In this document: positions 1 to 64,000 of the stretch, piece by piece
Position numbering within the stretch: the first letter of the stretch is position 1
Layout of the letters: each line of letters begins with the position of its first letter
Source: an uncultured bacterium
GTDB lineage: Bacteria; Patescibacteriota; JACMRA01
Assembly (NCBI GenBank): GCA_963784355.1
Contig: CAWAQU010000007.1
Coordinates: 96,001 to 160,000 of the forward strand
DNA: 64,000 nucleotides
Direction of reading: 5' to 3'
The notes under the pieces: generated by a model
The model's database searches: none
Told to the model about the DNA's origin: nothing
Seen by the model: the letters and a program-made list of their open reading frames with translations, nothing else
Program-made: the position numbers and the translations under genes

Positions 1-986
1 GAATTAATTTTTTGGCTACCGTGTTTGGTAGAACTATCTCAAATGAAGGTGTAGGCAAAGATTATGGTGGGGATGAAAATTTGTGCTTGGAGCAGGGTGA
101 TGAAATAATTATCTCGGAATCTGAGCATCATAGTAATTTTGTACCTTGGCAAGTTCTAGCAGAAGAAAAAAAACTCAAACTTAGCTTTATCTCCATTAAT
201 CTTGATGGCACTTTGAACCTTGAAGAATACAAAAAATTACTAAACCCAAAAGTAAAACTAGTTGCAATTACTCACATATCTAATGTACTCGGTATCTTAA
301 ATCCCATTAAAGAGATGGCTAAACTGGCACATGAAAATGGAACTTTAGTAATAGTAGATGGAGCTCAAGCTGTAGCTCATGTTGAAGTTGATGTGCAAGA
401 TTTGGATGTAGATTTTTACTGCTTTTCTGCACACAAAATGTACGGTCCGCTCGGTATTGGAGTATTGTATGGTAAAAATGAATTATTGGAAAAAATTGCG
501 CCATATCAATTTGGCGGTGGAATGGTGTTTTATACATCCAAAAATGTTTCCAGATTTTCTTCACAACCGGATAAATTCGAAGCCGGAACTTTAAATATTG
601 CCGGAGCTTATGGACTAGCAGCAGCAATTGACTATCTGACTGAGCTTAGAAAAAACTTTGATGTAAAAAAACACGAGCATGATCTACTTAAGTATTTTTT
701 AGGGTGTATGGAAAAAGTTCAGGGCATTCAAATATTAAATACTAATCAAGATATTCCACTTGTGTGCTTTAATGTACTTGATGTCCATCCCAATGATTTA
801 GCCATGCTTTTAGGCTACAAAAATATTTGTTTGCGCACAGGTTCTCATTGCAGCGAGCCTCTAACCAAAAAATATGATCTACATTTTGGCGTATTAAGAG
901 TTTCGTTTAGTTTTTATAACACCATTGAAGAAATTGACTATTTTATGATCAAATTCAATGAAGCACTCAAAATAATTAGAGACTAG
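1..986 (+). CDS. sufS: Cysteine desulfurase, SufS family (5'-partial)
   Basis: EHHSN, DGAQ, FSAHKMYGP (PLP lysine), FEAGT and RTGSHC motifs; the frame is open to the window edge (INFLA...). Confidence 0.93.
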   Translation, partial: INFLATVFGRTISNEGVGKDYGGDENLCLEQGDEIIISESEHHSNFVPWQVLAEEKKLKLSFISINLDGTLNLEEYKKLLNPKVKLVAITHISNVLGILNPIKEMAKLAHENGTLVIVDGAQAVAHVEVDVQDLDVDFYCFSAHKMYGPLGIGVLYGKNELLEKIAPYQFGGGMVFYTSKNVSRFSSQPDKFEAGTLNIAGAYGLAAAIDYLTELRKNFDVKKHEHDLLKYFLGCMEKVQGIQILNTNQDIPLVCFNVLDVHPNDLAMLLGYKNICLRTGSHCSEPLTKKYDLHFGVLRVSFSFYNTIEEIDYFMIKFNEALKIIRD

Positions 987-1011
987 CAAAAAAACTTCTG
1001 CTTAAAGCAAT

Positions 1012-3990
1012 TTACAGCATTTTCTTTAAATATTGGCCTGTATAGGATTTTTCATTTAAAGCCACTTCTTCAGGAGTACCAAGTGCGATTATCTCGCCAC
1101 CTCTATTTCCACCTTCTGGTCCTAAGTCAATAATCCAGTCAGCAGTTTTGATTACATCCAAATTGTGTTCAATTACTAAAATAGTATTTCCTTTATCTAC
1201 AAGCTTGTGGAGTACATCAAGTAGTAATTTCACGTCTAGCGGGTGCAAACCTGTTGTAGGCTCATCTAAGATATATAGTGTGTTTCCTGTACCAATTTTA
1301 CTTAATTCAGTAGCCAATTTTATTCTTTGAGCTTCTCCACCGGACAGAGTTGTTGCTGACTGACCTAAGTGAATATATCCTAGACCTACATCAGACAGAG
1401 TTTGGAGCTTTCGCTTGATATTTGGATGATTAGTGAAGAATTCAAGAGCTTCTTCTACAGGCATTGCTAAAATATCGGCAATTGTTTTTTCACGGTAGGT
1501 GATTTCCAAAGTTTCACGATTGTATCTACGTCCCTGACAATCCTCACATACGACATATACATCAGGTAAAAAATTCATTTCCACTTTGATAATACCGTCA
1601 CCCTGACATGTTTCACATCTTCCTCCGGGTACATTGAAACTAAATCTACCTTGTTCGTAGCCTCGGGCTTTTGATTCGGGAAGGTTAGCAAACAGCTCTC
1701 TAATAGGGGTGAATAAGCCTGTATAGGTTGCGGGGTTACTTCTAGGCGTTCTACCTATTGGACTTTGGTCAATTATGATTGGTTTATCGATATTATTCAT
1801 TCCTTCAATACTATCAAACTTTCCTACAGGTAAATGGCTGTCGTAGAAATAATTCATCAGATAGTTAGCAAAAATATCGTTTATTAGTGTTGATTTACCA
1901 CTTCCGGAAACTCCGGTAATACACACAAACTTTTTTAAAGGTATTGAAATATCAACATCTTTTAGGTTATTTTCTTTTGCTCCAAGTATCTCTATACTTG
2001 TGTTGTTTTTATTTTCAGTTTTTGTAGCATTTCTGGCGGTTGAGACTTGGGTTTCTCTGCGACTTGTAGGTACAGGTATTATTTCTTTCCCGGCCAAGAA
2101 TCTACCTGTTGGGGACTCAGGATTTGCTGAAACCTCGTCGGGAGTACCGATAGCAACTACTTTACCACCATGTTTACCTGCTTTTGGACCAATATCAACC
2201 AAGTAATCGGCAGTGCGCATGGTCTCCTCGTCATGTTCTACAACAAGTACCGTGTTTCCAAGATTTCTAAGATGCTTAAGAGTCTCAAGTAACCTAGTAT
2301 TATCTCTTTGGTGTAATCCTATGGAAGGTTCATCCAAAATGTAGAGTACACCTGTCAGACCTGATCCGATTTGGGTAGCTAGTCGAATACGCTGAGCTTC
2401 TCCACCAGATAAAGTGTCACTACTTCTAGCTAAAGTTAGATATTCTAAACCTACATTTACTAAAAATCTTAAGCGGGAGATAACTTCTTTTAAAATTAAC
2501 TTGGATATTTCAAGCTCCTTTTCTCTCAAGGGAGAGCCTGTTTTACCGTCTTTGGTAGATTTGCCCTGCAACCATTCAAAATGCGATAGAGCATTGTTTA
2601 TAGGCATTTGGGAGACTGTGCTAATGTTGGAGTCTGCTACTGTAACTGCTAGACTATCAGGTTTTAATCTAGCACCTTTACAAGTACTACAAACTTGCTT
2701 TGTCATATAGTTTTCGATATCTCTGCGACTTGCCTCACTTGTAGTCTCTTTATATCTTCGTTGCAAGTTGGTAATTACACCCTCAAAACCTGCTTCTCCA
2801 TAAAGAATTGCATTTTTTTGCTTTTCGCTTAGATCTTTCCAAGCTATAGTTAGTTTGAATTTGTGTTTTTTAGCTAAGTTTTCAAACATTTGGGTTAGCC
2901 AGCCTCCACTCAAACTTAGTCTGCTAAGTGGCCTAATACACCCTTCCATAAGGGATAAATTAGGGTTTGGCACTACTAAATTTGGATCGATTTCTGTAAT
3001 TACTCCAAGACCTGTACAACTAAGACATGCACCATGAGGGGAGTTGAAACTAAATTGTCTTGGCTCAAGTTCTCCTGGGCTGCCATGACCGTTTGGACAA
3101 GCTCTATTTTTGTTGAAAAACAATTTGTTTTCGTTGCCATCATCTTCAATATGTAGAATTATGGCTTTTTCCTTTCCAAATTTAAGGGTAGTCTCAAGTG
3201 AGTCAACTAGTCTGATTCTGTTGTCGTCCTCCATGATAATTCTGTCTACTACAATTTCCAAACTGTGTTTCTGCTGTTTGTTCAATTCCAATTTATCTAC
3301 CTCTTCAATAAGCATGATTTGACCATCTACTCTCATTCTTCTAAAGCCATTTTTCTTTGCCTCTACTACATGTTGTCTATGCCACCCTTTTTGATCTTCT
3401 ACAACAGGCGCCAATAAAATAATTTGTGAACCATGTTTTAGATTCATAATTCTATCTACCATTCTAGCTACAGATTCACCTGTAATCTCAGCATTACAAA
3501 CAGGACAGTGCTGAATACCAATTTTAGAGTATAAAAGCCTCAGATAATCATAAATTTCGGTAGTTGTACCAACTGTGGATCTGGGATTTTGAGAAGTTGA
3601 TTTTTGGTCAATGGATATGGCAGGTGAAAGCCCGTCAATTGAGTCTAAATCCGGCTTTTCCTTCAAACCTAAAAACTGTCTGGCGTAACTACTAAGACTT
3701 TCTACATACCTTCTTTGGCCTTCTGCATAAATAGTATCAAAAACCAAACTGGATTTACCTGATCCTGATAGACCTGAAAATACAACAATTTTATTTTTCG
3801 GAATTACTAAAGAAACATCTTTTAAATTATGTTCCCTGGCACCACGTACAGTAATATAACTATGTGGGTTGGGCAATTGATTAGTATCTTCTAAATAGGC
3901 TTGTTTGTTGTATTCTACTAAAGAATCGAATATTTCTTGATCTTCTGGGCTCAGGGCTTTAATAGGTTGGTCTTTGGTTTTTTGTGACAT
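1012..3990 (-). CDS. uvrA: Excinuclease ABC subunit A
   Basis: GAREHNLK, two Walker A motifs (GLSGSGKS, GVSGSGKS), LSGGEAQRI twice, CxxC zinc fingers. Confidence 0.98.
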   Translation of the reverse strand: MSQKTKDQPIKALSPEDQEIFDSLVEYNKQAYLEDTNQLPNPHSYITVRGAREHNLKDVSLVIPKNKIVVFSGLSGSGKSSLVFDTIYAEGQRRYVESLSSYARQFLGLKEKPDLDSIDGLSPAISIDQKSTSQNPRSTVGTTTEIYDYLRLLYSKIGIQHCPVCNAEITGESVARMVDRIMNLKHGSQIILLAPVVEDQKGWHRQHVVEAKKNGFRRMRVDGQIMLIEEVDKLELNKQQKHSLEIVVDRIIMEDDNRIRLVDSLETTLKFGKEKAIILHIEDDGNENKLFFNKNRACPNGHGSPGELEPRQFSFNSPHGACLSCTGLGVITEIDPNLVVPNPNLSLMEGCIRPLSRLSLSGGWLTQMFENLAKKHKFKLTIAWKDLSEKQKNAILYGEAGFEGVITNLQRRYKETTSEASRRDIENYMTKQVCSTCKGARLKPDSLAVTVADSNISTVSQMPINNALSHFEWLQGKSTKDGKTGSPLREKELEISKLILKEVISRLRFLVNVGLEYLTLARSSDTLSGGEAQRIRLATQIGSGLTGVLYILDEPSIGLHQRDNTRLLETLKHLRNLGNTVLVVEHDEETMRTADYLVDIGPKAGKHGGKVVAIGTPDEVSANPESPTGRFLAGKEIIPVPTSRRETQVSTARNATKTENKNNTSIEILGAKENNLKDVDISIPLKKFVCITGVSGSGKSTLINDIFANYLMNYFYDSHLPVGKFDSIEGMNNIDKPIIIDQSPIGRTPRSNPATYTGLFTPIRELFANLPESKARGYEQGRFSFNVPGGRCETCQGDGIIKVEMNFLPDVYVVCEDCQGRRYNRETLEITYREKTIADILAMPVEEALEFFTNHPNIKRKLQTLSDVGLGYIHLGQSATTLSGGEAQRIKLATELSKIGTGNTLYILDEPTTGLHPLDVKLLLDVLHKLVDKGNTILVIEHNLDVIKTADWIIDLGPEGGNRGGEIIALGTPEEVALNEKSYTGQYLKKML

Positions 3991-4021
3991 GTATAAACGA
4001 CAAGATAATTGTACGTTTTTG

Positions 4022-5044
4022 TCAAAGTTTTATTTCCAAAAAATACCATTTATTCAGTAAACTATCCTTAGATTCCTCATACTCAATTAGCTTAGCTTTT
4101 GTATCAGATGTTGTTTTATCAAAATCCAGTTTGACTTTACTAGCGGAATCAAGAATCGAACTAAAATCAAATTTATAATTCATCAAATTCTGAAATCCGG
4201 TAAACCAGTCTGCAAGCCATTTATTATAATTAGGATAAATTAAAGGTTGGGTATTTTTTATTGGAGCAGCAATTTTTGTAGTAGCTGTGGATGCTGAGTT
4301 TTTAGTTGTGCTTGTAGTAACACTTGGTATAGCATAATTTGTTAGCTCTGCACACTTATCGTTACTTTTTTTAACTGTTTCTTTTATTGAGTTATTGTAG
4401 AAATCAAAATTTGATAACTTTGTTTCATTTGCAGTTAAACTTTGGCATATTTTAACTGACTCCTGTAAACTTCCTTTTGTTTGTTGAAAACTTTCACAAC
4501 TATCTATCCAAACATTTCTATAATCCAAAAATTTTACAAATTCAGAGCTTTTTTCATAGGATTCATGTTGATTTGCAAGGCTATTTTCGTAATTTTGATA
4601 CAAATCTTTATATATTTCTTTAATTTTACCATCTGCAAAAACGCTATAATTCCCTAAATCTTTAAGATTTTGGTCAGGCAATAAACTTGTGGCAAAAGAA
4701 TTGAATGTTTTAAATTCGTCTGTTTCAAGATCAACTTTTTGTGATTCACTACAAGGTTCTAATGGATCAAAATCCGTGTCCGTCTCAAAGATTGCATATG
4801 CAACGTCATTTAATTTTTGTGATTGTTCATCAAACTTTTTTTGGAGTTTGCTTGTTTTCTGGGTTGCAAAATTGACATAACTTTTCAATATTATAGGTTG
4901 CAGGCCAATAAAGTAGAAAACAACTACACCGATTGCTAATGATATGGCTATTGCACGCCACACAATATCAAAGTTGAATTTAGTGACTGAATTATTATTC
5001 ATGGTTTTAAAGTTAACCAAAGTGTTTTGTGGTCTATTTGTCAA
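4022..5044 (-). CDS. Hypothetical membrane-anchored protein (start possibly ATG 5002)
   Basis: 340-aa ORF with one N-terminal hydrophobic helix and a Cys-containing helical ectodomain. Confidence 0.7.
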   Translation of the reverse strand: MTNRPQNTLVNFKTMNNNSVTKFNFDIVWRAIAISLAIGVVVFYFIGLQPIILKSYVNFATQKTSKLQKKFDEQSQKLNDVAYAIFETDTDFDPLEPCSESQKVDLETDEFKTFNSFATSLLPDQNLKDLGNYSVFADGKIKEIYKDLYQNYENSLANQHESYEKSSEFVKFLDYRNVWIDSCESFQQTKGSLQESVKICQSLTANETKLSNFDFYNNSIKETVKKSNDKCAELTNYAIPSVTTSTTKNSASTATTKIAAPIKNTQPLIYPNYNKWLADWFTGFQNLMNYKFDFSSILDSASKVKLDFDKTTSDTKAKLIEYEESKDSLLNKWYFLEIKL

Positions 5045-5169
5045 GGAAGTTGTTTATTGTAACTTTAGTTTTTATTACTGTTTATTTGTATATTTCGGTT
5101 TATAATCAAAATTACTATGGAGCTGATGTTTGACAAAATATATTTAAAACGGAAGCCTATAAGCAATAT

Positions 5170-7662
5170 ATGTTCCAAGATGTTCCGGTTAGACATAGTG
5201 TCGATTTTAGTGGAGTTAATTTAAGTTTAGAAACTGGTTTACTTGCTAATCAAGCAAATAGTTCAGTTTTAGCTACGTTGGGTGAAACAACTGTACTTGC
5301 AGCCGTAGTTGTCGGTAAAGAAACTAGTGTTGACTATTTCCCCCTCCAAGTAATTTACGAAGAGAGAATGTACGCCAGTGGTAAAATCAAAGGATCAAGA
5401 TTTATTAAAAGGGAGGGAAGACCATCTGAAAGTGCTATACTGACCGGACGCATGATTGATAGGTCATTAAGATCATTATTTGATAAAAATATTCGTAGTG
5501 AAGTGCAAGTTGTAATTACCGTTTTGAGTATAGATGAAGTAAATCCGCCGGATATCTTGTGTGTGCTTGCAGCATCTGCAGCTTTAAAAATTGCTATTAA
5601 AGATTTTCAAGGTCATGTAAGTAGTGTACGTATCGGTCAATTGGCTATAAATGGAGCAACATCAATAGTTAATTCAATAAAAGAAAAAGTAAATTCAGGT
5701 TTGGATTTTGATCAGATGAGAGAAATTTTGATTGATGCTTGTAGAGTTCTAGAAATTCACGATGAAGATCAAAGAAAACAATTTAGAGAAATTTTTGACT
5801 TGCTTGGTGCTAAAAATCCTGATTGGGCCAACAAATTAAAGGAAATTTACCAGCAAGAATCCAGAGGTCTAAAACAGGAAACCTTATCAAAATATTCTTC
5901 TAGTTATACATCTGTTGCTCTTCCGACCTATGAGCAAATGGCTAGTTCAGAGCTTGATTTAGTTGTTTCCGGTGATGGAGATAATATTATGATGGTAGAG
6001 GCAGGGGCAAATATTATTAATGAAGATATAATCGGCAGTAGTTTAGATGTGGCAGCTGTAAACTTGAAGAAATTAACTAAATTTCAAACTGAGTTTATAG
6101 AAAAAGTAGGAGCAGAAATGAATATTCAACCTAAAGAACTAGTGAAAAAAGAGGCTGATCCGAAGTATGTAGACTACTGGTTGAGCTATGGGGAAGACTT
6201 GGAAAATGTACTTTACATGAGCGGCAGTAAAGAGGAAAAAGCAGATGCACTGAATGATCTCAAGCAAAAACATCTTAACGCAGCTGAAAAGTTTGCAGAA
6301 ATGACTACTTTAATTACGGCAGATTCTGATTTAAAAGAAAACATTTCTCAAATTATTGAAAAACAAGACGCAGATCTAAAAAGTATTTTAAACAGCCAGG
6401 CCAATATTGTTACTGAAAAATCTGAGCTAACTACTTTAAAATCAAACCTTCAAATAGCTCTAGATAAAGTCATACAGAAACTAGTTCATACAAATGTTTT
6501 AGAGAAAGACAGACGTTTAGATGGGCGCAGGCTTGATGAAACCAGAAAAATAATTTGCCAAATTGGAGTCTTACCAATGGTACATGGCTCAAGCTTATTC
6601 CAAAGAGGAGAGACGCAAGTACTTAATGTATTGACTTTAGGCACTTCTAGGGATGCACAATTACTTGATGATATGGAGGATTTTGAGGAACAGACTAAAA
6701 GATATATCCATCATTACAATTTTCCTGCATATTCCGTTGGCGAGACAGGTCGATATTTCGGTCCGGGAAGGCGTGAGATTGGTCATGGAGCTTTGGCTGA
6801 AAAAGCACTTTTGCCTGTACTTCCAACTGAAGAAGAGTTTCCATACACTCTTAGACTAGTTAGTGAATGTCTAGGATCAAACGGCTCTACTTCAATGGCG
6901 TCTACATGTGGATCATGTCTTAGCCTTTTAGAAGGAGGAGTACCAATCAAAGATTTAGTTGCGGGAGTAGCTATGGGCTTGATTTTAGATAGCCAAAGCG
7001 GTAAATTTAAAGTTTTGACAGATATTCAAGGTAGCGAAGATCATTACGGAGACATGGACTTTAAAGTAACAGGTACTAAAAATGGTATTACTGCGATTCA
7101 ATTGGACAATAAAGTTGCAGGGCTTACAACTGAGATCTTAAAACAAGCCCTAGTTCAATCAAAAGCTGCTAGAATGCACATTTTGGGTATAATGAATCAA
7201 GCGATTAATCAGGCTAGACCTGAAGTATCAAAATACGCTCCAGGTGTCATCACGTTGCAAGTCCCTGTAGATAAAATTGGTGAAGTGATTGGACCAAGCG
7301 GTAAAATAATCAAATCTATTATTGCTAGATATCAGGTTGATGTAGATATTGAGGATAACACAGGAAAAACATTTATTTATGGTAAAGATAGAGACAATGT
7401 TGCAAAAGCTGCCGATACAATTAAAAAGCTGATCAAAGAATATAAAGTGGGCGACAGCGTTGGTGGAAAGGTATTTAGAATCGAGAGTTACGGAGCTTTT
7501 GTAAAAATTGATGATACAGATAAAGAAGGAATGATACATATCTCTCAAATTTCTGAAAAAAGAGTAAACAATATCAATGAAGTCATAACAATGGGGCAGG
7601 AATTGCAAGCCAAAGTTGTGGAAATTAATGATAAAGGGCAAATTAGCCTAACTCTTAAGTAG
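5170..7662 (+). CDS. pnp: Polyribonucleotide nucleotidyltransferase (PNPase) with insertions
   Basis: KREGRPS, IDRSLR, RREIGHG, SNGSTSMAS, GDMDFKVTG motifs; KH (IGPSGK) and S1 domains. Confidence 0.97.
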   Translation: MFQDVPVRHSVDFSGVNLSLETGLLANQANSSVLATLGETTVLAAVVVGKETSVDYFPLQVIYEERMYASGKIKGSRFIKREGRPSESAILTGRMIDRSLRSLFDKNIRSEVQVVITVLSIDEVNPPDILCVLAASAALKIAIKDFQGHVSSVRIGQLAINGATSIVNSIKEKVNSGLDFDQMREILIDACRVLEIHDEDQRKQFREIFDLLGAKNPDWANKLKEIYQQESRGLKQETLSKYSSSYTSVALPTYEQMASSELDLVVSGDGDNIMMVEAGANIINEDIIGSSLDVAAVNLKKLTKFQTEFIEKVGAEMNIQPKELVKKEADPKYVDYWLSYGEDLENVLYMSGSKEEKADALNDLKQKHLNAAEKFAEMTTLITADSDLKENISQIIEKQDADLKSILNSQANIVTEKSELTTLKSNLQIALDKVIQKLVHTNVLEKDRRLDGRRLDETRKIICQIGVLPMVHGSSLFQRGETQVLNVLTLGTSRDAQLLDDMEDFEEQTKRYIHHYNFPAYSVGETGRYFGPGRREIGHGALAEKALLPVLPTEEEFPYTLRLVSECLGSNGSTSMASTCGSCLSLLEGGVPIKDLVAGVAMGLILDSQSGKFKVLTDIQGSEDHYGDMDFKVTGTKNGITAIQLDNKVAGLTTEILKQALVQSKAARMHILGIMNQAINQARPEVSKYAPGVITLQVPVDKIGEVIGPSGKIIKSIIARYQVDVDIEDNTGKTFIYGKDRDNVAKAADTIKKLIKEYKVGDSVGGKVFRIESYGAFVKIDDTDKEGMIHISQISEKRVNNINEVITMGQELQAKVVEINDKGQISLTLK

Positions 7663-7681
7663 TTTTAATTCACTCCTACAC

Positions 7682-7951
7682 ATGTCTTCAGAATATTTAG
7701 CACAAAACCAATCTAAAGTAAAGTTGGTACTTGATGCTATTTTATCAAATCAAGAAAACAATATTGACCCTTTAGACATTAGAATTTTAGCTGAAAAAAC
7801 AAATTTGTCTGCAATTGAAGTAACAGTTATAGTAGAACATGTTTGTGATCATCTGAGGATTGATAAATACTTATACCATACAGAGGTTGATAAACTAAGA
7901 GAAAAAGTATCAGTTTTGTTTGAAACATTGAAAAAACATCAGTTGAAATAG
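7682..7951 (+). CDS. Hypothetical protein
   Basis: 89-aa ATG ORF 20 nt after pnp on the same strand. Confidence 0.65.
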   Translation: MSSEYLAQNQSKVKLVLDAILSNQENNIDPLDIRILAEKTNLSAIEVTVIVEHVCDHLRIDKYLYHTEVDKLREKVSVLFETLKKHQLK

Positions 7952-8143
7952 TGTTTTAAATTTCGATTAGTTTCGCTTAATTTACCTGGATTTAGTTTTA
8001 GTTAGAAACATATACTTTCACACCCGGCTGCCAACTGAGTAATCAAAGTTATAAAAATATAAATATTGGGCAAAAATTGCTCTTTTACTCAAAATAATCG
8101 CAATAACGATTAAAAACCTGCTAAATATAATATACATAACTAT

Positions 8144-9718
8144 ATGTTAAAATTGAATGATTTTAGTTTCGCCCATTCCGGGTCTGAAAACTTGATAAAT
8201 GGATTTTATTTAGATTTAAAGCCCTCACAAATTGCTGTGTTGTTGGGTTCAAATGGGGTAGGGAAATCATCAGTGCTAAATGCTGTCTGGGAAGAAAGTT
8301 TCGAGAAAACCCAAAAAGTACAGTTACCAATTGACAAGGTCTACTTTACTCAGGATATTCCTGCAGATTTAGATTTAAACCCTCAAAAGGTAAATTCTAG
8401 CTTTTATGAAATATTATACGAAGTCTGGAATGGAAGATTAGATAGTGAAAAATTGATGGACTGGCTTAGCGTTGTGGTAAATGAAATACCGAAAAACTTT
8501 GAAGCTAGATTGGAGCAAAACTTATTTGAAATGCGCTTAGCACCGGGATTTTTATCTACCAATTACCAAGAGCTGTCACCGGGAACCAAGAAAAGATTGT
8601 TATTATCTATTTTGTTTGCTACGGATCCAAAAGTAATTTTGGCGGATGAGCTGACAAATCATTTGGATACAGATTCAATTAAAGTTGTTTTGGATTGGCT
8701 AAAAAATAGTCGTGCAAGTATTTTACTGGTTGACCACAATCAAGAATTTTTACAAGCAATTGGCAACTACTTCATTTTTTTACCTAATAACAAAACTCGG
8801 AAACCAATACATTTACCGAATTTGAATTTCCAGGAAGCTATGGAATATCTAGCTAATTTAGAAGAGAGGCAGAAAGATGATTTGGAGGAAGTAGAAAAAA
8901 AGCATAGACAGCTTGAAGCGGTAAAAAAAGAAGCACAAAGACAGGCCACAGTTTTCAATAGCACGGCAGCCGGAAAACGAGTCAAGGCAACTGAAAAAAG
9001 AATTGAGAGAGAAGTTTTGAATAATGAAATCAGATTTGAACAAGATATTAAGAAAAAAGTGACTTTTAAGGCTGAAGAAAATAAAAGTAAAATAAAGCCA
9101 AACTTGTTGATAAATATTGACTTACTGGAATTCAAAATTGGTGTAAATAAAGTACAAAAAATCCGAGAGTTTAAATTGTATCATGGCGAAAGGCTCAGAA
9201 TAACAGGACCAAATGGTGGCGGTAAAAGTAGCTTGCTCAGAATTTTAGAAAAATATATTACAGAGCATGTACCCCTAGCTGAACTTGATCAATACATTAG
9301 TGGAGAAATAGAGTACAAGGACCTGGAGTCGCCTCAAGTGGCCATTTTGGAGCAGGTAGCTAACTATCCTCATGATTTTAACTTGGAGATGTTCATTACA
9401 CGTTATACCACTTTGATGGGCTATGAAATGAATTCGTTTTTGAAAAATCTGGAACTTGATAAATTTCCATTAAACACACCTATAAATTACCTATCTATGG
9501 GTGAATTTATTAGACTCCAACTGGGAATTATTACTAGAAATCTCGGTAGAATCAAACTTTTAATATTAGATGAGCCCGGCAATTTTTTGGATATATTCAC
9601 TCAAAAAGCCCTGGTCAATTTATTGAAAAAGTACAAAGGTAGCCTAATTTTAGTAACTCACGACCAAACTCTAGCTGAACAAATCGAAATTGATAAGACC
9701 TTTACTGTAGAGATGTAG
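8144..9718 (+). CDS. ABC-F family ATPase (two ABC domains, no membrane domain)
   Basis: GSNGVGKS/LSPG/ILADE and GPNGGGKS/LSMGE/LILDE/VTHD joined by a charged helical linker. Confidence 0.85.
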   Translation: MLKLNDFSFAHSGSENLINGFYLDLKPSQIAVLLGSNGVGKSSVLNAVWEESFEKTQKVQLPIDKVYFTQDIPADLDLNPQKVNSSFYEILYEVWNGRLDSEKLMDWLSVVVNEIPKNFEARLEQNLFEMRLAPGFLSTNYQELSPGTKKRLLLSILFATDPKVILADELTNHLDTDSIKVVLDWLKNSRASILLVDHNQEFLQAIGNYFIFLPNNKTRKPIHLPNLNFQEAMEYLANLEERQKDDLEEVEKKHRQLEAVKKEAQRQATVFNSTAAGKRVKATEKRIEREVLNNEIRFEQDIKKKVTFKAEENKSKIKPNLLINIDLLEFKIGVNKVQKIREFKLYHGERLRITGPNGGGKSSLLRILEKYITEHVPLAELDQYISGEIEYKDLESPQVAILEQVANYPHDFNLEMFITRYTTLMGYEMNSFLKNLELDKFPLNTPINYLSMGEFIRLQLGIITRNLGRIKLLILDEPGNFLDIFTQKALVNLLKKYKGSLILVTHDQTLAEQIEIDKTFTVEM

Positions 9719-9720
9719 GA

Positions 9721-12468
9721 TTATTTTACAGTTGTTCTAAGTTTATTTACTTCATCAAACAAATTGTTTAATGTACTTAATAATTCTTCTCTCATAACTT
9801 TTTGAGTTTTTAATTTGTTTAAATTTACCATATGTGAAATTAGCTGATCATCTTCAGTAGTCTCAGGTAAATATCTTTTTGCCATACCTTCCATAATTTT
9901 ATTGAAATATTCAGGGGTAATTTTATTTGTCTCTGTGTCTCTCCAACTTGTCGCACCTTCAATCTTTTTTGCATTTATAAGTATAGTAATCTCTTCTTTT
10001 AATTTTTGCTCAAATCCCATACCTATTTTCTTAAGGATGACTTTTCCATTTTTATCAGCACGCAAACCATCCATTAATTCATCTACTAAATTACTTGCTT
10101 TCTCATCCATTTTAATATGCAACGTGTCTTTCCAACTATTTAAAATTTTCTTTATAGATTTAACAATATAATTGTTGATTGATTCATCGAAATAAAGTTG
10201 GGCTGTGATTTGTTTGTCGCGATCAATACGCTTCTGTACAATTTCACCTGATTCACGTACAGGGAGATAGTAATTTCCTACTTCTTTATCACCGAATATT
10301 AAATCTGCAAATGAATTGACCATAGTTTCAAAACCTAATTTAGTTTTTCCAATACCATGGTTTTTTATACACTCAGAATATATTGCCTCAATTCTCTTTT
10401 TAATATCTCCTTGGTTCTTTTTAATGAGCTCTTCATTATTATTAATAAAATTCAATACTAAAGTTTCAAGTGTTTTTTTTGGATCAATATATTCGTTACC
10501 GTCTGACTTTTCCTTAGATTTTAAGTCTTTGAACTCCTTATCAAGTTTGGTAAAAATAGCCATGACTGATTCCATACTCATATCATCCATTTTCTCACCA
10601 GATTTTTTATTTTTCTCAATTTTAGCTTTATGTTTATTTATCAGTATTGTTCTTGCCTGATCAATAATAGCCTTCCATAAAATTTCGATTTTATCTTTTG
10701 GAACTTTATGTTTTTCAAATGTCATTGTAAAATACTCATGCAGTCCATTTAAATGAATTGTTAGTTCCACTTCACTTTTATCTCCATTATCTATAGTTTG
10801 GACAATTGCATCAATATAGCCTTTTATATCATCTGCCTGATTTTTATTAAATTTTGATTTGTCAAAGCTTAAAATGTGACCAAAAATTTCGTTTAAATCG
10901 TTATTAGATTTTTGACCACTAATGTTTGCAGAAAAGTTGCTTACCAGTGAAAGTATCGTTTTTATTTTACTAGCTAGAGCATTATTCATTTCTGCTGATT
11001 CTCCAATCTGTTTTGTTATTTCGTGAATCTTTTCAAGAAGTGAATTACCTTGATTTATAGTATCAGTTTTGTTAATAATTGCGTTTGCAGTATTATTTGG
11101 ATTATTGATAAATTGTTCAAATGAATTTAGAAACTCATCTAAAGTTTCGCCAATTGAATCAGTATTTATTTTTGGATTATTTTGAATAGAAAGCTTGAAA
11201 TCGTTTATATCTTTTCTTAGTCCTTTTATAAAATTCAGATTAAATATTTGACTCTCTTTAGCAAAACTTTTAATTTCGGGGCGTACAAAATTTTCGATTG
11301 TTCTCCTTTCGGCTTTCGGCTTTTCTTCTACTTTAGGTGAGGCCTTCTCTTCTGTAACCGACTTACTAGCCATAATTGCATTTAATACTGGTTTCTCATT
11401 TGATTTATTGTCACTTTTACCCTTTTGTAACTCTAATAAATCCATGATTTTTGAAACATTGCTGCTTTTGACTGAATTACTAGCTATCGACTCTTTGTTT
11501 TCACTAATCTTATTTTCTGCTTCAGATAAGTGTATATTTTCTCTATCAATTACTTTTTCTTTTACTTGACTTGAGACACTATTTCTAATTTTGGTAATGT
11601 CTAAATTTAACACTACAGCTGTATGAGGAGATAATTCTATAATCTCTTTTCTACTTAATAGCTTGATAAAAGAATCAGCCTGCTTAATTGTATTCAATTT
11701 TAGCAACTCATCTGTATTACCTGATTTGAATTCATTAACATTCTTTTCAAATATAGTAAAATTAGTGAGTATTATTTTCCCCAACTCTGGCTTATTTTTC
11801 CCCAACTCTGATCTTTCTATAATTCTCTTGATCATTTTAATATTTATACCTAACCTTTCTAAATTCACTTCATCTATATTCACATTTGATGCATTTAAAG
11901 CCATTAAATTCTCCATCTTTTTCTTTGCTATATTGAATAGTTGCGAGTTTTGCTCAGGCGGATTTACTGGTTGTTGTAGACCATCATCTTCATTTTGATT
12001 TTCTGAAGCCCCAAGCCTTTCTTGCTTATCAATTTTTGTATTCAGGCTTTTAAATATTTGAAAAGCTTTTCTAAATTCTAATTCATTCCTTGATGAAATT
12101 TTTTTATTTGGATTATTACGGTTAGTTAAATCCGAATATTGTTTAAGCGCCTGATCATAGGTAGAATTTGATTCAAGGATATCTAATATTCTACTTTGTA
12201 TATTGCTTTTCGCATTATCCCATTTAAAATTTTTTGGAATATTTCGCAGATTTCTGAATAAATTTAGTCTACTTCGATTTTCAGAAAGATATTCAGCCCA
12301 AAGCGTTTCTAAAATTTCTTCTCTTCGCGATTCAGGTCTATTACGAAACTCTTTTTCTAAAGAATTGTCATTTGTAATTTGCTGTTCTTTGGTGATTTTA
12401 TTTGAACTTAAATTTAATTTTTCATTCATACTAGTAATTTTTGAATTTTTTGCTTTAGAATAGCACAA
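9721..12468 (-). CDS. Large K/E/N-rich hypothetical protein (start likely ATG 12429)
   Basis: 915-aa ORF; no motif recognised. Confidence 0.75.
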   Translation of the reverse strand: MCYSKAKNSKITSMNEKLNLSSNKITKEQQITNDNSLEKEFRNRPESRREEILETLWAEYLSENRSRLNLFRNLRNIPKNFKWDNAKSNIQSRILDILESNSTYDQALKQYSDLTNRNNPNKKISSRNELEFRKAFQIFKSLNTKIDKQERLGASENQNEDDGLQQPVNPPEQNSQLFNIAKKKMENLMALNASNVNIDEVNLERLGINIKMIKRIIERSELGKNKPELGKIILTNFTIFEKNVNEFKSGNTDELLKLNTIKQADSFIKLLSRKEIIELSPHTAVVLNLDITKIRNSVSSQVKEKVIDRENIHLSEAENKISENKESIASNSVKSSNVSKIMDLLELQKGKSDNKSNEKPVLNAIMASKSVTEEKASPKVEEKPKAERRTIENFVRPEIKSFAKESQIFNLNFIKGLRKDINDFKLSIQNNPKINTDSIGETLDEFLNSFEQFINNPNNTANAIINKTDTINQGNSLLEKIHEITKQIGESAEMNNALASKIKTILSLVSNFSANISGQKSNNDLNEIFGHILSFDKSKFNKNQADDIKGYIDAIVQTIDNGDKSEVELTIHLNGLHEYFTMTFEKHKVPKDKIEILWKAIIDQARTILINKHKAKIEKNKKSGEKMDDMSMESVMAIFTKLDKEFKDLKSKEKSDGNEYIDPKKTLETLVLNFINNNEELIKKNQGDIKKRIEAIYSECIKNHGIGKTKLGFETMVNSFADLIFGDKEVGNYYLPVRESGEIVQKRIDRDKQITAQLYFDESINNYIVKSIKKILNSWKDTLHIKMDEKASNLVDELMDGLRADKNGKVILKKIGMGFEQKLKEEITILINAKKIEGATSWRDTETNKITPEYFNKIMEGMAKRYLPETTEDDQLISHMVNLNKLKTQKVMREELLSTLNNLFDEVNKLRTTVK

Positions 12469-12540
12469 TACTAATCTCCTCAGTTAATAGCTGTGACTTG
12501 TCAAGAGATTTTTAGATGCTTTATATTGTCATTGAGGAAT

Positions 12541-12568
12541 AAAAAAACCGGCTTTTTAGGCCGGAAAA
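12541..12568 (-). terminator. Intrinsic terminator after the 858-aa adhesin gene
   Basis: Minus strand reads CCGGC-loop-GCCGG followed by T7. Confidence 0.75.
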
Positions 12569-12604
12569 TAAACTATTATTCAAATCATTATTTTTTTAAC
12601 TAAG

Positions 12605-15181
12605 TTATTTTAATTTAACTTGTTTTTCACTAAATTTATTAGTTGATTTGGTATAAAATCTGTAGATTAAATAACCTCCTCCAATTGATAACATGCTCAA
12701 AATAAAGCTCATTCCTCCAGTTCTAATTAAAGTATCATTCCCTGAAGATGTAACTAAATTACTTACAGTTACTTTCTTACCTGTATCTATAAGACCACCT
12801 GCATTTATCTTGGCAAAAATAGGTTGAGATCCACTAATACTACCTACTGGTACATTGGTACAAGTAAAGTTAACTCCATTTACTATACAACTGTCACTTA
12901 ATCTGTTAGTATTTCCAATACTAATTTTTAAAGTATTACCTCCTAATTGTTTATTAGCTGGTAAATTACCATTACATGTGGTCATGGAATTTGCGTACAC
13001 AAATTGAGAACAAGTAAATGTTAGAGTGTTGAGGTCATTTTCAGTAAGTGTAGTTGGAGTAGTAGTTGTGTTTCCACCTCCACCATTAGTGTTTCCACCT
13101 CCGTTATTTCCTCCACCGCTTGTATCACCATTTGCAACTACAACTGAATCAATAACTGCATTAATTACATTACTGGTTGAAGCTAGGATATCAAATGTAC
13201 CATTAGAATTTCCTACACTAGCAGTACAACCTGAAATAGTTCCGTCTGAAAGTGTATTACATGTTGCTGCAGTGCCGTTTGGTCCTACTTTGATAGTAAG
13301 GCTAGGAGCTGTAACGTTAGCTGGTAATTGACCTGCGCAAATCACGTTTGCATTAGGGGCAACTGAATCTGGAGCACAATCAATTGCAGTATTGAGCTGA
13401 GCTGCAGTAGCTTTAGTGGTAAATTTTGTAGGAATGTTTAAATTTGGTACGCCTTGGGAGCTTAATACACCGTTGGCTGTACCCGTGCTAGCATTGTCTG
13501 GAATATTCTGACCACTATTAGGGACAAAATTACCTCCTTGTATTGTTCCTGTAACTTGAGTAGTTGATCCTGCTGGTGTAAAAGTAGCAGCTGTGTCGTT
13601 GGCTAGAGTATTACCGCTTAGATTGATTGTAGGAAAAGCATCACCAATGTTTCCAGTTACTACTGTAGTAGGGTTACCTAAATTGGATGTTTGATTAGTT
13701 TCAAATGCACCTGCGTCACATTTAGCTCCATTTGGTCTACTATTTCCCAATTGATCAGTAGTTAAATTATTACCGTTATAGTCTGTACAATCAGCTGTTA
13801 CTACACTATCAATTGCTACGCTACCTGTTTGTAGTGGTAAAACTTGCAATCTTCCATCAGTAACTACACCACCCAGTTTTAACTGATCAACTGTAGCATT
13901 AGTAAAGTTGGTAGCAGTATCTGCATTAGCGTTTGCACATGAAGCATCAGTTACAAAATTTTTACCTGAACCCTTAATTTTATTTGCACAAGCATTGCCG
14001 GTAGATTGGATAATACTATTCTTAATTTCAATACCAACTCCATCATTATACCCGTTAAAAGTGTTTCCCTGAGCTCTTGCAATATTGTCTTTAAATGTGG
14101 AATTTACAATTACTACGTTGTCACCACCAACAGCACCACCATAATTTGCTATGTTTCCTATAAAAGTACTATTAATTACTCTAGTTGGAGCTTGACCTTG
14201 ATTGGTTGAGGTAGATTGTAATTTACTACTACTTATCGCACCACCATAAGCGTAAGTGGAGTTAGTATCAAATGTTGTAGTTTTGTTATTTATAAATGTA
14301 CTGTTGGATATGATCATGTTTGATGCAGCAGCTATAGCACCACCACCGAAATATGTAAGTGTAGAATTGTTTGCAAAAATACTATTATTAATAACACCTT
14401 TACATCCGGTTTCAGTTACAATCGCACCGCCATATTGTTTATCATTATTGGTAAAACTAGTATTGTTTATGTTCAAATTTGCAGTAATCTGTTGAGGTAC
14501 ATTATTTTGATAGCATGAAATGGCACCACCACCATAACCCCAATTGTAGTTACCTTGTAATCCGTTGTTTGTAAAAATAACATTATCAGTATTTAAGATA
14601 GTGGATACCCATGTTGCGATTGCTCCTCCGGTTTCATTACCTGGATTAAATCCATCAATAGTTAAATTTTTTAGACTTAAAACACCCCCATTATCAACAC
14701 TTAATAATCTAAAATAGTTTGAACCGGTTCTTTTTAAAGTTGAGTTATTACCTTCAATAGTAACATCAGTATAGATAACAGGTAAAGCATCATTTCTATG
14801 ATATGCAAATTCACTTGTTGGACTAATAAATACTGTTTTTTTGGTGAAATTAAAATTAGCGAAAGATGGTAAAACAATAGTGTCACTACCACTTCCTGCT
14901 GTGCAGGAATCCTTTGCTGTGTCTGTGTTTGCTGAGATGATTGCTTCTGCTAGAGAGCAATTTCCATTATTTGCTACAGGTTCTTCAATTACATTTGTAG
15001 TTACATTTATTGTACTATTTGCCGCTAAGGCTTTTTTCGTAACTGTATTAAATAAAACAATATTTGTTATTATTGTTGTACATACGGTCAAGACAAAAAA
15101 TCCTAAGAAAATGTAGGTCAACCTATTTCTAGTGCGTTTTTTTTCAGCACGTTTATCCGTGTTAACAAGTTTTTTGTTCAT
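12605..15181 (-). CDS. Surface adhesin: CSLREA-like motif, Pmp-like GGAI/FxxN beta-helix, choice-of-anchor-Q-like domain, Cys-paired repeats, C-terminal LIRTGG-TM-basic tail
   Basis: NGNCSLAEAI, repeated GGAI and FxNN, TDQLGNSRP..CDAGAFE, N-terminal TM helix, C-terminal LIRTGG plus hydrophobic stretch plus Lys-rich tail. Confidence 0.85.
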   Translation of the reverse strand: MNKKLVNTDKRAEKKRTRNRLTYIFLGFFVLTVCTTIITNIVLFNTVTKKALAANSTINVTTNVIEEPVANNGNCSLAEAIISANTDTAKDSCTAGSGSDTIVLPSFANFNFTKKTVFISPTSEFAYHRNDALPVIYTDVTIEGNNSTLKRTGSNYFRLLSVDNGGVLSLKNLTIDGFNPGNETGGAIATWVSTILNTDNVIFTNNGLQGNYNWGYGGGAISCYQNNVPQQITANLNINNTSFTNNDKQYGGAIVTETGCKGVINNSIFANNSTLTYFGGGAIAAASNMIISNSTFINNKTTTFDTNSTYAYGGAISSSKLQSTSTNQGQAPTRVINSTFIGNIANYGGAVGGDNVVIVNSTFKDNIARAQGNTFNGYNDGVGIEIKNSIIQSTGNACANKIKGSGKNFVTDASCANANADTATNFTNATVDQLKLGGVVTDGRLQVLPLQTGSVAIDSVVTADCTDYNGNNLTTDQLGNSRPNGAKCDAGAFETNQTSNLGNPTTVVTGNIGDAFPTINLSGNTLANDTAATFTPAGSTTQVTGTIQGGNFVPNSGQNIPDNASTGTANGVLSSQGVPNLNIPTKFTTKATAAQLNTAIDCAPDSVAPNANVICAGQLPANVTAPSLTIKVGPNGTAATCNTLSDGTISGCTASVGNSNGTFDILASTSNVINAVIDSVVVANGDTSGGGNNGGGNTNGGGGNTTTTPTTLTENDLNTLTFTCSQFVYANSMTTCNGNLPANKQLGGNTLKISIGNTNRLSDSCIVNGVNFTCTNVPVGSISGSQPIFAKINAGGLIDTGKKVTVSNLVTSSGNDTLIRTGGMSFILSMLSIGGGYLIYRFYTKSTNKFSEKQVKLK

Positions 15182-15202
15182 ATTTTTGTTTTTACAATTA
15201 AA

Positions 15203-15231
15203 AGTATATCTTACTTTTTTTGTTTATGCAA
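15203..15231 (-). promoter_or_regulatory. Sigma70-type promoter of the 858-aa adhesin
   Basis: TTGCAT-N17-TATACT on the minus strand, just upstream of ATG 15181. Confidence 0.7.
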
Positions 15232-15249
15232 GAAATTACGATTCAGTCT

Positions 15250-18200
15250 TTAATTGGGTTTTGAGGACTTAATTAAATATTCTTTAAAGTCTTTTGCAGG
15301 AATAGGCTTACTGAAGAGAAAACCTTGTACTTCGTCGCATGATTGCGCTGATAAAATATCAAATTGGTTTTTAGTTTCAACTCCTTCAGCTATAACTTTT
15401 AAATTAAAATTGTGAGCCAGAGAAATAATCGCTTTTGTGACTGCCATATTTTGGCTATGTTTGGTCATGTTGCGAATAAATAGCTGATCTATTTTTAATC
15501 CGTTAATGGGCAATCTTTGTAAATAGGTTAGGGAGGAATACCCTGTACCAAAATCATCAATCAGTAATTTTATGCCCATCTCTTTTAATTTATAAAAAAT
15601 ATCAATAGTACTTTCAGTATTTTCAATAAATACATTCTCAGTTAATTCAAGCTCAAGGTATTTTGGGTCCAAAGATGTGCTCTCAATAACCTGAATAACA
15701 TTTTTAAGGACCTGCTTTTCAGTTAATTGCTTAAAAGATAGGTTTACGGCAACCTGTATTGGGCTGATACCCATTTTTTGCCACTCTATATTTTGTTTAC
15801 ATGCAGTATATAATGCCCATTTATCAATTTCAGTAATTAGTCCTGTTTCTTCGGCAATAGGTAAAAATTCGCCGGGAGAGAGTATTATGCCTTTCTTTGG
15901 ATCGTTCCACCTTGTGAGTGCTTCACAGCCTACCACCTTGCCGGTTTTTATATTGACCACTGGTTGATAATACAATTCAAACTCGTCATTTCTTAGTGCA
16001 CGTCTAATATCAGCCTCAATTTCTAAAAGCTTAACCATTTGGGTGTGCATAGAACTGCTAAATACTTCATAGCAATTTTTGCCTTTGTTTTTTGCCCTGT
16101 ACATCGCTGTATCTGCATCTCTCAACATATCTTCAGGGTTTGTATAGCTTATATTTGCCGGAGTTATACCAATGCTCGAGGTTACAGATACAGAATACTT
16201 CTTAATTTTAAAAGGCTGATTTAATTTTTTCTGGATTTTATTGATTGCTATAATTACTTCCTCTAAATCTTTGACACCTTCAAATAAAATGGTAAATTCA
16301 TCTCCACCCAATCTTGCGATAGTATCATGCTCTCCTAAGCATTTTTGTAGGCGATTTGCTATATCTACAAGTAACTTGTCTCCGGAGGTATGGCCCAAAC
16401 TATCATTGATGATCTTGAATCTATCTATATCTAAAAAAGCAACTATAAAATAATAACTAGGATCCCGTTTTTTTCTATCCATCGCAGTTTTTAGCTTATC
16501 AATAAACAACTTTCCTTTTGCAAGCCCTGTCAGTGAATCATAATATGCTTCCTTTCGAAGTTGCTCTTCCATTAATTTTCTTTTACTTATATCCTCAATA
16601 GTTCCTAAAATTTGATTTGGACTACCATCTTCGTTTCTACTAAAAACAATTTCGCGATTGTATATCCATTTCCAGAGTCCATTTGCATCTTTAATACGGT
16701 ACTCAGTCTCAACTACTTCGTTTTGTTTTGCCGTAGCTAGCAGTTTCTTGCTATTTTCTCGTTTTGAAATATCCTCAGGATGTACAAAATTGTTATAAAA
16801 GGTAATATTGTTATCTATGATATAATCTGCACTATACTCGACAATATTTTTTATTGCCTGATTGACATAAAGGACTTTGTTTTCATTGCTATCATGCAAA
16901 TAAACTATATTCGGTGTAGCATCAACAACCCCTTGAATCAGTCTCTGGGTTTCATATAAATCAGCCTCTGCTTTTTTTCTTGCGCTTACATCTCTAGAGT
17001 TAATAACTATACCTTTGATAATAGGATCATTTAGCAAATTGGACACTACGGATTCTATATAAATCCATTCGCCGTTTGCGTGCTTCACTCTGTATTCTAC
17101 TGATAAATTTTCATCTTCCCTATAAGCTTCAATAAATGCTTTTTCCAAGCTCTTCAAATCTTCAGGGTGAATATAAGCATTTGCATCTTTTCCAATAAAT
17201 ACTTCGGGTTCATAGCCCAATATTCCTTTTATTGAGGGGCTTTCATATATAATTTTACCATTTTGTTCAACAACAGTTATGATATCAGATGAATTTTGCA
17301 CTAAAGATTTAAACCTTTTTTCACTTTCCAGAAGAGCAATAGTAGCTTTTTTTCTATCATTAATATTTAAAATACTTAAGCTTACACCAATTACTCTGTT
17401 TTCCTCAGCGTAAACGGGAGCGTAGTTAAATTCAAACCATAATTCTTGCTCATCTTGACTTTTAACTTTTCTTTCAATTTTTACATTCTTACCATTTAGA
17501 GCGGAAGTATAGTTTTGAATAAAGCTATTTGTATTTTCAGTTGAGATATATTCCCGATAATCTTTACCTTCAACTAGTTTTTTGCCAAGTATCTTGATAT
17601 CTATTTCTTCAGCTAATTTGTTAAAAGCTAAAAGTCTGTAATTGTCATCTAAAAGAACAAATGCCTGGTGGCTACTGTTAAAAATTGCTTTAAGATTAGC
17701 CTCTGATTTTTTTAGAGCAGTTTCGGTTTCTTTCTGTGTACTTAAATCCAAAGCAAATGCCACACAGTTGTTTTGTGTGCCTGGCATTAAGGCAAACCCT
17801 AATAACACAGGAACTAATTTACCATTCTTTTTGATAAAGTGCTTCTCAAATGGTGGGCAAGCTCCTTTTTTCTTGGCTTCTTCTATTTTAATGTAATCCT
17901 GTTGGATCTGGTCTTCAGGTGTCATTTTATCCCATTGTACAATCCCGGCATCAAAATCCTCTCTTGTGTAACCCACTATTTTCAAAAACGCGTCATTGGC
18001 TTCAATGTAATTACCGTCAAAATCACCTATAGTTATACCAATAATATTGGATTCAACCAATCTTTTAAAACTTAACTCACTGAGCCTAAGTTGTTCTAAA
18101 GAATCTGTATGACTAGTCAGAGACTTAATAAGTTGGGTAACGTCCTGTGCTCTAAGTATATAAAAACTTTCACTCTCATCATCTAAATTATCAAAATGAC

Positions 18201-18468
18201 AGTTCCAATTTACCAAGTCACCATTTTTTGATTTTAAAGTGTATACACCATTTTTAAATTTTTCCCCTGATTTAGCTTCAGGATTAGTTTCCTTGATCCA
18301 GCTAGTTAAGTTGGGGAAATCATTCACCTCAAATTTAATTGCTTCAGAAGCAGCCTTATTTACAAAAACTACTTTCCCTTCTTTGTTATATATAATGATG
18401 GCGGAAGGCGCTTCAAAAACTGCCCTTTGGAATATTTTTCTATTGGATTCTATTTCATTTAAACTCAT
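15250..18468 (-). CDS. Multi-PAS diguanylate cyclase/phosphodiesterase (about 5 PAS, GGDEF, EAL)
   Basis: PAS/PAC motifs (IHPED, VHPED), ARLGGDEF, CEAL, DDFGTGYSS, AEGVET. Confidence 0.95.
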   Translation of the reverse strand: MSLNEIESNRKIFQRAVFEAPSAIIIYNKEGKVVFVNKAASEAIKFEVNDFPNLTSWIKETNPEAKSGEKFKNGVYTLKSKNGDLVNWNCHFDNLDDESESFYILRAQDVTQLIKSLTSHTDSLEQLRLSELSFKRLVESNIIGITIGDFDGNYIEANDAFLKIVGYTREDFDAGIVQWDKMTPEDQIQQDYIKIEEAKKKGACPPFEKHFIKKNGKLVPVLLGFALMPGTQNNCVAFALDLSTQKETETALKKSEANLKAIFNSSHQAFVLLDDNYRLLAFNKLAEEIDIKILGKKLVEGKDYREYISTENTNSFIQNYTSALNGKNVKIERKVKSQDEQELWFEFNYAPVYAEENRVIGVSLSILNINDRKKATIALLESEKRFKSLVQNSSDIITVVEQNGKIIYESPSIKGILGYEPEVFIGKDANAYIHPEDLKSLEKAFIEAYREDENLSVEYRVKHANGEWIYIESVVSNLLNDPIIKGIVINSRDVSARKKAEADLYETQRLIQGVVDATPNIVYLHDSNENKVLYVNQAIKNIVEYSADYIIDNNITFYNNFVHPEDISKRENSKKLLATAKQNEVVETEYRIKDANGLWKWIYNREIVFSRNEDGSPNQILGTIEDISKRKLMEEQLRKEAYYDSLTGLAKGKLFIDKLKTAMDRKKRDPSYYFIVAFLDIDRFKIINDSLGHTSGDKLLVDIANRLQKCLGEHDTIARLGGDEFTILFEGVKDLEEVIIAINKIQKKLNQPFKIKKYSVSVTSSIGITPANISYTNPEDMLRDADTAMYRAKNKGKNCYEVFSSSMHTQMVKLLEIEADIRRALRNDEFELYYQPVVNIKTGKVVGCEALTRWNDPKKGIILSPGEFLPIAEETGLITEIDKWALYTACKQNIEWQKMGISPIQVAVNLSFKQLTEKQVLKNVIQVIESTSLDPKYLELELTENVFIENTESTIDIFYKLKEMGIKLLIDDFGTGYSSLTYLQRLPINGLKIDQLFIRNMTKHSQNMAVTKAIISLAHNFNLKVIAEGVETKNQFDILSAQSCDEVQGFLFSKPIPAKDFKEYLIKSSKPN

Positions 18469-18846
18469 ATATTGATTTTTATTAATAAATTTGTTAGTAG
18501 CCTGCAGCCCCTTAAATTACCTAAGATACTATATATACACAATTTTAGCTGAGTATACCGTTTGCAATGAAAACAGGCTATAAAATGGTAGTTAAATTTG
18601 ACAAATTCTAAATGTCAACTGACTATTTGTTTTAGATATTTTTGTTTAGTTTTCTGTTAGTACAGAAGTTAGATTAATTTACCGGAATATGTCAAAGGAT
18701 TTGTTAATTATTAAGTATTTAAAATTGCTAGACTAGTATCATTTGAAGTGGTTATAGATGTATTTCAATTGTCTTTTTATTTCATTTGTTCGCATAGTCT
18801 TTGACTAATTATAACATATTTACTAACTTTAAGCAAAATCAAACAT

Positions 18847-20169
18847 ATGAACTTAATTTCTGATCTTACTAAACAAGAATATAATAAGCAAAAAAATACC
18901 CTAAACTTAATTGCCTCTGAAAATTACCCTTCACCTAAAGTTTTAAAGTTATTAGGATCTGTATGGAGCAATAAATATGGAGAAGGCTATCCCGGTAAGC
19001 GTTATTATGCTGGAAATCAATTCACTGATGAGCTAGAGACTTTTGTACAAAACAAAGCATTGGAAGTATTTGATACAACGGGTGAGTATGGAGTAAATGT
19101 ACAAGTGTTGTCAGGTACTCCTGCAAACATCATGGTTTTTCTATCCGTGCTTAATTATGGAGATACGGTACTTTCCCTAAGTACTGATAATGGTGGACAT
19201 ATTTCACATATGCACAAAACTAGTCGCTGGCTAAAATTTTTTAAACTTGTAAATTATGATTTAAAGAAAATTGTTGCAAATACTTTTGAGATTGATGTTG
19301 AAGATTTTAAGAAAAAAGTGCTTGAGCACAAACCAAGACTAGTTATAATTGGCTGTTCTGGATATCCAAGAAAATATGAATTTGCTGAGATGACTAAGTT
19401 TGCCCATGAAAATGGTTGTTTGGTTCTTGCGGATATTGCTCATATTAATGGGCTAGTGGCTACTGGATTGCACGATACTCCATTTAAGAAAGGTATTGAA
19501 GGAGCAGATTTTGTTAGCATGACAACTCACAAGACTTTAAGAGGACCTAGAGGAGCAATTATTTTTGCTAAAAATTATATGCCAGAATATGCTAATTTAA
19601 CAGAATTAGAGCTACAAACGTCGTCAAAAACTAGACAAGCAAGTAGTTTGATTGAGGTGATTGATAGAACTATTTTTCCAGGAAGTTCAGGCGGTCCTCA
19701 TTTTCATCAGATTGCTGCAACAGGTCAGTGTTTGATGGAAATTTTGGGTGAAGATAATTATCCTGACAATCAAGATTTTAAAACATATTCTGAAAATGTA
19801 ATTAAAAATTGTAAAATTCTGGAAAATACTTTAGCTGATCAAGGTCTACAAATCATAAGTCCGACACAGAATCACCTATGTATGGTCAAATTACCTCTGG
19901 AAATGGATAGCCTAAGTGTACAACAAAAACTTGAAAATATAGGAGTCATTACCAACCGAAACACATTACCTTTTGATGATAAAACAGCTTGGAAACCTGG
20001 TGGTCTGCGTCTTGGTAGTCCGGCACTTACAAGTAGAGGTTTGACTGAAAACGGGGCATTCGAATTAGGCAAAATTATTTCGGATTCTGTGTTTGACAGG
20101 GTAGGTGAAGTTGCACTTAAGACCAGAGTAGATGAATTAGCAGCTTGCTTGAATTGGTGGTATATCTAA
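18847..20169 (+). CDS. glyA: Serine hydroxymethyltransferase
   Basis: LIASENY, NKYGEGYPGKRYY, TTHKTLRGPRG, GLRLGSPALTSRG. Confidence 0.96.
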   Translation: MNLISDLTKQEYNKQKNTLNLIASENYPSPKVLKLLGSVWSNKYGEGYPGKRYYAGNQFTDELETFVQNKALEVFDTTGEYGVNVQVLSGTPANIMVFLSVLNYGDTVLSLSTDNGGHISHMHKTSRWLKFFKLVNYDLKKIVANTFEIDVEDFKKKVLEHKPRLVIIGCSGYPRKYEFAEMTKFAHENGCLVLADIAHINGLVATGLHDTPFKKGIEGADFVSMTTHKTLRGPRGAIIFAKNYMPEYANLTELELQTSSKTRQASSLIEVIDRTIFPGSSGGPHFHQIAATGQCLMEILGEDNYPDNQDFKTYSENVIKNCKILENTLADQGLQIISPTQNHLCMVKLPLEMDSLSVQQKLENIGVITNRNTLPFDDKTAWKPGGLRLGSPALTSRGLTENGAFELGKIISDSVFDRVGEVALKTRVDELAACLNWWYI

Positions 20170-20185
20170 ACTTTGTGACTTTAAT

Positions 20186-21844
20186 ATGATTACTGAAAAA
20201 TTAAAGCGATCCAAACAACTAAGTCTAATTTTTAATGAATCTGCAGAAATTTTGGAAATATTTTCTTCCAGCGAAAAATATATTTTTGATATAAATGCAG
20301 TAGAAATACAAGAAATAAATCATTTTTTGGATACCTATTCCGGTCATATATTTGTATATGATTTGAAGGGTGTTTACAAAAAGCTTAAACCATTAAATAT
20401 ATATCTACCTAAAACTACTTTAGATGTAATGTTGGGGAGTTTTGTAGAAAATTCTTCATTTCCAATAGATCTTAATAAGTTGATTGAAAGAAAATTAGGC
20501 CAAGTAGCAATAGAAGATACACAGGCATTGATTAGTGATTCAAGTGAAAATGAAATAAGTGAAGTAGAGCTAATTTATACTTTAGGCAGTAAATTTTTGG
20601 AAGAGCTAGATGGAAAAAGATTGTATTTGTGGCAAAATATCGAGTCGCCGTTAGCAATTATTTTAGCTGAAATGGAGCTGAGAGGTGTTTACATAGATAG
20701 AGAAAAGCTTGTAGAAATAGCTAAAGAGCTGCGCAGGGAATGTAGTAATTTGGAATCAAAAATTTTGGCAGAATTTGCCGAACCGGGGTTAAATATTGGC
20801 TCTACAAAGCAATTATCCGAAGCTCTAATAAAAAAAGGATTTCAATTGGGTAAACCCGGATCTAAGGGCAACGTATCAACAGATAGAAATGTACTTGAAG
20901 AACTTGAAAAAACTGATGAAACAGGGCTAATCAGCATGATTCTGGAGTACAGAACAGTAAGTAAACTGCAGTCCACCTATACACAAACAATATTGGACGC
21001 TTTGGACGAAAATGATCGGTTACATGGGGTATATAATCAAGTTCAAGCTGCAACTGGCAGACTATCTTCAAATAGCCCAAACCTACAAAATATTCCTATA
21101 CGAAATCCAAAGTATGGCCCGCTATTTAGAAGTAGTTTTGCAGCACCTAGCGGTAGATTACTTATTAAAGCAGATTATTCACAAATAGAACTTAGACTCC
21201 TAGCTCATTTTAGCGGTGATGAGACTTTGATTGATGCTTTTAAGGCAAATCAGGATATTCATACCCGTACAGCTTCAGAAATTTTTGAGTTGCCGCTAGA
21301 TCAAGTAACTAAAGCCCAGCGTAGTTTAGGTAAAACTTTGAACTTTGCACTAGTTTATCAGCAAGGTGCTTTTGCTACAGCTCGCCAATTGGGTATTAAT
21401 CAAAAACAGGCTACAGAGTTTATAAATAAGTATTTTGCCAGATTTCCAAGGGTAAAACCGTTTATTGAAGAAAGTTTGGGAAAAGCCAAAGAAGTCGGAT
21501 ATGCCGAGACATTATATGGCCGTAGAAGATATTTTGCAAACCTAAACTCAACTAACGGGTTTGTGAGAAAGATTGATGAAAGGGCTTCTTTTAACGCGAT
21601 ACTTCAAGGTTCAAACGCAGATATTATAAAAATTGCCATGCTGAGTATCACACAAAAATTTAAAGAGCAAAACGTTGATGCTTTTATAATTTTGCAGGTG
21701 CATGATGAGTTAGTACTAGAGGTAGCGGAAAATCAAGCTGAGGAGGCTAGAAAAATCTTGATTACTGAAATGGAGCTAGGTCAACCATTAAAAGTACCTA
21801 TTTTGGTAGAGTCGGGAATTGGCAAAAACTGGGCTGAGTGTTAG
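20186..21844 (+). CDS. polA: Family A DNA polymerase lacking the 5'-3' exonuclease domain
   Basis: TGRLSSNSPNLQNIP, ADYSQIELR, KTLNFALVY, QVHDEL; only 552 aa. Confidence 0.92.
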   Translation: MITEKLKRSKQLSLIFNESAEILEIFSSSEKYIFDINAVEIQEINHFLDTYSGHIFVYDLKGVYKKLKPLNIYLPKTTLDVMLGSFVENSSFPIDLNKLIERKLGQVAIEDTQALISDSSENEISEVELIYTLGSKFLEELDGKRLYLWQNIESPLAIILAEMELRGVYIDREKLVEIAKELRRECSNLESKILAEFAEPGLNIGSTKQLSEALIKKGFQLGKPGSKGNVSTDRNVLEELEKTDETGLISMILEYRTVSKLQSTYTQTILDALDENDRLHGVYNQVQAATGRLSSNSPNLQNIPIRNPKYGPLFRSSFAAPSGRLLIKADYSQIELRLLAHFSGDETLIDAFKANQDIHTRTASEIFELPLDQVTKAQRSLGKTLNFALVYQQGAFATARQLGINQKQATEFINKYFARFPRVKPFIEESLGKAKEVGYAETLYGRRRYFANLNSTNGFVRKIDERASFNAILQGSNADIIKIAMLSITQKFKEQNVDAFIILQVHDELVLEVAENQAEEARKILITEMELGQPLKVPILVESGIGKNWAEC

Positions 21845-21853
21845 GAGGAAGTT

Positions 21854-22428
21854 TTATTTTGTATAAATTTCAAACATTTTTTTTGCTTCATCCCTCTCTC
21901 CAGACTCATATTTTTGTATTAAGTTTCTCACTATTTCAGGATTTAAAGGTGCATTTGCAATTTCCTTCATGAAACTTTTTTGATCATTTGAATGAGTATG
22001 GGATTGATTTGGACCAACTGGCTGATTGTAATTATTTTTATGAAATTGATGAACAATAGTTGCTATCAATAATCCAGCAGCAGTAAACAATAAAGGACTC
22101 CAATCTTCATTTCCTTCATTGCTATTTGTATTGTAGCTTTCTTCAACCATGTTTAAACTTGATACTTCAATTTTCTGCAATTGTTTTTTTTGCTTAATTA
22201 TTGAGCTTTGCTTGATGACTTTTGGCTTTTCTGAAGATGGCGGTAATTCTGCCAGAGCTGAATCTTTATTTGTGGTATATCGTTGTGGAGTAGAATTATG
22301 TATATATGAATAACAGATAATAGCAGGAATAGTAACACCCGCCAATAATGGGATCCACGCTTTAAAATTTTCTGTTGGCCTTTTTCTTTTTTTCCTGCTT
22401 CAATTCTTTTTTCTAATCCCTCATGCAT
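21854..22428 (-). CDS. Hypothetical membrane protein, probably frameshifted at an A7 run near the 5' end
   Basis: 163-aa ORF (21854-22345) with two hydrophobic segments; ATG 22428 lies in another frame and would join it by a -1 shift at 22387-22393. Confidence 0.5.
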
Positions 22429-22505
22429 AAATTTGTAGTAAAATATCCTAAATGATAAATATATACCACAATTGTTGCTTTATGTCAAACTATTTCTTTC
22501 GAGAT

Positions 22506-22856
22506 CTAAGTTTCAATATTTTGCTTTGCCTTGAGGTAATTATCTACTGATTCCTCATGATCTGCAGTGATATATCCTTCTTTTTTCAAATTATTAATAA
22601 TTGTTGCTGAATTTTTCTTACTAATATGATATTCAATTATTGTACTTGCTATAATTTCGCAGTATTTCTCTCTCACTAAGTCAGCATATTTTGCTTTGTC
22701 TTCTTCATTCGGTTTGATAAACTTAGAACTGCTATGAAGATTGATCAATTTTTTGTATTTCTCACATTCTGTGATTAATTTGCTCGTAATTACCTCTAGT
22801 TCATTTGTGTTTAGCTCTACTTTTGAACCGTAACCACTATTAAATTCATTTGTCAT
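22506..22856 (-). CDS. Hypothetical protein
   Basis: 116-aa ATG ORF. Confidence 0.65.
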   Translation of the reverse strand: MTNEFNSGYGSKVELNTNELEVITSKLITECEKYKKLINLHSSSKFIKPNEEDKAKYADLVREKYCEIIASTIIEYHISKKNSATIINNLKKEGYITADHEESVDNYLKAKQNIET

Positions 22857-22913
22857 ATATTTTAATTAGTATAAAATATTAAAATTTCGTCCACGGACTT
22901 TTCAAATAATAAC

Positions 22914-22940
22914 AAAAAACTCCCCATTGTATAGGGAGAA
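22914..22940 (-). terminator. Probable intrinsic terminator
   Basis: CTCCC-N9-GGGAG stem followed by T6 on the minus strand. Confidence 0.55.
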
Positions 22941-22978
22941 TTAAGGTTATAGCTATTAGCTAGTTGAAGATTTACAAA

Positions 22979-23227
22979 TTATTTTTGAGCTTCTGCAGGG
23001 TTAGTTTCCACTTTTTTAGATTTGTCACGTAATTCCTTAAGTAAATCCACCTCAGATAATTTTTTTTCTCTCTCAATTACAGACCTCTGTATTTTGGTGC
23101 CTACTTCTTCACTACCTGGATTCCCATCAAATGGAAATTTTACTTGTTCATTTTTTGATACTGATAGTATAACCTTTGATTCTTTGTTTGGTACTTTGGG
23201 TTTGTTAAAATTGCTTTCAAATGACAT
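22979..23227 (-). CDS. Hypothetical charged small protein
   Basis: 82-aa ATG ORF with an upstream TTGACA and a downstream terminator. Confidence 0.6.
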   Translation of the reverse strand: MSFESNFNKPKVPNKESKVILSVSKNEQVKFPFDGNPGSEEVGTKIQRSVIEREKKLSEVDLLKELRDKSKKVETNPAEAQK

Positions 23228-23348
23228 AAAATTGTATTTTAATATTTAAAATTAATCTAACCTGAAAAAGTATTGGGAGCTTGTCAAGCAGACAATTTTG
23301 ACTCTATGGCAAAACTAGACCAGATCTAAAAACTGGAGTATTCTTAAA

Positions 23349-24674
23349 GTGATGCAATCAATTTTGAATTTACATATTGCCAATACGGGTTTTTTAACCA
23401 ACCTAAAATTGCAGCAGCTTACCATGATAAACTATTTGGTGGGTGAAAACGGTAGTGGTAAATCCCTGATTTTGAAATATATCTTAGAGAATAATAGAAA
23501 TTCAATACTAATTAAAGATTTTAGCAACAATCAAAACAGTAAAACTTTATCTCTAGAAACTCTAGAAAAAATCCAATTAGAAAATAATGATTATACGAAG
23601 TTAATTCGAATTTTACCCGAAATTGCCAATTTTTATGATCATGCCGGTCCAGAAAGAGGTGGCTTGGATAAATTAATTAAACTGTGTAAGCTTATATATC
23701 AGTTAAAAACCGAGCAAAACATAAGTATATTCTTAATTGAAGAACCCGAGACACATTTACATCCTAAATTGCAAAAAATTATCCCGACTCTTTTGTATAA
23801 ATTATCAAACGGCTTAAAAATACAGTTTTTTGTAGAGACTCATAGTCCTTTTGTAATTGTAGGCGGTACTCAAATTAATGCTAACCCAGAAGCGATTGAG
23901 ACAGTGAAATTATCACCAATTCAAAAAGTCTATTTTATCAAAAATGGTAGAATTGCAGATAAAAACGGTGATTATTCTGAAAAAGCAAAATATGGCTATT
24001 GGGGTAGTAAAGTCAGCTCACTTGCAGCCAAAATGCTTGGCACTGGGCTTCCTGATTTTATAAACTCCTTACAACCTCAGTATACTCCAGATTGTCCTGT
24101 TTTAGTACTTTGTGAAGGGCAGGGGAGTGATGAGGATGAGAGAATTTACAATACGGTATTTGATAATTATTTTCCCAAGGCCCTTTTTGTTTCTAGTAGG
24201 GGTACAGGGCAGCTTGATGCTAGTTTTCAATTATTACGAGAAGTTAAAAAAGGTTTATCCGCAAATTTTAAAATGCTTATGCTTAGAGATAGGGATCATG
24301 AATTTGCTACACAAGAGGATATTGTAAAATACCAACATAGTAGGCCGGGAGTTAAGGTACTACGAAGACGAGCTATAGAATGTTATCTTTATAATTCTGA
24401 AATTTTAAAATTAATCTATAAGCTACAAAAGCAAACATTAAATCAATCTTTTATTCAAGAAATGGATGATCTTAGTCAAAATATCCAGCTAGAGGCAGAA
24501 AATGGGATAAAAGGAGATGATTACAAGCAAAGGCTTAGGGATACATTTTTACATTTAATCTCACCATTAAAATTGAGTAGTGATTTTTATCTGGACTTAA
24601 ATATAAATCTTGCTAAGCTAATTACAAAAGAGACGCAGATTTATCAAGAACTTGAGAGCGTTATTTTTGACTAA
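23349..24674 (+). CDS. ABC/AAA-type ATPase fused to a TOPRIM-like domain (OLD/PARIS-like)
   Basis: GENGSGKS, LIEEPETHLHP, ETHSP; then LCEG..D, LRDRD and IECYL. Confidence 0.8.
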   Translation: MMQSILNLHIANTGFLTNLKLQQLTMINYLVGENGSGKSLILKYILENNRNSILIKDFSNNQNSKTLSLETLEKIQLENNDYTKLIRILPEIANFYDHAGPERGGLDKLIKLCKLIYQLKTEQNISIFLIEEPETHLHPKLQKIIPTLLYKLSNGLKIQFFVETHSPFVIVGGTQINANPEAIETVKLSPIQKVYFIKNGRIADKNGDYSEKAKYGYWGSKVSSLAAKMLGTGLPDFINSLQPQYTPDCPVLVLCEGQGSDEDERIYNTVFDNYFPKALFVSSRGTGQLDASFQLLREVKKGLSANFKMLMLRDRDHEFATQEDIVKYQHSRPGVKVLRRRAIECYLYNSEILKLIYKLQKQTLNQSFIQEMDDLSQNIQLEAENGIKGDDYKQRLRDTFLHLISPLKLSSDFYLDLNINLAKLITKETQIYQELESVIFD

Positions 24675-24701
24675 AATCGCATAGTATTTTTTTATAAAGT
24701 C

Positions 24702-25130
24702 ATGGAAAACGATATCCAAGTAAAAATTATAGCTGAATTTGAGGCTTTAATGAATTGGGATGAAAAGTATGAAAAAATTATTGATATCGGAAAATCTCTG
24801 GAAAGACTAGGTGAGAAATATAGAATTGAGGCTAATAAGGTAAATGGATGTCAATCTAGAGTCTGGCTACATGTAGAAAAGCTTGATTCAGGCTTATTGC
24901 ATTTTGAAGCAGACAGCGATTCACTTTTAGTTCGGGGCTTAGTAGGGCTGATGATACAAATCTATAATGATCATACACCGGAAGAGATCTTGACTATTGA
25001 GCCTTATTTTATCGAAAAATTAGGTTTTAAACAACATTTATCTCCGACCAGATCCAACGGCCTTTTTGCTGTCTATAAAAAAATTAAATCTTACGCTCTA
25101 GCACTTAGCTATAAAGATTCCACAATATAA
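24702..25130 (+). CDS. sufE: SufE family sulfur acceptor
   Basis: VNGCQSRVW, FEADSDS..VRGL, LSPTRSNG. Confidence 0.95.
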   Translation: MENDIQVKIIAEFEALMNWDEKYEKIIDIGKSLERLGEKYRIEANKVNGCQSRVWLHVEKLDSGLLHFEADSDSLLVRGLVGLMIQIYNDHTPEEILTIEPYFIEKLGFKQHLSPTRSNGLFAVYKKIKSYALALSYKDSTI

Positions 25131-25254
25131 GCTACTCACTGATTTGCAATTATTAGGGCGACAAAATAGCGCAATAGGTCTGCCGTAGCTTACTAATGCG
25201 CATTAAATTTAACACTAAATTTTGTTGTTCGGAAATTGAACTTTTATCTACCAA

Positions 25255-27612
25255 CTAACTTCCGAATTGACCGAAAAAACCTTTTGAGTTGTTTGAGCTA
25301 CTGTTACCTGTAGTTTTGGCTTTGCTTACAGACTCAATAGCTTTACTCATTTCTTCAGAAAAGTTGTCTATAATGATTGAGCTATTAATTTCTTCTATTG
25401 TAGCCGGTGCATCTTTCAATACTTCCGATAATACCTCCATTAATTCATTAATTGGCATGCTTTCTCCACTCTTAGCTTGAGTTTCAATCTGTTTAGCTAC
25501 ATCTTCTGGTCTCATTTGCTTTTCTAATGTAAAGTTAATCAGATTAAGCATTGTGTTTAATACAGAAGAAAGTTCTGGAGTGATAGTTTCAGTATCCACA
25601 ACCATTAATTTAATACCTTTGCTGTTGTATTGTAATGATGCTCTAATTTTTCCGAAGCCGGATGTTTTCACAACTTGTTCTAGTTTGAGTAGATATTTCG
25701 ACATATTATTTTTTAAATTATAGTTTATTTGATTGTTTATAGCTATTATTGGTTCTGCTTGATCTTTTTCAATATTATCAGATGTTGAATTAAAGTATAG
25801 TTTTTGAGAGTGTAATTTTGATAATAGCACGCTGGAATAATTGCCGGATTTTATCAAGTCATCTTCTTTTACCCAAGAAAGTTCACTCATTTCTTCTACT
25901 TTTGCTTCAACAACATAACCTAAATGTAATAAACTAGGGTCTTCGTCAAAACTGTTAGTTATTGCAGTTCCAATTTCATAGGTAGTTTTACCTGAGACAC
26001 CATATTTCTCGAAAAGTAATTCTTCAATTGCATCTTCGGGTCTAGTATTTTTTGGAAGTAAACCACCAGGTAGGGTGTAGCCTTGCTCTGTTTGCTCAAC
26101 TAATATTTCATTATTTTGGTTAAAAATTACAGAGTGAACGTGTTGTACAACTGTTTCCTTAATTTCAATAATAGGTTCTTGAGTTTGAGGAGTATTAATT
26201 TTGTCTAAAATATCCGTTAATTCCACAGGAGATAAATCCTCTTCTTGCCATACATTTTCATCTACTTCGTAAGCACTGCCTGTTAATTTGTAATGAGTTG
26301 TTTTATCCTGGTCATTAAAAATAATATCTATAACCTGATAAACTTTACTAAATTCTGCTTTGTCTGGATTTTTGACTTGTACTAATTCGCCAATTTGGAA
26401 TAGTGGTTCGGTATTTTGTGATTCTGTCATATTTTTTATTTCTGTTTGGTTTGGTATAAAATTATTTGTTGCATTTTCTTTCTGGTCTGTAGCTAGATTT
26501 GCATCAGTATCAGCTAAATCCATTTCTGTATCATCTCCCTCAGTTTCTTCAACTTCCTCTGTCTCAAAAACACTATTTTGTAAGTTTTCAAATTCATCGT
26601 TGCTTGCTTCGGTTTCAGGTTCATCTTCCAGCTCATCCTCCAATTCATCTAAATCGACTTGAGAATCTAATTGGTCGTCTGCATCCCCGTAAATATTTTC
26701 TGCTTCTTCGGAGTTATTTGTAGATAGTGTAGCAAAAGGATTTTCGTCATCTTTTTCTTCCTTTATTTGCTCAATTTTTGATTCACTTCCAGCAAAGTTT
26801 ACAGAATCAGTAGGCTTAGATTCCATTAATTTTTCATCCAAAACCCCATTAAATATTGATTGTATTTCAGATCCCTGTTTACTTATTTCTGTTTTAGGGG
26901 CTGACTCATCTCTGTCGCTCCATATTTGCCATTCCAAATCAGTTGGGAATAATAAAATATTACTATTTCTTCTAGGTACAATGACAAATCTAGAATTTAC
27001 AACTGTTTCCAAATCATAATCTTCGCTCATCTCTAAACCACTTCTAACCTCACCAGTTTCTACATCATACCAGTACTCAAAAGATTTTGGTCTTAAGTGA
27101 TGCTCGATTTTATTCCAGTTCATGCAGACGCCTTTTTCTTCAGCTAAAGTTTCACTGGCTCTGTAGCTACTACTGCTAATTAAACTACCTATATAATCAA
27201 TTTCATCGAGTTCGGATGTAGTGTTTCTAAGATCAATATATTCTTTAAAATCAGCTAGACCGAGACCAATTTTGCGATATTGAGTTACTATATTTTTAGC
27301 TTCTTCAGTAAAGTTGATTATTTCAAGTAAGCTATCTAATAATCTTACAGAAGTTTCCACAGTAGCTTGCAGGCTTAACTCATCAAGAGAATTATTTTGA
27401 TCTAAGTGTTTTGAGAGTACAATGTCTCCAAAAGGGGTTGCAGGTTTGCCGACAGCAGCCTGATTATTTAAAAGGCTAATTGTTTTTTCGCTAATTTTAA
27501 AAAAACCTTTTTCGACTAAATCTCTAAAGCGCTTTTCCCAATATAATTGTAATTCAGGTGTGTTTTCAGTCTTGGCAGCTGATTGTAGTATCTCATGCAT
27601 AGTTTCGGCCAT
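25255..27612 (-). CDS. Degenerate class II ribonucleotide-reductase-derived protein with acidic linker, Nudix-like domain and TSCPD-like C-terminus
   Basis: WEKRF..L, VRLLD, YRKIGLG, YRASETLAEEKG and RRNS resemble NrdJ; LPGG..PEDA..L.EKYG is Nudix-like; catalytic cysteines are absent. Confidence 0.65.
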   Translation of the reverse strand: MAETMHEILQSAAKTENTPELQLYWEKRFRDLVEKGFFKISEKTISLLNNQAAVGKPATPFGDIVLSKHLDQNNSLDELSLQATVETSVRLLDSLLEIINFTEEAKNIVTQYRKIGLGLADFKEYIDLRNTTSELDEIDYIGSLISSSSYRASETLAEEKGVCMNWNKIEHHLRPKSFEYWYDVETGEVRSGLEMSEDYDLETVVNSRFVIVPRRNSNILLFPTDLEWQIWSDRDESAPKTEISKQGSEIQSIFNGVLDEKLMESKPTDSVNFAGSESKIEQIKEEKDDENPFATLSTNNSEEAENIYGDADDQLDSQVDLDELEDELEDEPETEASNDEFENLQNSVFETEEVEETEGDDTEMDLADTDANLATDQKENATNNFIPNQTEIKNMTESQNTEPLFQIGELVQVKNPDKAEFSKVYQVIDIIFNDQDKTTHYKLTGSAYEVDENVWQEEDLSPVELTDILDKINTPQTQEPIIEIKETVVQHVHSVIFNQNNEILVEQTEQGYTLPGGLLPKNTRPEDAIEELLFEKYGVSGKTTYEIGTAITNSFDEDPSLLHLGYVVEAKVEEMSELSWVKEDDLIKSGNYSSVLLSKLHSQKLYFNSTSDNIEKDQAEPIIAINNQINYNLKNNMSKYLLKLEQVVKTSGFGKIRASLQYNSKGIKLMVVDTETITPELSSVLNTMLNLINFTLEKQMRPEDVAKQIETQAKSGESMPINELMEVLSEVLKDAPATIEEINSSIIIDNFSEEMSKAIESVSKAKTTGNSSSNNSKGFFGQFGS

Positions 27613-27723
27613 AATGTATCTGGGAAATTTTTCTTATTTATACTATAAAGTATAGCATAGAAATTGTTGTTTGGCAAGAATTGACATAACTGGATTTATT
27701 CAATACTAATTACGGATACTAGT

Positions 27724-29127
27724 ATGCTTTCTGTATACCGGAAATACCTTTTTAGCATTTTTGCACTGTTTTTTGTAATTACAACACCTTTTCTGATTAT
27801 TTACTCATTAGGTTATAATTTGGATTTTGAAGATAATGGTTTACAAAACACTTTGAGCATAAATATTGAAACTTATCCTAGAGGGGTCCAGATTGTGAAC
27901 AACAAATTTAATATTGGAGCGTCACCCCTTGAGTTAAAAGCCTCAGATGGAGAAGCAGTTTCTTTAAAACTGGAGAAAAAAGATTATTTAGATGAAAATT
28001 TTACTTTGTGGAGTGAGGCAAACACAAACACAGCTGCTAAAATAACTAACTTGGGCATGTTGCCTATTAAATCAGATACCATTTTTGAACCGACAGATGA
28101 AATCGAAACTTATAATATAATTTCTCCTAATTTGCTATTGTTTAAAGCAAAAGATCAAAAATTTTACATACAGCATTACAATTTGGGTGGTTTGCAAGGT
28201 AAAAGAGATGAAATTAAAACAAATATACAGGCAGAACTGAATTTTGAAAATTTAAAGTGGGAGCAATTAAACGATTCACTATATTGGAATATTCAAGAAA
28301 ATTTACTTGTTTATAAGATAGAAAATGAATGGGCAATGGTTGATTTAAAAAATTATACTTTCAATATTAAATCGCTAGCTCCAACAGTGGATTATCAAAT
28401 TTTCATTTTAACAACCAATGGTGAGTTGTGGTCCCTTAATTTGCGTACTAACCAACTCGATTTCTTAGATAGTGGCTTTAATGGTCTCTACAAGGCTCAA
28501 GATCCGGATAATACATGGCTATGGAGGCAGGACAAAATTTACCGTTTTTCAAAGGACTATGTGGAACCTGAAAGTTTTTCATTCGAAAATGAATTATTTT
28601 CCCAAAATACTCAGCTTGAGGTCAAGGGGCTAGAAATAAATGATCCAAATTACTACACCTTTTCAGTCAGTAATGTTTTTCAAGGTTTGCTATTTAAAGT
28701 TGGCAGCTTTTTATATTATGTACCTGATTTTAATAAAAATGTATGGTATTCAGTTGCAAATGATGCAATTTCGATTGGAGTCAATAGTAATACAGTTTTT
28801 TGGTTTGATCATAACAAAACACTCTTTAGCTACAATTTCTTTTTGAAAGAGCAGGAAAATTTTGGGATTCTTGATGGTGTAGATGGAGATCTGGAGAAAG
28901 CAAAAATCTACTATTTTTATCCCTGGAGAAGAATTTTTATATATTCAGATACAAATGATGTAGTTTCTGTTTGGTTTGATAAAGATAATTTAAATAGAAA
29001 TATAGTTAAATACTCTAGGAACACTTGGGTTGATGATCAAAGATGTTTGCCAAAAGTGGTGGATCGTATACAATACTGTATCTCCGGTAAAAAACTTTTA
29101 GTTTATAAGAATACAAGCTTGTGGTAA
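27724..29127 (+). CDS. Membrane-anchored PEGA-like domain protein with a probable beta-propeller region
   Basis: N-terminal TM helix ending YSLGY, then I.I.TYP.G...LEKKDY; aromatic-rich beta region follows. Confidence 0.7.
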   Translation: MLSVYRKYLFSIFALFFVITTPFLIIYSLGYNLDFEDNGLQNTLSINIETYPRGVQIVNNKFNIGASPLELKASDGEAVSLKLEKKDYLDENFTLWSEANTNTAAKITNLGMLPIKSDTIFEPTDEIETYNIISPNLLLFKAKDQKFYIQHYNLGGLQGKRDEIKTNIQAELNFENLKWEQLNDSLYWNIQENLLVYKIENEWAMVDLKNYTFNIKSLAPTVDYQIFILTTNGELWSLNLRTNQLDFLDSGFNGLYKAQDPDNTWLWRQDKIYRFSKDYVEPESFSFENELFSQNTQLEVKGLEINDPNYYTFSVSNVFQGLLFKVGSFLYYVPDFNKNVWYSVANDAISIGVNSNTVFWFDHNKTLFSYNFFLKEQENFGILDGVDGDLEKAKIYYFYPWRRIFIYSDTNDVVSVWFDKDNLNRNIVKYSRNTWVDDQRCLPKVVDRIQYCISGKKLLVYKNTSLW

Positions 29128-29142
29128 TAGATTTTTTCTTAA

Positions 29143-29457
29143 ATGACTGATATTTCCTCCACTAGAAAAAAAATTATTGAGCTTTTGAAGACTATTTACG
29201 ATCCGGAAATTTTTGTGAATATTTGGGATTTGGGTTTGGTATATGCAGTGGATGTGGATGACCAAGGCAACGTTGTAGTAATTATGACCCTTACTTCGCC
29301 AAACTGTCCGGTTATAGATATTCTGCCTAATCAAATTGAAGAAACTGTAGGGGCTTTAGAAGAAGTTGCTGAAGCTAGTGTGCAATTAATTTGGGATCCA
29401 CCTTGGGATAAAAGTATGATGTCTGAGGAAGCTAAATTAGATTTGGGATGGATGTAA
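29143..29457 (+). CDS. DUF59/SufT (PaaD-like) Fe-S assembly factor
   Basis: IYDPEI..NIWDLGLVY, MTLTSPNCP, WDPPW. Confidence 0.93.
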   Translation: MTDISSTRKKIIELLKTIYDPEIFVNIWDLGLVYAVDVDDQGNVVVIMTLTSPNCPVIDILPNQIEETVGALEEVAEASVQLIWDPPWDKSMMSEEAKLDLGWM

Positions 29458-29475
29458 TTTAAACTATACAAATCA

Positions 29476-29510
29476 AAATCAACCCCCAACCAGGGGGCTA
29501 TTTTCTTGTT
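29476..29510. terminator. Bidirectional terminator between convergent genes
   Basis: CCCCC-AACCA-GGGGG stem flanked by A-rich and T-rich tracts. Confidence 0.7.
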
Positions 29511-29714
29511 TCTGTACTCTGTATTCCTGTAATGTTCCGTATATTCTGTACATTACCTTATCCACAACTCTCTCTACCTTGTTAACAACTACTTGCAAAT
29601 TTTTGCATCGTTAAATGTTGTGCCAGATATGTCCTACTCCACCCCCCACCTGTAAATATACTGTAAATATTATACTATTACCTCCTTCTTAACTTACTCC
29701 AATCCCATATCCTT

Positions 29715-32700
29715 TTACCCAATCTCCACCTGCAACCCAGTAGCAGTAACAGTATAGGTGCCTTGAGGTAAATCAGTAAACTGGAACTTACCATCAACTG
29801 CTGTACTTGCTTGTCTATTTATTGTAATACCATTAGGCCCTGTACCGGATAGATTAACTTGTACACCACCTATTGGCTCATCGTTATCTTCTAAAGTATA
29901 TATATCCTCATCAAGTCCTGAAATATCAAAACTACCATTATTTTCCTTATCCCTAAATACTTTTCCTGTTATGGAAGAGTTGGAAGTGAGTACCGGAGTA
30001 AACTGGAAGAAGTTGATTGTTGATTTTTGATATATACTTGTATTTGTGATAGTTAGAGTTACCTCACTAACTGAACCTAAGTTGACAGTGGTTGGATCTT
30101 CTCTTTCTCCAGACCTACTTTTAGTTGTATTTGTGTTTAGTTTGCCGGTTAAGTTGTTGAGCTTTTTAATTATGTAAGTACCAGGTTCTAAATATGGGCC
30201 TGTATCAAAGTTACCAATAGTACTGTAAACTACTTCACCATTTTGTTTCTTAACTTCAAAGTTACAACCAGCTACCGGCCCATCAGCTGGGTTGTTGGGA
30301 TAAGTACTAAGCTGTCCGTCACCATTTTTATCATCAATACACTGCCCCTTTAATTTATTAGTATACACATAAATCAGATTATTTGTGATAACTGTACTAT
30401 TATCTATATTGACACCAGCTTTAACTATATCAGCATCGCTGTAGTCTACACCTCCAATCATAGTTGTACCCCATACCCACTTTTCACTAAGTATTTTCTT
30501 ACATTTAATTGTAGTTAAACACTGATCAACTACACCGGAAGCGTACTGAATTGGTATAATAGCGTTAGGAATAGGATTACTCTCCCCCTCGCCATCACTA
30601 AACTTATGCAATTTGTAATTACCAGTTGGCAGTCCTGTAATTTCGTAGTCTCCGCTTGAGTTTGCTGTAGCTGTGTAGGTACCAAGAGGCCCTACCACAG
30701 AAACTACCGTACCTGCAAGTACCGTTTCCCCAGTATTATATTCATTCTCACCTTGCTCGTCGCGTTGGTTGATAAATACTTTACCCTTAATAATATTGTT
30801 AGTGAAAGGACTAAATGGATAGTTCTTTGCTAAATTTTCACTAGCCAAAATACCTATAGGATCAGGGTTAGATAAACCGCCGCCTAAGGTAATTCCGGAT
30901 GGAATATTGTTAATACTAACTGAGTAATTTCCCGGCATCAAATTTCCAATTCCGGTTTGACCGCAACATGGATTTGGGCCAACGTTTGTAGCTACTACAG
31001 AGTTATCAGCTGTAGTTAAAGGATCACCTGTATAAGTCAGGGTAAATCTTATTGGGCCACCTTTTTCAGTTGCTAATTCAGACTCATCCCAGATACCATT
31101 GGCAATTGTGTCATGAAAGGCTCCTATAGTAAAGACTGCATTGTAGTCATAAGTAAAGTCTTGAGTAGTGTTGGTGTCTTGGTATACATATGTCCCTTCA
31201 GCAATGCACATTAAACAAGTTGTGCCACTTGGCGCCACGTCAGCAACTTGTACTCTGTAATATCCTTCAGCAAGGCCTGGGAAGTTGTACTCACCGTTTT
31301 GATTAGTATTTTGGGTAGCAATAAGTATATTATGCATATACAGCTGAATAATTTTTCCACTATATAGCTGTTCATTATCAAAAACAGTTGCCGGATTATT
31401 ATCTAAACCATTTGCTTCATAATCAGTGCTGCCTCTGTTTAAATATACTTTTCCACTTATGCTACTATTGTTTGTTGGGATAAAGCCGTAAGTAAGACTA
31501 AAGTTTTTAGTGATGTTATCAACTGTGAATTGTTTAGTAAGCTCGCTACCGGATAGTGGTGGATAAGGAGACTGCACTTGGGTAAATTCAACTTTGTAAT
31601 CTTTATTAGGAAGTCTTTTGAATATGAGTGTAGCTGGGTCTGTATAATCTGTTTGTGAGCTTACATTACCCAGAATATTCCCAGTAACTGCATCTTTAAA
31701 GACATAGACTCCTGTAGTGATTATAGTTTGATCTCTTCTACCATTGCTTTCATCTCCGTCTTGTTGATTGTTATGATTTTGGTCGATATACAACTGATTG
31801 CCTACATTACCGGTGTATCCAACAGCAAAGTCTCTATTTCTACTATCTACATTAGTTCCAGGAGTGATAGAACCATAATCTCCTCTATTGCGTAAGTTAT
31901 TAAAGAAATACCAACCTTTGTCTCCAAGGTAACTATTACACACAGTACTAGGTAAGCCCGTTAAACTTCCTTCTTCAGGTAAAGTTGTGATTTTAACTAC
32001 CTGATATGCTCCGGGTACTATACCTGTAAAGCTGTATTTACCATCACTATCTGTTGTAGTAGTTGGTGGGTTTAGATTCCACTGATTGACGTCGGCTTGA
32101 GTTTCTCCATATCCTCCCTCACATTTTATCAATTTAAACTGAACGCCTGAATATCTAAAGTCATCATCAAAACCATAGTCATGTCCGTCTGAAATACCAG
32201 TTTGCCCGTTGTTACCTAGTGGCTCATAGCTACCGTCTCCATCCCTATCATTCCAGATGTAACTTGTGATTGAAGAAGATGACATATTTGGAACGTAAGC
32301 AGCACCAGGATAATATCTAAAGCTAACCTCAGAAGTACTTCCTAGGTATACTGTAGTATTTTGTTCTGTAGCTGATAGTTCTGAGTAGAGCTGCTGATCA
32401 AACGGACTTTGAGAGTCGGGAATTAGAATAACAGTATAGTCTCTAGGTGGTATTTCTCTAATACAAGGATTTGCTGTGTTTAGAGTATAGATTTCCGTAG
32501 TTTGAGTAGATAAATAGCTATTGTATCTTAGCTGTACTTTGACCCCATAATCCAGTAAATTGGTATCTGTTGAGTCCAAATCACCATCGTTATTTTTATC
32601 AACATAGACTAAAGGACAAATCTTGGCGGTGTATTCAAATCCGAAGTTCTTATTTCTTATTTTTTCATTGGTTGTTACAGTACTAGCTAAAATTGAATTA

Positions 32701-35700
32701 GTCGGAAGCACTGCCTCAGTACCAAGTGGGGTAGGGACTCTTGTCTCGTAGTCACCCGGTTCAAGATTGATAAATTCATAATTACCATTAACATCAGTGA
32801 TAGTATAGATAGGAGCATCACTAAAGGCATTTGTGGTAGTATTTTTCTTGTATAACCTGACTTCTTTTTCAGTTAAAACTACATCGTTATCAAACACAGT
32901 GATTTCCAAAGTATCTTGACCGTACTTATCAAAAACTCCATTTCCGTTTCTATCAATATATACATTACCTCGAATAGCACCTTTATTGAAGCTAGAGTTA
33001 TTTGTATAACCAAAGTTCAAGGTAGTGTAGCTAGATGAAGCTATTGTCACTGCAACATTGTTTCCTCCTGTAGTTGATGAATATCCATTTGGAATAGTCT
33101 GCACAACTTTGTAATTATTTGGGAATAAATTATTGAAACAATCATTTCCACCACTGGAAGTACTAAAGCTTTTAATTACAGTATTAGGATCACTGGTTCT
33201 GTAAAGTTTAGTCAAAACACCTGGTATTTGAGCCTCATTTTCATCTTTACTCTCGTTAAAGTTTAAATCGTTGTAAGTATTTACTAAACAGATACTAGAA
33301 TTACCGTTGTAACCAAATTCAATATTTTTAGTTTCATTTGGCTGCAATACGACCAGTTGGTCTCCACCTGTTGTGCTGCTGCTGCCATTAGGAGCATCTT
33401 GGGTAATCAAATATTGCCCTGGAGCTACTCCATTGAAACAAGTGCTATTTGAGTTTGATACAACATCAGTCACTTTAGTTTCTAATATTGTTCCGTCGGT
33501 TGATTTTCTGTAGGTTGTGATGTTATCCAGTAGTATATCCTGGCCACTATTAAATTGACCTGGGGTCACAACATCTTCAAAGGTTTTAGCGGCGCAGATA
33601 TTACCATTACCATTGAAACCGAATTTAGGCCCAGCTTCTACTCCAAAGCTTGTGGTGATTGTTAGGTTTAAAGGTGTGGTATTGCTGTAACCGGTTGGAA
33701 TATTACTTGCACTCAGCTTATATTCACCTATTACTTGCGGATTGAAACATTGTTTAGTACTGCTGGTAGTTAGCTCACCGATTGTAATAGTTTCATTACT
33801 ATTTTTCAGAGTTATTTTTACTCCACCAAGCCTTACTTCACCACTATCAAAATTACCATTACTATTATCATCTCTAAATACTAAAGGACAAATCTTCGGG
33901 TTTCCGTTGTAACCGAATTTAACTGTTTTAGTTTCTCCTGAAGTAAAAGTACCAATGGATTGCTCCAGGCCTGTAGTTGAAATAGTATTTTCCAGTAGCG
34001 AAGCGGTTACTTTGTAGTAATTATTGAAAGCAATTATGTCAGTAAAACAGAGAGTGCCATTTGCTTGGAAAGAATTTACTTGATTACCATACTTATCTTT
34101 TAAGCTAACTGTAACACGCCCGTCGTTTATGAGATTTTCCCCCAAGTCGTAATTTCCGTCGCTGTCATAGTCTTCAAAAATCTGATTAGGACAAATCTGA
34201 CTATTTCCTTTGTAATTAAAGATAACATTTTGATCTTGAGCAAAGTTTACAGTCACATTTACTTTGGCAATGTTGGTAGTTTGAGTAAAGCCTCCTGTAG
34301 CATTTGTAATGGTAGCTCCGGTAGGTACAGTTTGCTCTATCCTATAATTACCCGGAATTACATCAGTAAAACAATTACCACTTCCACTTGGTAAATCAGC
34401 TCCAACTTGTTGGTTGTTAGAAACCTTGATTAATTTGCTAATTACACCATCAATTTCAGGCTCACCGGCATTGTTAGTACCATTTTTATTGTAATCATTT
34501 ATGGCAACAGGGCAGACTTTACTGTTACTGTAATAACCAAATTCAGCATTAGTTCCATCATTATTTACGAAGTTTTTAGTTTCCCCATTAGCTAAACTTA
34601 TATTTCTGGTTTGCTCACCTTGAGTTAAGCTTTTTGTGTTAGTGGTATTACCATCAGGAGACTGTTTAACCGTATAATTCCCCGGCATCAAATCTGCAAA
34701 ACAGTTAGTGTTATTGGTGTTGAACTGCCTGACTACTTTAGCACTGTCAATTAGAGTTGTTGTATAGCCAGCTATTAAAGGCTCACCCACGTCTTGAATC
34801 TTGTTTTTATTATCATCTCTAAAGGTAGGATTTGGACAAATTTGCCCGGTACCTTTGTATCCGAAGTAGACAGATTTATCAGTTTCAGGATCTAAACTTA
34901 CAGTCTGAGTTTGGATATTTCCGGTTGTTGTACCTGTAGTTGAAACTCCACCAGTTGGAATAATCTGCTCAATAGTGTAAGTTTTGTTTGGACTAACGGC
35001 TGCAAAACACTTGGTAGAAGAACCATCAGAAGTAATAGTTTCAATTACTGATCCGTTATCTTTAAGAGTACTTACTACTCCAATCATTAATGGTTCGTTT
35101 TCAAAAGTACCAAAAACGCTACTATTATTAATGTAGTCTCTAAATGGTAGGGGACAGACTTTTGCATTTCCTGTAAATACTTCAAAAGTAGAAGAGGCTT
35201 GTAAATTAGGGTTGGTGTCTCCGGCAGTTTGAGTAACTGCTGTATTTCCTGTACCGGCTTGATTTGGAATTGGGTCAACTGTACATACACCGTTTGCTAC
35301 AACTCCAGTTTCAGTAATTGGAGAGTTAAAGCTGGGCCCTGAAAATGTCATACTACAAGTAGCCCCATCCGTACCTTCCAGAGGCTCGTCGTTACCTGTA
35401 TCTTCCAATCCGCTAGTTCTAGCTGTAAATTTGTATCCGGCGTATACCTTATTAATTATGGTATTGTTTGCTCCATATGTGGTACTTAAGACTGTGCCTG
35501 TATTTTTTAATACTGCAGTACTGTTAGTTGCCAGTTTAGCTTTACCGCTAGCAAGCAGTCTATAGCCAAAAGCTGTGTCTTGATTGACTCCGAAAGCTAA
35601 TGTAATAGATTGTCTGACTTTATTGCCAGCTACAGTTCCACCGGTTGAAGATTGTGAGTTGGTGACTAAGTCTTGCTCTACGGTATAGTTTCCTGGAGCA

Positions 35701-38700
35701 ATAGGGCTGAAACAAATCTGTCCACTTTGATCTGTAGATACTTGTTGTTTCAAAGTATTTAAATCGCTACTTAGATACAGTCTTGTTATTTTGCTGTTTA
35801 TTGGTAAATCACTTCCACCAAAGCTACCATATCCTGGTTGACCGGCTTTATCTTTTTCCAGATAAGTTCTGTTGATACAGATTTGAGCGTTTCCGTTGTA
35901 AGCGAAGTTTTTTGTTTCAGTTGTATTTACTCCTAAAACTATCTGGTATTTTACTTTTCTATTTAGATTATCTACAATTACCCCGTTATTAGTTGCCAGC
36001 GGGAAAGTAAGGGTGCCTCCTACCGGATAACTCTGCTCTACAAAATATGTATCATCAAAGAGACTATTAAAACAATTATCTATACTTGTATTAGTTCCGT
36101 TAGTACCATCTACTGTAGTCAATGTTTTTCCGGAAATCGGATTTTGATTAGCATCCAGTAATCTGGTAGCTACACCTGCCAGTAAAGGCTCAGTACTTTC
36201 TTTAGTACCGTTACTATTATCATCTCTAAAGGTATTATTTACACAAATCTTAGAAGTTGGTGAGTACCTTACTTCAGTAGGAGTAGTAGCTGTTTCATAG
36301 GTATAGCTCGCGTTGAAATCAGTATTAAACACACTTACTACTGTTTTTAAAGTAGCACTTCCCGTAGAGCCTACTTGAGCTGCGGTGAAGTTTGTTGCAC
36401 ATTGTCCTTGGCTATCTAGTGTTGAAGTAACTGCAACTTCAGGATTTGCTCCGATTTTTAGAATATTTTTACAAGTTTGCCCGGTTAAATTACCGTTATT
36501 AGCAAAATTTCTAATATTTGGAGAGTAAATTATGGCAGATTGACCGGCAACAAGTGGGTTAGGGGAGAAGGTAAGAGTACCTGGAATAGTCCCTGTAAGA
36601 CCATTATTACCTGTTAGGTACAAATCAAAGCGTCTACTAAAGTTTGTTGTGTTTGTAGTTAGGGTCGTGTCATCACCATTTGAATTTTTACCGGCAACAG
36701 AGACAGTAAAGCTATAGCTTCCTTTTAAGTAACCTAACTCACTTCCTGTTGGGCTAGAAGTGCAAGTACCATTACTTGCTGCAGCTGAAGTTAAGCTAAA
36801 TTGACTACTGTCAGGTTTAGTGATTTTGAACTCACAAGTAGGCCCGTTTAAAGGTTGATTATTTGCAGAATCTGTAAGGCCTGAAACAGTTAAATTAACA
36901 CTTGTACCAACAAAAGTTGTAGTAACAGTAGTAGATCCGTTTACTGTAGGGGAATTGGAGACCGGAGTAGTACCGGTAGCTACCTTTGCTTTGTTTGAAG
37001 GAAAGCCTGTAGTTGGTATAGTAGTTTGGTTAGTTTCAAAAGGATAGTTTGTACTGCTATAGTTTAAAAGAACTATTGTTTTGACTTTCAAGACACCTGC
37101 AGTAATTACATTATTTGCAATTGTAGTCACACATTTTGAGCTTGCATCAAGAGTTGAAGCGTATTCTATTGGAGTCTGGCTATCAATTTGTACTAGGTTT
37201 TTACAAACTAGGCCTTGAGCTAAGTTAGTCGAGTTATCATATTTTTTGATAGTTGGAGAAGTTAGAGTAGGGTTAGCTCCGCCTGAAACAATCGGGCTAC
37301 TGCTAGATGTAATACTTCCCGGTATCTTACCATTTACATCAAAACTAGTTCCATTTGTTAGGTAAATGTCAAAGTATCTGTTGAAATTAGATGTATCCGT
37401 AGTCAAGCTACTACTTGGCCCCGCTACCGAAATACTAGCTGAGTATGTACCTGCTACATATGGTAAATCAGAAGGGGTAAAAGTTTTTTTACACACACCA
37501 CCAACAATGTTACTATCAGAAGCAAAGGTTTGGCTATAGCTATTTGGCCCCGTTATATTAAAAGTACAAGGTATACCATTTAAAGCTTGGTCGTTACCGG
37601 AGTCTTTTAATCCATCAAAAGTTAGGACTATATTACTACCGATAAAACCAGGATTAGGATTGGAAGTTAAAGAGTTGTAAATTGGTTTAGTTTGATTTGG
37701 TGAAGACTGAGCTTTTGCTTTATTGGAAGCAGAAGGGTAAACTGGAAAACCAACTACTTTTCCTTCCGTACTACCTCCACTAGTTACGCTTAAATTAGCT
37801 GTAAAGCTAGTAGCTTGAGTATCAACTGTATCGGGCGCAGGGAATGAAGCTGTAGTTACGCATGTACCCTGGCTTACAGTACCAGTTTTGGCTACTGGGG
37901 TAGAATAGTTTCCGGGGCCATTAATTGTAATTGTGCAAGTACCTGAATATACATCTCCTCCATATTTATTTTTAATATTACTTATACCACCTAGGAAAGT
38001 AGCTCCGGTTGATACTGGGTTAGGGTTTGGACTAAATAGAGCTGAAGTTAAATTAGTTTCAGGTGTATTAGGATCATAGATAGTACCAGTACAACCTGAA
38101 GTAGTAGCCGGGTAAGCAGCAGTAGCTGCCTCAGCGCAGTCACCGTTACCAGCTCCACCATTTACTGTAATTGAAGCCGTGGATGTGCCTTGTGACATAG
38201 TGCCTGTACGGTTGATGTAGTAAAGAGCAATACGGCCTCCTGCTCCGGCGCCACCATTTCCAGTAGAGTTTCCTCCTCCACTAGCACTAATACTACCACC
38301 ACCTGCTAGAGTATTAGCTGTGAGCCAAATGCTACCTCCTGAGCCTCCTCCACTACCATAAGCACCACCGCTTACATTTCCATTAGCACTAATACTACCA
38401 TTAACTGTAATAGTACCAGTTGCTACAAGTTTAATAGCTCCTCCTCCGTTTCCTCCATCTGCCGCACCTGAACAATATCCTCCACTTCCACTACCTCCTG
38501 AACCAAGATCAAGTGGTTCTGTAAGTGATCCATAACTGTTCCCCCCGATATTACCTGTATCAGAATCTCCTCCTTTTCCTCCATAACCTCCACCTGCTCC
38601 TCTTTGACCAGAACAATTAGCGGTAGCCGCTCCACCACCAGTACCGTTACCAGGTTGACCTGCGTTGGCACCTCCACCCGTATAACCCCTTCCATTCACA

Positions 38701-41700
38701 TCAATCTTAGCACCTGTATCTAACGTAATATTATTTGAGTTAATTATGACACTATTATCATGAGTAGCTACATTAGCTCTATGAGTAATAGTACTACCAC
38801 TATTAACAGTTAAAGTATTAAAGTTATATGTGTTTTTAGTACCTAGAGTAACTAAACTACCTGATTTGACTAAGAAAGTATCTGTTACAGTAGGAGTATT
38901 AGTTGTAGTTAAGTCTAAATTAGCGTTTTCAATAGTTAAATTAATTACTGTAAAAGCTGAACTAATAGGTGTAGTAGCAATATTACTTGAAGCAGTAGTA
39001 TTTCTAATAATCAAATCACCATTAGTTTTATCAGCAGGCTTATCATATATTGTACCTGCTCCTCCAGTTTGAAATCCAGTTCCTCCTGAAGCTGTAACAG
39101 CTCCTGAGAAAGTTTTACTTGCTGCTGTTGGGTAGTAAAGAGCAATACGGCCTCCTGCTCCGGCGCCACCATTTCCAGTAGAGTTTCCTCCTCCACTAGC
39201 ACTAATACTACCACCACCTGCTAGAGTATTAGCTGTGAGCCAAATGCTACCTCCTGAGCCTCCTCCACTACCATAAGCACCACCGCTTACATTTCCATTA
39301 GCACTAATACTACCATTAACTGTAATAGTACCAGTTGCTACAAGTTTAATAGCTCCTCCTCCGTTTCCTCCATCTGCCGCACCTGAACAATATCCTCCAC
39401 TTCCACTACCTCCTGAACCAAGATCAAGTGGTTCTGTAAGTGATCCATAACTGTTCCCCCCGATATTACCTGTATCAGAATCTCCTCCTTTTCCTCCATA
39501 ACCTCCACCTGCTCCTCTTTGACCAGAACAATTAGCGGTAGCCGCTCCACCACCAGTACCGTTACCAGGTTGACCTGCGTTGGCACCTCCACCCGTATAA
39601 CCCCTTCCATTCACATCAATCTTAGCACCTGTATCTAACGTAATATTATTTGAGTTAATTATGACACTATTATCATGAGTAGCTACATTAGCTCTATGAG
39701 TAATAGTACTACCACTATTAACAGTTAAAGTATTAAAGTTATATGTGTTTTTAGTACCTAGAGTAACTAAACTACCTGATTTGACTAAGAAAGTATCTGT
39801 TACAGTAGGAGTATTAGTTGTAGTTAAGTCTAAATTAGCGTTTTCAATAGTTAAATTAATTACTGTAAAAGCTGAACTAATAGGTGTAGTAGCAATATTA
39901 CTTGAAGCAGTAGTATTTCTAATAATCAAATCACCATTAGTTTTATCAGCAGGCTTATCATATATTGTACCTGCTCCTCCAGTTTGAAATCCAGTTCCTC
40001 CTGAAGCTGTAACAGCTCCTGAGAAAGTTTTACTTGCTGCTGTTGGGTAGTAAAGAGCAATACGGCCACCTGCTCCGGCGCCTGGAGTACCACCAGTACC
40101 AGCGTTACCACCATTAGCAGTAATACTACCACTACCTGCTAGAGTATTAGCTGTAAGCCAAATGCTACCTCCACTTCCACCTGCTCCTCCATAGCTGCTA
40201 CTTCCACCATCATTTCCATCAGCACTAATACTTCCATTTACTGTAATAGTACCTGTCACTTGTAATTTAATAGCTCCTCCTCCGTTTCCTCCATCTGCCG
40301 CACCTGAACAATATCCTCCACTTCCACTACCTCCTGAACCAAGATCAAGTGGTTCTGTAAGTGATCCATAACTGTTCCCCCCGATATTACCTGTATCAGA
40401 ATCTCCTCCTTTTCCTCCATAACCTCCACCTGCTCCTCTTTGACCAGAACAATTAGCGGTAGCCGCTCCACCACCAGTACCGTTACCAGGTTGACCTGCG
40501 TTGGCACCTCCACCAGTATAACCTCTCCCAACCCCATTAAGCGTACTACCCACACCTATATTCACACTACTTGCATACACTTTAAGTCCAACTCCCTGAG
40601 CTACATTTACAGTAGTTCCTGCTGCTACAGTAAACACTCCTACGTTACAATATCTTCCTGTTAGAGTATCTCCATTAGCTGGAGTAAGATTTGCTCCTTG
40701 AAGATCATTATCACAGTCTAGTTTATTTATACTTACTGTATTTGAGTCTACACTATTACCTGCTCCATTTGCAGCTATTATTTTAAATTGATAATCTTGA
40801 CCTGGAGTAAGACCTGTTACTGTACTATTTGGATTTGTATTAACTCCATCATTATATATTGTTTCAGTAGTAAAATTATTTTGACTATATTTAATTATAT
40901 AATCAGTAATACCACTTCCATTATCAAAAGGAGTTGTCCATTTTAAAAATACTTTATCTCCTTCTGTTTTATCTACAACTAAATCAGTAATAGGGTTAGC
41001 TTTACTAATACCTCCATAAGTAAAACTATTAAATACAACTGAACTAGTCCCATCAGAGTTGGTAATCTTTACAGTTTGAGTACCTGTACCACTTGGAGTG
41101 TAAATTGTAGCTGTAGTAGAGTTGACAAGGTCAGCATATACCTCATTAGCTCCTATTTTAACTATGATACCTCTATTTTCAGAAGATAAGCTTGTAGTTG
41201 GCATGGAGCTGGTATTGTATAATCTATACTTGGTGTTTAGGTAGGATTCGATTGTTTGGCGGTCGGGGTTTGAGAGAGAAGAATTAAAAATTAAAGTTTC
41301 AGCTATATCTCCACTATGATTACCATATGTATCACTACCCAACTGTTTTGGAGCGTACACTGTAGTTTTAGGTGAAGTTAGTCCAGTTCTTACACTTGAA
41401 CCGTTAAGGTATATGGTTGGCTGTTTTGCAGTGTACTGTAATCCTATTAAATTGTTTACTGTTCCTACATTTCCATTATATACTGCCAAAGGCGGCATAT
41501 AGCTGGCCCCATGCTCATATATAGAAATACCGTTTGTACCAAGAGAAATACCAGCCCCCGCATCCATATTTGAAGGCCATAGTAAGTATCTTTGCCCACC
41601 TGTACCAGTGGCTGTACCATTGCTTTCTGCATCAATCTCATGAGTGACATCAGTTTTTGCTACGGAAAAAACAGTAAAATCATTGGTTGCCGGATGATTA

Positions 41701-44700
41701 GCACTTGCAATAAAATCATTACTACCATCAAACCTAACCACAGGCAACCCATTAATCACCCCACTCTTATACACAGGTTGATTAGCTGCAGTAGCTTGAA
41801 CAGCATTATTGTTACTTCCACTTCTATCACTCCATTGACTGACAGCTTGTCCATCAGTACTAGTACCAGCTCCATCATTAGCTTTAAGCCATAACTTATT
41901 ATTAGTACCACTTAGTACTGAACCAAATGAAAAATTATTAAGATTGCTTTGTGAAGTTAAGCTAGGTTCATTATATCTAACAAAAACCTTTTTGCTGCTA
42001 TTTGCTCCTATACTAGGTACCTTCACCCATACCACAGTACTACCACTACCACAACCTCCATCTATCCAATAGTTTAAATCAGTAGTTCCATCAGCATCCT
42101 TTATTCTTAAATCTCCACAATCACTTCTCATTTTACCTGCTGATATTAAAGATTGAGTATCTAATACAAAACTAGTTTCATAGTTACTAAGAGCTGAGCC
42201 TGGGTTGGTGAGAGTTAGTGTTCTTTGGTAAAGATTAGACCCAAAATTGTTACCAGTAATAGTTAGAAAAGTACCTCCACTATTAGGACCTGTATTTGGA
42301 GAGATAGATGTAATACTTGGAGCTACATAACTAAAGCTAAAACTATTACTACCAGTTCCATCTGGATTTACTACTTTAAGCTGTACTGTACCCAAAGCAT
42401 GAGCTGGTGTAATTACTTTAAGTTGGGTAGGGGAGATGTATTGGGTTTGAGATATGAGATTACCATCTATGTTGACGCCACCCCCAAAAGAACCTTCTGT
42501 ATTTGATATTGATACAGTTGGCATGGAGCTGGTATTGTAGAGTTTGTATTTTGTGTTTAGGTAGGATTCTACCACTGAACTATTTTCCGGACTCAAATCA
42601 CTACCCAAGCCTATTATTTCTGCTATATCAACATTTAGATAGTATGTATTCTCAGTAGCAGCTAATTGCATTGATCTAATATCAGTAGGGCTAGCTGTTT
42701 TTAAATTCATCAACATTGGGCTATCAATAGGGGTAAGATTAAACGGATTCACTAAATCTGTACTATTTTTCCTAACTGCTCTTGGGTATGGGTTGAAATG
42801 AAGTATAGTATTCCCTGATTCAAATAAACCCATCCTATTCCCGCCTGAGTTTCCAAGTATACCTCCATAACTAGTAAAGTTAGGAGTGTTTGATTTAAAA
42901 ACTGTAAGATATTGAGAAATTGCTGCTGGATTTTGTATGTTAAGTGTATCATTACTACCATCAAACCTAATCACAGGTAATCCATTAATCACCCCACTCT
43001 TATACACAGGCTGATTAGCTGCAGTAGCTTGAACAGCATTATTGTTACTTCCACTTCTATCACTCCATTGACTGACAGCTTGTCCATCAGTACTAGTACC
43101 AACTCCATCATTGGCTTTTAACCATAACTTATTATTAGTACCACTTAGTACTGAACCGAATGAAAAATTATTAAGATTACTTTGGGAAGTTAAACTTGAA
43201 TCTCCATAAGTAAGATAAACAGTCTTACTACTACTTGCTCCTATACTTGGAACTTTAAACCATACTAAAGTACTACCAGTATTACAACCACTTTCTATCC
43301 AATAACTAAGATCAGTAGTTCCATCAGCATCTTTTATTCTTAAGTCTCCACAATCACTTCTCATCTTTCCACTACTAATCAAACTAGCTGTATCAACCAC
43401 CACACTTCCTTCATAGTTAGTTAGGGGAGTAGTTGATGGGTTGGTTATTGTGATTGTTTTTCTTATTCCTATAATACCAAAGTTACTTCCATTAACAATA
43501 ATCTCTTTACCTCCTGTTGTAGGACTCTCACTAGAACTTAATGAACTAATACTAGGTGCAGCATAAGTAAAGTTAAGACTACTAGTTTCAGTTCCATCAG
43601 CATTAACTATTTTTACTGTAACTGTACCGGGAGCATGTTGAGGAGTTGTAAACTTGAATTGAGATTGGGAAAGTAACTGAGCGCCACTAACTATAGTTCC
43701 ATCTAGCTTTACTTTATTTAGGGATAATTCACTGCCTATTGTAGTGGTAGCTATACTAGAGGTGTTGTATAGCCTGTATTTAACGTTTAAAAACTTTTCT
43801 ACATTCTGACGATCTGTATTGGATAAAGATGAGTTAAACACCAATACCTCGGCAATTTGTGCATTTGAGTATTCTCCAAAAGAAGGGGTACCATTCAAAG
43901 AAATACCATTTGGGCCTGATAGTCCTCCCGCATTACTTGCTATCAAAGTACCGTTTCCATAAATACTTGAAATCGAACCTGTTCCCCCGCCGGAGTATAA
44001 ATTCCAGGATGTATCTGAAGGTGTACTACCGTTAGCTACCCAGCCGTCAGGATGAAATTTATCTTTACCACCTCCCCAGTACCCAAACAACCAGTTATTA
44101 TTCACACCTGCCATTACTCGACTATTAGCCCCTCCAGTCTGCCTAGAGACATAAAGTACGCTATATGGCGGTTGGAAATTTGTATTATTTGTAAGAGTTT
44201 GTGAAGCTGCTGCTGAAAACTCGACTACCGGCAAACCATTTAAAATATTAGATTTAAATTTAGGTTGTCTAGTGGCTGTGGCTTGTGTAAAATTATTATT
44301 ATTTCCACTCTTATCACTCCATTGACTGATTGACTGTCCATCTGCAGTGGCTCCCACTCCGTCATTGGCTTTAATCCATGATTTTAAATTAGCACCCCCT
44401 AATATACTGCCAAAGCTAAAATTTGATATATTACTCTCACTAACCAAACTACTATTACCATAATTCAAATAAATACTCTTACTTGCTCCGGCTGAAATAC
44501 TAGGTACTTTTGCCCAAATTACAGTACTACCACTACCACAACCTCCATCTATCCAATAATTCAAACTAGTAGTTTTATCACTATCCTTTATTCTTAAATC
44601 CCCACAATCACTTTTCATCTTACCTGTGCTTATCAAGCTAGCTGTATCTAAAGTAAAACTAACTTCGTAATCAGTTAAATTAGTTGCTCCAGCTCCACTA

Positions 44701-47555
44701 TTATTAATCACTACTTCTCTCTCATAACCATTCCCAAAATTACTACCATCAATAACTACTTCAGTCCCTCCACTTGTAGCTCCACTACTAGGACTAAGAC
44801 TAGTTATCTTAGTAACAAAAGTAACACTACTTGTATCACTAGCTACTCCACTACCACTTGAATTTGTTGCAACTACTCTAAAACTATAGTTAGGCCCAAA
44901 CTTTAAATTATTTATTGTAGTACTTGTTCCTGTAATTGAATTTGAGTGAGTAAAAATATTATTGTTAAATCCATCATTACTATACTGAACACTATAACTA
45001 CTTGCTCCACTTGTACTATTCCAGCTTAAATTAGCACTAATCTCATCAGCATTTTTAACTGCACTAAGTCCTGTAACTTTATCAGGTACTCCTAAGGGAG
45101 AACTAGATTCATTAGAGGTAGCTAAAGTATAGTAACCATCTTGTAAATCAGCATTTGCTACAGAAAAGCTAATTTGATCACCATTAGCTAGGGTAGGGGT
45201 AGTATTTGCTACAGTAGAAAAACTACCTGTGTTACTAGATCTATAAAGCAATCTATAGTTACTAATGTTTCCGGGTAATCCACCTGTATATTTACTTAAA
45301 TCAAAACTAACTTTAGCATCTACTCCATCAGTAACAGTCTTTTTAATACCCCAGACTTTATTCCATCTTTTAGTTGTTCCTGAAGGTAGGTCAGAAGTTA
45401 CTACTGTTTTACCAGCTCCATCATTACCTGCAAAAACATACTCTCCATCAGCTAAGCTGTTGTTGGATTGAGCTAGCTCTAATTCATCACTAAGATTGTT
45501 ATTTACTCCTCCATCAGACTCTTTACCAATACCGGCAAGGTTATTTGTAGCAGAGGTTAAGTTGTATTTACTGCTGGAAAGAGTTAGACCATACTTAGAA
45601 GCTAAGTAGTTTTCTATGATTGTGCGTTCTGTGGTAGACAAAGCTTTTGGTAGGATTATTATTTCGGAGATGTCGCCTTTTAAATTGTAAGCTGAGTTAG
45701 CAGGGTAATTTCCTATCTTAGTAATATTGAATGCATCGGTAGCCATGCCTGAGTTTGTAGGACCCGCTGTGCCATTTAAATAGCTTATTGCAGTTGTCCC
45801 ATTTTGAACTGAGCCCATTACCGCATAGCTATTATCTAATGTGGATCCAGATTCTGCTACTCCTCCTGCACCGCTGCCGGCATCATTGTGGGCTATTACA
45901 AACTTATTTCTTTTGATATTTGAGTAAGTTCCGACTGTCGCAACTCCAAAATATTTATCTGATGGACCTGTTCCTAAATAAATACTACCTGTTGCAGAGT
46001 CATTATTATTGGCAACAATGAAAGCTGATACCTTATCACTAAAGCTAACATTATTTAGGTCAAAGTTTTTTGTACCATCAAACCTAACAACCGGCTTACT
46101 ATTTAAAGTATTATCAACTAAGCTAGGTTGACTTGTAGCTGTAGCTTGAGTAGCATTATTCCCAATACCACTTTGATCTTGCCAGTTACTAATCTTTCCT
46201 GATCCGTCTTTAACTATACCACTATCAGCTTTAAGCCATAGACTTGTTTTAACTGTATCACAACCTGCAACAGGTAAATTATATTTTTTGGATAGGTAGC
46301 ACTCGGCTTGTTTTCTTTCTGAATCTGATAGAGCTCGATCATAGATCAATACTTCAGAAATATCACCGTTAAAATCACCAGGGCCAATCGTCGTAGCTCC
46401 CGTAGTGGTATTGACTCCTGATGTAGAATTACTAATAGATTGATTTTGACCATTTACAAATAAACTCGCTGTGGCTCCATCTCTCATACCTGACCATAAT
46501 TCCCAGTTAGTAGTAGCTGCACCATCACTCACCCAGGCTATACCAGCGTGGTGAATATTTCTTGTCCCTCCATTAAAATACAAACCAGCTCCATTTGCAT
46601 TCTGTACAATACCTTTAGTTGATCCTGTATCATTAGTCTTAGCAACAGATATCATAGTATAAAAACCATTACCAACTACTACATTTGCAGTAGAAAGATT
46701 ATCATTACTCCCATCAAACCTAACCACTCCCTTCCCATTTAACCCACTACTCACCAACAACGGCTGACTACCCTCGCTACTCTGACTAGCATTATTACTA
46801 TTCCCACCACTAACATCATTCCAACTCTTCACATACTTAGTTCCGCCACTATCTCTAACCTGACTACTATCACTTGCATCAATTTGACTAGCATCTAATC
46901 TTAACTTTAATCCATCTGTAACTGTTAAATCATCAGGATCATTATTATAGTTTAATCCTGCGCTTCCTTTCTCAGCATCATCATCAAGTATAGTATAGGT
47001 AAAACTAGCAGTACTACCTAAAACAACTCCACCGGTAGGACTAGACAGCGTAACTACAACAGTCTCATTACTTTCAACCCCACTATCATTAACTATCTTT
47101 AAAGGAACACTACCAACTGTTTGGCCTGCTGGAATAACTAAACTTCCACTAGCTAAACTATAGTCAGCTCCATTACCTGTAGCCGTACCACCTGTGACAG
47201 TAAAATTAACTGAAGTACTACTAGTAGTAGCCTGAGATAAATTAACAGTAACTGAAGGATTACTAGTAACTTCAAGACCTGCTGATGAACTAGTAAGAAA
47301 CTGTATAGTACTACTACTTGCCTTAGCATTATTTAAATTTAAAAGACTAGGTAATATAGCTGTGATAATTACTATTGTACCTAGACCAATTAAACTACCA
47401 AGGACTATTACTTTCTGTTTTTTTGATAGCTTAAAATTCTTTAGAGCTGGGAAAGAGAAAAAGGAAAGCCTACTGGCTATTACCAGTCTATTAAACTTAA
47501 GTCTTTTATTTAGATTTACCTTAGCACTCTTTAATACTTTACTTAGAAAGTTCAT
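29715..47555 (-). CDS. Giant N-anchored surface adhesin (5946 aa): Calx-beta, 5 LamG-like lectin modules, FN3, 3 IPT/DUF2341 units, Gly-rich repeats, Cys-paired Ig-like domains, about 18 SdrD-B-like domains
   Basis: Uninterrupted ORF; basic N-tail plus TM helix; TILDDD (Calx-beta); WLKA..W.D.SG..N.A.Q...P...RFDG...GDI.E (LamG-like); SDCGDLR..YWI..W.KVP (DUF2341); SP..G...GGT...G.NFG (IPT); F.D.N.NG..D.GE..G.Y.V...FGY (SdrD-B). Confidence 0.9.
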   Translation of the reverse strand: MNFLSKVLKSAKVNLNKRLKFNRLVIASRLSFFSFPALKNFKLSKKQKVIVLGSLIGLGTIVIITAILPSLLNLNNAKASSSTIQFLTSSSAGLEVTSNPSVTVNLSQATTSSTSVNFTVTGGTATGNGADYSLASGSLVIPAGQTVGSVPLKIVNDSGVESNETVVVTLSSPTGGVVLGSTASFTYTILDDDAEKGSAGLNYNNDPDDLTVTDGLKLRLDASQIDASDSSQVRDSGGTKYVKSWNDVSGGNSNNASQSSEGSQPLLVSSGLNGKGVVRFDGSNDNLSTANVVVGNGFYTMISVAKTNDTGSTKGIVQNANGAGLYFNGGTRNIHHAGIAWVSDGAATTNWELWSGMRDGATASLFVNGQNQSISNSTSGVNTTTGATTIGPGDFNGDISEVLIYDRALSDSERKQAECYLSKKYNLPVAGCDTVKTSLWLKADSGIVKDGSGKISNWQDQSGIGNNATQATATSQPSLVDNTLNSKPVVRFDGTKNFDLNNVSFSDKVSAFIVANNNDSATGSIYLGTGPSDKYFGVATVGTYSNIKRNKFVIAHNDAGSGAGGVAESGSTLDNSYAVMGSVQNGTTAISYLNGTAGPTNSGMATDAFNITKIGNYPANSAYNLKGDISEIIILPKALSTTERTIIENYLASKYGLTLSSSKYNLTSATNNLAGIGKESDGGVNNNLSDELELAQSNNSLADGEYVFAGNDGAGKTVVTSDLPSGTTKRWNKVWGIKKTVTDGVDAKVSFDLSKYTGGLPGNISNYRLLYRSSNTGSFSTVANTTPTLANGDQISFSVANADLQDGYYTLATSNESSSPLGVPDKVTGLSAVKNADEISANLSWNSTSGASSYSVQYSNDGFNNNIFTHSNSITGTSTTINNLKFGPNYSFRVVATNSSGSGVASDTSSVTFVTKITSLSPSSGATSGGTEVVIDGSNFGNGYEREVVINNSGAGATNLTDYEVSFTLDTASLISTGKMKSDCGDLRIKDSDKTTSLNYWIDGGCGSGSTVIWAKVPSISAGASKSIYLNYGNSSLVSESNISNFSFGSILGGANLKSWIKANDGVGATADGQSISQWSDKSGNNNNFTQATATRQPKFKSNILNGLPVVEFSAAASQTLTNNTNFQPPYSVLYVSRQTGGANSRVMAGVNNNWLFGYWGGGKDKFHPDGWVANGSTPSDTSWNLYSGGGTGSISSIYGNGTLIASNAGGLSGPNGISLNGTPSFGEYSNAQIAEVLVFNSSLSNTDRQNVEKFLNVKYRLYNTSSIATTTIGSELSLNKVKLDGTIVSGAQLLSQSQFKFTTPQHAPGTVTVKIVNADGTETSSLNFTYAAPSISSLSSSESPTTGGKEIIVNGSNFGIIGIRKTITITNPSTTPLTNYEGSVVVDTASLISSGKMRSDCGDLRIKDADGTTDLSYWIESGCNTGSTLVWFKVPSIGASSSKTVYLTYGDSSLTSQSNLNNFSFGSVLSGTNNKLWLKANDGVGTSTDGQAVSQWSDRSGSNNNAVQATAANQPVYKSGVINGLPVIRFDGSNDTLNIQNPAAISQYLTVFKSNTPNFTSYGGILGNSGGNRMGLFESGNTILHFNPYPRAVRKNSTDLVNPFNLTPIDSPMLMNLKTASPTDIRSMQLAATENTYYLNVDIAEIIGLGSDLSPENSSVVESYLNTKYKLYNTSSMPTVSISNTEGSFGGGVNIDGNLISQTQYISPTQLKVITPAHALGTVQLKVVNPDGTGSNSFSFSYVAPSITSISPNTGPNSGGTFLTITGNNFGSNLYQRTLTLTNPGSALSNYETSFVLDTQSLISAGKMRSDCGDLRIKDADGTTDLNYWIDGGCGSGSTVVWVKVPSIGANSSKKVFVRYNEPSLTSQSNLNNFSFGSVLSGTNNKLWLKANDGAGTSTDGQAVSQWSDRSGSNNNAVQATAANQPVYKSGVINGLPVVRFDGSNDFIASANHPATNDFTVFSVAKTDVTHEIDAESNGTATGTGGQRYLLWPSNMDAGAGISLGTNGISIYEHGASYMPPLAVYNGNVGTVNNLIGLQYTAKQPTIYLNGSSVRTGLTSPKTTVYAPKQLGSDTYGNHSGDIAETLIFNSSLSNPDRQTIESYLNTKYRLYNTSSMPTTSLSSENRGIIVKIGANEVYADLVNSTTATIYTPSGTGTQTVKITNSDGTSSVVFNSFTYGGISKANPITDLVVDKTEGDKVFLKWTTPFDNGSGITDYIIKYSQNNFTTETIYNDGVNTNPNSTVTGLTPGQDYQFKIIAANGAGNSVDSNTVSINKLDCDNDLQGANLTPANGDTLTGRYCNVGVFTVAAGTTVNVAQGVGLKVYASSVNIGVGSTLNGVGRGYTGGGANAGQPGNGTGGGAATANCSGQRGAGGGYGGKGGDSDTGNIGGNSYGSLTEPLDLGSGGSGSGGYCSGAADGGNGGGAIKLQVTGTITVNGSISADGNDGGSSSYGGAGGSGGSIWLTANTLAGSGSITANGGNAGTGGTPGAGAGGRIALYYPTAASKTFSGAVTASGGTGFQTGGAGTIYDKPADKTNGDLIIRNTTASSNIATTPISSAFTVINLTIENANLDLTTTNTPTVTDTFLVKSGSLVTLGTKNTYNFNTLTVNSGSTITHRANVATHDNSVIINSNNITLDTGAKIDVNGRGYTGGGANAGQPGNGTGGGAATANCSGQRGAGGGYGGKGGDSDTGNIGGNSYGSLTEPLDLGSGGSGSGGYCSGAADGGNGGGAIKLVATGTITVNGSISANGNVSGGAYGSGGGSGGSIWLTANTLAGGGSISASGGGNSTGNGGAGAGGRIALYYPTAASKTFSGAVTASGGTGFQTGGAGTIYDKPADKTNGDLIIRNTTASSNIATTPISSAFTVINLTIENANLDLTTTNTPTVTDTFLVKSGSLVTLGTKNTYNFNTLTVNSGSTITHRANVATHDNSVIINSNNITLDTGAKIDVNGRGYTGGGANAGQPGNGTGGGAATANCSGQRGAGGGYGGKGGDSDTGNIGGNSYGSLTEPLDLGSGGSGSGGYCSGAADGGNGGGAIKLVATGTITVNGSISANGNVSGGAYGSGGGSGGSIWLTANTLAGGGSISASGGGNSTGNGGAGAGGRIALYYINRTGTMSQGTSTASITVNGGAGNGDCAEAATAAYPATTSGCTGTIYDPNTPETNLTSALFSPNPNPVSTGATFLGGISNIKNKYGGDVYSGTCTITINGPGNYSTPVAKTGTVSQGTCVTTASFPAPDTVDTQATSFTANLSVTSGGSTEGKVVGFPVYPSASNKAKAQSSPNQTKPIYNSLTSNPNPGFIGSNIVLTFDGLKDSGNDQALNGIPCTFNITGPNSYSQTFASDSNIVGGVCKKTFTPSDLPYVAGTYSASISVAGPSSSLTTDTSNFNRYFDIYLTNGTSFDVNGKIPGSITSSSSPIVSGGANPTLTSPTIKKYDNSTNLAQGLVCKNLVQIDSQTPIEYASTLDASSKCVTTIANNVITAGVLKVKTIVLLNYSSTNYPFETNQTTIPTTGFPSNKAKVATGTTPVSNSPTVNGSTTVTTTFVGTSVNLTVSGLTDSANNQPLNGPTCEFKITKPDSSQFSLTSAAASNGTCTSSPTGSELGYLKGSYSFTVSVAGKNSNGDDTTLTTNTTNFSRRFDLYLTGNNGLTGTIPGTLTFSPNPLVAGQSAIIYSPNIRNFANNGNLTGQTCKNILKIGANPEVAVTSTLDSQGQCATNFTAAQVGSTGSATLKTVVSVFNTDFNASYTYETATTPTEVRYSPTSKICVNNTFRDDNSNGTKESTEPLLAGVATRLLDANQNPISGKTLTTVDGTNGTNTSIDNCFNSLFDDTYFVEQSYPVGGTLTFPLATNNGVIVDNLNRKVKYQIVLGVNTTETKNFAYNGNAQICINRTYLEKDKAGQPGYGSFGGSDLPINSKITRLYLSSDLNTLKQQVSTDQSGQICFSPIAPGNYTVEQDLVTNSQSSTGGTVAGNKVRQSITLAFGVNQDTAFGYRLLASGKAKLATNSTAVLKNTGTVLSTTYGANNTIINKVYAGYKFTARTSGLEDTGNDEPLEGTDGATCSMTFSGPSFNSPITETGVVANGVCTVDPIPNQAGTGNTAVTQTAGDTNPNLQASSTFEVFTGNAKVCPLPFRDYINNSSVFGTFENEPLMIGVVSTLKDNGSVIETITSDGSSTKCFAAVSPNKTYTIEQIIPTGGVSTTGTTTGNIQTQTVSLDPETDKSVYFGYKGTGQICPNPTFRDDNKNKIQDVGEPLIAGYTTTLIDSAKVVRQFNTNNTNCFADLMPGNYTVKQSPDGNTTNTKSLTQGEQTRNISLANGETKNFVNNDGTNAEFGYYSNSKVCPVAINDYNKNGTNNAGEPEIDGVISKLIKVSNNQQVGADLPSGSGNCFTDVIPGNYRIEQTVPTGATITNATGGFTQTTNIAKVNVTVNFAQDQNVIFNYKGNSQICPNQIFEDYDSDGNYDLGENLINDGRVTVSLKDKYGNQVNSFQANGTLCFTDIIAFNNYYKVTASLLENTISTTGLEQSIGTFTSGETKTVKFGYNGNPKICPLVFRDDNSNGNFDSGEVRLGGVKITLKNSNETITIGELTTSSTKQCFNPQVIGEYKLSASNIPTGYSNTTPLNLTITTSFGVEAGPKFGFNGNGNICAAKTFEDVVTPGQFNSGQDILLDNITTYRKSTDGTILETKVTDVVSNSNSTCFNGVAPGQYLITQDAPNGSSSTTGGDQLVVLQPNETKNIEFGYNGNSSICLVNTYNDLNFNESKDENEAQIPGVLTKLYRTSDPNTVIKSFSTSSGGNDCFNNLFPNNYKVVQTIPNGYSSTTGGNNVAVTIASSSYTTLNFGYTNNSSFNKGAIRGNVYIDRNGNGVFDKYGQDTLEITVFDNDVVLTEKEVRLYKKNTTTNAFSDAPIYTITDVNGNYEFINLEPGDYETRVPTPLGTEAVLPTNSILASTVTTNEKIRNKNFGFEYTAKICPLVYVDKNNDGDLDSTDTNLLDYGVKVQLRYNSYLSTQTTEIYTLNTANPCIREIPPRDYTVILIPDSQSPFDQQLYSELSATEQNTTVYLGSTSEVSFRYYPGAAYVPNMSSSSITSYIWNDRDGDGSYEPLGNNGQTGISDGHDYGFDDDFRYSGVQFKLIKCEGGYGETQADVNQWNLNPPTTTTDSDGKYSFTGIVPGAYQVVKITTLPEEGSLTGLPSTVCNSYLGDKGWYFFNNLRNRGDYGSITPGTNVDSRNRDFAVGYTGNVGNQLYIDQNHNNQQDGDESNGRRDQTIITTGVYVFKDAVTGNILGNVSSQTDYTDPATLIFKRLPNKDYKVEFTQVQSPYPPLSGSELTKQFTVDNITKNFSLTYGFIPTNNSSISGKVYLNRGSTDYEANGLDNNPATVFDNEQLYSGKIIQLYMHNILIATQNTNQNGEYNFPGLAEGYYRVQVADVAPSGTTCLMCIAEGTYVYQDTNTTQDFTYDYNAVFTIGAFHDTIANGIWDESELATEKGGPIRFTLTYTGDPLTTADNSVVATNVGPNPCCGQTGIGNLMPGNYSVSINNIPSGITLGGGLSNPDPIGILASENLAKNYPFSPFTNNIIKGKVFINQRDEQGENEYNTGETVLAGTVVSVVGPLGTYTATANSSGDYEITGLPTGNYKLHKFSDGEGESNPIPNAIIPIQYASGVVDQCLTTIKCKKILSEKWVWGTTMIGGVDYSDADIVKAGVNIDNSTVITNNLIYVYTNKLKGQCIDDKNGDGQLSTYPNNPADGPVAGCNFEVKKQNGEVVYSTIGNFDTGPYLEPGTYIIKKLNNLTGKLNTNTTKSRSGEREDPTTVNLGSVSEVTLTITNTSIYQKSTINFFQFTPVLTSNSSITGKVFRDKENNGSFDISGLDEDIYTLEDNDEPIGGVQVNLSGTGPNGITINRQASTAVDGKFQFTDLPQGTYTVTATGLQVEIG
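38217..40514. repeat. 915-bp in-frame tandem repeat, about 2.5 copies
   Basis: Units start at 38217, 39132 and 40047; the first two appear identical and the third is partly diverged; shadow ORFs recur at 915-nt offsets. Confidence 0.95.
41716..43193. repeat. About 245-bp near-identical direct repeat (41716-41960 and 42949-43193)
   Basis: Both copies encode SQSNLNNFSFGSVLSGTNNKLWLKANDG...RFDGSND with only scattered substitutions. Confidence 0.9.
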
Positions 47556-47793
47556 ACTTTGTTTTTATTTCTGTTTTTGTTTCTTTTTTATTTACCTAGT
47601 TTAGGTTTTTATCTTTTACCTACTACCTAGTTAAGCTTTTGAAGATAGATGTTTTTTGTTGTGTAGTTGTGTTTAGTTGTTTTTGTTTGTAATTGTAGTG
47701 TGCTGTTTAGCTTTGAGTTGATGAGCTAGTTGTTTGCTTTGTTTAGTTATTATTTATTGTTATTCAGTTACTAGTTTCTACTGATTTTCCATG

Positions 47794-47822
47794 ATTATAT
47801 TCTACTTTTTTATTTTATGCAA
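47794..47822 (-). promoter_or_regulatory. Sigma70-type promoter of the giant adhesin
   Basis: TTGCAT-N17-TATAAT on the minus strand. Confidence 0.7.
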
Positions 47823-47973
47823 ATGTATGGGGGAAGCTAGCGCATTAGGGAGAGATGATAGGTGCATAAATTAAAACTACCAAATAGCTACATGTGTGGT
47901 ACAGGGCATTATGGACAGCAGAGTATAACCTCCGTAAAAGATAAATGTATACTTGACTACAGGTCTCAAGCTT

Positions 47974-48189
47974 TTAAAACAGTGATTTCCTCATATCTAC
48001 TCTAAATAAACTGTTTTCCATTCGATTTCTTCGTGGCAAAAATCCAAACCCTCTTCTTCGTTGAGTTTTACCCATACCCAAGCCAATTGGTAAAGCGATT
48101 CCTAACATCTTAGAAATAACAAACAACCTTATAGAATATTTAAATATATTTTTGAAAAAATTGAATTTACTTTTTTTATTTTTAGTCAT
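47974..48189 (-). CDS. Small basic hydrophobic protein
   Basis: 71-aa ATG ORF, K/R-rich with one hydrophobic stretch. Confidence 0.45.
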   Translation of the reverse strand: MTKNKKSKFNFFKNIFKYSIRLFVISKMLGIALPIGLGMGKTQRRRGFGFLPRRNRMENSLFRVDMRKSLF

Positions 48190-48488
48190 AACTTTTTTAT
48201 TACTTAGCTAATCCATTACAATATTAAAAGCTTGGTCAAGCTCATGTTTATTCTTGATTATTAAATTTAGTCTATTTCGAGTTAATCTTTAATGAGTAAG
48301 ATACGAATAGTTTTTTAACAACAACTTATTAAACCCAGCCTTAATCAAATACTAATTGATTTTGTACTTTCATGTAATCCCAAATAATTTGCGCATATTT
48401 AAATAGGTGTAGATTCATATTTTTCAAATTAAAACAAAGAATCACTGATTAGAATAGCTTTTAAGTCAGATTCTTTTGTAATGCTAAG

Positions 48489-48755
48489 CTAGTTATCCAA
48501 CTTAAATATAATATTCAGAGCCTGATCAAGCTCGTCTTTACTATAATTACCAATGGAATTTAACACTCCTTTTGAAATTATTTCTTTACAGATTTTACTT
48601 GCGCCTCCCTTAACTGCCAATAATTGGGTAAAAGTTTGTTCTGAAATTTTATCATTCTCTATCTCAGTCGAAATCGCATGTAATTGGCCAACTATTCTTC
48701 TAATAGAAACCACTAAAGCATGTCTATCTTTTTGATCTAAATATATTTTTTTCAT
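48489..48755 (-). CDS. CsoR/RcnR/FrmR-family transcriptional repressor
   Basis: IRRIVGQL..I and TQLLAVKG match the family RxxRIEGQ...Q..A pattern; 88 aa. Confidence 0.8.
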   Translation of the reverse strand: MKKIYLDQKDRHALVVSIRRIVGQLHAISTEIENDKISEQTFTQLLAVKGGASKICKEIISKGVLNSIGNYSKDELDQALNIIFKLDN

Positions 48756-48790
48756 AATTTAAATTGTTGTTTAGTATTTGTTTAAGCTCT

Positions 48791-48903
48791 AGAGTAACCT
48801 ATTAATACTTAATTGTCAATACGTGAAAACCATATAGTATATGGTACTCTAGTGATACCCATACCCCCAGGGGGTTGACAAAAATAAAAATTTTATTTAC
48901 AAA
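48791..48903. promoter_or_regulatory. Divergent promoters with CsoR-type operator(s)
   Basis: Minus strand TTGACA(48819-48814)-N17-TACTCT; plus strand TTGACA at 48875-48880; ACCCCCAGGGGGT at 48863-48875; palindrome ACCATATA-G-TATATGGT at 48829-48845. Confidence 0.7.
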
Positions 48904-48943
48904 TTAGATTACTTTTTGAATATAAAAAAGTTTATATATCTAT

Positions 48944-50014
48944 ATGCCCGAAACAAATTCAACAAACAATGGTAATAAAACAATGAGTATAGTTTTAGCT
49001 ATTCTCGCTATCCTAGCACTTGTAGGTGTAGGCAGCTATCTTCTAAATAGAAAAGATGATAACAATAACAACAATTCTAACTCCAGCATGATGAGCAGCG
49101 ATTCTAATAAGGGTCAAGAAACTGTAAGTGTAGGAGGTGCAGCAATGTATAAAAACAAAAATATAATTGATAACGTTGTAAACGCTCCTAACTTAAGTAC
49201 TTTAGTTACTGCAGTTAAAGCTGCAGACTTAGTTGAGACTTTAAAGGGAGATGGTCCTTTCACAGTATTTGGTCCTGACAATGATGCTTTTGCTAAATTG
49301 CCAGCTGGAACAGTAGACACGCTTTTAAAACCTGAAAACAAAGAAAAATTAAAAAATATCTTAACTTACCATGTAGTTCAAGGTACTTACAAAACTTCTG
49401 ATTTAAAGGAAGGACAAGTATTGAAAACAGTAAATGGTCAATCACTAACTGTTAAAAAAAGTGGAAACAATGTAATGATTAATGGAGCAATGATCAAAAC
49501 TCCTGATGTATTACAAAGCAATGGTGTAGCTCACGTTATAGACAGCGTTATGATTCCTGATGAGATAAGTATGGTAGGTGGTGCAGCAATGTATAAATCT
49601 AAAACTTTAGCTCAAAATGTTGTAAACGCTCCTAACTTAACTACTTTAGTTACTGCAGTTAAAGCTGCTGGTTTAGTAGACACATTAAACGCACCTGGTC
49701 CTTTCACAGTATTTGGTCCTGACAATGATGCTTTTGCTAAATTACCTTCTACAACAATAGAAGATATACTTAAGCCTGAAAATAAAGCTAAATTAGTTGC
49801 AATCTTAACTTACCATGTAGTTCCTGGAACATACAAAGTTGCTGACTTAAAAGATGGCCAAGAACTTACAACAGTTCAAGGACAAAAACTTAAGATCACT
49901 AAAAAAGATGGTAAAACAATGATTAACGATGCAACTATTACTACTCCTGATGTTATGCAAAGCAATGGTATAGCTCACGTTGTAGACACTGTTTTAATGC
50001 CAATCGCAAAATAA
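48944..50014 (+). CDS. Membrane-anchored fasciclin protein with two FAS1 domains
   Basis: GPFTVFGPDNDAF, ILTYHVV and SNG.AHV.D.V each occur twice. Confidence 0.95.
   Translation: MPETNSTNNGNKTMSIVLAILAILALVGVGSYLLNRKDDNNNNNSNSSMMSSDSNKGQETVSVGGAAMYKNKNIIDNVVNAPNLSTLVTAVKAADLVETLKGDGPFTVFGPDNDAFAKLPAGTVDTLLKPENKEKLKNILTYHVVQGTYKTSDLKEGQVLKTVNGQSLTVKKSGNNVMINGAMIKTPDVLQSNGVAHVIDSVMIPDEISMVGGAAMYKSKTLAQNVVNAPNLTTLVTAVKAAGLVDTLNAPGPFTVFGPDNDAFAKLPSTTIEDILKPENKAKLVAILTYHVVPGTYKVADLKDGQELTTVQGQKLKITKKDGKTMINDATITTPDVMQSNGIAHVVDTVLMPIAK
49252..49743 (+). repeat. 48-bp identical direct repeat between the two FAS1 domains (49252-49299 and 49696-49743)
   Basis: tggtcctttcacagtatttggtcctgacaatgatgcttttgctaaatt occurs twice, 444 nt apart. 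Confidence 0.9.
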
Positions 50015-50122
50015 TATAAATACCCAATTTTATAAATTCACATTTTATAACATAAACCTAAATAATAACAAGCCCCTTTCTACTTTTTAGGTAGTTTGGG
50101 GCTTAAACTATACCCAAATTTT

Positions 50123-51835
50123 ATGACCTATTTTTTAATCTCATTTCTAGCCGGAGTTTTAACCGTGCTGGCCCCGTGTGTTTTCTCACTACTTCCTGTA
50201 ATTATAGGTAGCTCAGTGGGATCCAAAGACAAATACAAACCTGCAATAATTATTGTATCACTAGCTATTTCACTATTTATTTTCACGTTACTTTTGAAAG
50301 CTACTACACTATTTATTGATATTGATCCTCGCTTTCTCAACTACTTTTCAGGAGCTATTATTATATTCTTTGGTCTAATATCAGTTTTCCCTAATGTTTG
50401 GGACGCTCTATCTCTAAAATTAAATCTTTCATCAAACTCAGACAAACTACTTGAAAAATCTAGAAAAAGACAAGATATTTTTGGCACAATTCTTACAGGT
50501 GCAGCTCTTGGCCCAGTATTTTCAAGCTGTAGCCCTACCTATGCTATTATTGTAGCAACAGTACTTAGAGCTAATATTTTAGAAGGTCTAGTCTATATTT
50601 TTGCATATATTTTAGGTCTGTCATTAATTTTGCTTTTAGTAGCAGTACTTGGACAAAGATTTACTAAAAAACTTAGATGGGCTACCAATCCAAACGGTAT
50701 CTTCAAAAAAGTAATCGGAGTAATTTTTATAATTGTTGGTTTATCAATTTTATTTGGACTTGATAAAAAAATAATTGCCTCTTTGCCTGAAAACTCACTT
50801 TTGAGCAGTAGCAGTCTTGAAAATCAATTAGCAGGTAATTTCAAGAAAAATTCTACACAAAATTTGGATAGTTCTCAGATTTTAAATGTTAAAGAACCCA
50901 AAAAAGCTCCAGAAATAACAGGTATAAAAACTTGGATCAACTCTGATGGCGAAAGTTTAGAGAAATTGAAAGGAAAAGTAGTGCTAGTAGATTTTTGGAC
51001 TTACTCATGTATAAACTGTCAAAGGACTTTACCGTACCTAACAAAATGGTATGATACTTATAAGGACGACGGATTTGTGATATTGGGTATGCATGCTCCA
51101 GAATTCAGTTTTGAACAGAAAAAAGAAAATGTGCAGAAAGCTGTAAATGATAGTAAAATAAAATATCCTGTTGGATTAGACAATGACTTTGCTACATGGA
51201 ATGCTTATGAAAACCAATCTTGGCCTGCAAAATACTTAATTGATAAAGAAGGTAATCTACGTATGATTCATTTTGGTGAGGGAAAATATGAGGAAACTGA
51301 ACAGGCAATTAGATTATTACTGGAAGAAAAAGGTACAAAGCTAAATACTGAAACTGTTAGTAACAAAGTAGACAATACAGGAAATGTTTCGAGTATGCAA
51401 ACACCAGAGACGTATTTGGGATTTTCTAGAAGTGAAAAATTTACTAATAGGGCAGAGCTTTTAGACAATAATGCTTACAATAAACCATTTGTTTATTCCG
51501 GTTCAGCTGGAAAAGCTTTGGAAAGTGATTTTTGGACTCTAGAAGGTAATTGGACTATATCTAATGAAAATATAACTTCAGCTGATAATAATGCCAAATT
51601 CAAGATGAAATACAATGCAAAGGAAGTCTATATTGTTATGAGTACAGATAATCCTTCTGAGATTAAGTTTGTGGGCAATAATAAAGGAGAAGATGTTAAT
51701 GAACAGGGAGTTATTAAAGTCTCTGAATCTAAACTTTACCGAATAGTAAAAGCCAGTGAACTTGTTAAAGATGGTGAATTTGAATTAGTTGTACCAAAAG
51801 GAGTAAGCTTAAATGCTTTAACTTTTGGAAGCTAA
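50123..51835 (+). CDS. dipZ: DipZ-like protein (CcdA membrane domain, thioredoxin domain, C-terminal domain)
   Basis: LAPCV..LLP, FSSCSP, DFWTYSCINCQR, HAPEF, WPAKY, TPETYLG. Confidence 0.9.
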   Translation: MTYFLISFLAGVLTVLAPCVFSLLPVIIGSSVGSKDKYKPAIIIVSLAISLFIFTLLLKATTLFIDIDPRFLNYFSGAIIIFFGLISVFPNVWDALSLKLNLSSNSDKLLEKSRKRQDIFGTILTGAALGPVFSSCSPTYAIIVATVLRANILEGLVYIFAYILGLSLILLLVAVLGQRFTKKLRWATNPNGIFKKVIGVIFIIVGLSILFGLDKKIIASLPENSLLSSSSLENQLAGNFKKNSTQNLDSSQILNVKEPKKAPEITGIKTWINSDGESLEKLKGKVVLVDFWTYSCINCQRTLPYLTKWYDTYKDDGFVILGMHAPEFSFEQKKENVQKAVNDSKIKYPVGLDNDFATWNAYENQSWPAKYLIDKEGNLRMIHFGEGKYEETEQAIRLLLEEKGTKLNTETVSNKVDNTGNVSSMQTPETYLGFSRSEKFTNRAELLDNNAYNKPFVYSGSAGKALESDFWTLEGNWTISNENITSADNNAKFKMKYNAKEVYIVMSTDNPSEIKFVGNNKGEDVNEQGVIKVSESKLYRIVKASELVKDGEFELVVPKGVSLNALTFGS

Positions 51836-52564
51836 TTAATCTACTAAGCTTTTAGAAGATGGACCGGAATTGGTATGAATGCTTACTTTACCCTGTTTTA
51901 TTTTAGTAAAATCAATATCCTTTAAATCATGGACAAGTAAATCTGCTAAGTAACCTGTATCATTTATGTTTTCAACTAGCCCTATGCATTGCATATGAGC
52001 ATTCTTAGCAGCTTTCATACCATTCTTGGCATCTTCAATAACTAGACAATTTTCGGGGCTTATTCTTAATCTGTGCGCAGCCAGTAAATAAATCTCGGGA
52101 TTTGGCTTTGCCTCTTCAACTTCATCAGAATAAGCGATAGTATCAAGCTTTTTACGAATATCAGTCTTTTTTGTTATTTTATCTACCCATTCTCTAGAGC
52201 CTCCTGAGGCTAAACCGACTTTAATATTTTGGCCTTTTAAAAAATCAATAATTTCTAAAGATCCGGGTATTAAAGGTATACCCAAGTCGACTTCGGCATC
52301 AATTTCTTGGACTCTAAAATCAATAAAAGCGTCTACATCATCTTCAATATTGTATCTTGTAAATATATCTTTAAAAATGGCCCTAGTTTTTCTACCGGCA
52401 TATCTTTCTTCATAGTCTTCGGGTGTGAGTTCAACTCCATACTTCTCAAACAGTAAGTCAATACTTATTTGGGTTTTTATTTTTTGGGTGTCTGTGATTA
52501 CCCCATCTAGGTCAAAGATTACTGCTTTTATATTTTCTAACATGGTTTTATAAATTAAGATCAA
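51836..52564 (-). CDS. HAD-family phosphatase (beta-PGM-like)
   Basis: FDLDGVITD, KPNPEIY, VIEDA..G. Confidence 0.9.
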   Translation of the reverse strand: MILIYKTMLENIKAVIFDLDGVITDTQKIKTQISIDLLFEKYGVELTPEDYEERYAGRKTRAIFKDIFTRYNIEDDVDAFIDFRVQEIDAEVDLGIPLIPGSLEIIDFLKGQNIKVGLASGGSREWVDKITKKTDIRKKLDTIAYSDEVEEAKPNPEIYLLAAHRLRISPENCLVIEDAKNGMKAAKNAHMQCIGLVENINDTGYLADLLVHDLKDIDFTKIKQGKVSIHTNSGPSSKSLVD

Positions 52565-52861
52565 ATATATTTTATCGATTCAATGATTTCCAAACTATAG
52601 ATTTTTTTGTTGGATTGAATTTTATGTAAAATTTCATAGAATACTTCATCACAATTTCACGTTTTTGACAAGTCAGATAATTAAACTAGAAAATTAGAAC
52701 ACATTTAATATGTCTGTTAAGGCCAATTTTTAAAATAAAAAACTCTCTTTAAAACAAAATTAATCCTAATTGAAAGTAACTAGGATTTTCTTTTGCGCTA
52801 ACTATTAGCAATTCATGCATGATTTAGAATACTATGGGTTTAGGTGCTTTGTCAATACCAA

Positions 52862-54676
52862 TTAGCTATTTTTTGTATCTCTACTCATCCTGATTAAATT
52901 TGGCTTAACCATTTTGCGGTAGATAGCAGGCATTACATAAACTAAAATCCAAATGATAACATATAAAGCATTTATTGCAATATTAATTATACTAGGTAAA
53001 ATCAATGTATTTAAGAATGAAATAATAAATCCTGCGAGTAACATTCCTGGTGCTAGCTTAGCTAAACCAATTCTGAGTTTATGATAAAATGAAGCTACTT
53101 TGTCCTGCCACTTGTAGTCGTCTAGTGTAACTTGTCCTAACTTTTTAACTGGTTTAACTTCAGGTACTATAACCATTTCAGACCAACGGTAACCATTATA
53201 GTCTATTATAAATTCATAATTACCTGGTAATAAATGGAAAATGTATTTTCCGCCTTCCTTTGTTTCTTTTCTATCTACAAGTTCTTTTGTTGTTAAGTCA
53301 TAGATATCTACAGGAACAAATTCAAATGGTAATCCAGTCTGAATATCAATTGCAAATCCGGTGACTAATCTATGTCTATTTACTAATAATAAATCTAAAA
53401 TTATAAATAACCACAAAGCAAAGGCTAAAATAATGTAAGGTAAGATATTATTTACGGAAATTAACTTATTTGTTGTAGGGGTTGTAGCTAATTGATCAAG
53501 TAAACTACCTTTTAAATTGGTATTTGTAAGAACACTTGAATTATTTGGAGTTAAGTTTTCAGTTGTAGAATTTTGTGTATTGCTTTGAGTATTGTTTTGT
53601 GTTGTATTTTGATTATTTGTATTTTCGGTTTTTGTCTCGGTTGTCGGATTTACTTCAGTTGTCTCATTTGTGACTTCAGTTACTTGAGTTGTGGTTGTAG
53701 TGTTTTTAACATCAGGTGGATTAACAATTGTAGTTGTAGTATCAGGGTCATTTATACATACAAAAGGTGGGTCAAACATGATCTGACCATTACCTCTGTT
53801 TCCTGCAAAGTCTTTTGCGGTAGCTTTAATGGTTGAGCTATCTTCAGTAAAAAATTTATTTCTAGGTTTGATAGTAAATTTGTAACCTAAATTGTTTGGT
53901 TTGCTACTAACATATCTTACTTCACTGCTGTTAGGTGTATATTTGTCTCCGTTAATATCAAATTCAACAGTACTTAAATCTACTCCACTTAAATTATCAG
54001 TAACTTCAATCTCAACTTGGGAATCGATAGGTACCTTTTTGTCTCTGTCTTTTGGATTAATAAAATTAAATTTAGGCGCTTCTTTTTCACACCAACCATC
54101 AGCAAAAGTATAAGTTCCATTAGTTACGGATTTTAACAAGTCTTTACTTGTATTTGTGTCAGCTACATTACTATCAAAAGTTACTTCCGGTCCAACTCCG
54201 TCGATTCTAATCTGAAAACTTGTTGAGTTAATTCCTGTTTTAGGTTCAAAAGGGATAGTAGCAAAAACTTTTTTGGATGTTAATGTACTATTTACTGAGA
54301 CTGCTGCAAGAAATATTTTACTCTGACTTGGTTCAGTACGGTTTTCAACGAAACTTTCGTAAGCGCTACCCGGTCTAACTTGAATTCCACTAAGGCCTGA
54401 ATTTGCATCTAGTATATTGATTTCATTCGGATTATAAATAATCTCCATGTCAGCTGCATTTGAACTTTCATTTGTAGCGTTAACTTCAATATCTATTTCA
54501 TATTTACACCCTAAGCCTCGGACATACTCTTTAGATGGTGGGCTAAAATCTATAGTGGCGGGATAAGCCGGAATGTTGTATCCGAAACTAAGTATAACTA
54601 TAAAAATAGCAGTAAATAGGTTTTTGATTAAGTGTTTTGTTGGAAACATAATGTTTATTTTTGTTTTTTTAGTCAC
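52862..54676 (-). CDS. Membrane protein with cohesin-like domain, Ig-like domain, T/N-rich linker, carboxypeptidase-regulatory-like domain and TM helices
   Basis: SNAADMEIIYNP..I...FATIPF...FDSNV pattern; VTDNLSGVD...A.DFAGN; T..GGKY.F.L.PG.Y. Confidence 0.7.
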   Translation of the reverse strand: MTKKTKINIMFPTKHLIKNLFTAIFIVILSFGYNIPAYPATIDFSPPSKEYVRGLGCKYEIDIEVNATNESSNAADMEIIYNPNEINILDANSGLSGIQVRPGSAYESFVENRTEPSQSKIFLAAVSVNSTLTSKKVFATIPFEPKTGINSTSFQIRIDGVGPEVTFDSNVADTNTSKDLLKSVTNGTYTFADGWCEKEAPKFNFINPKDRDKKVPIDSQVEIEVTDNLSGVDLSTVEFDINGDKYTPNSSEVRYVSSKPNNLGYKFTIKPRNKFFTEDSSTIKATAKDFAGNRGNGQIMFDPPFVCINDPDTTTTIVNPPDVKNTTTTTQVTEVTNETTEVNPTTETKTENTNNQNTTQNNTQSNTQNSTTENLTPNNSSVLTNTNLKGSLLDQLATTPTTNKLISVNNILPYIILAFALWLFIILDLLLVNRHRLVTGFAIDIQTGLPFEFVPVDIYDLTTKELVDRKETKEGGKYIFHLLPGNYEFIIDYNGYRWSEMVIVPEVKPVKKLGQVTLDDYKWQDKVASFYHKLRIGLAKLAPGMLLAGFIISFLNTLILPSIINIAINALYVIIWILVYVMPAIYRKMVKPNLIRMSRDTKNS

Positions 54677-55298
54677 CTGATTTTCTAAAATTAAATGCAG
54701 TATTTGATATATCTAAACCATTTACAATCCCATCCCTGTTTAAATCATTTTTTTCAAATTCATTAATAGCACCGTTGGTTTTTCTAAAATTTAAAGCTTG
54801 AGTCGATAAATCTAAAGAGTTAATATAATTATCAAAGTAACCGCTTGTTTCACCAGCTAAGAGCTCTTTATTTTCTCCTGTAAAATCATTTATATAACTT
54901 ACTCCCAGTTTGATTGAAAAGTTTGAAAAGTATTTACGTAGGTGCGAAAGACCTTTAATATAGAAATTATAAGTTGTATTGTTTTCAAGAGCTATCTCTC
55001 TTTCACAAATATCAATCTCTGCAGCACCGGTATTATCTGTACGTACATCATTAATGGTTGCTATCTTAGGACCGTTTGGTTCGGAAACTTCTATTGAAAG
55101 TAAAGTGCTCCAATTATCTTCTGAGGGAATTCTTTTTTCCGGCTTTACCAAAATATTAAATATGCAAATATTATCTTGCACAACCAGATTCAAATCTGCT
55201 GAGTCGGTATTATTAGCTAGTACAAGAGTATTACTAACTAGTAGGATAAAAGCAAAGATTAAAGCAGCAAGAGTTGATATTTTCAGCTTTTTTTGCAT
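54669..55298 (-). CDS. Secreted protein with a C-terminal dockerin-like domain
   Basis: Signal/TM helix; duplicated Ca-loop motifs DNYINSLDLS and DLNRDGIVNGLDIS; overlaps the next gene. Confidence 0.72.
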   Translation of the reverse strand: MQKKLKISTLAALIFAFILLVSNTLVLANNTDSADLNLVVQDNICIFNILVKPEKRIPSEDNWSTLLSIEVSEPNGPKIATINDVRTDNTGAAEIDICEREIALENNTTYNFYIKGLSHLRKYFSNFSIKLGVSYINDFTGENKELLAGETSGYFDNYINSLDLSTQALNFRKTNGAINEFEKNDLNRDGIVNGLDISNTAFNFRKSGD

Positions 55299-55331
55299 AT
55301 TTATTTTTATTTTTTGTTTAACTTCAATCTA

Positions 55332-55360
55332 ATTATATAACACATTTTTTGTTTATGCAA
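55332..55360 (-). promoter_or_regulatory. Sigma70-type promoter of the dockerin-cohesin operon
   Basis: TTGCAT-N17-TATAAT on the minus strand. Confidence 0.7.
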
Positions 55361-55474
55361 ATTTCTAATTAATTAAACGGTCCAGATAAGCTTTTGTAAC
55401 CAGAAAATGATTTACCTATAACGTGTTAAATTTTGTTTAGGTAAATTGACATTGCGCAGTTTTTAAGGTTTTTT

Positions 55475-56248
55475 GTGTATATGATTGAAATTAAAGATTT
55501 AAAATTTACCGCAGGAGATACAAAAATTATAGATGGCTTAAATTTAAATATTGGGGTAGGGGAAGTACATATAATTATCGGTTCTAACGGATCAGGAAAA
55601 ACTAGTTTGGCTCAAATCCTAGTTGGAAATCCAAGTTATCAGGCATATTCGGGCGAAATTCTAGTAAACTTAGGAAATTTTTACTCAAAAGATAATAACC
55701 CAATAAATATAGATAGTTTACCAATAGAACTACGCTCTAAAATAGGACTCTTTTTAGCTTATCAAAATCCTATTGATTTGCCGGGAATAGCGCCAATTAG
55801 TTATTTAAAAACGATAGCAAATGAACACAAAAAATATAGAGGTGAGGTAGAATACTTAAGCAAAGACTTTCTGGATTTAATAGACGGGCTGGTTTCAAAA
55901 TATAAATTTAGTAAAAAGATTATTCAGAGAAGCTTTATAGAGGGGATTTCCGGTGGAGAAAAAAAGATGTTTGAACTTATGCAAATGCTTTTGCTCGATC
56001 CCAAGCTTATTATACTTGATGAAATTGATTCAGGGCTAGATTTAGACGCTTTAAATAGATTTTATAAAATATTTGAATCATCTAATCGAAAAGATAAAAG
56101 CTGGATCATTATCAGCCACAATCCTGAGTTTATTAAAAAACTAAATCCCACTCAAGTGCATATTATGCAAAATGGTAAAATTGTAAGATCCGGTCAGTTG
56201 GAGGTCTTGGAAAATATAATACAATCAGGCTTTAATCAGTATGTTTGA
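55475..56248 (+). CDS. sufC: Fe-S cluster assembly ATPase SufC
   Basis: GSNGSGKT, GLFLAYQNP, SGGEKK, LDEIDSGLD. Confidence 0.92.
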   Translation: MYMIEIKDLKFTAGDTKIIDGLNLNIGVGEVHIIIGSNGSGKTSLAQILVGNPSYQAYSGEILVNLGNFYSKDNNPINIDSLPIELRSKIGLFLAYQNPIDLPGIAPISYLKTIANEHKKYRGEVEYLSKDFLDLIDGLVSKYKFSKKIIQRSFIEGISGGEKKMFELMQMLLLDPKLIILDEIDSGLDLDALNRFYKIFESSNRKDKSWIIISHNPEFIKKLNPTQVHIMQNGKIVRSGQLEVLENIIQSGFNQYV

Positions 56249-56951
56249 GGATTTTGATGAAAATAATTTTTTAAAATTAGACCTATTCAGTGCAGGCCGG
56301 GTTGAAAGCAATTTTATTAAATCGGAAGTTGAGGCAGATAATTTGAAATATGATGAAAGCAACTTATCTTGGGATTTTAAACATAATTTAAACAAATTTA
56401 TATTGCTCAAAACAGATTACAGCGTATTGAATATAACTATTAATGTAGAAAAAAATTGTAATTTGAAGATTTTTACTTATCATGAATCAACTACTGATTT
56501 TAAAGTGAATATAAATTTGATAGGTAGTGATAGTTCGTGTGAGTTAATAAATATATTTATACTAGGATCTGCTTGTTCGATAAAGTACAATCTGTTGGTC
56601 AATCATAGTGCTGACTATACAAGTAGCAAAGTACTATCTAAGCATATACTGACAAACTACTCACATCTGGAATTTGAGGGTATTTTAAATATTGCTGAAG
56701 CGGTGCAGTATGCTGATTCAGATATGCAAAGTAATACACTACTTTTATCTCCAAATGCCCAAGTAATTTCTAAACCTGGGCTGAAAATTGCTAGCAAAAA
56801 TATTAAGTCGGTACATGGCAATACAATATCCGGACCTAATGAAGACCTACTTTTATATCTCAAATCAAGAGGACTATCCGAATCTGAAGCAATTAAATTT
56901 ATCAAAAACAGCTTTGTGGCTGAATCATTTAACCTACTAAAACCTACTTGA
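56241..56951 (+). CDS. sufD: SufD-like protein (short)
   Basis: LLLSPNA...KPGLKI, VHGNTI, LLYLKSRGL; overlaps the sufC stop. Confidence 0.85.
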   Translation: MFEDFDENNFLKLDLFSAGRVESNFIKSEVEADNLKYDESNLSWDFKHNLNKFILLKTDYSVLNITINVEKNCNLKIFTYHESTTDFKVNINLIGSDSSCELINIFILGSACSIKYNLLVNHSADYTSSKVLSKHILTNYSHLEFEGILNIAEAVQYADSDMQSNTLLLSPNAQVISKPGLKIASKNIKSVHGNTISGPNEDLLLYLKSRGLSESEAIKFIKNSFVAESFNLLKPT

Positions 56952-56968
56952 TTTACTGTTTCGGACTT

Positions 56969-58063
56969 CTATAAATCCGTGCGAATGACGTAAAGTTCTA
57001 AACTTTCTGGGTTGATTGGTAAATCTCTATCCGTTAATTTTTTAAATATTTCAATTGCATTTTGTTGGTGATTTGTATTTGCAGCAAAAATAATAATCGG
57101 ATATGAATTTTTTTCAAAGTGGGTTGTACCCCAACCGTGTTTTCCTGAAGCAATGGCAATAGAGAGCTCAACATTTTTTACAGTTGCCTCATTTAATTTT
57201 TCTTGAACAGTTTCATCTTCATTACAAAATCCAAATATATCAAAGAAATTGGCATGACTAATTTGGTCAAAATTATATATTTTTACACTTGGATCCAAAC
57301 ATACAGCTGTACCAATTGCATTGTGCATTTCTATTGGTCTAATTGCGTTCATTTGTTTGCTACTTATGTAAGCAACGGTAACTTCAAGTGGATATTTAAT
57401 TTCAAGAGCCTTACTCTCTATAGTTGCTGCCATTTGCTTTGCACAACTTTTTGCAACTTCTAACTCATCTCCACTACAAAGCTCAGGATGATCATTGATC
57501 CTTTTTTGTATAGCTCCACAACCTTGATGATAGGTTACTGTAAATTTTATAATTTTATTGTTTTTACACCAATCTGCAATATAACCGGCAATCTTTTGGA
57601 GTTCTACTTTTTCTGTTTCACAATTACATTCTTCTTTGTTGTAGTCTAAAGCAAGTGCGCCTGATCCAGGCAAATCAATTATATATCTTGGTATTTTAGG
57701 ATTGCATATTGTACCAAGTTTAATACCACCAATAGTCTCTTCATCAATAAATTCACCAGTTTGTGCCCCCTCATCTATACAACACATTTCGGCAATAAAC
57801 GTATCTTCTGGTACTAGAATCTCCTTTTTTATTTCAGAGACTTTTAGTTTTCTTCCCAATTCGTCTAGGCTAACCAATTTTACTTCCAGGTCATATTCAG
57901 TATTTACTTTAACCTTTTGGTAACTAAAATTATCTAAATCGTTGATCAATTTTTTATAGTAATCCTTGTATATTTTCCACTGATTTTTTCTGATATCTTC
58001 AATTTGAGGGTGTAAATTACGATTAATGAAATTTAACCCTGGCTTAAATCTTAACTTAAACAT
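56969..58063 (-). CDS. Hypothetical protein with carbonic-anhydrase-like metal-binding motifs
   Basis: CIDEG...PGSG...TYHQGCGA (CxD plus HxxC). Confidence 0.55.
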   Translation of the reverse strand: MFKLRFKPGLNFINRNLHPQIEDIRKNQWKIYKDYYKKLINDLDNFSYQKVKVNTEYDLEVKLVSLDELGRKLKVSEIKKEILVPEDTFIAEMCCIDEGAQTGEFIDEETIGGIKLGTICNPKIPRYIIDLPGSGALALDYNKEECNCETEKVELQKIAGYIADWCKNNKIIKFTVTYHQGCGAIQKRINDHPELCSGDELEVAKSCAKQMAATIESKALEIKYPLEVTVAYISSKQMNAIRPIEMHNAIGTAVCLDPSVKIYNFDQISHANFFDIFGFCNEDETVQEKLNEATVKNVELSIAIASGKHGWGTTHFEKNSYPIIIFAANTNHQQNAIEIFKKLTDRDLPINPESLELYVIRTDL

Positions 58064-58150
58064 ACAAGTATTATTGGTATGGAACCTTTATAGAATAACA
58101 TATTGATTTATATTGTCAATACCTAAACATTTTATAATCTCTACATAATC

Positions 58151-58858
58151 TTGACACTTAATTTTTTTTTAGACAAGTTGGAATACATAATGTCTTCAGG
58201 CGTCAATTTTCAATCACTACCTAATGACTATGAGATCAAACGGCATATACATCCTAGCCTGTGGCAAGAGTTGCGAGAATATGTAATTTATTTTTTCAAA
58301 GTTTTTGCATCTGTAGCAATAATTTACCTTTTTTTGAGAACGAGTGTTTTTGATGCTATTGGTGTGAGTGGAGAGTCCATGTTTCCGACTTATCACAATA
58401 AAGATCAAATCTATATTGATCAACTTACCCCAAAGTTTGGTGATTATCAACGTGGAGATGTGGTTGTATTTTTATCTCCTAAGCAGTTTGATGGGAAAAG
58501 GGAATTGTTTATAAAAAGAATAATTGGAAAACCCGGTGAGAAAATAATTATACAGAATGGTAAAGTATCCATTCAAAGTGATGAATTTCCTGAGCCTGTT
58601 GAAATAGATGAAAAAAGCTATTTAGGTCCTACGGTATATACTTATAAAAAAATAATTTCTGGTAGTGAAAAATATGAAGAAGAGAAATTAGGTCCAAATG
58701 AATATTTTGTAATGGGTGATAATAGAACTGGAAGTACTGATTCAAGAGCTTTTGGAAAAATAACTAAGCAAGATATTTTAGGTAAGGAGTTTTATCGTAT
58801 ATTTCCACCTGAAAAATCCGGATTTTATAAATTGCCGAAGTATAATATTAGCAACTGA
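58151..58858 (+). CDS. lepB: Signal peptidase I (start possibly ATG 58190)
   Basis: SGESMFPT, RGDVVVF, FIKRIIG.PG, GDNR..S.DSR. Confidence 0.95.
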   Translation: MTLNFFLDKLEYIMSSGVNFQSLPNDYEIKRHIHPSLWQELREYVIYFFKVFASVAIIYLFLRTSVFDAIGVSGESMFPTYHNKDQIYIDQLTPKFGDYQRGDVVVFLSPKQFDGKRELFIKRIIGKPGEKIIIQNGKVSIQSDEFPEPVEIDEKSYLGPTVYTYKKIISGSEKYEEEKLGPNEYFVMGDNRTGSTDSRAFGKITKQDILGKEFYRIFPPEKSGFYKLPKYNISN

Positions 58859-58860
58859 TT

Positions 58861-59898
58861 ATGCAGATATCTAAAATTGAGGATAGCAATATCTGGCAAA
58901 GTTTTATTGAAAAACTAAATTTAAATACTTTTTTGCATTCATTAGAGTGGCAAAACTTTAATACTTTACAAAACTTTAAGACGTGGAAACTTGGCCTTTT
59001 TGATAGTGATAATAAGCTTATATCTGTAGCCTTAATCATCAAAGTTGAAGCTAGGAGAGGACATTTTTTGTTCTGCCCGCATGGTCCACAAAGTGTGAAT
59101 AATGATAATGAGTCTCAATATAAAGCAGAATTGACAGAGTGGACTAAATTTTTAAAGAACTTGGCTAAAGAGGAAAATTGTTGTTTTTTCAGGATTCAGC
59201 CAATTGTAGAGAGCAATCAACAAAATAGTAAGGTTTTTGCTGATGTAGGCTTTCGAAAATCTCCGATTCACATGCACACCGAATTGAGTTCGGTACTAAA
59301 TATTGATAAGACCGAAGAAGAAATACTATTAGGGATGCGTAAAACTACTAGGCAGATGATTAAAAAAGGTTTGAAAATGATTGCCGATGGAGAGGTTGAA
59401 ATTAAAAACTTTGATCAGGTAGATGATAAATTGTATAGAGTATATCAAGAAACAGGTAGTAGAGGAAACTTTGTGATTTTTTCAAAAAAGTATTTGATGG
59501 ATGAATTCAACTCTTTCAATGCCAGCGGTAAAACAAAACTGTACGGAATTTACTATAAAAAAGAACTTTTATCTTGGGGTATGGTATTATTTTGTGGCAA
59601 AAGAGCATTTTACCATCAAGGGGCAAATATTTTAAACAAAGATGTACCTGCCTCATATCTGTGCCAATGGACCGGTATCAAATTTGCAAGAGATTATGGG
59701 TGTGAGACTTACGATTTTTGGGGTGTTTCACCTGTAGATGCAGTAAATCATCCTTGGGGCAATATAAGTATCTTTAAGAGGGGTTTTGGAGGCCAGGATG
59801 TGGTATTATTACATGCACAGGACTATATTTTAGATTTTAGATATTGGTTGACTTACGCAATTGAGACTTTTAGAGCCAAAAAAAGAGGGTTTGTTTAG
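58861..59898 (+). CDS. FemAB/MurM-family peptidoglycan bridge aminoacyltransferase
   Basis: FLHS.EW, CPHGP, MRKTTR..I, YDFWG, FKRGFGG. Confidence 0.9.
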   Translation: MQISKIEDSNIWQSFIEKLNLNTFLHSLEWQNFNTLQNFKTWKLGLFDSDNKLISVALIIKVEARRGHFLFCPHGPQSVNNDNESQYKAELTEWTKFLKNLAKEENCCFFRIQPIVESNQQNSKVFADVGFRKSPIHMHTELSSVLNIDKTEEEILLGMRKTTRQMIKKGLKMIADGEVEIKNFDQVDDKLYRVYQETGSRGNFVIFSKKYLMDEFNSFNASGKTKLYGIYYKKELLSWGMVLFCGKRAFYHQGANILNKDVPASYLCQWTGIKFARDYGCETYDFWGVSPVDAVNHPWGNISIFKRGFGGQDVVLLHAQDYILDFRYWLTYAIETFRAKKRGFV

Positions 59899-59950
59899 AT
59901 AAATCAGCCTACAATCTTACCATGAACCCGTCCCAAATCTCCACTATCCT

Positions 59951-60261
59951 CTCCATAAAGATCAACCAATAATATCTCCTGCTGGAATCTATGGCTACTG
60001 GACTGAGCCAGTAACAAACCAAAGTTTAACAACTTTTAGTATAATTACTACAGAAGTTAACAAAGAAATGCAAAGTCTGCACGATAGAATGCCTGTAATT
60101 ATAAACCCTAAAGATGAAGAAAAGTACTTAGAAGCTGATGTAGATGCAGCTTACAGCTTACTTAGGCCAAGTGACGAAAAACTAGACACTTACGAGATTA
60201 GTAGGCTTGTGAATAGTCCTCAAAATAAAATAGTGAGGAACTTTTAAAACAAGTAGCCTAG
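59951..60261 (+). pseudogene. SRAP (YedK/HMCES) family remnant
   Basis: Hand translation gives AGIYGYW...TFSIITTEVNKEMQSLHDRMPVII...ISRLVNSPQN; no N-terminal MCGR half; probable frameshift near 60225. Confidence 0.85.
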
Positions 60262-60397
60262 CTATAAAGTTATTTGCAGAGCCTAAAAAAGTATGCTATA
60301 AGATAATATGTTGGGATTGAGTTTCAAACTCTCTTAACCATTTAACAGTTAAAAAGGAGAAAATCAATGGGAATACAAATTTAAGTAGGACACTAAA

Positions 60398-60580
60398 TTG
60401 ACAATCAAACAGATTTTAGTTAGAACAATTAAAATTTATATGCTTTTAAAACATAATAAGTTCAAAACTTCCTATTATTATCAAAAATTCAAGGTTGCTA
60501 TTGTTATTGCTACTGTTATTATTTTACTTGTGGGTACCTTAATTATTTACTTAGCTCGTAAGATGTACAATTTTGATTAG
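60398..60580 (+). CDS. Possible small single-TM protein
   Basis: 60-aa ORF with a long hydrophobic stretch; promoter-like sequence at 60274-60302. Confidence 0.3.
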   Translation: MTIKQILVRTIKIYMLLKHNKFKTSYYYQKFKVAIVIATVIILLVGTLIIYLARKMYNFD

Positions 60581-60667
60581 AACTAGAAGAAAATTCTGTG
60601 TTTAGTAATAATGGGTTTGCTATAAATATTTATTGGCCTAACTGAGAGTCTTTATTTTTTAACACAT

Positions 60668-61957
60668 TTAAACCTTCAACAACTCACTCCATACAGTTGT
60701 GTATCTAGGACTCCTCATCTCCGCTTTAATCTGCCACTTTTGATTGTTTCCAAGAACAGCTAATTTAACACTATTTTTACCGTACTTGTTGTTTAATTTA
60801 TCTACTGTTTGCATTATTCTATCCTGTCTTTGAAACTCAGGGCTTGGCTCGTCAAACAAACTTAATTGTATAGAGGAATCAGAAGTAATATTTTGAACCA
60901 TAACCCCGGCTTTCTGGTATTCGTAGCCCTCTTTGTAAATACTTTTTAAAAGCTTTATAGCATGATTTATTAGGGTAGGGGTGTAAGCAGTTTGTATAGG
61001 CAAAGCCAGGCTTGCTGAATTGTAATACATGTTGTCTTTAAATCTGTTAGCCATCAGGAAAACGTAGATAATTCCTGCTGCTGAATTTTGTTTACGAAGT
61101 TTTTCTCCAATGCGGGTGGTGTAGGTAGCTACAGCTTCACTTAACTCATTGAAATCTGAAACTTTAGTACCAAAACTACGTGATGAAACAATACCCTTCT
61201 TTGGATCAGCTACTTGTTCAATATCTATACACTTAATTCCCCTCAATTCCTGTACCATTTTAAGCCCTTGAATTGTTAGGTGTTTCTTGACCCAATCGTT
61301 ATTGCACTGAGTAAGCTTATATGCATTTTCTATGTAGTAAGATTTAAGTTTTTTAGCGTATTGCCTTCCTATTCCCCAAATGTCTCTTACCTCAAATTGT
61401 TTAAGAAATTCATCTCTATAGGGGTTTTGGTAAAGATTTAACACACCCTTGTACTTACCAACTCCATCATCAGATTTTCTAACCTCTTTTTTGGCTATTT
61501 CATTGGCAACTTTGGCTAAGGTCTTTGTTTCAGCTATTCCAATCGATACAGGAATACCAGTGTCTTTGCATATCCGCTCTTTGATCTCCTTCCCAAAATC
61601 TAATAATTGGCTAGGGTGAACATGACTTAGATCCAGAAAAGCTTCATCTATTGAATAAACTTCAAGATTAGAACCAAATTCAATAAGAGTTTTCATTACA
61701 CGGTCGCTCATGTCACCGTAGAGGGCATAATTACTGGATAACACCTCACAACCCATTTCTTTAAGTTGATCTTTTACTTGAAACAAAGGAATGCCCATTG
61801 GAATACCAGCGTTTTTTACCTCATTACTTCTAGCTACAATACAACCATCATTGTTTGATAACACTACCACTGGTTTATTCCTCAAATCAGGTCTAAATAC
61901 TCGCTCACAAGAAACGTAGAAGTTATTACAATCAATTAGAGCAATGGCATTAGACAT
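60668..61957 (-). CDS. umuC: Y-family DNA polymerase V subunit UmuC
   Basis: [25 protein letters not shown] and C-terminal SPRYTT.W. Confidence 0.96.
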
Positions 61958-61965
61958 AACATAAT

Positions 61966-62382
61966 TTAAAACTTTCTAATTATTGATGAGACAACACCCC
62001 AAACTTCAAAATATGTATTGTCAGTGATTAAAATAGGTTTATAAGCTGTATTCTCAGATATAAGGTATACTTCATCTTTATTTTTTTTAAATCTTTTTAC
62101 AGTAAATTCTGAATTAACAACTGCTAAAATAATATCTCCATTTTTTGCTATTTTGCTTCGATCTACTACAATCATATCTCCAGCGAATATACCTGCGTCT
62201 TTCATTGATTCTCCTTCTATTTTTAGAAAAAATGTAGAAGCCGGATGTTCTATCAAAAACTCATTCAAATCTAGCTTTTCATTAATATAGTCATCTGCAG
62301 GTGAAGGAAACCCAGCCTGCACCAAGCTCGAAAAATACGGTAGTGTAATCTTTTTTCCTATTTTTGTTTTGAAAATCTGCAT
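61966..62382 (-). CDS. umuD: UmuD (S24 peptidase family)
   Basis: [20 protein letters not shown]. Confidence 0.95.
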
Positions 62383-62514
62383 AATTTAGCTAATAACACA
62401 TAACTGTAGATTTAGCAAGTAAAGAGGAACTAAAGAAGCAAATAGAGCTATTAATAAATTTGCATAGATAATAAAAGTATGCTAACGTAAAATAGCAAAC
62501 GTTGAGGAAATATA

Positions 62515-62802
62515 ATGGGTTTTGTATCTTCTGGTGGATGTATAGATTACGATCCTGATAGGCTAACAAACGCACTGATAGTAAAAAGCACTAATTATAC
62601 AATATTAAGTGCAGACTATATCAAATTGATTTTTAGTTTGGTACATAATATATATGCTGATAAACCTTACCAAGCTTTAAATCAGGAACCGTTTGACTAT
62701 ATTTTCCAAAGAATACCAGCCCCTAGGATGTTAACTCAGGAGGCTTGGAAACAGTTTCTGACGGATGTACATGAAATTTGGTTACAGTATGTTATAATGT
62801 AA
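62515..62802 (+). CDS. Hypothetical protein
   Basis: 95-aa ATG ORF preceded by a promoter-like TTGCAT-N17 element and followed by an AAGCAGA...TCTGCTT-T hairpin. Confidence 0.5.
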   Translation: MGFVSSGGCIDYDPDRLTNALIVKSTNYTILSADYIKLIFSLVHNIYADKPYQALNQEPFDYIFQRIPAPRMLTQEAWKQFLTDVHEIWLQYVIM

Positions 62803-63156
62803 TTATTTGTAATCGTTTCTTGTTAAGCAGATAGCGTGTAACAACCTTTCTGCTTTTTTGTAGCCAAATTAATTTAAAGCTTTATTTTAAATCCATAATT
62901 TTGACCCAATAACAAGCCAGCAATTTAGCTGGTCTTTTGTTATTTCTACCGCCCACCCTTTTAATTTATGAATGGATTTTATTACCCTGCTTTTGCCTGG
63001 CTTTTTTTATCTGGACTAGACGGTTCTATCAAGACGTATTTTCTATTTTCTCACTCACATCACCACCCCTGCTGCTCGTAAGAAAACCGCAATTTCCTTG
63101 AAATTACTTAAAAAATAGTCTATGACAGAACTTGCTAGTACTAATTTATATCAGCT

Positions 63157-64000
63157 TTATTCTACTGCTGTAAAAGGCCAAAGATTATCTTGATAAATTA
63201 TTGGTTGAATTGATTTATTTTCTTTGAAATCTTTGATTTTGTTGTAAAATTTCCAACCGCTTAAAATATTTTTGTTAGTTACAAATCTCTCAAAATTGTG
63301 TTCAAGCAAATCTTCAAATAAATTTGTGTGATCCATTTTTTCATTATCTGATAGGTCTTGGAATAATTTCTGACTGCCTTTAATTAGTTCAAGATAACTT
63401 TCAGGATTAATTCTCCATACCAACTTACTATCATCAGTAAAATACATCGTAATTTCAGTATTTTTTAGACCCAAACTCTTGCCAGATTCAAATTCCAGCT
63501 CAATATTTTTGTTATTTATTTTAAGCTCAGAATTTATTTTGAAATATGTATCGGTATTTGAGCTATCCAAATTTGAGTCAGAAATATAAGAGCTATACTG
63601 TCCCAAAATTAAATCCCTAACCTCAAAATTTTCTACATTGCTCCAATCTGAGTCCTCAGAGTAATATTTTAAACCTAAATCTAGAAGTGAATACAAGTGG
63701 ACAAAAATATCCTTTAAAGCACCAGTTTGCTCATAATAACCAGCCCTGTCTTTAACCCCGATTGATTCTAAAGCTTTGATTTCAATTTTATTAAGTTCTT
63801 TATTTTCAATTTCTTTAAACCTTTGCCAATCTGATTTCGTAATTATGGTGGGGCTTTTAAACAAATAGTGGTCCGAAAAATGAATATGACCGTGAAGATC
63901 ACAAGCAGTTATGATATCCAGCATTCTTTCGGCTTCTTCCAAAATTCTGCCAAATGGCTTTTCAATAATTAGGTCAATTTCTTTTGTGCTATAAGGGCAT
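63157..64000 (-). CDS. zwf: Glucose-6-phosphate dehydrogenase-like protein (5'-partial, divergent)
   Basis: The frame extends to the window edge: IIEKPFG, DHYLFK, E.IGV.DRAGYY..TGALKD..H, GQY. Confidence 0.8.
   Translation of the reverse strand, partial: CPYSTKEIDLIIEKPFGRILEEAERMLDIITACDLHGHIHFSDHYLFKSPTIITKSDWQRFKEIENKELNKIEIKALESIGVKDRAGYYEQTGALKDIFVHLYSLLDLGLKYYSEDSDWSNVENFEVRDLILGQYSSYISDSNLDSSNTDTYFKINSELKINNKNIELEFESGKSLGLKNTEITMYFTDDSKLVWRINPESYLELIKGSQKLFQDLSDNEKMDHTNLFEDLLEHNFERFVTNKNILSGWKFYNKIKDFKENKSIQPIIYQDNLWPFTAVE

What the first reader, a model, noticed from the sequence alone, without database searches (positions are those of the whole stretch)
25255..27612. Repurposed ribonucleotide reductase scaffold: dead NrdJ remnant, acidic linker, dead Nudix domain, TSCPD-like domain
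Seen in sequence: residues about 1-45 resemble the NrdJ N-terminus (ET...A..E...WE..F..L...F). The sequence then jumps to late-barrel motifs (GDIVLSK resembling GSINL.K, VRLLD, RKIGLG, YRAS..LAEEKG, RRNS....P), so the central barrel and the NPCxE loop are missing. The whole protein has one Cys. Next come about 150 aa of D/E-rich linker, a small FQIGELVQV beta-barrel-like domain, a Nudix fold with a broken box (GGLLPKNTRPEDAIEELLFEKYGV) and a C-terminus resembling the TSCPD domain (KT.GFGK....L.NLI...L......E.VAKQ) without its cysteines. The 785-codon frame is intact, which suggests selection. Inference: a pseudoenzyme acting as a nucleotide sensor, scaffold or regulator or decoy of a real RNR.
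Basis: partly seen in the sequence, partly recalled or inferred. Interest (0 to 1): 0.75.

Follow-up and report, generated by a model that had tools for sequence, protein, structure and literature searches.

The report
Dead half-barrel remnant of B12 ribonucleotide reductase
This gene encodes a conserved protein built from pieces of a vitamin-B12-type ribonucleotide reductase that has lost every catalytic part, and it is found in every genome examined of one small lineage of ultra-small bacteria, so it now has some other, still unknown job.

Summary
The ORF lies on the minus strand (785 aa, one Cys).

- **N-terminal domain:** residues 1-240 give a confident model (pLDDT 94). It superposes on Thermotoga NrdJ at Z 19.7 over 206 residues. 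It holds only the N-terminal helices, the second half of the barrel and a short late motif.
- **Lost catalytic parts:** the first half-barrel and the NPCGE finger loop are missing. The beta-F cysteine is an invariant Thr.
- **Other domains:** a 31% D/E linker, an unassigned small beta-barrel, a Nudix fold (Z 14.7) with a broken box, and a cysteine-free TSCPD-type domain.
- **Closest real enzyme:** a class II NrdJ that carries a TSCPD domain.
- **Distribution:** the family has 96 representatives at 50% identity. It occurs in 27 of 27 genomes of one GTDB class. No full-length match was seen in the other 284 phylum genomes sampled.
- **Selection:** dN/dS is about 0.05 on the N-domain.
- **Co-occurrence:** 25 of 27 genomes also carry a real RNR, class I where I read it. 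The TSCPD-like module is fused or a separate small gene in 22 of 27.

It is a selected pseudoenzyme derived from NrdJ. Its present function is unknown; I infer a non-catalytic head-plus-tail assembly module.

The parts
25255..27612 (-). Whole ORF, 785 codons plus stop (P0001)
26893..27612 (-). N-terminal RNR-derived domain (residues 1-240). It is the universal, best-conserved part of the family.
   Evidence: AF2 pLDDT 94.1, pTM 0.92. VIA Z 19.7, rmsd 2.8 A, 206 aligned to T. maritima NrdJ 3o0n_B. Present in 82 of 82 proteins. dN/dS about 0.05.
27511..27579 (-). Residues 12-34: helix with the motif ENTPEL..YW.KR(Y/F), homologous to the N-terminal all-alpha region of NrdJ
   Evidence: The matching region of P0135 (17-75) is Pfam Ribonuc_red_lgN.
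26941..27441 (-). Residues 58-224: second half of the RNR barrel, from the strand after the finger loop to the PRRNS motif. T59 stands where NrdJ has a Cys.
   Evidence: BLASTP to P0135 321-490, 33% identity, E 8e-24. Pfam PF02867. Family profile against PDB 1xje, E 8.8e-14.
26908..26934 (-). Residues 227-235, EWQIWSDRD: family-invariant motif, collinear with QWQLWVD (586-592) of P0135
   Evidence: weak alone, E 2.5. Invariant W228, D233, R234. The structural alignment reaches chain residue 594.
26413..26892 (-). Residues 241-400: acidic linker of low complexity, variable in length among relatives
   Evidence: 31% D+E, 5% K+R. Alignment A1 has 2258 columns for proteins of about 750 aa.
26188..26409 (-). 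Residues 402-475: small five-stranded beta-barrel (FQIGELV motif), family not assigned
   Evidence: AF2 strands, pLDDT about 80. Detected in 58 of 82 proteins. No PDB or Pfam match.
25795..26163 (-). Residues 484-606: Nudix fold with a degenerate Nudix box
   Evidence: VIA wide Z 14.7, rmsd 1.9 A, 121 aligned. Foldseek E 3.9e-7. Box residues from the alignment. Pfam NUDIX 0 of 60 at E<=0.01.
25372..25707 (-). Residues 636-747: cysteine-free TSCPD-type domain, the remnant of the NrdJ C-terminal domain
   Evidence: hhalign Prob 85%, E 6e-6, against 0 of 30 shuffles above 18.4. The family HMM hits the Pfam-verified TSCPD domain of P0135 at iE 1.1e-8.
25258..25371 (-). Residues 748-785: low-confidence tail that ends in KGFFGQFGS. 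An FFGxF or FNPF type end recurs in relatives and in the standalone C-domain proteins.
   Evidence: pLDDT below 50. Regex hit in 16 of 82 proteins. Tails of standalone paralogues.
27649..27677 (-). Promoter-like site (TTGCCA, 17 nt, TATACT with TG), 37 nt upstream of the ATG, in the divergent intergenic region
   Evidence: The number of such sites in the region is not above chance: 7 found against 10.5 expected.

Best explanation
SHOWN. The gene encodes a catalytically dead descendant of a class II (B12-dependent) ribonucleotide reductase of the NrdJ-with-TSCPD type.
- About 240 residues were lost: the first half-barrel, the dimer and specificity helices, and the NPCGE thiyl-radical loop.
- A further stretch of about 95 residues after PRRNS, and about 100 residues of late barrel, were also lost.
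- What remains folds, in the model, as a compact half-barrel 'head'.
- A long acidic linker, a small beta-barrel and a dead Nudix fold were inserted before the old C-terminal TSCPD-type domain, which has lost its cysteines.
- The protein is fixed in one class-level lineage of candidate-phyla-radiation bacteria. It is under strong purifying selection there. It coexists with a real RNR, which was class I in the five genomes where I read it.

INFERRED. It no longer makes deoxyribonucleotides. It works as a non-enzymatic assembly or adaptor protein. The conserved head and the TSCPD-like module keep the ancestral head-to-C-terminal-domain contact. In active NrdJ that domain drives oligomer formation as well as electron delivery. 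The disordered linker and the short C-terminal aromatic or basic motif would tether the assembly to a partner that is still unknown.
For: **Descent.**
- An exhaustive profile search found 96 family representatives. The next best hits are the NrdJ proteins P0133, P0135, P0137 and P0138, at 91-118 bits.
- Collinear blocks against P0135: 12-34 to 39-61, 58-224 to 321-490 (E 8e-24), 227-233 to 586-592, and C-domain to 693-790 (iE 1.1e-8). That last region is Pfam TSCPD at E 2.3e-14.
- In the tree the family is monophyletic (99*) and joins beside that NrdJ clade.

**Dead as an RNR.**
- No finger loop is present, and T59 is invariant at the Cys position.
- PF02867 covers only profile positions 230-355.
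- No separate first-half gene was found in 27 genomes.

**Folded.** pLDDT 94.1; Z 19.7 to NrdJ.

**Selected.**
- 27 of 27 genomes of the class carry it.
- Across 301 genomes of the phylum, the 17 full-length matches all lie in families f1 and f2.
- dN/dS is 0.048, 0.056 and 0.056 on the head, against 0.11-0.12 on the rest.

**Coexistence with a real RNR.** 25 of 27 genomes have one. Class I motifs were seen in L001 and L082-L085. NrdB is present in the window's genome.

**Head and tail linked.**
- The C-domain occurs in 22 of 27 genomes: fused in 15, standalone only in 7, and adjacent to the head gene in G305 and G306.
- Standalone copies lie directly downstream in L012, L016, L018, L037-L039, L041, L043 and L044.

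**Precedent.** The NrdJ C-terminal domain is needed for oligomers and is a separate gene in NrdJa+b (PMC5704485, passages read).
Against: - No result here shows any binding or any function.
- There is no conserved gene neighbourhood across 40 loci.
- 48 of 82 members have no C-domain detectable with my HMM.
- 5 of 27 genomes show none at all, though these are only 68-84% complete.
- The tail motifs are only weakly distinctive. The hydrophobic moment is 0.47 against 0.42, p 0.026, on sequences that are not independent.
- An exposed half-barrel would be expected to need a partner, and none is known.
- The structures are predictions.
Confidence: 0.5

Rival explanations
1. It regulates or titrates the cell's real class I RNR. 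For example, it could bind NrdA or the NrdB tail, or act as a decoy.
For: It is RNR-derived and coexists with a real RNR in 25 of 27 genomes. In G035 the two genes lie about 10 kb apart on one contig.
Against: The two genes are not linked in general. In G000 they lie on contigs C7 and C9. In the closed genome G167 they sit at 605 kb and 335 kb. The part of the barrel that was deleted includes the region before the finger loop, where the dimer and specificity-site helices of RNRs lie (my recall). The ancestor is class II, while the resident enzyme is class I.
Confidence: 0.15
2. It is a nucleotide or nucleotide-sugar sensor. The catalytically dead Nudix fold binds a ligand and signals through the other domains.
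For: The Nudix fold scores Z 14.7. Non-catalytic Nudix domains (the NrtR regulator, the MutY C-terminal domain) are among the structural matches.
Against: The Nudix-like domain is detected in only 34 of 82 members. Its box positions are not conserved among relatives. It is less constrained than the head.
Confidence: 0.1
3. The half-barrel head has gained a new catalytic or cofactor-binding activity, such as a retained cobalamin site or a new active site around C163.
For: There are many invariant polar residues and a nearly invariant Cys.
Against: Most of these residues, including EKGxCxxW, FExW and PRRNS, are already present in the NrdJ relatives P0133 and P0137. They are therefore inherited, not new. 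No ligand site was tested.
Confidence: 0.07
4. It is a decaying pseudogene or a chance open frame.
For: It has lost all the catalytic parts.
Against: The frame is intact. The gene occurs in 27 of 27 genomes. dN/dS is about 0.05. The model has pLDDT 94.
Confidence: 0.02
5. It is one piece of a split but active NrdJ, completed in trans by another polypeptide.
For: Split NrdJa+b enzymes exist (PMC5704485).
Against: PF02867 finds only the class I enzyme and this protein in G000. Across the 27 genomes there is no separate first-half gene. The beta-F Cys is replaced by an invariant Thr.
Confidence: 0.02

Closest known systems
Class II ribonucleotide reductase NrdJ with a C-terminal TSCPD / cysteine-rich domain (structure: T. 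maritima NrdJ 1xje, 3o0n; nearest sequences P0133, P0135, P0137, P0138)
   Same: The N-terminal helix, the second half of the barrel, the late QWQxWxD motif and the TSCPD-type domain are homologous and collinear.
   Different: It lacks the first half-barrel, the NPCGE loop, the redox cysteines, the stretch of about 95 residues after PRRNS, and the terminal Cys-rich end seen in the phylum's NrdJs. It has gained an acidic linker, a small barrel and a Nudix fold.
Split NrdJa+NrdJb enzymes
   Same: The C-terminal domain can be a separate gene (PMC5704485). Here it is standalone only in 7 of 27 genomes.
   Different: Those are active enzymes with a complete barrel and conserved cysteines.
Inactive RNR large-subunit homologues of betaherpesviruses (UL45, M45/vIRA, U28)
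   Same: They are RNR R1 homologues that lost catalysis and are kept for another role. I saw only search listings and abstracts.
   Different: They are viral and, from recall, class I-derived with the whole R1 body kept. They act in host cell-death and immune pathways. They have no relation by descent to this family.
Non-catalytic Nudix-fold domains (NrtR, MutY C-terminal domain)
   Same: They have a Nudix fold without a working box, and they appear among the structural matches.
   Different: Those bind ADP-ribose or 8-oxoG DNA within known regulators or glycosylases. Here no ligand is known, and the domain is optional within the family.

Membership tests
Class II RNR (NrdJ), as an enzyme | Finger loop with the thiyl-radical Cys (NPCGE in P0135, P0137 and L077-L081) | tested here: not met
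   There is no such motif, and only one Cys (C163) in the protein. PF02867 covers only profile positions 230-355 of 523.
Class II RNR (NrdJ), as an enzyme | Redox Cys on the strand after the finger loop | tested here: not met
   T59 aligns with the Cys of 'ACNLGS'. T59 is invariant in 82 of 82 proteins.
Class II RNR (NrdJ), as an enzyme | Complete ten-stranded barrel | tested here: not met
   245 residues align to chain residues 37-594 with only 206 matched positions. About 240 residues between the N-helix and beta-F are absent.
RNR large-subunit superfamily, by descent | Significant sequence and fold similarity to the barrel | tested here: met
   PF02867 E 1.1e-8, above its cut-off. Matched in 53 of 60 members. 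Profile against 1xje E 8.8e-14. Z 19.7.
Nudix hydrolase | Nudix fold | tested here: met
   3grn_B Z 14.7, rmsd 1.9 A, 121 aligned. Foldseek E 3.9e-7.
Nudix hydrolase | Nudix box GX5EX7REUXEEXGU (consensus recalled) | tested here: not met
   In the alignment to 2pqv, the box E, R, E, E, E positions read T523, E531, L532, E535, K536. Only one of the five is kept. These columns are not conserved in A4.
Nudix hydrolase | Match to Pfam NUDIX | tested here: not met
   No match at E<=1 for P0001. 0 of 60 members match at E<=0.01.
TSCPD domain (PF12637) | Homology to bona fide TSCPD domains | tested here: met
   hhalign Prob 85.2%, E 6e-6, score 37.5. The best of 30 column shuffles scored 18.4 and the reversed alignment 12.5. 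The family HMM hits P0135 693-790 at iE 1.1e-8, a region that is Pfam TSCPD at E 2.3e-14.
TSCPD domain (PF12637) | Direct Pfam match and conserved cysteines | tested here: not met
   No Pfam hit for P0001. 1 of 60 members matches, at E 0.0029. 0 of 8 genomes of the class match. There is no Cys in residues 636-747.

The most novel reading that the evidence does not exclude
The head is a naturally occurring, autonomously folding half of the ten-stranded RNR barrel. It has become an indispensable, lineage-defining protein with a function unrelated to nucleotide reduction. After class I NrdAB took over dNTP synthesis in this lineage, the old NrdJ was not lost. It was cut down to the parts that carry a second, non-catalytic activity, together with its C-terminal oligomerisation domain. 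If so, NrdJ-type reductases have a hidden moonlighting role, and the long-discussed stability of a half-barrel could be tested directly on a natural protein.
Probability: 0.2. Interest if true: 0.8.

Novelty: new variant of a known kind. Interest (0 to 1): 0.62.

Why it matters
RNRs are among the best-studied enzymes. Three full-text searches found non-catalytic RNR homologues only in betaherpesviruses, and none in bacteria.

Here a cellular lineage keeps a radically trimmed NrdJ. It occurs in every genome examined of one class, and the trimmed head has dN/dS of about 0.05.

- It gives a clear case of enzyme-to-pseudoenzyme conversion that coincides with the use of a class I enzyme in the lineage.
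- It gives a sequence marker for a class-level candidate-phyla-radiation lineage.
- It provides a natural half-barrel for fold-evolution studies.
- It gives a handle on what, besides electron transfer, the NrdJ C-terminal domain does.

Tried and rejected
**Homodimer of the head.** The idea was that two half-barrels might rebuild a barrel. Complex prediction gave no answer, with scores 0.00 and 0.00. This is no evidence either way.

**Conserved operon.** ORFs of 40 loci were clustered. No neighbour is shared beyond close kin. The neighbours include a YibE/F protein, trigger factor, TPR, formyltransferase, RDD, a glycosyltransferase, DnaX, PEGA, a class A PBP and RluA-like proteins.

**Membrane-targeting or amphipathic tail.** The hydrophobic moment of the last 20 residues is only slightly above that of neighbouring ORFs: median 0.47 against 0.42, p 0.026, on sequences that are not independent. 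Net charge is +2.1 against +0.3. I do not claim a membrane anchor.

**Small beta-barrel.** The profile found no PDB sequence match at E<=10. Pfam gave only chance-level hits: HAS-barrel, Plus-3, DUF6960. The Atlas scores were at most 0.85. The fold searches of the C-terminal model were filled by Nudix chains, so this domain and the TSCPD-like domain were barely tested by structure.

**Atlas search with the head.** Only unnamed clusters and a cluster named 'RNR fragment' came up, at 0.92-0.93. These are leads only.

**Expression.** No RNA holder is listed for this stretch.

**Class of origin from HMM scores alone.** Class I and class II barrels of the phylum score alike, at 54-60 bits. The origin was decided instead by the N-helix, the TSCPD domain, the exhaustive search and the tree.

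**dN/dS for the window against its nearest relatives.** dS is saturated. The L043-L044 pair failed because of an X.

**Supplementary files of papers.** These were not consulted. The supplementary table of PMC5704485 and RNRdb may list NrdJ subclasses that would name the donor clade.
Full report
**Observation.** The window holds one long ORF at 25255-27612, on the minus strand. It encodes 785 residues with a single cysteine, C163.

**RNR match by sequence.** Pfam's RNR barrel model matches only residues 62-185. These fall on profile positions 230-355 of 523 (E 1.1e-8, above the curated cut-off). NCBIfam models for NrdA and NrdJ hit the same stretch far below their cut-offs. Direct sequence searches gave only chance-level hints of a Nudix fold (2pqv, E 0.6) and of a chromo-like barrel.

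**The family.** A word-indexed search returned 82 proteins, the query included. All share the first 240 residues or so at 50-69% identity. The rest varies. In their alignment 22 columns are invariant, and all 22 lie in residues 16-234.

An exhaustive HMM search of 1.84 billion representatives found 96 proteins at E<=1e-30. Apart from four short entries of 111-200 aa that cover only the front of the profile, each matched nearly the whole profile from its own N-terminus. Scores then fall to true RNRs that match only profile positions of about 54-221.

**The head.**
- I aligned residues 1-245 with 20 relatives taken from genome loci (A2; mean column identity 52%).
- AlphaFold2 gave pLDDT 94.1 and pTM 0.92.
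- Foldseek against the PDB listed only RNR large subunits at the top (E 5.8e-7, TMq about 0.5).
- The second-look aligner gave T. maritima NrdJ at Z 19.7, rmsd 2.8 A, 206 residues aligned. Model residues 1-235 align to chain residues 37-594.
- The family profile hits 1xje at E 8.8e-14, with profile 55-198 on chain 333-482.

The head is therefore NrdJ with its middle taken out.

**Which parts were kept.** The closest real enzymes are P0133, P0135, P0137 and P0138 (91-118 bits). Where no long insert interrupts the site, they carry NPCGE (P0135 and P0137). They also share with the family the motifs EKGxCxxW (P0133, P0137), FExW and PRRNS.

| P0001 | P0135 | Support |
|---|---|---|
| 12-34 | 39-61 |; family HMM positions 3-29 hit the NrdJ N-termini of P0133, P0143 and P0185 at iE 2.5e-5 to 5.5e-6, and L081 at 9e-4 |
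| 58-224 | 321-490 | 33% identity, E 8e-24; T59 on the Cys of 'ACNLGS' |
| 227-233 | 586-592 | weak alone, but collinear |
| 636-747 (C-domain) | 693-790 | family HMM iE 1.1e-8; Pfam TSCPD, E 2.3e-14 |

A profile-profile comparison of the family C-domain with TSCPD domains cut from 21 NrdJs of the phylum gave Prob 85%, E 6e-6, score 37.5. The best of 30 column shuffles scored 18.4, the reversed alignment 12.5, and an unrelated alignment 13.5.

A tree of the shared barrel region (80 rows, 190 columns, quick search) makes the family monophyletic (SH-aLRT 99). It joins beside the P0133-P0138 clade, and the class I sequences are nested far away. The rows were chosen by similarity to the family, so the tree is only consistent with that origin. 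It is not proof of the donor. One locus of this NrdJ type carries the record title of a cyanobacterial MAG (L026).

**The other domains.** A model of residues 396-785 (14-row alignment) had mean pLDDT 64.8.
- **Small barrel (402-475):** five strands, pLDDT about 80. It could not be assigned to a family.
- **Alpha/beta domain (484-606):** pLDDT 80-90. It is a Nudix fold (Z 14.7, rmsd 1.9 A, 121 aligned; Foldseek E 3.9e-7).
- **C-domain (three strands plus helices):** pLDDT 58-74.

In the alignment to a real Nudix protein, the five charged box positions read T523, E531, L532, E535 and K536. Only one is kept. The box consensus itself is recalled. These columns vary among relatives. Pfam NUDIX matches 0 of 60 members at E<=0.01.

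The linker 241-400 is 31% D+E.

**Domain census.** With HMMs built from close relatives, the architectures among the 82 proteins are as follows.

| Architecture | Members |
|---|---|
| head - barrel - Nudix - C-domain | 29 |
| head - barrel | 23 |
| head only | 20 |
| other combinations | 10 |

Only the head is universal. These HMMs may miss divergent copies of the other domains.

**Distribution.**
- In 301 genomes drawn from the phylum, full-length head matches occur in 17 genomes. Sixteen belong to family f1, the window's genome included, and one to f2. The other 94 genomes with a match at E<=1e-10 show partial hits inside frames of about 400-1500 aa, which are real RNRs.
- The GTDB class of the window's genome holds 27 species genomes, and 27 of 27 have the head.
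- NCBI record titles of these MAGs vary widely (Saccharibacteria, Peregrinibacteria, Paceibacterota, SR1, Gracilibacteria, and even Bdellovibrionales and Limisphaerales).
- 25 of the 27 genomes also have a full or contig-split real RNR. The two without one are 85% and 79% complete.
- The five real RNRs I read have NxC(T/C)E loops and C-terminal CxxC tails, as class I does. The window's genome has NrdB beside NrdA on contig C9.
- Pfam TSCPD is found in 68 of 151 genomes of the phylum, at the end of NrdJs of about 800 aa. It is found in 0 of 8 genomes of this class.

This pattern fits a lineage that came to rely on class I and kept a trimmed NrdJ. The order of these events is inferred.

**Selection.** Three informative close pairs give dN/dS of 0.048, 0.056 and 0.056 for the head, and 0.117, 0.112 and 0.121 for the rest.

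**Head and C-domain go together.** The C-domain profile finds a copy in 22 of 27 genomes.
- It is fused in 15 genomes.
- It is only a separate frame of 131-220 aa in 7 genomes.
- The separate frame is adjacent to the head gene in G305 and G306, and on other contigs in G035, G060, G304 and G308. In G307 the head sits on a short contig fragment.
- The 5 misses are in genomes 68-84% complete.
- In several loci a second, standalone copy follows the fused gene directly (L012, L037-L039, L041, L043, L044). In L016 and L018 the only copy is the downstream ORF.

For active NrdJ, passages of PMC5704485 report that the C-terminal cysteine-rich domain is needed both for higher oligomers and for electron transfer. 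They also report that in NrdJa+b it is a separate gene. With no cysteines left, an assembly role is what could remain. This is inference.

**What it is not.**
- **A pseudogene:** ruled out by conservation, dN/dS and the confident fold.
- **Half of a split active enzyme:** no first-half gene occurs in 27 genomes, and Thr is invariant at the Cys site.
- **A decoy of NrdJ in this genome:** the resident enzyme is class I.

Regulation of NrdAB and ligand sensing through the Nudix fold remain possible but are unsupported.

**Context.** The gene stands alone.
- A divergent unknown ORF lies upstream. Its relative in L005 has a weak PEGA match.
- SufE converges on it downstream.
- A promoter-like site sits 37 nt before the ATG, although such sites are not enriched in the region.
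- Synteny holds only among the closest relatives.

**Literature.** Three full-text searches found inactive RNR homologues only in betaherpesviruses (listings and abstracts seen). They found no bacterial case and no description of this family.

**Verdict.** The descent from NrdJ and the loss of catalysis are shown. The present function is unknown. I rate a non-catalytic head-plus-tail assembly module as the most likely reading, at about 0.5.

Noticed in passing
window 29715-47555 (-): A single ORF of 5946 codons lies 2 kb from the gene. It was not analysed.
   Followed up: no
window 20186-21844 (+): A 552-aa protein matches only the family A DNA polymerase domain (residues 173-551). No exonuclease domain was reported by Pfam.
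   Followed up: partly
window 15250-18468 (-): A 1072-aa protein carries several PAS domains followed by GGDEF and EAL (c-di-GMP turnover). It stands out in a genome of about 1.1 Mb.
   Followed up: partly
window 27724-29127 (+): The divergent neighbour of 467 aa has no Pfam match. Its homologue in L005 has a weak PEGA domain (E 3.5e-6). It is syntenic only in the closest relatives (window, L005, L032).
   Followed up: partly
L012:7965-8510, L041:6941-7570, L043:2314-2925, L016:6008-6463, L018:8981-9403: These are small standalone proteins made of the TSCPD-like domain plus a long low-complexity tail. Several end in an FFNPF(R) type motif. They lie directly downstream of the family gene.
   Followed up: partly
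P0133, P0138, P0139: These NrdJ relatives carry inserts of about 400 aa at or beside the finger-loop motif, which looks like inteins. This was not tested.
   Followed up: no
L004, L010, L020: Contigs that carry this family are titled Bdellovibrionales or Limisphaerales MAGs. All full-length matches in the GTDB genomes searched fall in one class of the window's phylum. These contigs or bins are probably mislabelled.
   Followed up: no
G302:C9:52503-52940 and G302:C39:6311-6703: In one genome the head is found in two pieces on two contigs. One piece has 1 TGA and 3 TAA inside the match. This may be a broken copy or an assembly problem.
   Followed up: no
family C-termini: Members without the C-domain mostly end in a basic motif of the type STLKMMxKY or LLKLKRL. 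Members with it often end in FFGxFG or FNPF. The meaning of these ends is unknown.
   Followed up: partly

What the first reader, a model, noticed from the sequence alone, without database searches (positions are those of the whole stretch)
38217..47330. Extreme G/C strand skew that switches off inside the variable cores
Seen by hand count: frame segment 46711-46860 has about 60 C and 8 G on the + strand (150 nt), so the coding strand is G-rich and almost C-free, with Ser as AGT and Arg as AGG/AGA. Core segment 46321-46440 has about 25 C and 23 G (120 nt). The same alternation is visible by eye at 44400-45060 and 41720-42130 versus the cores, while the C-terminal stalk (30000-38000) looks closer to ordinary. 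Inference, three options: (a) repeated single-strand exposure and C-to-T loss in recombining DNA; (b) selection for a G-rich non-template strand that forms R-loops and promotes recombination, analogous to Ig switch regions; (c) avoidance of C-rich termination signals in an 18-kb transcript. In any case frames and cores appear to have different mutational histories.
Basis: partly seen in the sequence, partly recalled or inferred. Interest (0 to 1): 0.75.

Follow-up and report, generated by a model that had tools for sequence, protein, structure and literature searches.

The report
Polarised codon skew flanking swappable cores
In a giant surface-protein gene of a small-genome bacterium, part of the G-over-C skew simply reflects a glycine-rich protein, but the rest is a real choice of C-free codons that builds up just before the segments differing from a broken second gene copy, which looks like a footprint of recombination.

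Summary
In detail: the hand counts are exact. The gene is a 5,946-aa surface protein (29715-47555, minus strand). Amino-acid composition explains much of the skew (r = 0.83-0.86), and essentially all of it in the Gly-rich repeats at 38217-40655.

A real synonymous component remains. Two C-avoiding islands (46704-46907 and 44430-45044) score 22.7 and 19.3 against a 99% null of 6.9. In them Ser is AGY in 52 of 56 codons, third-position C is nearly absent, and Lys/Glu/Gln codons mostly end in G.

The G-excess peaks just upstream of LamG cores that are unalignable with a second, broken copy on contig C10. It is about zero inside the cores and weakly reversed at their far ends. Seven homologous genes from relatives show none of this.

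No G4 motif, flank stem, antisense ORF or Rho gene was found. The polarity matches 3' single-strand tails flanking a break in the core. However, a test for ongoing C-to-T bias was negative, so whether mutation or selection causes the skew stays open. All evidence comes from one metagenome-assembled genome with few independent units.

The parts
29715..47555 (-). Giant ORF of 5,946 aa. It has an N-terminal membrane anchor, Calx-beta, five LamG-type units, FN3, TIG and DUF2341 modules, three Gly-rich repeats of about 305 aa, and a stalk of SdrD_B/SpaA/CarboxypepD_reg repeats.
46704..46907 (-). Synonymous G-excess island A (codons 217-284), covering the N-terminal strands of LamG unit 1. Ser is AGY in 15 of 15, Lys/Glu/Gln codons end in G in 8 of 9, and C-ending two-fold pyrimidine codons are 0 of 14. 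There are 6 GGG runs in 177 nt (46698-46874).
   Evidence: score 22.7 against a 99% null of 6.9
44430..45044 (-). Synonymous G-excess, C-avoiding island B (codons 838-1042), covering FN3, TIG and the first DUF2341. Ser is AGY in 37 of 41 and C is 1% at 4-fold sites. It ends at the point where 100% identity to the C10 copy ends.
43224..43406 (-). Minor G-excess segment (codons 1384-1444, score 7.4). It is not significant under every background.
41691..41774 (-). Minor G-excess segment (codons 1928-1955, score 8.6) at the end of the LamG-5 frame, immediately before its variable core.
46281..46730 (-). Variable block 1 (codons 276-425), the LamG-1 core. Best identity to the C10 locus is below 0.72 and the synonymous residual is about 0. 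The last 25 codons are C-rich (-7.0).
43731..44405 (-). Variable block 2 (codons 1051-1275), the whole of LamG-3 including its own frame. The residual is about 0, and the 25 codons that follow are at -5.4.
42606..42905 (-). Variable block 3 (codons 1551-1650), the LamG-4 core.
41256..41705 (-). Variable block 4 (codons 1951-2100), the LamG-5 core.
45534..45698 (-). Synonymous C-excess segment (codons 620-674) at the end of LamG-2. It is significant only against the gene's own codon usage. This unit is not variable between the two copies.
42420..42569 (-). Synonymous C-excess segment (codons 1663-1712) at and after the end of LamG-4.
41232..41282 (-). Synonymous C-excess segment (codons 2092-2108, mean -0.85 per codon) where homology to C10 resumes after the LamG-5 core.
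38217..40655 (-). Three Gly-rich repeats, two of them 100% identical over their aligned parts, with no Pfam match. The strong skew here is set by amino acids (expected +0.31 to +0.43, observed +0.37 to +0.60).
29715..38216 (-). C-terminal stalk. It has no net skew (+0.001), third-position C is 18%, and it is 96% identical to the C10 copy over 9.9 kb.

Best explanation
The skew has two layers. The first is ordinary: Gly, Asp, Val and Ser-rich protein makes the coding strand G-rich, and this accounts for all of the skew in the Gly repeats. The second is a codon-choice pattern specific to this lineage. I read the LamG cores as exchangeable cassettes, with the sequences on either side acting as homology arms shared with a second, broken copy of the gene on contig C10. 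On each side of a core, the strand that would end 3' at the core is kept G/T-rich and C-poor at synonymous sites. That is the coding strand upstream of the core and the template strand downstream. This is the geometry of 5'-to-3' resection from a break or gap in the core. What is shown: the islands, their position relative to the variable blocks, the weak mirror image downstream, and their absence in relatives. What is inferred: that recombination causes the pattern. Within that reading, two causes remain open. One is accumulated damage to the exposed single-stranded tails. The other is selection for tails that RecA pairs well, since RecA prefers TGG-like sequence. I lean slightly towards selection or a past episode, because recent substitutions show no ongoing C-to-T bias.
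For: The synonymous islands are real and rare and hold under four alternative codon backgrounds. C is avoided in every degenerate class: 4-fold C is 1-5% against 13% in the genome, NNC two-fold codons are 0-8% against 24%, Ser is AGY in 74 of 79 codons against 44%, Leu is mostly TTR (15 of 21 across the three islands; 14 of 15 in A and B) and Arg is all AGR, and Lys/Glu/Gln codons end in G in 60-89% against 25%. The C10 copy is 100% identical in every 60-nt window over codons 201-260 and 561-1040 and unalignable in the cores. With variable blocks defined by rule, the 50 codons upstream of the blocks sum to +77.7 (circular-shift P = 0.005), the 50 codons downstream sum to -14.9 (P = 0.03), and the inside averages +0.025 per codon. 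The G-excess decays from +11.8 per 25 codons at the junction over about 225 codons. Three of 4 island ends lie within 9 codons of a block start. For LamG-3 the cassette includes its own frame, and the G-excess sits upstream of the cassette rather than at the usual place in the domain. All 9 LamG units in this genome have N-side above C-side (+0.21 against -0.20 per codon), while 27 units in 7 relatives show +0.014 against +0.001 (16 of 27; p = 0.55). At aligned Ser/Ser columns island B uses AGY where relatives use TCN in 136 columns and AGY in 125. RecA and a PDDEXK-nuclease protein are encoded. The polarity equals that of resection-derived 'C on the left, G on the right' clusters in yeast (PMC6786661, passages read). 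RecA's preference for TGG repeats comes from PMC3763553 (abstract in the search listing).
Against: Polarised singleton changes among four module copies give 16 predicted-direction transitions (C>T 2, A>G 14) against 23 reverse (G>A 13, T>C 10), p = 0.34, with a net gain of 8 C. The Ser box switch, which is 43-61% of the island residual, cannot arise by deamination. Two UDG-family genes are present. The downstream mirror is weak, and the C-excess at the end of LamG-2 sits in a unit that does not vary between the copies. An equally strong island in the unrelated C12 gene (score 20.0) has no paralogue in the assembly and no mirrored partner. The amino-acid layer is not shifted relative to relatives. 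There are only about four to six independent units, because modules 2 and 3 and the C10 copy share ancestry. The thresholds were chosen after seeing the data. Everything comes from one genome that is 81% complete, and the two copies could in principle come from two co-binned strains. No actual exchange event was observed.
Confidence: 0.4

Rival explanations
1. Historical mosaic. The skewed pieces were imported from unknown donors, or were created in a past episode of biased mutation, and are now decaying. The coincidence with junctions arises because imports end at recombination breakpoints.
For: Island 3' ends are sharp and coincide with homology breakpoints. Recent singleton changes run towards loss of G and gain of C, as amelioration would. 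The strongest islands lie in tracts that are 100% identical between the copies and therefore recently copied.
Against: No close donor was found: the best matches in genome and metagenome collections are 40-66% identical on partial segments. A single donor gene cannot give G-excess on one side and C-excess on the other side of 9 of 9 units. Such extreme usage (Ser AGY 15 of 15, G-ending 8 of 9) is local, and it is not the gene-wide usage of any of the 7 homologous genes fetched from relatives. The identical tract covering codons 561-1042 contains both unskewed and skewed parts.
Confidence: 0.2
2. A G-rich, C-poor non-template strand is selected because it forms R-loops or G-structures during transcription, and these trigger recombination next to the cores, as proposed for Borrelia vls cassettes and immunoglobulin switch regions.
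For: Island A has 6 GGG runs in 177 nt (33.9 per kb), while the genome has 6,506 GGG in 1.14 Mb. The islands sit directly upstream of the variable cores. No RNase HI was found. The vls cassettes have a coding-strand skew of about 0.52, thought to be important for gene conversion (PMC11499132, passages read).
Against: No G4 motif with loops up to 12 nt lies in the gene, against 9 elsewhere in the genome. Island B avoids C but has no G gain at 4-fold sites (G 7%). The idea does not predict the reversed skew downstream of the cores. RNase HII is present. The Gly repeats are equally G-rich without any synonymous push.
Confidence: 0.15
3. Selection at the RNA or translation level. C-poor, G-rich mRNA stretches are favoured for weak folding, pacing of translation at domain starts, or resistance to termination. 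The link with junctions arises only because junctions lie at domain boundaries.
For: The ends of island B and of the C12 island coincide with domain boundaries: the end of DUF2341, and an Ig-like domain followed by a Pro/Thr linker. The amino-acid layer is untouched, as expected for weak selection at silent sites.
Against: Homologous domains in 7 relatives show nothing. Homologous frames within the gene differ from +0.04 to +0.59 per codon. Cognate C34 tRNAs exist for Lys, Glu and Gln, and AGT is the commonest Ser codon in the genome, so the islands are not runs of slow codons. No Rho was found. The flanks pair no better than codon-shuffled versions (z between -0.55 and +0.03).
Confidence: 0.12
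4. Chance plus shared ancestry. A few ancestral segments happened to have skewed codons, and duplication within and between the two loci multiplied them.
For: Many units are copies. The LamG-4, LamG-5 and C10 frames are 95-100% alike, and islands A and B are identical in C7 and C10.
Against: Island scores of 22.7 and 19.3 far exceed the resampling maximum of 8.8 in 300 trials. Units with saturated divergence (LamG-1, LamG-2, island B, the small gene on C10) share the sign pattern. Conserved serines have been moved to AGY relative to relatives.
Confidence: 0.08
5. The whole skew is amino-acid composition, so the finding is ordinary.
For: Observed and expected skew correlate at r = 0.86 over the gene and 0.83 in 38217-47555. 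The Gly repeats are fully explained this way.
Against: In the islands the observed skew is +0.56 to +0.64 where +0.20 to +0.25 is expected. The genome-wide rarity and the resampling null are given.
Confidence: 0.03

Closest known systems
Borrelia vls antigenic-variation locus (vlsE plus silent cassettes)
   Same: A variable surface-protein system in a low-GC bacterium with a pronounced coding-strand G-over-C skew that its authors consider important for gene conversion. An intact expressed gene sits alongside non-expressed donor sequence (PMC11499132, passages read).
   Different: In vls the skew (about 0.52) and the high G+C cover the cassettes themselves, and the donors form a contiguous array of short cassettes. 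Here the synonymous skew lies in the flanks and is about zero in the variable cores. The only donor seen is one full-length broken paralogue. A weak opposite skew lies downstream. No switching has been observed.
Strand-coordinated mutation clusters from bidirectional resection of double-strand breaks (yeast with an ssDNA deaminase)
   Same: The polarity is the same: cytosines are lost on the top strand to the left of the break and guanines to the right (PMC6786661, passages read).
   Different: Those are single-event clusters in a laboratory eukaryote with an added deaminase. Here the pattern is an evolutionary codon-usage state that includes Ser, Leu and Arg box choices, and the test for ongoing C-to-T bias was negative.
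RecA-preferred TGG-rich and Chi-like sequences
   Same: The strand that would end 3' at the core is enriched in G and T at silent sites: third-position G+T is 86% in island A and 71% in the 901-1050 part of island B, against 52% in the genome. RecA binds TGG repeats preferentially (PMC3763553, abstract only).
   Different: No discrete shared motif was found at the island ends. This organism's RecA has not been tested, and the enrichment is compositional.
Immunoglobulin switch regions and pilE/pilS or MgPa-type systems
   Same: G-rich non-template DNA or silent partial copies drive targeted recombination in a surface-exposed protein.
   Different: No G4 motif was found, there is no deaminase evidence, and no array of partial copies was seen. 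These comparisons rest on my own knowledge.

Membership tests
vls-like cassette antigenic variation system | One expression site plus a contiguous array of silent cassettes | tested here: not met
   The genome self-comparison finds one full-length second locus (C10:3712-20902), broken by a 1-nt insertion and further frame changes. No array of short cassettes was found. The assembly is 81% complete.
vls-like cassette antigenic variation system | High G+C and strong GC skew over the variable cassettes themselves | tested here: not met
   The variable blocks have a synonymous residual of +0.025 per codon. The skew lies in the flanks.
vls-like cassette antigenic variation system | Segmental gene conversion observed between donor and expression site | not testable with these tools
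   No sequencing run was listed. The only evidence is indirect: tracts that are 100% identical between the loci.
Replication-associated or strand-wide GC skew | The same skew in neighbouring genes on the same strand | tested here: not met
   The islands persist, scoring 24.5 and 24.6, when other minus-strand ORFs of contig C7 are the background. The stalk of the same gene has a skew of +0.001.
Rho-termination avoidance (C-poor transcript) | The organism encodes Rho | tested here: not met
   PF07497 gave no match in G000, while the control rang in 9 of 14 reference genomes. The genome is 81% complete, so absence is not proven.
G-quadruplex recombination trigger | Four G-runs of at least 3 with short loops on the G-rich strand | tested here: not met
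   Nine loose motifs (loops up to 12 nt) were found in the genome and none in this gene.
LamG / Laminin_G_3 (concanavalin-like) domain protein | A match to the family profile over the curated cut-off | tested here: met
   PF13385 scores 34.9-35.4 bits against a cut-off of 27.6. An HMM built from the five units finds 27 near-complete homologous units (of 32 domain matches) in relatives.
Alternative genetic code 25 (a same-family genome is labelled SR1 by its depositor) | TGA read as Gly, a tRNA with anticodon UCA, and ORFs fragmented under table 11 | tested here: not met
   TGA ends 47 of 761 ORFs, with a median read-through extension of 9 codons. None of the 41 tRNAs has anticodon UCA. ORFs of at least 150 aa cover 81% of the genome.

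The most novel reading that the evidence does not exclude
The intact C7 gene and the broken C10 copy form an expression-site and silent-donor pair. In this pair, the receptor-like LamG cores of a giant adhesin are swapped by site-anchored homologous recombination. The homology arms have evolved, or been worn into, a mirrored composition in which the 3' tail strand is G/T-rich. That would be a recombination signal or scar readable directly from codon usage, and it could be used to find cassette-exchange systems in uncultivated bacteria.
Probability: 0.2. Interest if true: 0.8.

Novelty: new variant of a known kind. Interest (0 to 1): 0.55.

Why it matters
Small-genome, probably host-attached bacteria of this kind are uncultivated, and how they vary their giant surface proteins is unknown. 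If polarised silent-site skew marks the arms of exchangeable cassettes, it would reveal a cassette-exchange system in this lineage. It would also give a purely sequence-based way to locate recombination junctions and their polarity in metagenome-assembled genomes. More generally, it shows that a local GC skew inside a gene can be split cleanly into a trivial amino-acid part and a non-trivial silent part, and that only the silent part carries information about DNA transactions.

Tried and rejected
- **Amino-acid composition as the sole cause.** Rejected for the islands and accepted for the Gly repeats.
- **G-quadruplex motifs.** None in the gene.
- **Stem between the G-rich and C-rich flanks.** Duplex energies equal codon-shuffled controls (z from -0.55 to +0.03). 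Only six short inverted repeats of 14-22 nt at 80-87% were found, and none brackets a core specifically.
- **Antisense coding.** The longest opposite-strand open frame is 70 aa.
- **Shared site motif at island ends.** Only compositional k-mers were found.
- **Rho avoidance.** No Rho was found.
- **Alternative genetic code.** Rejected.
- **Conserved property of the domains.** Rejected. There is no island scoring 7.5 or more in 7 homologous genes from relatives, about 30,500 codons, and no N/C asymmetry in their 27 LamG units. Only units matched nearly end to end by the HMM were counted, so the split LamG-4 unit and partial matches were dropped.
- **Shift of the amino-acid layer.** None (p = 0.44 and 0.94).
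- **Ongoing C-to-T and A-to-G bias.** Not seen in 89 polarised singletons. Power is low, non-synonymous sites were included, and one copy contributes about half of the changes.
- **Close donor DNA.** None in genome contigs (18 loci) or metagenome contigs (28 loci); the best segments are 40-66% identical.
- **Other duplicated tracts in the genome.** Junctions with homology on the upstream side average +5.9 per 40 codons (6 of 8 positive, several being copies of each other). Junctions with homology downstream average -0.9 (10 junctions). This is suggestive only.
- **Sequencing runs holding the region.** None was listed, so no read-level test of core swapping was possible and read laying was not used.
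- **Supplements not seen.** Supplementary figures of PMC11499132 that show the vls skew profiles could not be seen.
Full report
**What is there.** The window comes from a 1.14-Mb assembly of 13 contigs at 33.6% G+C. The finding lies in the N-terminal half of a single ORF of 5,946 aa on the minus strand, 29715..47555. Its parts are:
- an N-terminal hydrophobic anchor and a Calx-beta domain;
- five LamG-type (Laminin_G_3) units interleaved with FN3, TIG and DUF2341 domains;
- three Gly-rich repeats of about 305 aa with no Pfam match;
- a long stalk of SdrD_B, SpaA and CarboxypepD_reg-type repeats.

Relatives in the same family carry homologous open frames of 1,746 to 6,205 aa. One such genome is labelled 'candidate division SR1' by its depositor. 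This genome nevertheless reads the standard code: TGA ends 47 of 761 long ORFs and none of the 41 tRNAs has anticodon UCA.

**The observation.** The alternation is visible in 150-nt windows, and the stalk has no net skew (+0.001).

**Separating amino acids from codon choice.** I took codon usage from 761 non-overlapping ORFs of at least 150 aa, which cover 81% of the genome. For every codon I computed the expected G and C given its amino acid. Expected and observed skew in 50-codon windows correlate at r = 0.86 over the gene and 0.83 over 38217-47555.

In the Gly-rich repeats the residual is small, so that skew is simply glycine. Three stretches are different: an observed skew of +0.56 to +0.64 stands where +0.20 to +0.25 is expected.

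Genome-wide, the residual has a standard deviation of 4.6 per 50 codons. Of the 12 windows at +15 or more, 6 are in this gene, and 4 of the other 6 are in two other giant genes.

Maximal-scoring segments were calibrated by resampling synonymous codons for the same protein (99% null 6.9, maximum 8.8 in 300 trials). They give the following:

| Segment | Codons | Window | Score |
|---|---|---|---|
| Island A | 217-284 | 46704-46907 | 22.7 |
| Island B | 838-1042 | 44430-45044 | 19.3 |
| Minor | 1384-1444 | 43224-43406 | 7.4 |
| Minor | 1928-1955 | 41691-41774 | 8.6 |
| C-excess | 1663-1712 | 42420-42569 | 8.9 |
| C-excess | 2092-2108 | 41232-41282 | 10.2 |

Islands A and B and the 1928-1955 segment stay significant, though island B shrinks under the two own-gene backgrounds, when the background is the gene itself, its head alone, other ORFs of at least 1,500 aa, or other minus-strand ORFs of the contig.

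**The signature.** C is avoided at every silent opportunity:

| Codon class | Islands | Genome |
|---|---|---|
| C at 4-fold sites | 1-5% | 13% |
| C-ending two-fold pyrimidine codons | 0-8% | 24% |
| Ser as AGY | 15/15 (A), 37/41 (B), 22/23 (C12) | 44% |
| G-ending Lys/Glu/Gln codons | 60-89% | 25% |

Leu is mostly TTR (all but one CTT in islands A and B) and Arg is AGR. Serine alone supplies 43-61% of the residual.

**Where the islands sit.** Contig C10 carries a second locus (C10:3712-20902). It is homologous from 56 nt upstream of the start codon to the stop codon and no further, so it is a separate locus.
- It is broken by one extra A near nt 455 and by several frame changes in the stalk.
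- Its stalk is 96% identical over 9.9 kb.
- Its head is a mosaic. It is 100% identical in every 60-nt window over codons 201-260 and 561-1040. It is unalignable in the LamG-1 core, the whole of LamG-3 and the LamG-5 core, and 72-90% identical elsewhere.

I defined variable blocks by rule: at least three consecutive 25-codon bins with best identity below 0.72. This gives codons 276-425, 1051-1275, 1551-1650 and 1951-2100. Against these blocks:
- The silent G-excess is strongest in the 25 codons just upstream (mean +11.8) and fades over about 225 codons.
- Inside the blocks it averages +0.025 per codon.
- Around the block ends it is negative (-3.4 per 25 codons).
- Circular-shift tests give P = 0.005 upstream, 0.03 downstream and 0.009 for the difference.
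- Three of four island ends lie within 9 codons of a block start (P about 1e-4, with a threshold chosen after the fact).

'Frame' is still not the right unit. The five homologous LamG frames range from +0.04 to +0.59 per codon. For LamG-3, whose own frame belongs to the variable block, the G-excess lies on the FN3-TIG-DUF2341 domains upstream.

**The mirror image.** The C-terminal ends of the units carry the opposite bias, more weakly:
- Ser is TCN in 24 of 31 codons.
- C-ending two-fold codons are 16 of 37.
- At 4-fold sites C is 23% and G is 2%.

All 9 near-complete LamG units of this genome have N-side above C-side, at +0.21 against -0.20 per codon. Some of these units are copies of one another.

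**Specific to this lineage.**
- Seven homologous giant genes from relatives (about 30,500 codons) contain no island scoring 7.5 or more, with either this genome's codon table or their own.
- Their 27 LamG units show +0.014 against +0.001, with N above C in 16 of 27 (p = 0.55).
- The amino-acid layer does not differ between this genome and its relatives.
- At aligned Ser/Ser columns, island B uses AGY where relatives split 136 TCN to 125 AGY. Outside the islands both are mixed.

Conserved serines have therefore been moved to the AGY box here, which needs two substitutions each. That points to a sustained directional force at the nucleotide level rather than drift.

**Mechanism.** Upstream of a core the coding strand is C-poor and G/T-rich at silent sites. 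Downstream of a core the template strand is. Those are the two strands that would end 3' at a break or gap in the core after 5'-to-3' resection. In yeast, such resection produces clusters with mutated C's on the left and mutated G's on the right of the top strand (PMC6786661, passages read).

Two causes fit this geometry:
- Wear of the exposed tails, through C-to-U and A-to-hypoxanthine deamination.
- Selection for tails that RecA pairs well. RecA binds TGG-like sequence preferentially (PMC3763553, abstract only).

RecA and a PDDEXK-nuclease protein are encoded.

Several results count against the wear version:
- The Ser box switch cannot come from deamination.
- Two UDG-family genes are present.
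- 89 polarised singleton changes among four module copies show 16 predicted-direction against 23 reverse transitions, with a net gain of C.

Several results count against the whole recombination reading:
- An equally strong island in the unrelated giant gene on C12 (codons 3218-3376, score 20.0) ramps up and stops at a domain-to-linker boundary. It has no paralogue in the assembly and no mirrored partner.
- The C-excess at the end of LamG-2 sits in a unit that is not variable between the copies.
- There are only about four to six independent units.
- No exchange event has been seen, because no sequencing run was listed.

- **(a) Single-strand exposure.** It has the right geometry but is not supported as an ongoing C-to-T process.
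- **(b) R-loop-prone G-rich strand.** It remains possible, since island A has 6 GGG runs in 177 nt. However, there is no G4 motif, RNase HII is present, and the idea does not predict the mirror image.
- **(c) Avoidance of C-rich termination signals.** It is not supported: no Rho was found (genome 81% complete) and the 8.5-kb stalk is unskewed.

**Comparison with what is known.** The nearest described case is the Borrelia vls locus. Its cassettes have a coding-strand skew of about 0.52, and the skew is considered important for gene conversion (PMC11499132, passages read). Here the silent skew is in the arms and not in the cassettes, only one full-length broken donor is seen, and there is a weak reverse skew downstream. 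My searches returned no report of mirrored silent-site skew flanking variable cassettes in bacteria. These were keyword searches of an open-access library, so this is not proof of absence.

**Verdict.** About half of the skew is trivial. The rest is a real, localised, lineage-specific codon pattern tied to the boundaries of paralogue-variable cores. I rate a recombination-arm explanation at 0.4, with the cause (selection or damage) unresolved. The novelty is a new variant of a known kind, and the interest is 0.55, limited by the single genome and the small number of independent units.

Noticed in passing
G000 contig C10:3712-20902 (paralogue of window 29715-47611): The second copy of the giant gene is broken. 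One extra A near nt 455 shifts the frame in the Calx-beta domain, and the stalk is split over several frames, while the 3,951-aa head frame stays open. It could be a silent donor copy, a decaying pseudogene, or it could contain assembly errors in repeats.
   Followed up: partly
G000 contig C8:1-5797 against C10:1-5790 and window 29718-31798: The end of contig C8 carries the C10-type downstream flank (99.4% over 5.8 kb). In the last 2.08 kb of the stalk, however, it agrees with the C7 gene at all 10 sites that separate C7 from C10, and 6 further sites are unique to C8. This could be a recombinant strain variant or an assembly chimera at a repeat.
   Followed up: partly
G000 contig C12:187242-199715 (-), codons 3218-3376: An unrelated 4,157-aa gene has a third strong C-avoiding island (score 20.0, Ser AGY 22 of 23). 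It ramps up and ends sharply where an Ig-like domain meets a Pro/Thr linker. No paralogue is present in the assembly.
   Followed up: partly
window 44430-44732 (DUF2341 and the end of TIG); loci L021-L030: The DUF2341 segment is 54-61% identical over about 100 aa to proteins of DPANN archaea (Aenigmatarchaeota, Nanopusillus, Woesearchaeota) in most of these loci (two further archaeal loci, L027 and L029, at 45%). That is as high as or higher than the identity to same-family bacterial relatives over longer spans. This may be a shared surface-protein module across the two groups of small-celled organisms.
   Followed up: no
window 38217-40510: There are three tandem Gly-rich repeats of about 915 nt, two of them 100% identical over the aligned 300-nt blocks. 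They have no Pfam match and look like a beta-helix-type spacer. Perfect identity suggests very recent duplication or homogenisation, or collapse during assembly.
   Followed up: no
G000 contigs C7:158-2284, C8:4481-5932, C8:11352-12203: Smaller G-excess segments (scores 7.9-8.9) lie in ORFs that overlap duplicated tracts shared between contigs; one of them (C8:4481-5932, codons 97-104) lies at a tract end. Junctions with homology on the upstream side average +5.9 per 40 codons, but several are copies of one another.
   Followed up: partly
locus L020 (record title) against G000: A same-family genome is labelled 'candidate division SR1' by its depositor, a lineage I recall as reading TGA as Gly. 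Yet this genome and the homologous giant genes of seven relatives are open under the standard code. The label or the code assignment of this family deserves a check.
   Followed up: partly

Follow-up and report, generated by a model that had tools for sequence, protein, structure and literature searches.

What kind of process has shaped a giant gene whose lectin-like modules begin and end alike and differ in between? The gene lies in the window, i.e. the stretch of 64,000 nucleotides analysed here, and an earlier note on this DNA had read it as a cassette-exchange system, in which cores carrying the binding specificity are swapped by recombination between constant homology arms. We followed up this proposal with synonymous-site comparisons, searches of the whole assembly, separate trees of frames and cores and a structure prediction.

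A giant gene with five LamG-like modules

The gene is a single open reading frame on the minus strand (29715..47555, ~18 kb) encoding a giant surface protein of 5946 amino acids. An N-terminal hydrophobic anchor is followed by Calx-beta, two LamG modules and fn3, then by three tandem TIG-DUF2341-LamG-Ig units, and the C-terminal portion behind these units consists of fn3, Gly-rich repeats and the stalk domains SdrD_B/SpaA/CarboxypepD_reg. The domains (Calx-beta, TIG, fn3, DUF2341, LamG, SdrD_B, SpaA) together with the N-terminal hydrophobic stretch suggest an adhesin role, and the giant proteins described here are probably host- or substrate-binding surface proteins. A promoter scan 5' of the gene returned sites no more frequently than in shuffled sequences.

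A profile made from the modules themselves detects five LamG-like modules in the protein, all encoded on the minus strand: module 1 at 46266..46874 (residues ~228-430, core ~46368-46709), module 2 at 45576..46238 (residues ~440-660, core ~45678-46073), module 3 ('A') at 43770..44378 (residues ~1060-1262, core ~43863-44210), module 4 ('B') at 42540..43124 (residues ~1478-1672, core ~42633-42956) and module 5 ('C') at 41220..41891 (residues ~1889-2112, core ~41313-41723). As the earlier note had stated, the cores are dissimilar and differ in length, being 108-137 aa long and only 18-27% identical within the gene in pairwise global alignments. The entry and exit motifs recur in the modules with variations, module 1 being without WLKA and module 3 showing WIKA, VVEFSA and FLNVKYRL.

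Laminin_G_3 (PF13385) matches the N-terminal 2518 aa with 32.4 bits (cut-off 27.6) in two stretches, both within modules 1-2, and modules 3, 4 and 5 scanned singly against Pfam gave no match at E <= 1. Modules 3-5 show 29-33% identity to modules 1-2 in tblastn (E 1e-9 to 1e-17), and their putative assignment to LamG rests on this similarity and on one predicted fold. Module 5, the only one modelled, is predicted by AlphaFold2 from a 36-row alignment to adopt a ConA-like jelly-roll beta-sandwich (pLDDT 80.3, pTM 0.83); Foldseek returned 232 matches of this model in the PDB at E <= 0.001, the best being ConA-like lectin/carbohydrate-binding domains with a probability of 1.0 and TM of 0.45-0.64. 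The modules may bind glycans or other ligands via the variable face, with the cores setting ligand specificity.

At the protein level, the entry motif (W.D.SG..N.A.Q…FDG) and the exit motif (GD I.E…LS…YL..KY.L) are kept across 36 modules from 9 genomes, and both belong to the best-predicted parts of the module 5 model (pLDDT 88-95 for the entry, 95-97 for the exit, only 47-73 for core residues 81-150). This would be expected of modules duplicated in tandem long ago, in which strong purifying selection held the structural entry and exit strands while the cores were free to diverge, and such a history without recombination accounts for the amino-acid-level pattern of modules 1-3. It can be judged by the synonymous sites.

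The entry segments of modules 4 and 5 are homogenised

For modules 4 and 5 the earlier note had described an upstream frame of about 245 bp of near-identical DNA ending at RFDGSND, and this frame is confirmed: the module 5 copy (41716..41960, minus strand), spanning the DUF2341 end and the LamG entry, and the module 4 copy (42949..43193, minus strand) are identical at 234/245 bases, and a repeat search over the same region returned repeats of 162 nt (96% identity) and 300 nt (91%). Past RFDGSND the nucleotide identity of the two modules collapses from 0.80 to 0.60 and 0.47 in consecutive 20-codon windows. The dS between modules 4 and 5 is 1.2 in TIG, 0.92 in DUF2341, 0.22 in the entry frame, 2.4 in the core and 2.0 in the exit. 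At sites with the same amino acid, the codons are identical in 69/78 cases in the frame versus 44/70 in the upstream TIG and DUF2341 (Fisher p = 0.0004), and a second comparison of codon identity at conserved residues gave 76/80 versus 24/58 (p = 1e-12). A frame dS of 0.22 against 0.9-1.2 upstream and at least 2 in core and exit shows that gene conversion, and not selection alone, has acted on this tract, in agreement with the earlier note, which had expected frames as diverged at synonymous sites as the cores if purifying selection were the sole cause. The tract pair sits inside one gene and is thus independent of the paralog described below.

The homogenisation does not extend to the other side of the core. 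The exit motifs of modules 4 and 5 have identical codons at 8/16 sites with the same amino acid, and the exit arm is, with its dS of 2.0, synonymously saturated, i.e. not homogenised; homogenised arms on both sides of the core are not supported. The 24-bp exact match and the 16-bp match previously seen beyond the core are real, both being contained in a 54-nt stretch past the exit motif (41196..41249, minus strand, versus 42516-42569; 89% identity) that encodes ..LYNTSSMPT... Within the window gene, DNA-level homogenisation is confined to the entries of modules 4 and 5, i.e. one of ten module pairs, and the remaining entry segments show 56-70% DNA identity; the idea of homogenised constant frames therefore holds for the module 4/5 entry and fails for the other entries and for the module 4/5 exit. 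The 33-34 nt coding for RFDGSND are 79-88% identical in four of the five modules.

A second full-length copy forms a mosaic with the window gene

A BLASTN comparison of the giant gene with the rest of the genome, suggested in the earlier note, showed that a different contig of the same assembly, C10, carries one more full-length copy (~3712-20902), and it yielded no orphan cassettes. The flanks of this paralog are unrelated to those of the window gene, homology reaching only from ~56 nt 5' of the start to the stop codon, and it retains a start codon of its own, with a similar 5' leader. Together, the two 18-kb genes make up ~3% of the ~1.1-Mb assembly.

Window gene and paralog are ~100% identical over ~11.2 kb of 17.2 kb, as judged from 60-nt windows and perfect-identity runs. 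Perfect-identity blocks (47410-46753, 45902-44430, 41123-40582 and 38252-29718) adjoin segments of ~40% identity at cores 1, 3, 4 and 5, and stretches at 55-97% identity lie between the perfect and the ~40% segments. The first backbone block (46753..47410, minus strand as all of the following) matches the paralog except for one 1-nt indel in the paralog and ends 9 codons before the module 1 RFDG. The second (44430..45902) comprises 1473 nt with zero differences, runs from the middle of LamG 2 through fn3 and through unit A's TIG and DUF2341, and stops immediately before module 3; the third (40582..41123) has 542 nt with zero differences and begins 33 codons past the module 5 exit. The C-terminal stalk (29718..38252, 8.5 kb) is essentially identical to that of the paralog, with ~17 substitutions and 16 one-base indels. 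The breakpoints of the mosaic are located near the entry and exit motifs, mostly not exactly on them. The mosaic comparison rests on one genome.

Alternative cores between the same flanks, of the kind that the earlier note had anticipated, are found in the C10 copy, which has different cores between identical DNA stretches. In place of the module 1 core the paralog has a core of 26% identity, and the entire module 3 is swapped for a different domain. The module 2 core is the only core common to both paralogs (92% aa identity), bar a small divergent patch at 45885-45933. The Gly-rich tandem repeats (38217..40523, minus strand, period ~915-921 nt) are 96-99.9% identical inside the window gene and ~57-98% (mostly 65-85%) identical between window gene and paralog, the paralog's own units being mutually identical. 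Repeats alike within and unlike between genes are the classic picture of concerted evolution.

Purifying selection on old duplicates fails to explain 1473 nt without a difference adjoining ~40% identity between paralogs, as it fails to explain the synonymous identity of the frames (dS 0.08-0.22, flanked by 0.9-2.4). The reading without recombination is contradicted for modules 4/5 and for the paralog, remains valid only for the motifs conserved in modules 1-3, and is very improbable as an account of the gene.

The paralog and the quality of the assembly

Perfect identity between two loci could also originate from the assembler, which may have made the second copy, or its identity to the first, by misplacing strain alleles or by putting a collapsed repeat into two contigs. 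The locus gives some reason for this suspicion: C10:1-5790 is the reverse complement of C8:1-5797, an unmerged overlap of 5.8 kb that includes 3.7 kb of unique flank and contains 36 discrepant columns, 21 of them substitutions and 15 indels. In the assembled paralog, 17 one-base indels break the reading frame, all 17 within blocks that are otherwise identical with those of the window gene (chance under an even spread ~0.0007), and the frameshifts in the C10/C8 overlap, 4/4 of C10 and 2/2 of C8, are missing from the other contig. Against an artefact, the 66-kb contig places the paralog between unique flanks of 45 kb and 3.7 kb, the latter running on into C8. Where the paralog diverges (in the cores, the extra domain and the Gly-rich units), it forms an open reading frame in which all indels are multiples of three, and these parts have homologues in the genes of relatives; the GC content of 0.348 is consistent with that of the bin (0.325-0.385). 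The module 4/5 tract, located within a single gene, does not need the paralog at all. We consider it improbable that the assembler produced the second copy or its identity to the window gene.

The restriction of the one-base indels to identical blocks, the in-frame indels of the divergent parts and the lack of any shared frameshift among the six in the overlap suggest that most of the paralog's one-base indels are consensus errors. The assembly being noisy at this locus, exact values of 100% and the intactness of the paralog are uncertain. Two further candidates were dropped: a third copy, suggested by a match of 2083 nt with which C8 begins, turned out to be the contig overlap of C10 and C8, and a role of the paralog as pseudogene or silent donor reservoir was set aside, its frameshifts likely being consensus errors.

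Frames and cores have different histories

For the phylogenetic analysis, 38 of 43 profile matches passed the thresholds of the LamG module set (>=35 bits, profile start <=25, end >=205), and two N-terminally truncated rows (G001_2385 and G012_2307) were left out, resulting in trees of 36 modules from 9 genomes. In the core tree, module 5 groups with a core of genome G007 (99), module 3 with a core of G025, which belongs to another family (99), and module 4, together with the third core of the paralog, joins cores of G018 and G022 (100). For three of the five cores, the sister core hence belongs to another genus or family (SH-aLRT 99-100). In the frame tree, modules 4 and 5 and the second and third modules of the paralog form a single clade of their own genome (86/93). 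On the frames, the clade to which module 4 belongs by core type is rejected in an AU test at p = 0.033, which is borderline, the groups having been chosen after the core tree was known; the grouping of module 5 with its G007 core partner is not rejected (p = 0.14). The two trees, which the earlier note had proposed to build separately, are incongruent and speak against a history of old duplications only. Frame and core histories conflict, and the LamG domains appear as chimeras, with N-terminal strands and cores of different ancestry.

The presence of sisters in other genera argues for the cores being old types under purifying selection. The only alignable pair of cores, module 4 versus the third LamG of the paralog, leads to the same conclusion, a core dS of 2.15 with dN 0.35 pointing to old divergence under purifying selection; the frame dS of this pair is 0.077. 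A fast diversification of the cores is not supported by these data.

The closest relatives of the giant genes are found in MAGs labelled SR1, Peregrinibacteria and Gracilibacteria. A homogenised LamG entry, i.e. a high-identity DNA tract, was detected by self-blast with strict scoring in none of eight LamG-bearing giant genes of relatives, suggesting that homogenised frames are not a conserved design feature. In G018, a relative assembled into one contig, the two giant genes (5830 and 5913 aa) have no mutual blastn match of at least 100 nt. A close strain was sought in 41 genomes, 16 of which (own genome included) gave matches, with 48% identity for the best non-self match and ~40% within the same genus. 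Among metagenome contigs, 2 of 213 pattern matches were confirmed, at 58-59% identity, and 62 matches to homologous proteins of 756-2155 aa all showed <=61% identity over part of the query, none representing a close strain.

Searches for dedicated switching machinery

Promoterless or orphan cassettes were searched by blastn and tblastn in the 1.14-Mb assembly (81% complete), which contains only the two full-length copies and, besides these, one separate small LamG ORF with a 45% identical entry frame. Variable segments flanked by conserved DNA, as in pilE/pilS, are present; the accompanying layout of one expression site and several promoterless donors was not seen in the assembly. A six-frame search of the 81%-complete assembly found no RVT_1, and the cores, varying in length and sharing 18-27% identity, are not point-mutated copies of each other as in a diversity-generating retroelement (DGR). 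Resolvase/integrase matches in a six-frame search of the whole assembly are confined to C2, C3, C4, C9 and C10, with none on the window's contig, so that the earlier statement that the window has neither a DGR reverse transcriptase nor an invertase stands. The region 40500-47700 contains four short imperfect inverted repeats, none bracketing a core as would be expected for an invertase or shufflon, and no G4 motif occurs within 29-49 kb. RecA is encoded at C9:75395-76162 (413 bits), and no MutS_V turned up in the assembly, which is 81% complete.

These results bear on programmed or high-frequency exchange, in which the giant genes would serve as mutual reservoirs and cores would be swapped between constant arms, switching the host or substrate range within the population. 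Unlike cores between identical DNA at two loci, breakpoints at or near the entry (e.g. 46753, 9 codons ahead of the RFDG of module 1, and the end of the module 4/5 tract at RFDGSND), the similarity of the RFDGSND-coding DNA in four modules and the presence of recA are all compatible with it. The missing cassette archive, the second copy's own start codon and similar 5' leader, the old cores under purifying selection and the exit arm that is not homogenised argue against it, as do the absence of an entry tract in all eight relatives' genes, the lack of DNA similarity between the two G018 giant genes, and the absence of G4 motifs and core-bracketing inverted repeats in the regions scanned. We regard such exchange as unlikely. 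Of the cassette-exchange system proposed earlier, the shaping of the modules by recombination is retained; neither a cassette archive, with only one other full-length copy in the assembly, nor an entry tract in the eight relatives' genes was found.

Discussion

The mosaic of the two genes, the large contrast in dS and the conflict between the trees, with recA present in the assembly, are best explained, with a probability of about 0.7, by RecA-type homologous recombination, i.e. gene conversion, in a two-gene giant adhesin family, without sign of a dedicated switching system; the recombination pathway itself we infer from these observations. According to this explanation, a bacterium with a small genome would have a family of two genes for giant surface proteins, one of them the window gene, each gene carrying several LamG/ConA-like modules with old, distinct cores under purifying selection on a long common backbone. 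Gene conversion would act wherever DNA similarity suffices, both between the tandem entry segments of modules 4 and 5, with a tract of ~250-300 nt, and between the two paralogs along the whole backbone, and exchange would halt where similarity collapses, that is at the LamG cores and at the one whole-domain replacement. The outcome would be two adhesins that are alike in the stalk and unlike in their sets of lectin modules, and LamG domains that are chimeras. As to the direction, either cores were imported into a recently duplicated gene, or the backbone was overwritten between old paralogs.

The mechanism would be ordinary homologous recombination and would become important only if exchange between the loci proves frequent. 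It is doubtful, to the same degree as programmed exchange, that the giant genes form a working exchange pair, in which RecA conversion guided by LamG entry and backbone moves cores or whole lectin domains fast enough to create subpopulations of different attachment specificity; if true, this would mean host-range switching without a retroelement or invertase in an episymbiotic small-genome bacterium. The two-gene case illustrates how repertoires for attachment are assembled and reshuffled in small genomes, and the natural LamG chimeras, with the same N-terminal strands and different cores, suit structural and binding studies.

Conserved-sequence-bounded variable segments are altered by RecA-dependent gene conversion in pilE/pilS, vlsE, MgPa/MgPar and tprK. 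In contrast to these silent-cassette systems, the family described here has neither a promoterless array nor hypervariability, and its cores are old and conserved across genera. Long bacterial surface proteins, such as the 'periscope proteins', contain tandem repeats in concerted evolution, and the Gly-rich units of 915-921 nt and the module 4/5 entry tract would resemble these in being near-identical within a gene through intragenic recombination. The module 4/5 tract differs in comprising only part of a repeat unit and in ending inside a domain, leaving the cores unlike.

Giant surface proteins have been described for Vampirococcus lugosii, a member of the CPR/Patescibacteria (PMC8080830), and DUF2341 is reported from Patescibacteria proteins of more than 4000 aa (PMC11809585). 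Members of this radiation with small genomes are believed to live attached to other cells, giant surface proteins being the usual candidates for host recognition, and our proteins share with those described the very large size, a membrane anchor, adhesion-type domains including DUF2341 and a proposed role in host recognition or attachment (PMC8080830, PMC11809585). Mosaics of paralogs and replacement of LamG cores are not described in the passages considered (PMC8080830, PMC11809585).

A mosaic in which variants of adhesin domains are set in a conserved frame of several domains, independent of genome phylogeny, is also found for Kgp/HagA of Porphyromonas gingivalis, where a study of 23 strains describes domain rearrangement and allelic exchange (PMC5266723); exchange there takes place between strains, whereas here it would involve two paralogs and tandem modules of one genome. 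A close parallel in layout is given by the Helicobacter pylori adhesin paralogs babA/babB/babC, with at least two paralogous loci that are conserved at both ends and diverge in between, and chimeras ascribed to homologous recombination by intragenomic gene conversion (PMC4552749). Like these, the two giant genes occupy two loci and have conserved ends, divergent putative ligand-binding parts and chimeric tracts of much lower dS. They differ from the bab genes in their length of 18 kb and in having several separate variable islands, each corresponding to an entire domain or to the inside of a LamG fold; a phase-variable repeat was not seen in the genes analysed here, and the mosaic is known from one genome of an uncultured small-genome bacterium. 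The two genes are best read as a family of putative adhesin paralogs evolving via intragenomic gene conversion.

Architecture of the giant gene and its LamG modules

The giant surface-protein gene (29715-47555, minus strand) is a single ORF of 5946 aa, open under table 11, whose translation has a hydrophobic stretch near the N-terminus (residues ~50-72). It lies in an assembly of 13 contigs (1.14 Mb, GC 0.33-0.39, completeness 81%) and its closest relatives are found in MAGs labelled candidate division SR1, Peregrinibacteria and Gracilibacteria. Pfam assigns, in this order, Calx-beta, two stretches of Laminin_G_3, fn3, three TIG plus three DUF2341 domains and fn3 to the N-terminal part, and eight SdrD_B stretches, SpaA and CarboxypepD_reg to the C-terminal 3428 aa. 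Modules 3, 4 and 5 belong to tandem super-units of TIG-DUF2341-LamG-Ig-like composition, i.e. A (residues 914-1332), B (1333-1744) and C (1745-2175). The spacer 5' of the gene (47556-48943) is unusually long (1.39 kb) and AT-rich (GC 0.28), includes a minus-strand ORF of 89 codons and shows promoter-like sites at a frequency not above that of shuffles.

A profile built from the modules themselves identifies five LamG-like modules, the entry (..RFDG) and exit (YL..KY.L) motifs, varied in modules 1 and 3, enclosing cores of 108-137 aa with a pairwise identity of 18-27%. The 245-nt pair at the entries of modules 4 and 5 is identical at 234/245 positions, and the repeat search reports matches of 162 nt (96%) and 300 nt (91%). 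Measured in windows of 20 codons, nucleotide identity stays at 0.93-1.00 across the entry and drops to 0.60 and 0.47 directly past RFDGSND. The 24-nt and 16-nt matches on the far side of the core sit within a 54-nt stretch of 89% identity directly past the exit motif. The sequence pattern described in the earlier note, five modules with dissimilar cores, near-identical entry DNA in modules 4 and 5 ending abruptly and short downstream matches, is thereby confirmed. Its claim of homogenised constant frames holds for the entry DNA of this pair but not beyond: the remaining entries share 56-70% DNA identity and the exit motifs of modules 4 and 5 differ at synonymous sites, DNA-level homogenisation being limited to the entry side of these two modules.

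Probable recombination, not selection alone, in the entry tract

Nei-Gojobori estimates between units B and C give dS values of 1.2 for TIG, 0.92 for DUF2341, 0.22 for the entry tract, 2.4 for the core, 2.0 for the exit and 0.86 for the post-exit segment; frames as diverged at synonymous sites as the cores, which the earlier note had associated with purifying selection after old duplications, were not seen. At conserved amino acids the same codon is used at 69/78 positions in the tract vs 44/70 upstream (p = 0.0004) and 16/42 in core plus exit (p = 2e-8). An explanation by selection without any recombination can draw on the predicted fold. The AlphaFold2 model of module 5, calculated from a 36-row alignment (pLDDT 80.3, pTM 0.83), is confident in entry (pLDDT 88-95) and exit (95-97) and less so in core residues 81-150 (47-73). 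Foldseek against the PDB matches it to ConA-like lectin/carbohydrate-binding domains (probability 1.0, TM 0.45-0.64), including a cyanophage tailspike, a trans-sialidase lectin domain, AbnA domain 4, the PilC pilin module and the jelly-roll half of neurotoxin binding domains. In the model, entry and exit would form structural strands plus the C-terminal helix of the sandwich, and this alone suffices for their conservation at the protein level. Since protein-level selection cannot produce the contrast in dS and codon identity, we consider selection as the only force highly improbable; a short gene-conversion tract ending where similarity ends can account for the pattern.

A second giant gene forms a mosaic with the first

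Searching the entire assembly by tblastn with the frames and cores as queries, we identified a second giant gene, a paralog on contig C10. The flanks are unrelated, similarity ending at the stop codon and ~56 nt 5' of the start: C10 carries genes for peptidase M3, pseudouridine synthase and AhpC, the window those for a fasciclin protein, a DsbD-like protein, SufE and an Fe-S assembly protein. The ~60 nt directly 5' of the start codon are alike in both genes. The window gene ends in TAA (29715-29717), where the paralog has AAT on both C10 and contig C8, the C8 version running ~15 codons further to a TAG.

We mapped the two genes by global alignment in 60-nt windows and by perfect-identity runs. 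In window coordinates, 47410-46753 is identical and ends 9 codons ahead of the module 1 RFDG, core 1 (46750-46350) drops to ~40%, 46293-45940 shows 85-97% and 45902-44430 is identical over 1473 nt. At 44445-43786 (~40%) the paralog has a C-terminal DUF2341 part and another domain without Pfam match in place of module 3, followed by 95-100% at 43726-43486 and a patchwork of 55-97% at 43486-41722, in which the cores reach ~40% and the paralog contains a ~460-nt extra segment. Core 5 (41722-41182) is again at ~40%, 41123-40582 is identical, the Gly-rich repeats (40580-38250) are mostly at 65-85%, and 38252-29718 is identical except for ~17 substitutions and 16 one-base indels. Breakpoints lie 9 codons ahead of RFDG in module 1, ahead of the entire module 3, at RFDGSND in modules 4 and 5, and 33 codons past the exit in module 5, i.e. 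close to the motifs but mostly not exactly on them.

Core 2 is the sole one of the five cores common to both genes (92% aa). Within it lies a ~50-nt patch (45885-45933) with 11 substitutions and a 12-nt indel, next to DNA that is mostly 88-98% identical on its upstream side and 100% identical on its downstream side; a loop could have been swapped here, or an unseen source could have donated a micro-conversion. The third LamG of the paralog carries a module-4-type core (56% aa) at the place of module 5; in the entry, this LamG and module 4 share 98% DNA identity (frame dS 0.077), whereas the cores differ by a dS of 2.15 and a dN of 0.35. In the second unit of the paralog a ~170-aa extra domain (residues 1295-1467; L001, C10 ~8000-8542) separates WLKAN from the remainder of the LamG entry. 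This, too, is an old domain; Pfam gives no match for it at E <= 1, and the giant genes of 6/8 relatives encode it at 43-51% identity, immediately ahead of a LamG module. The best-scoring DUF2341 stretch of the window gene spans only profile positions 1-62 of 84, that of the paralog, in its first unit (A'), positions 1-83, followed by an un-named non-LamG domain. The Gly-rich tandem units of the window gene (38217-40523; ~915-921 nt) are 96-99.9% identical to each other, those of the paralog (C10 ~12100-13560; one unit fewer, 870-nt spacing) identical over 433 nt; between the genes identity is ~57-98%, mostly 65-85%, with all indels multiples of 3.

Reliability of the paralog

As assembled, the paralog contains 17 frame-breaking one-base indels. 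C10:1-5790 is the reverse complement of C8:1-5797 (99.4%, 21 substitutions, 15 indel columns) from inside the paralog 3' end across 3.7 kb of flank that is unique. The two contigs are thus neighbours whose ends overlap unmerged and with a noisy consensus, and the match at the C8 start belongs to this overlap and is not a further copy. The frameshifts in the overlap are absent from the other contig (C10 4/4, C8 2/2), 17/17 indels fall in blocks otherwise identical to the window (expected chance ~0.0007) and those in the divergent Gly-rich part are multiples of three without exception, suggesting that noise in the consensus, in repeated DNA close to the end of a contig, accounts for most of the frameshifts. 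We therefore dropped a pseudogene assignment, the paralog probably being intact. The noise and the unmerged overlap might cast the whole copy as an assembly artefact, which we regard as improbable because the parts unique to it read through in an open frame and homologues of them occur in relatives.

Cores are old types

The giant genes of eight relatives supplied further LamG modules for comparison. In the core tree (36 rows), the sister of module 5 is a core of G007 (SH-aLRT 99) and that of module 3 a core of G025, from a different family (99), while module 4 and the third paralog core cluster with cores of G018 and G022 (100); the nine own-genome cores require seven changes, at least four forced by starred branches. 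In the tree of entry and exit columns, modules 4 and 5 and the second and third paralog modules form a single own-genome clade (86/93). The proposed incongruence of frames and cores thus applies to modules 4 and 5, the AU test on frames rejecting the module-4 core-type clade (p = 0.033), but it is limited: module 3 remains with its G025 partner, and module 5 plus its G007 partner is not rejected (p = 0.14). The cores are thus old, conserved types and not fast-changing cassettes, and some frames have been made alike within this genome.

No sign of a dedicated exchange system

In strict self-comparison only the window gene has a high-identity tract over a LamG entry (246 nt at 95.5%); the LamG-bearing giant genes of the relatives have none (0/8). 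A G4 motif is absent from 29-49 kb, no core is bracketed by inverted repeats and no orphan cassettes were found by blastn/tblastn in the whole assembly, making frequent or programmed core exchange unlikely. The two giant genes of G018 show no DNA similarity to each other. The lack of a DGR reverse transcriptase and invertase noted for the window extends further, RVT_1 having no match in the 81% complete assembly and its two large serine recombinases and tyrosine integrases all lying off the window's contig.

One serine recombinase (C10:25660-27189, L028:4857-6371; Resolvase plus Zn_ribbon_recom, 504 aa) and an AAA_24 protein gene (C10:29169-30137) lie 5-9 kb upstream of the paralog, past the peptidase M3 gene and a 539-aa ORF, and may represent a mobile-element remnant. 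C10 also harbours a separate small ORF (43617-44273, plus strand; ~250 aa), a complete LamG module with the same entry/exit motifs (..SQWSDKSGNN..; ..GDVAEVVIYNRALS..YLQAKW); it shares 45% identity with the frame of module 5 and is not near-identical at the DNA level.

A model of ordinary recombination and its relation to known systems

We propose, with a probability of roughly 0.7, that this cassette-like architecture arises from ordinary recombination without a dedicated machine. General homologous recombination, i.e. gene conversion, would act between tandem modules wherever DNA similarity permits and likewise between the two paralogs across similar DNA, and would be stopped by unlike cores. 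The assembly encodes recA; MutS_V has no match in it at 81% completeness, and a true absence of mismatch repair would make it easier for diverged repeats to recombine. The pattern is equally compatible with two histories: either the paralogs are old and their backbone has been overwritten again and again, or the whole gene was duplicated recently and several diverged segments were imported afterwards. The patches of graded identity (55-97%) and the Gly-rich repeats, alike within but not between the genes, speak for the former.

Giant DUF2341 surface proteins with a proposed role in attachment are known in this radiation (PMC8080830, PMC11809585). A keyword-based search of the open-access literature, which is no proof of absence, returned no description of a paralog mosaic of giant genes in these organisms. 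Silent-cassette systems have the principle in common with the giant-gene pair, which nevertheless falls outside that class. The nearest known cases are the bab adhesin paralogs of H. pylori, in which intragenomic gene conversion creates chimeras (PMC4552749), and the surface proteins of P. gingivalis with their domain rearrangement (PMC5266723).
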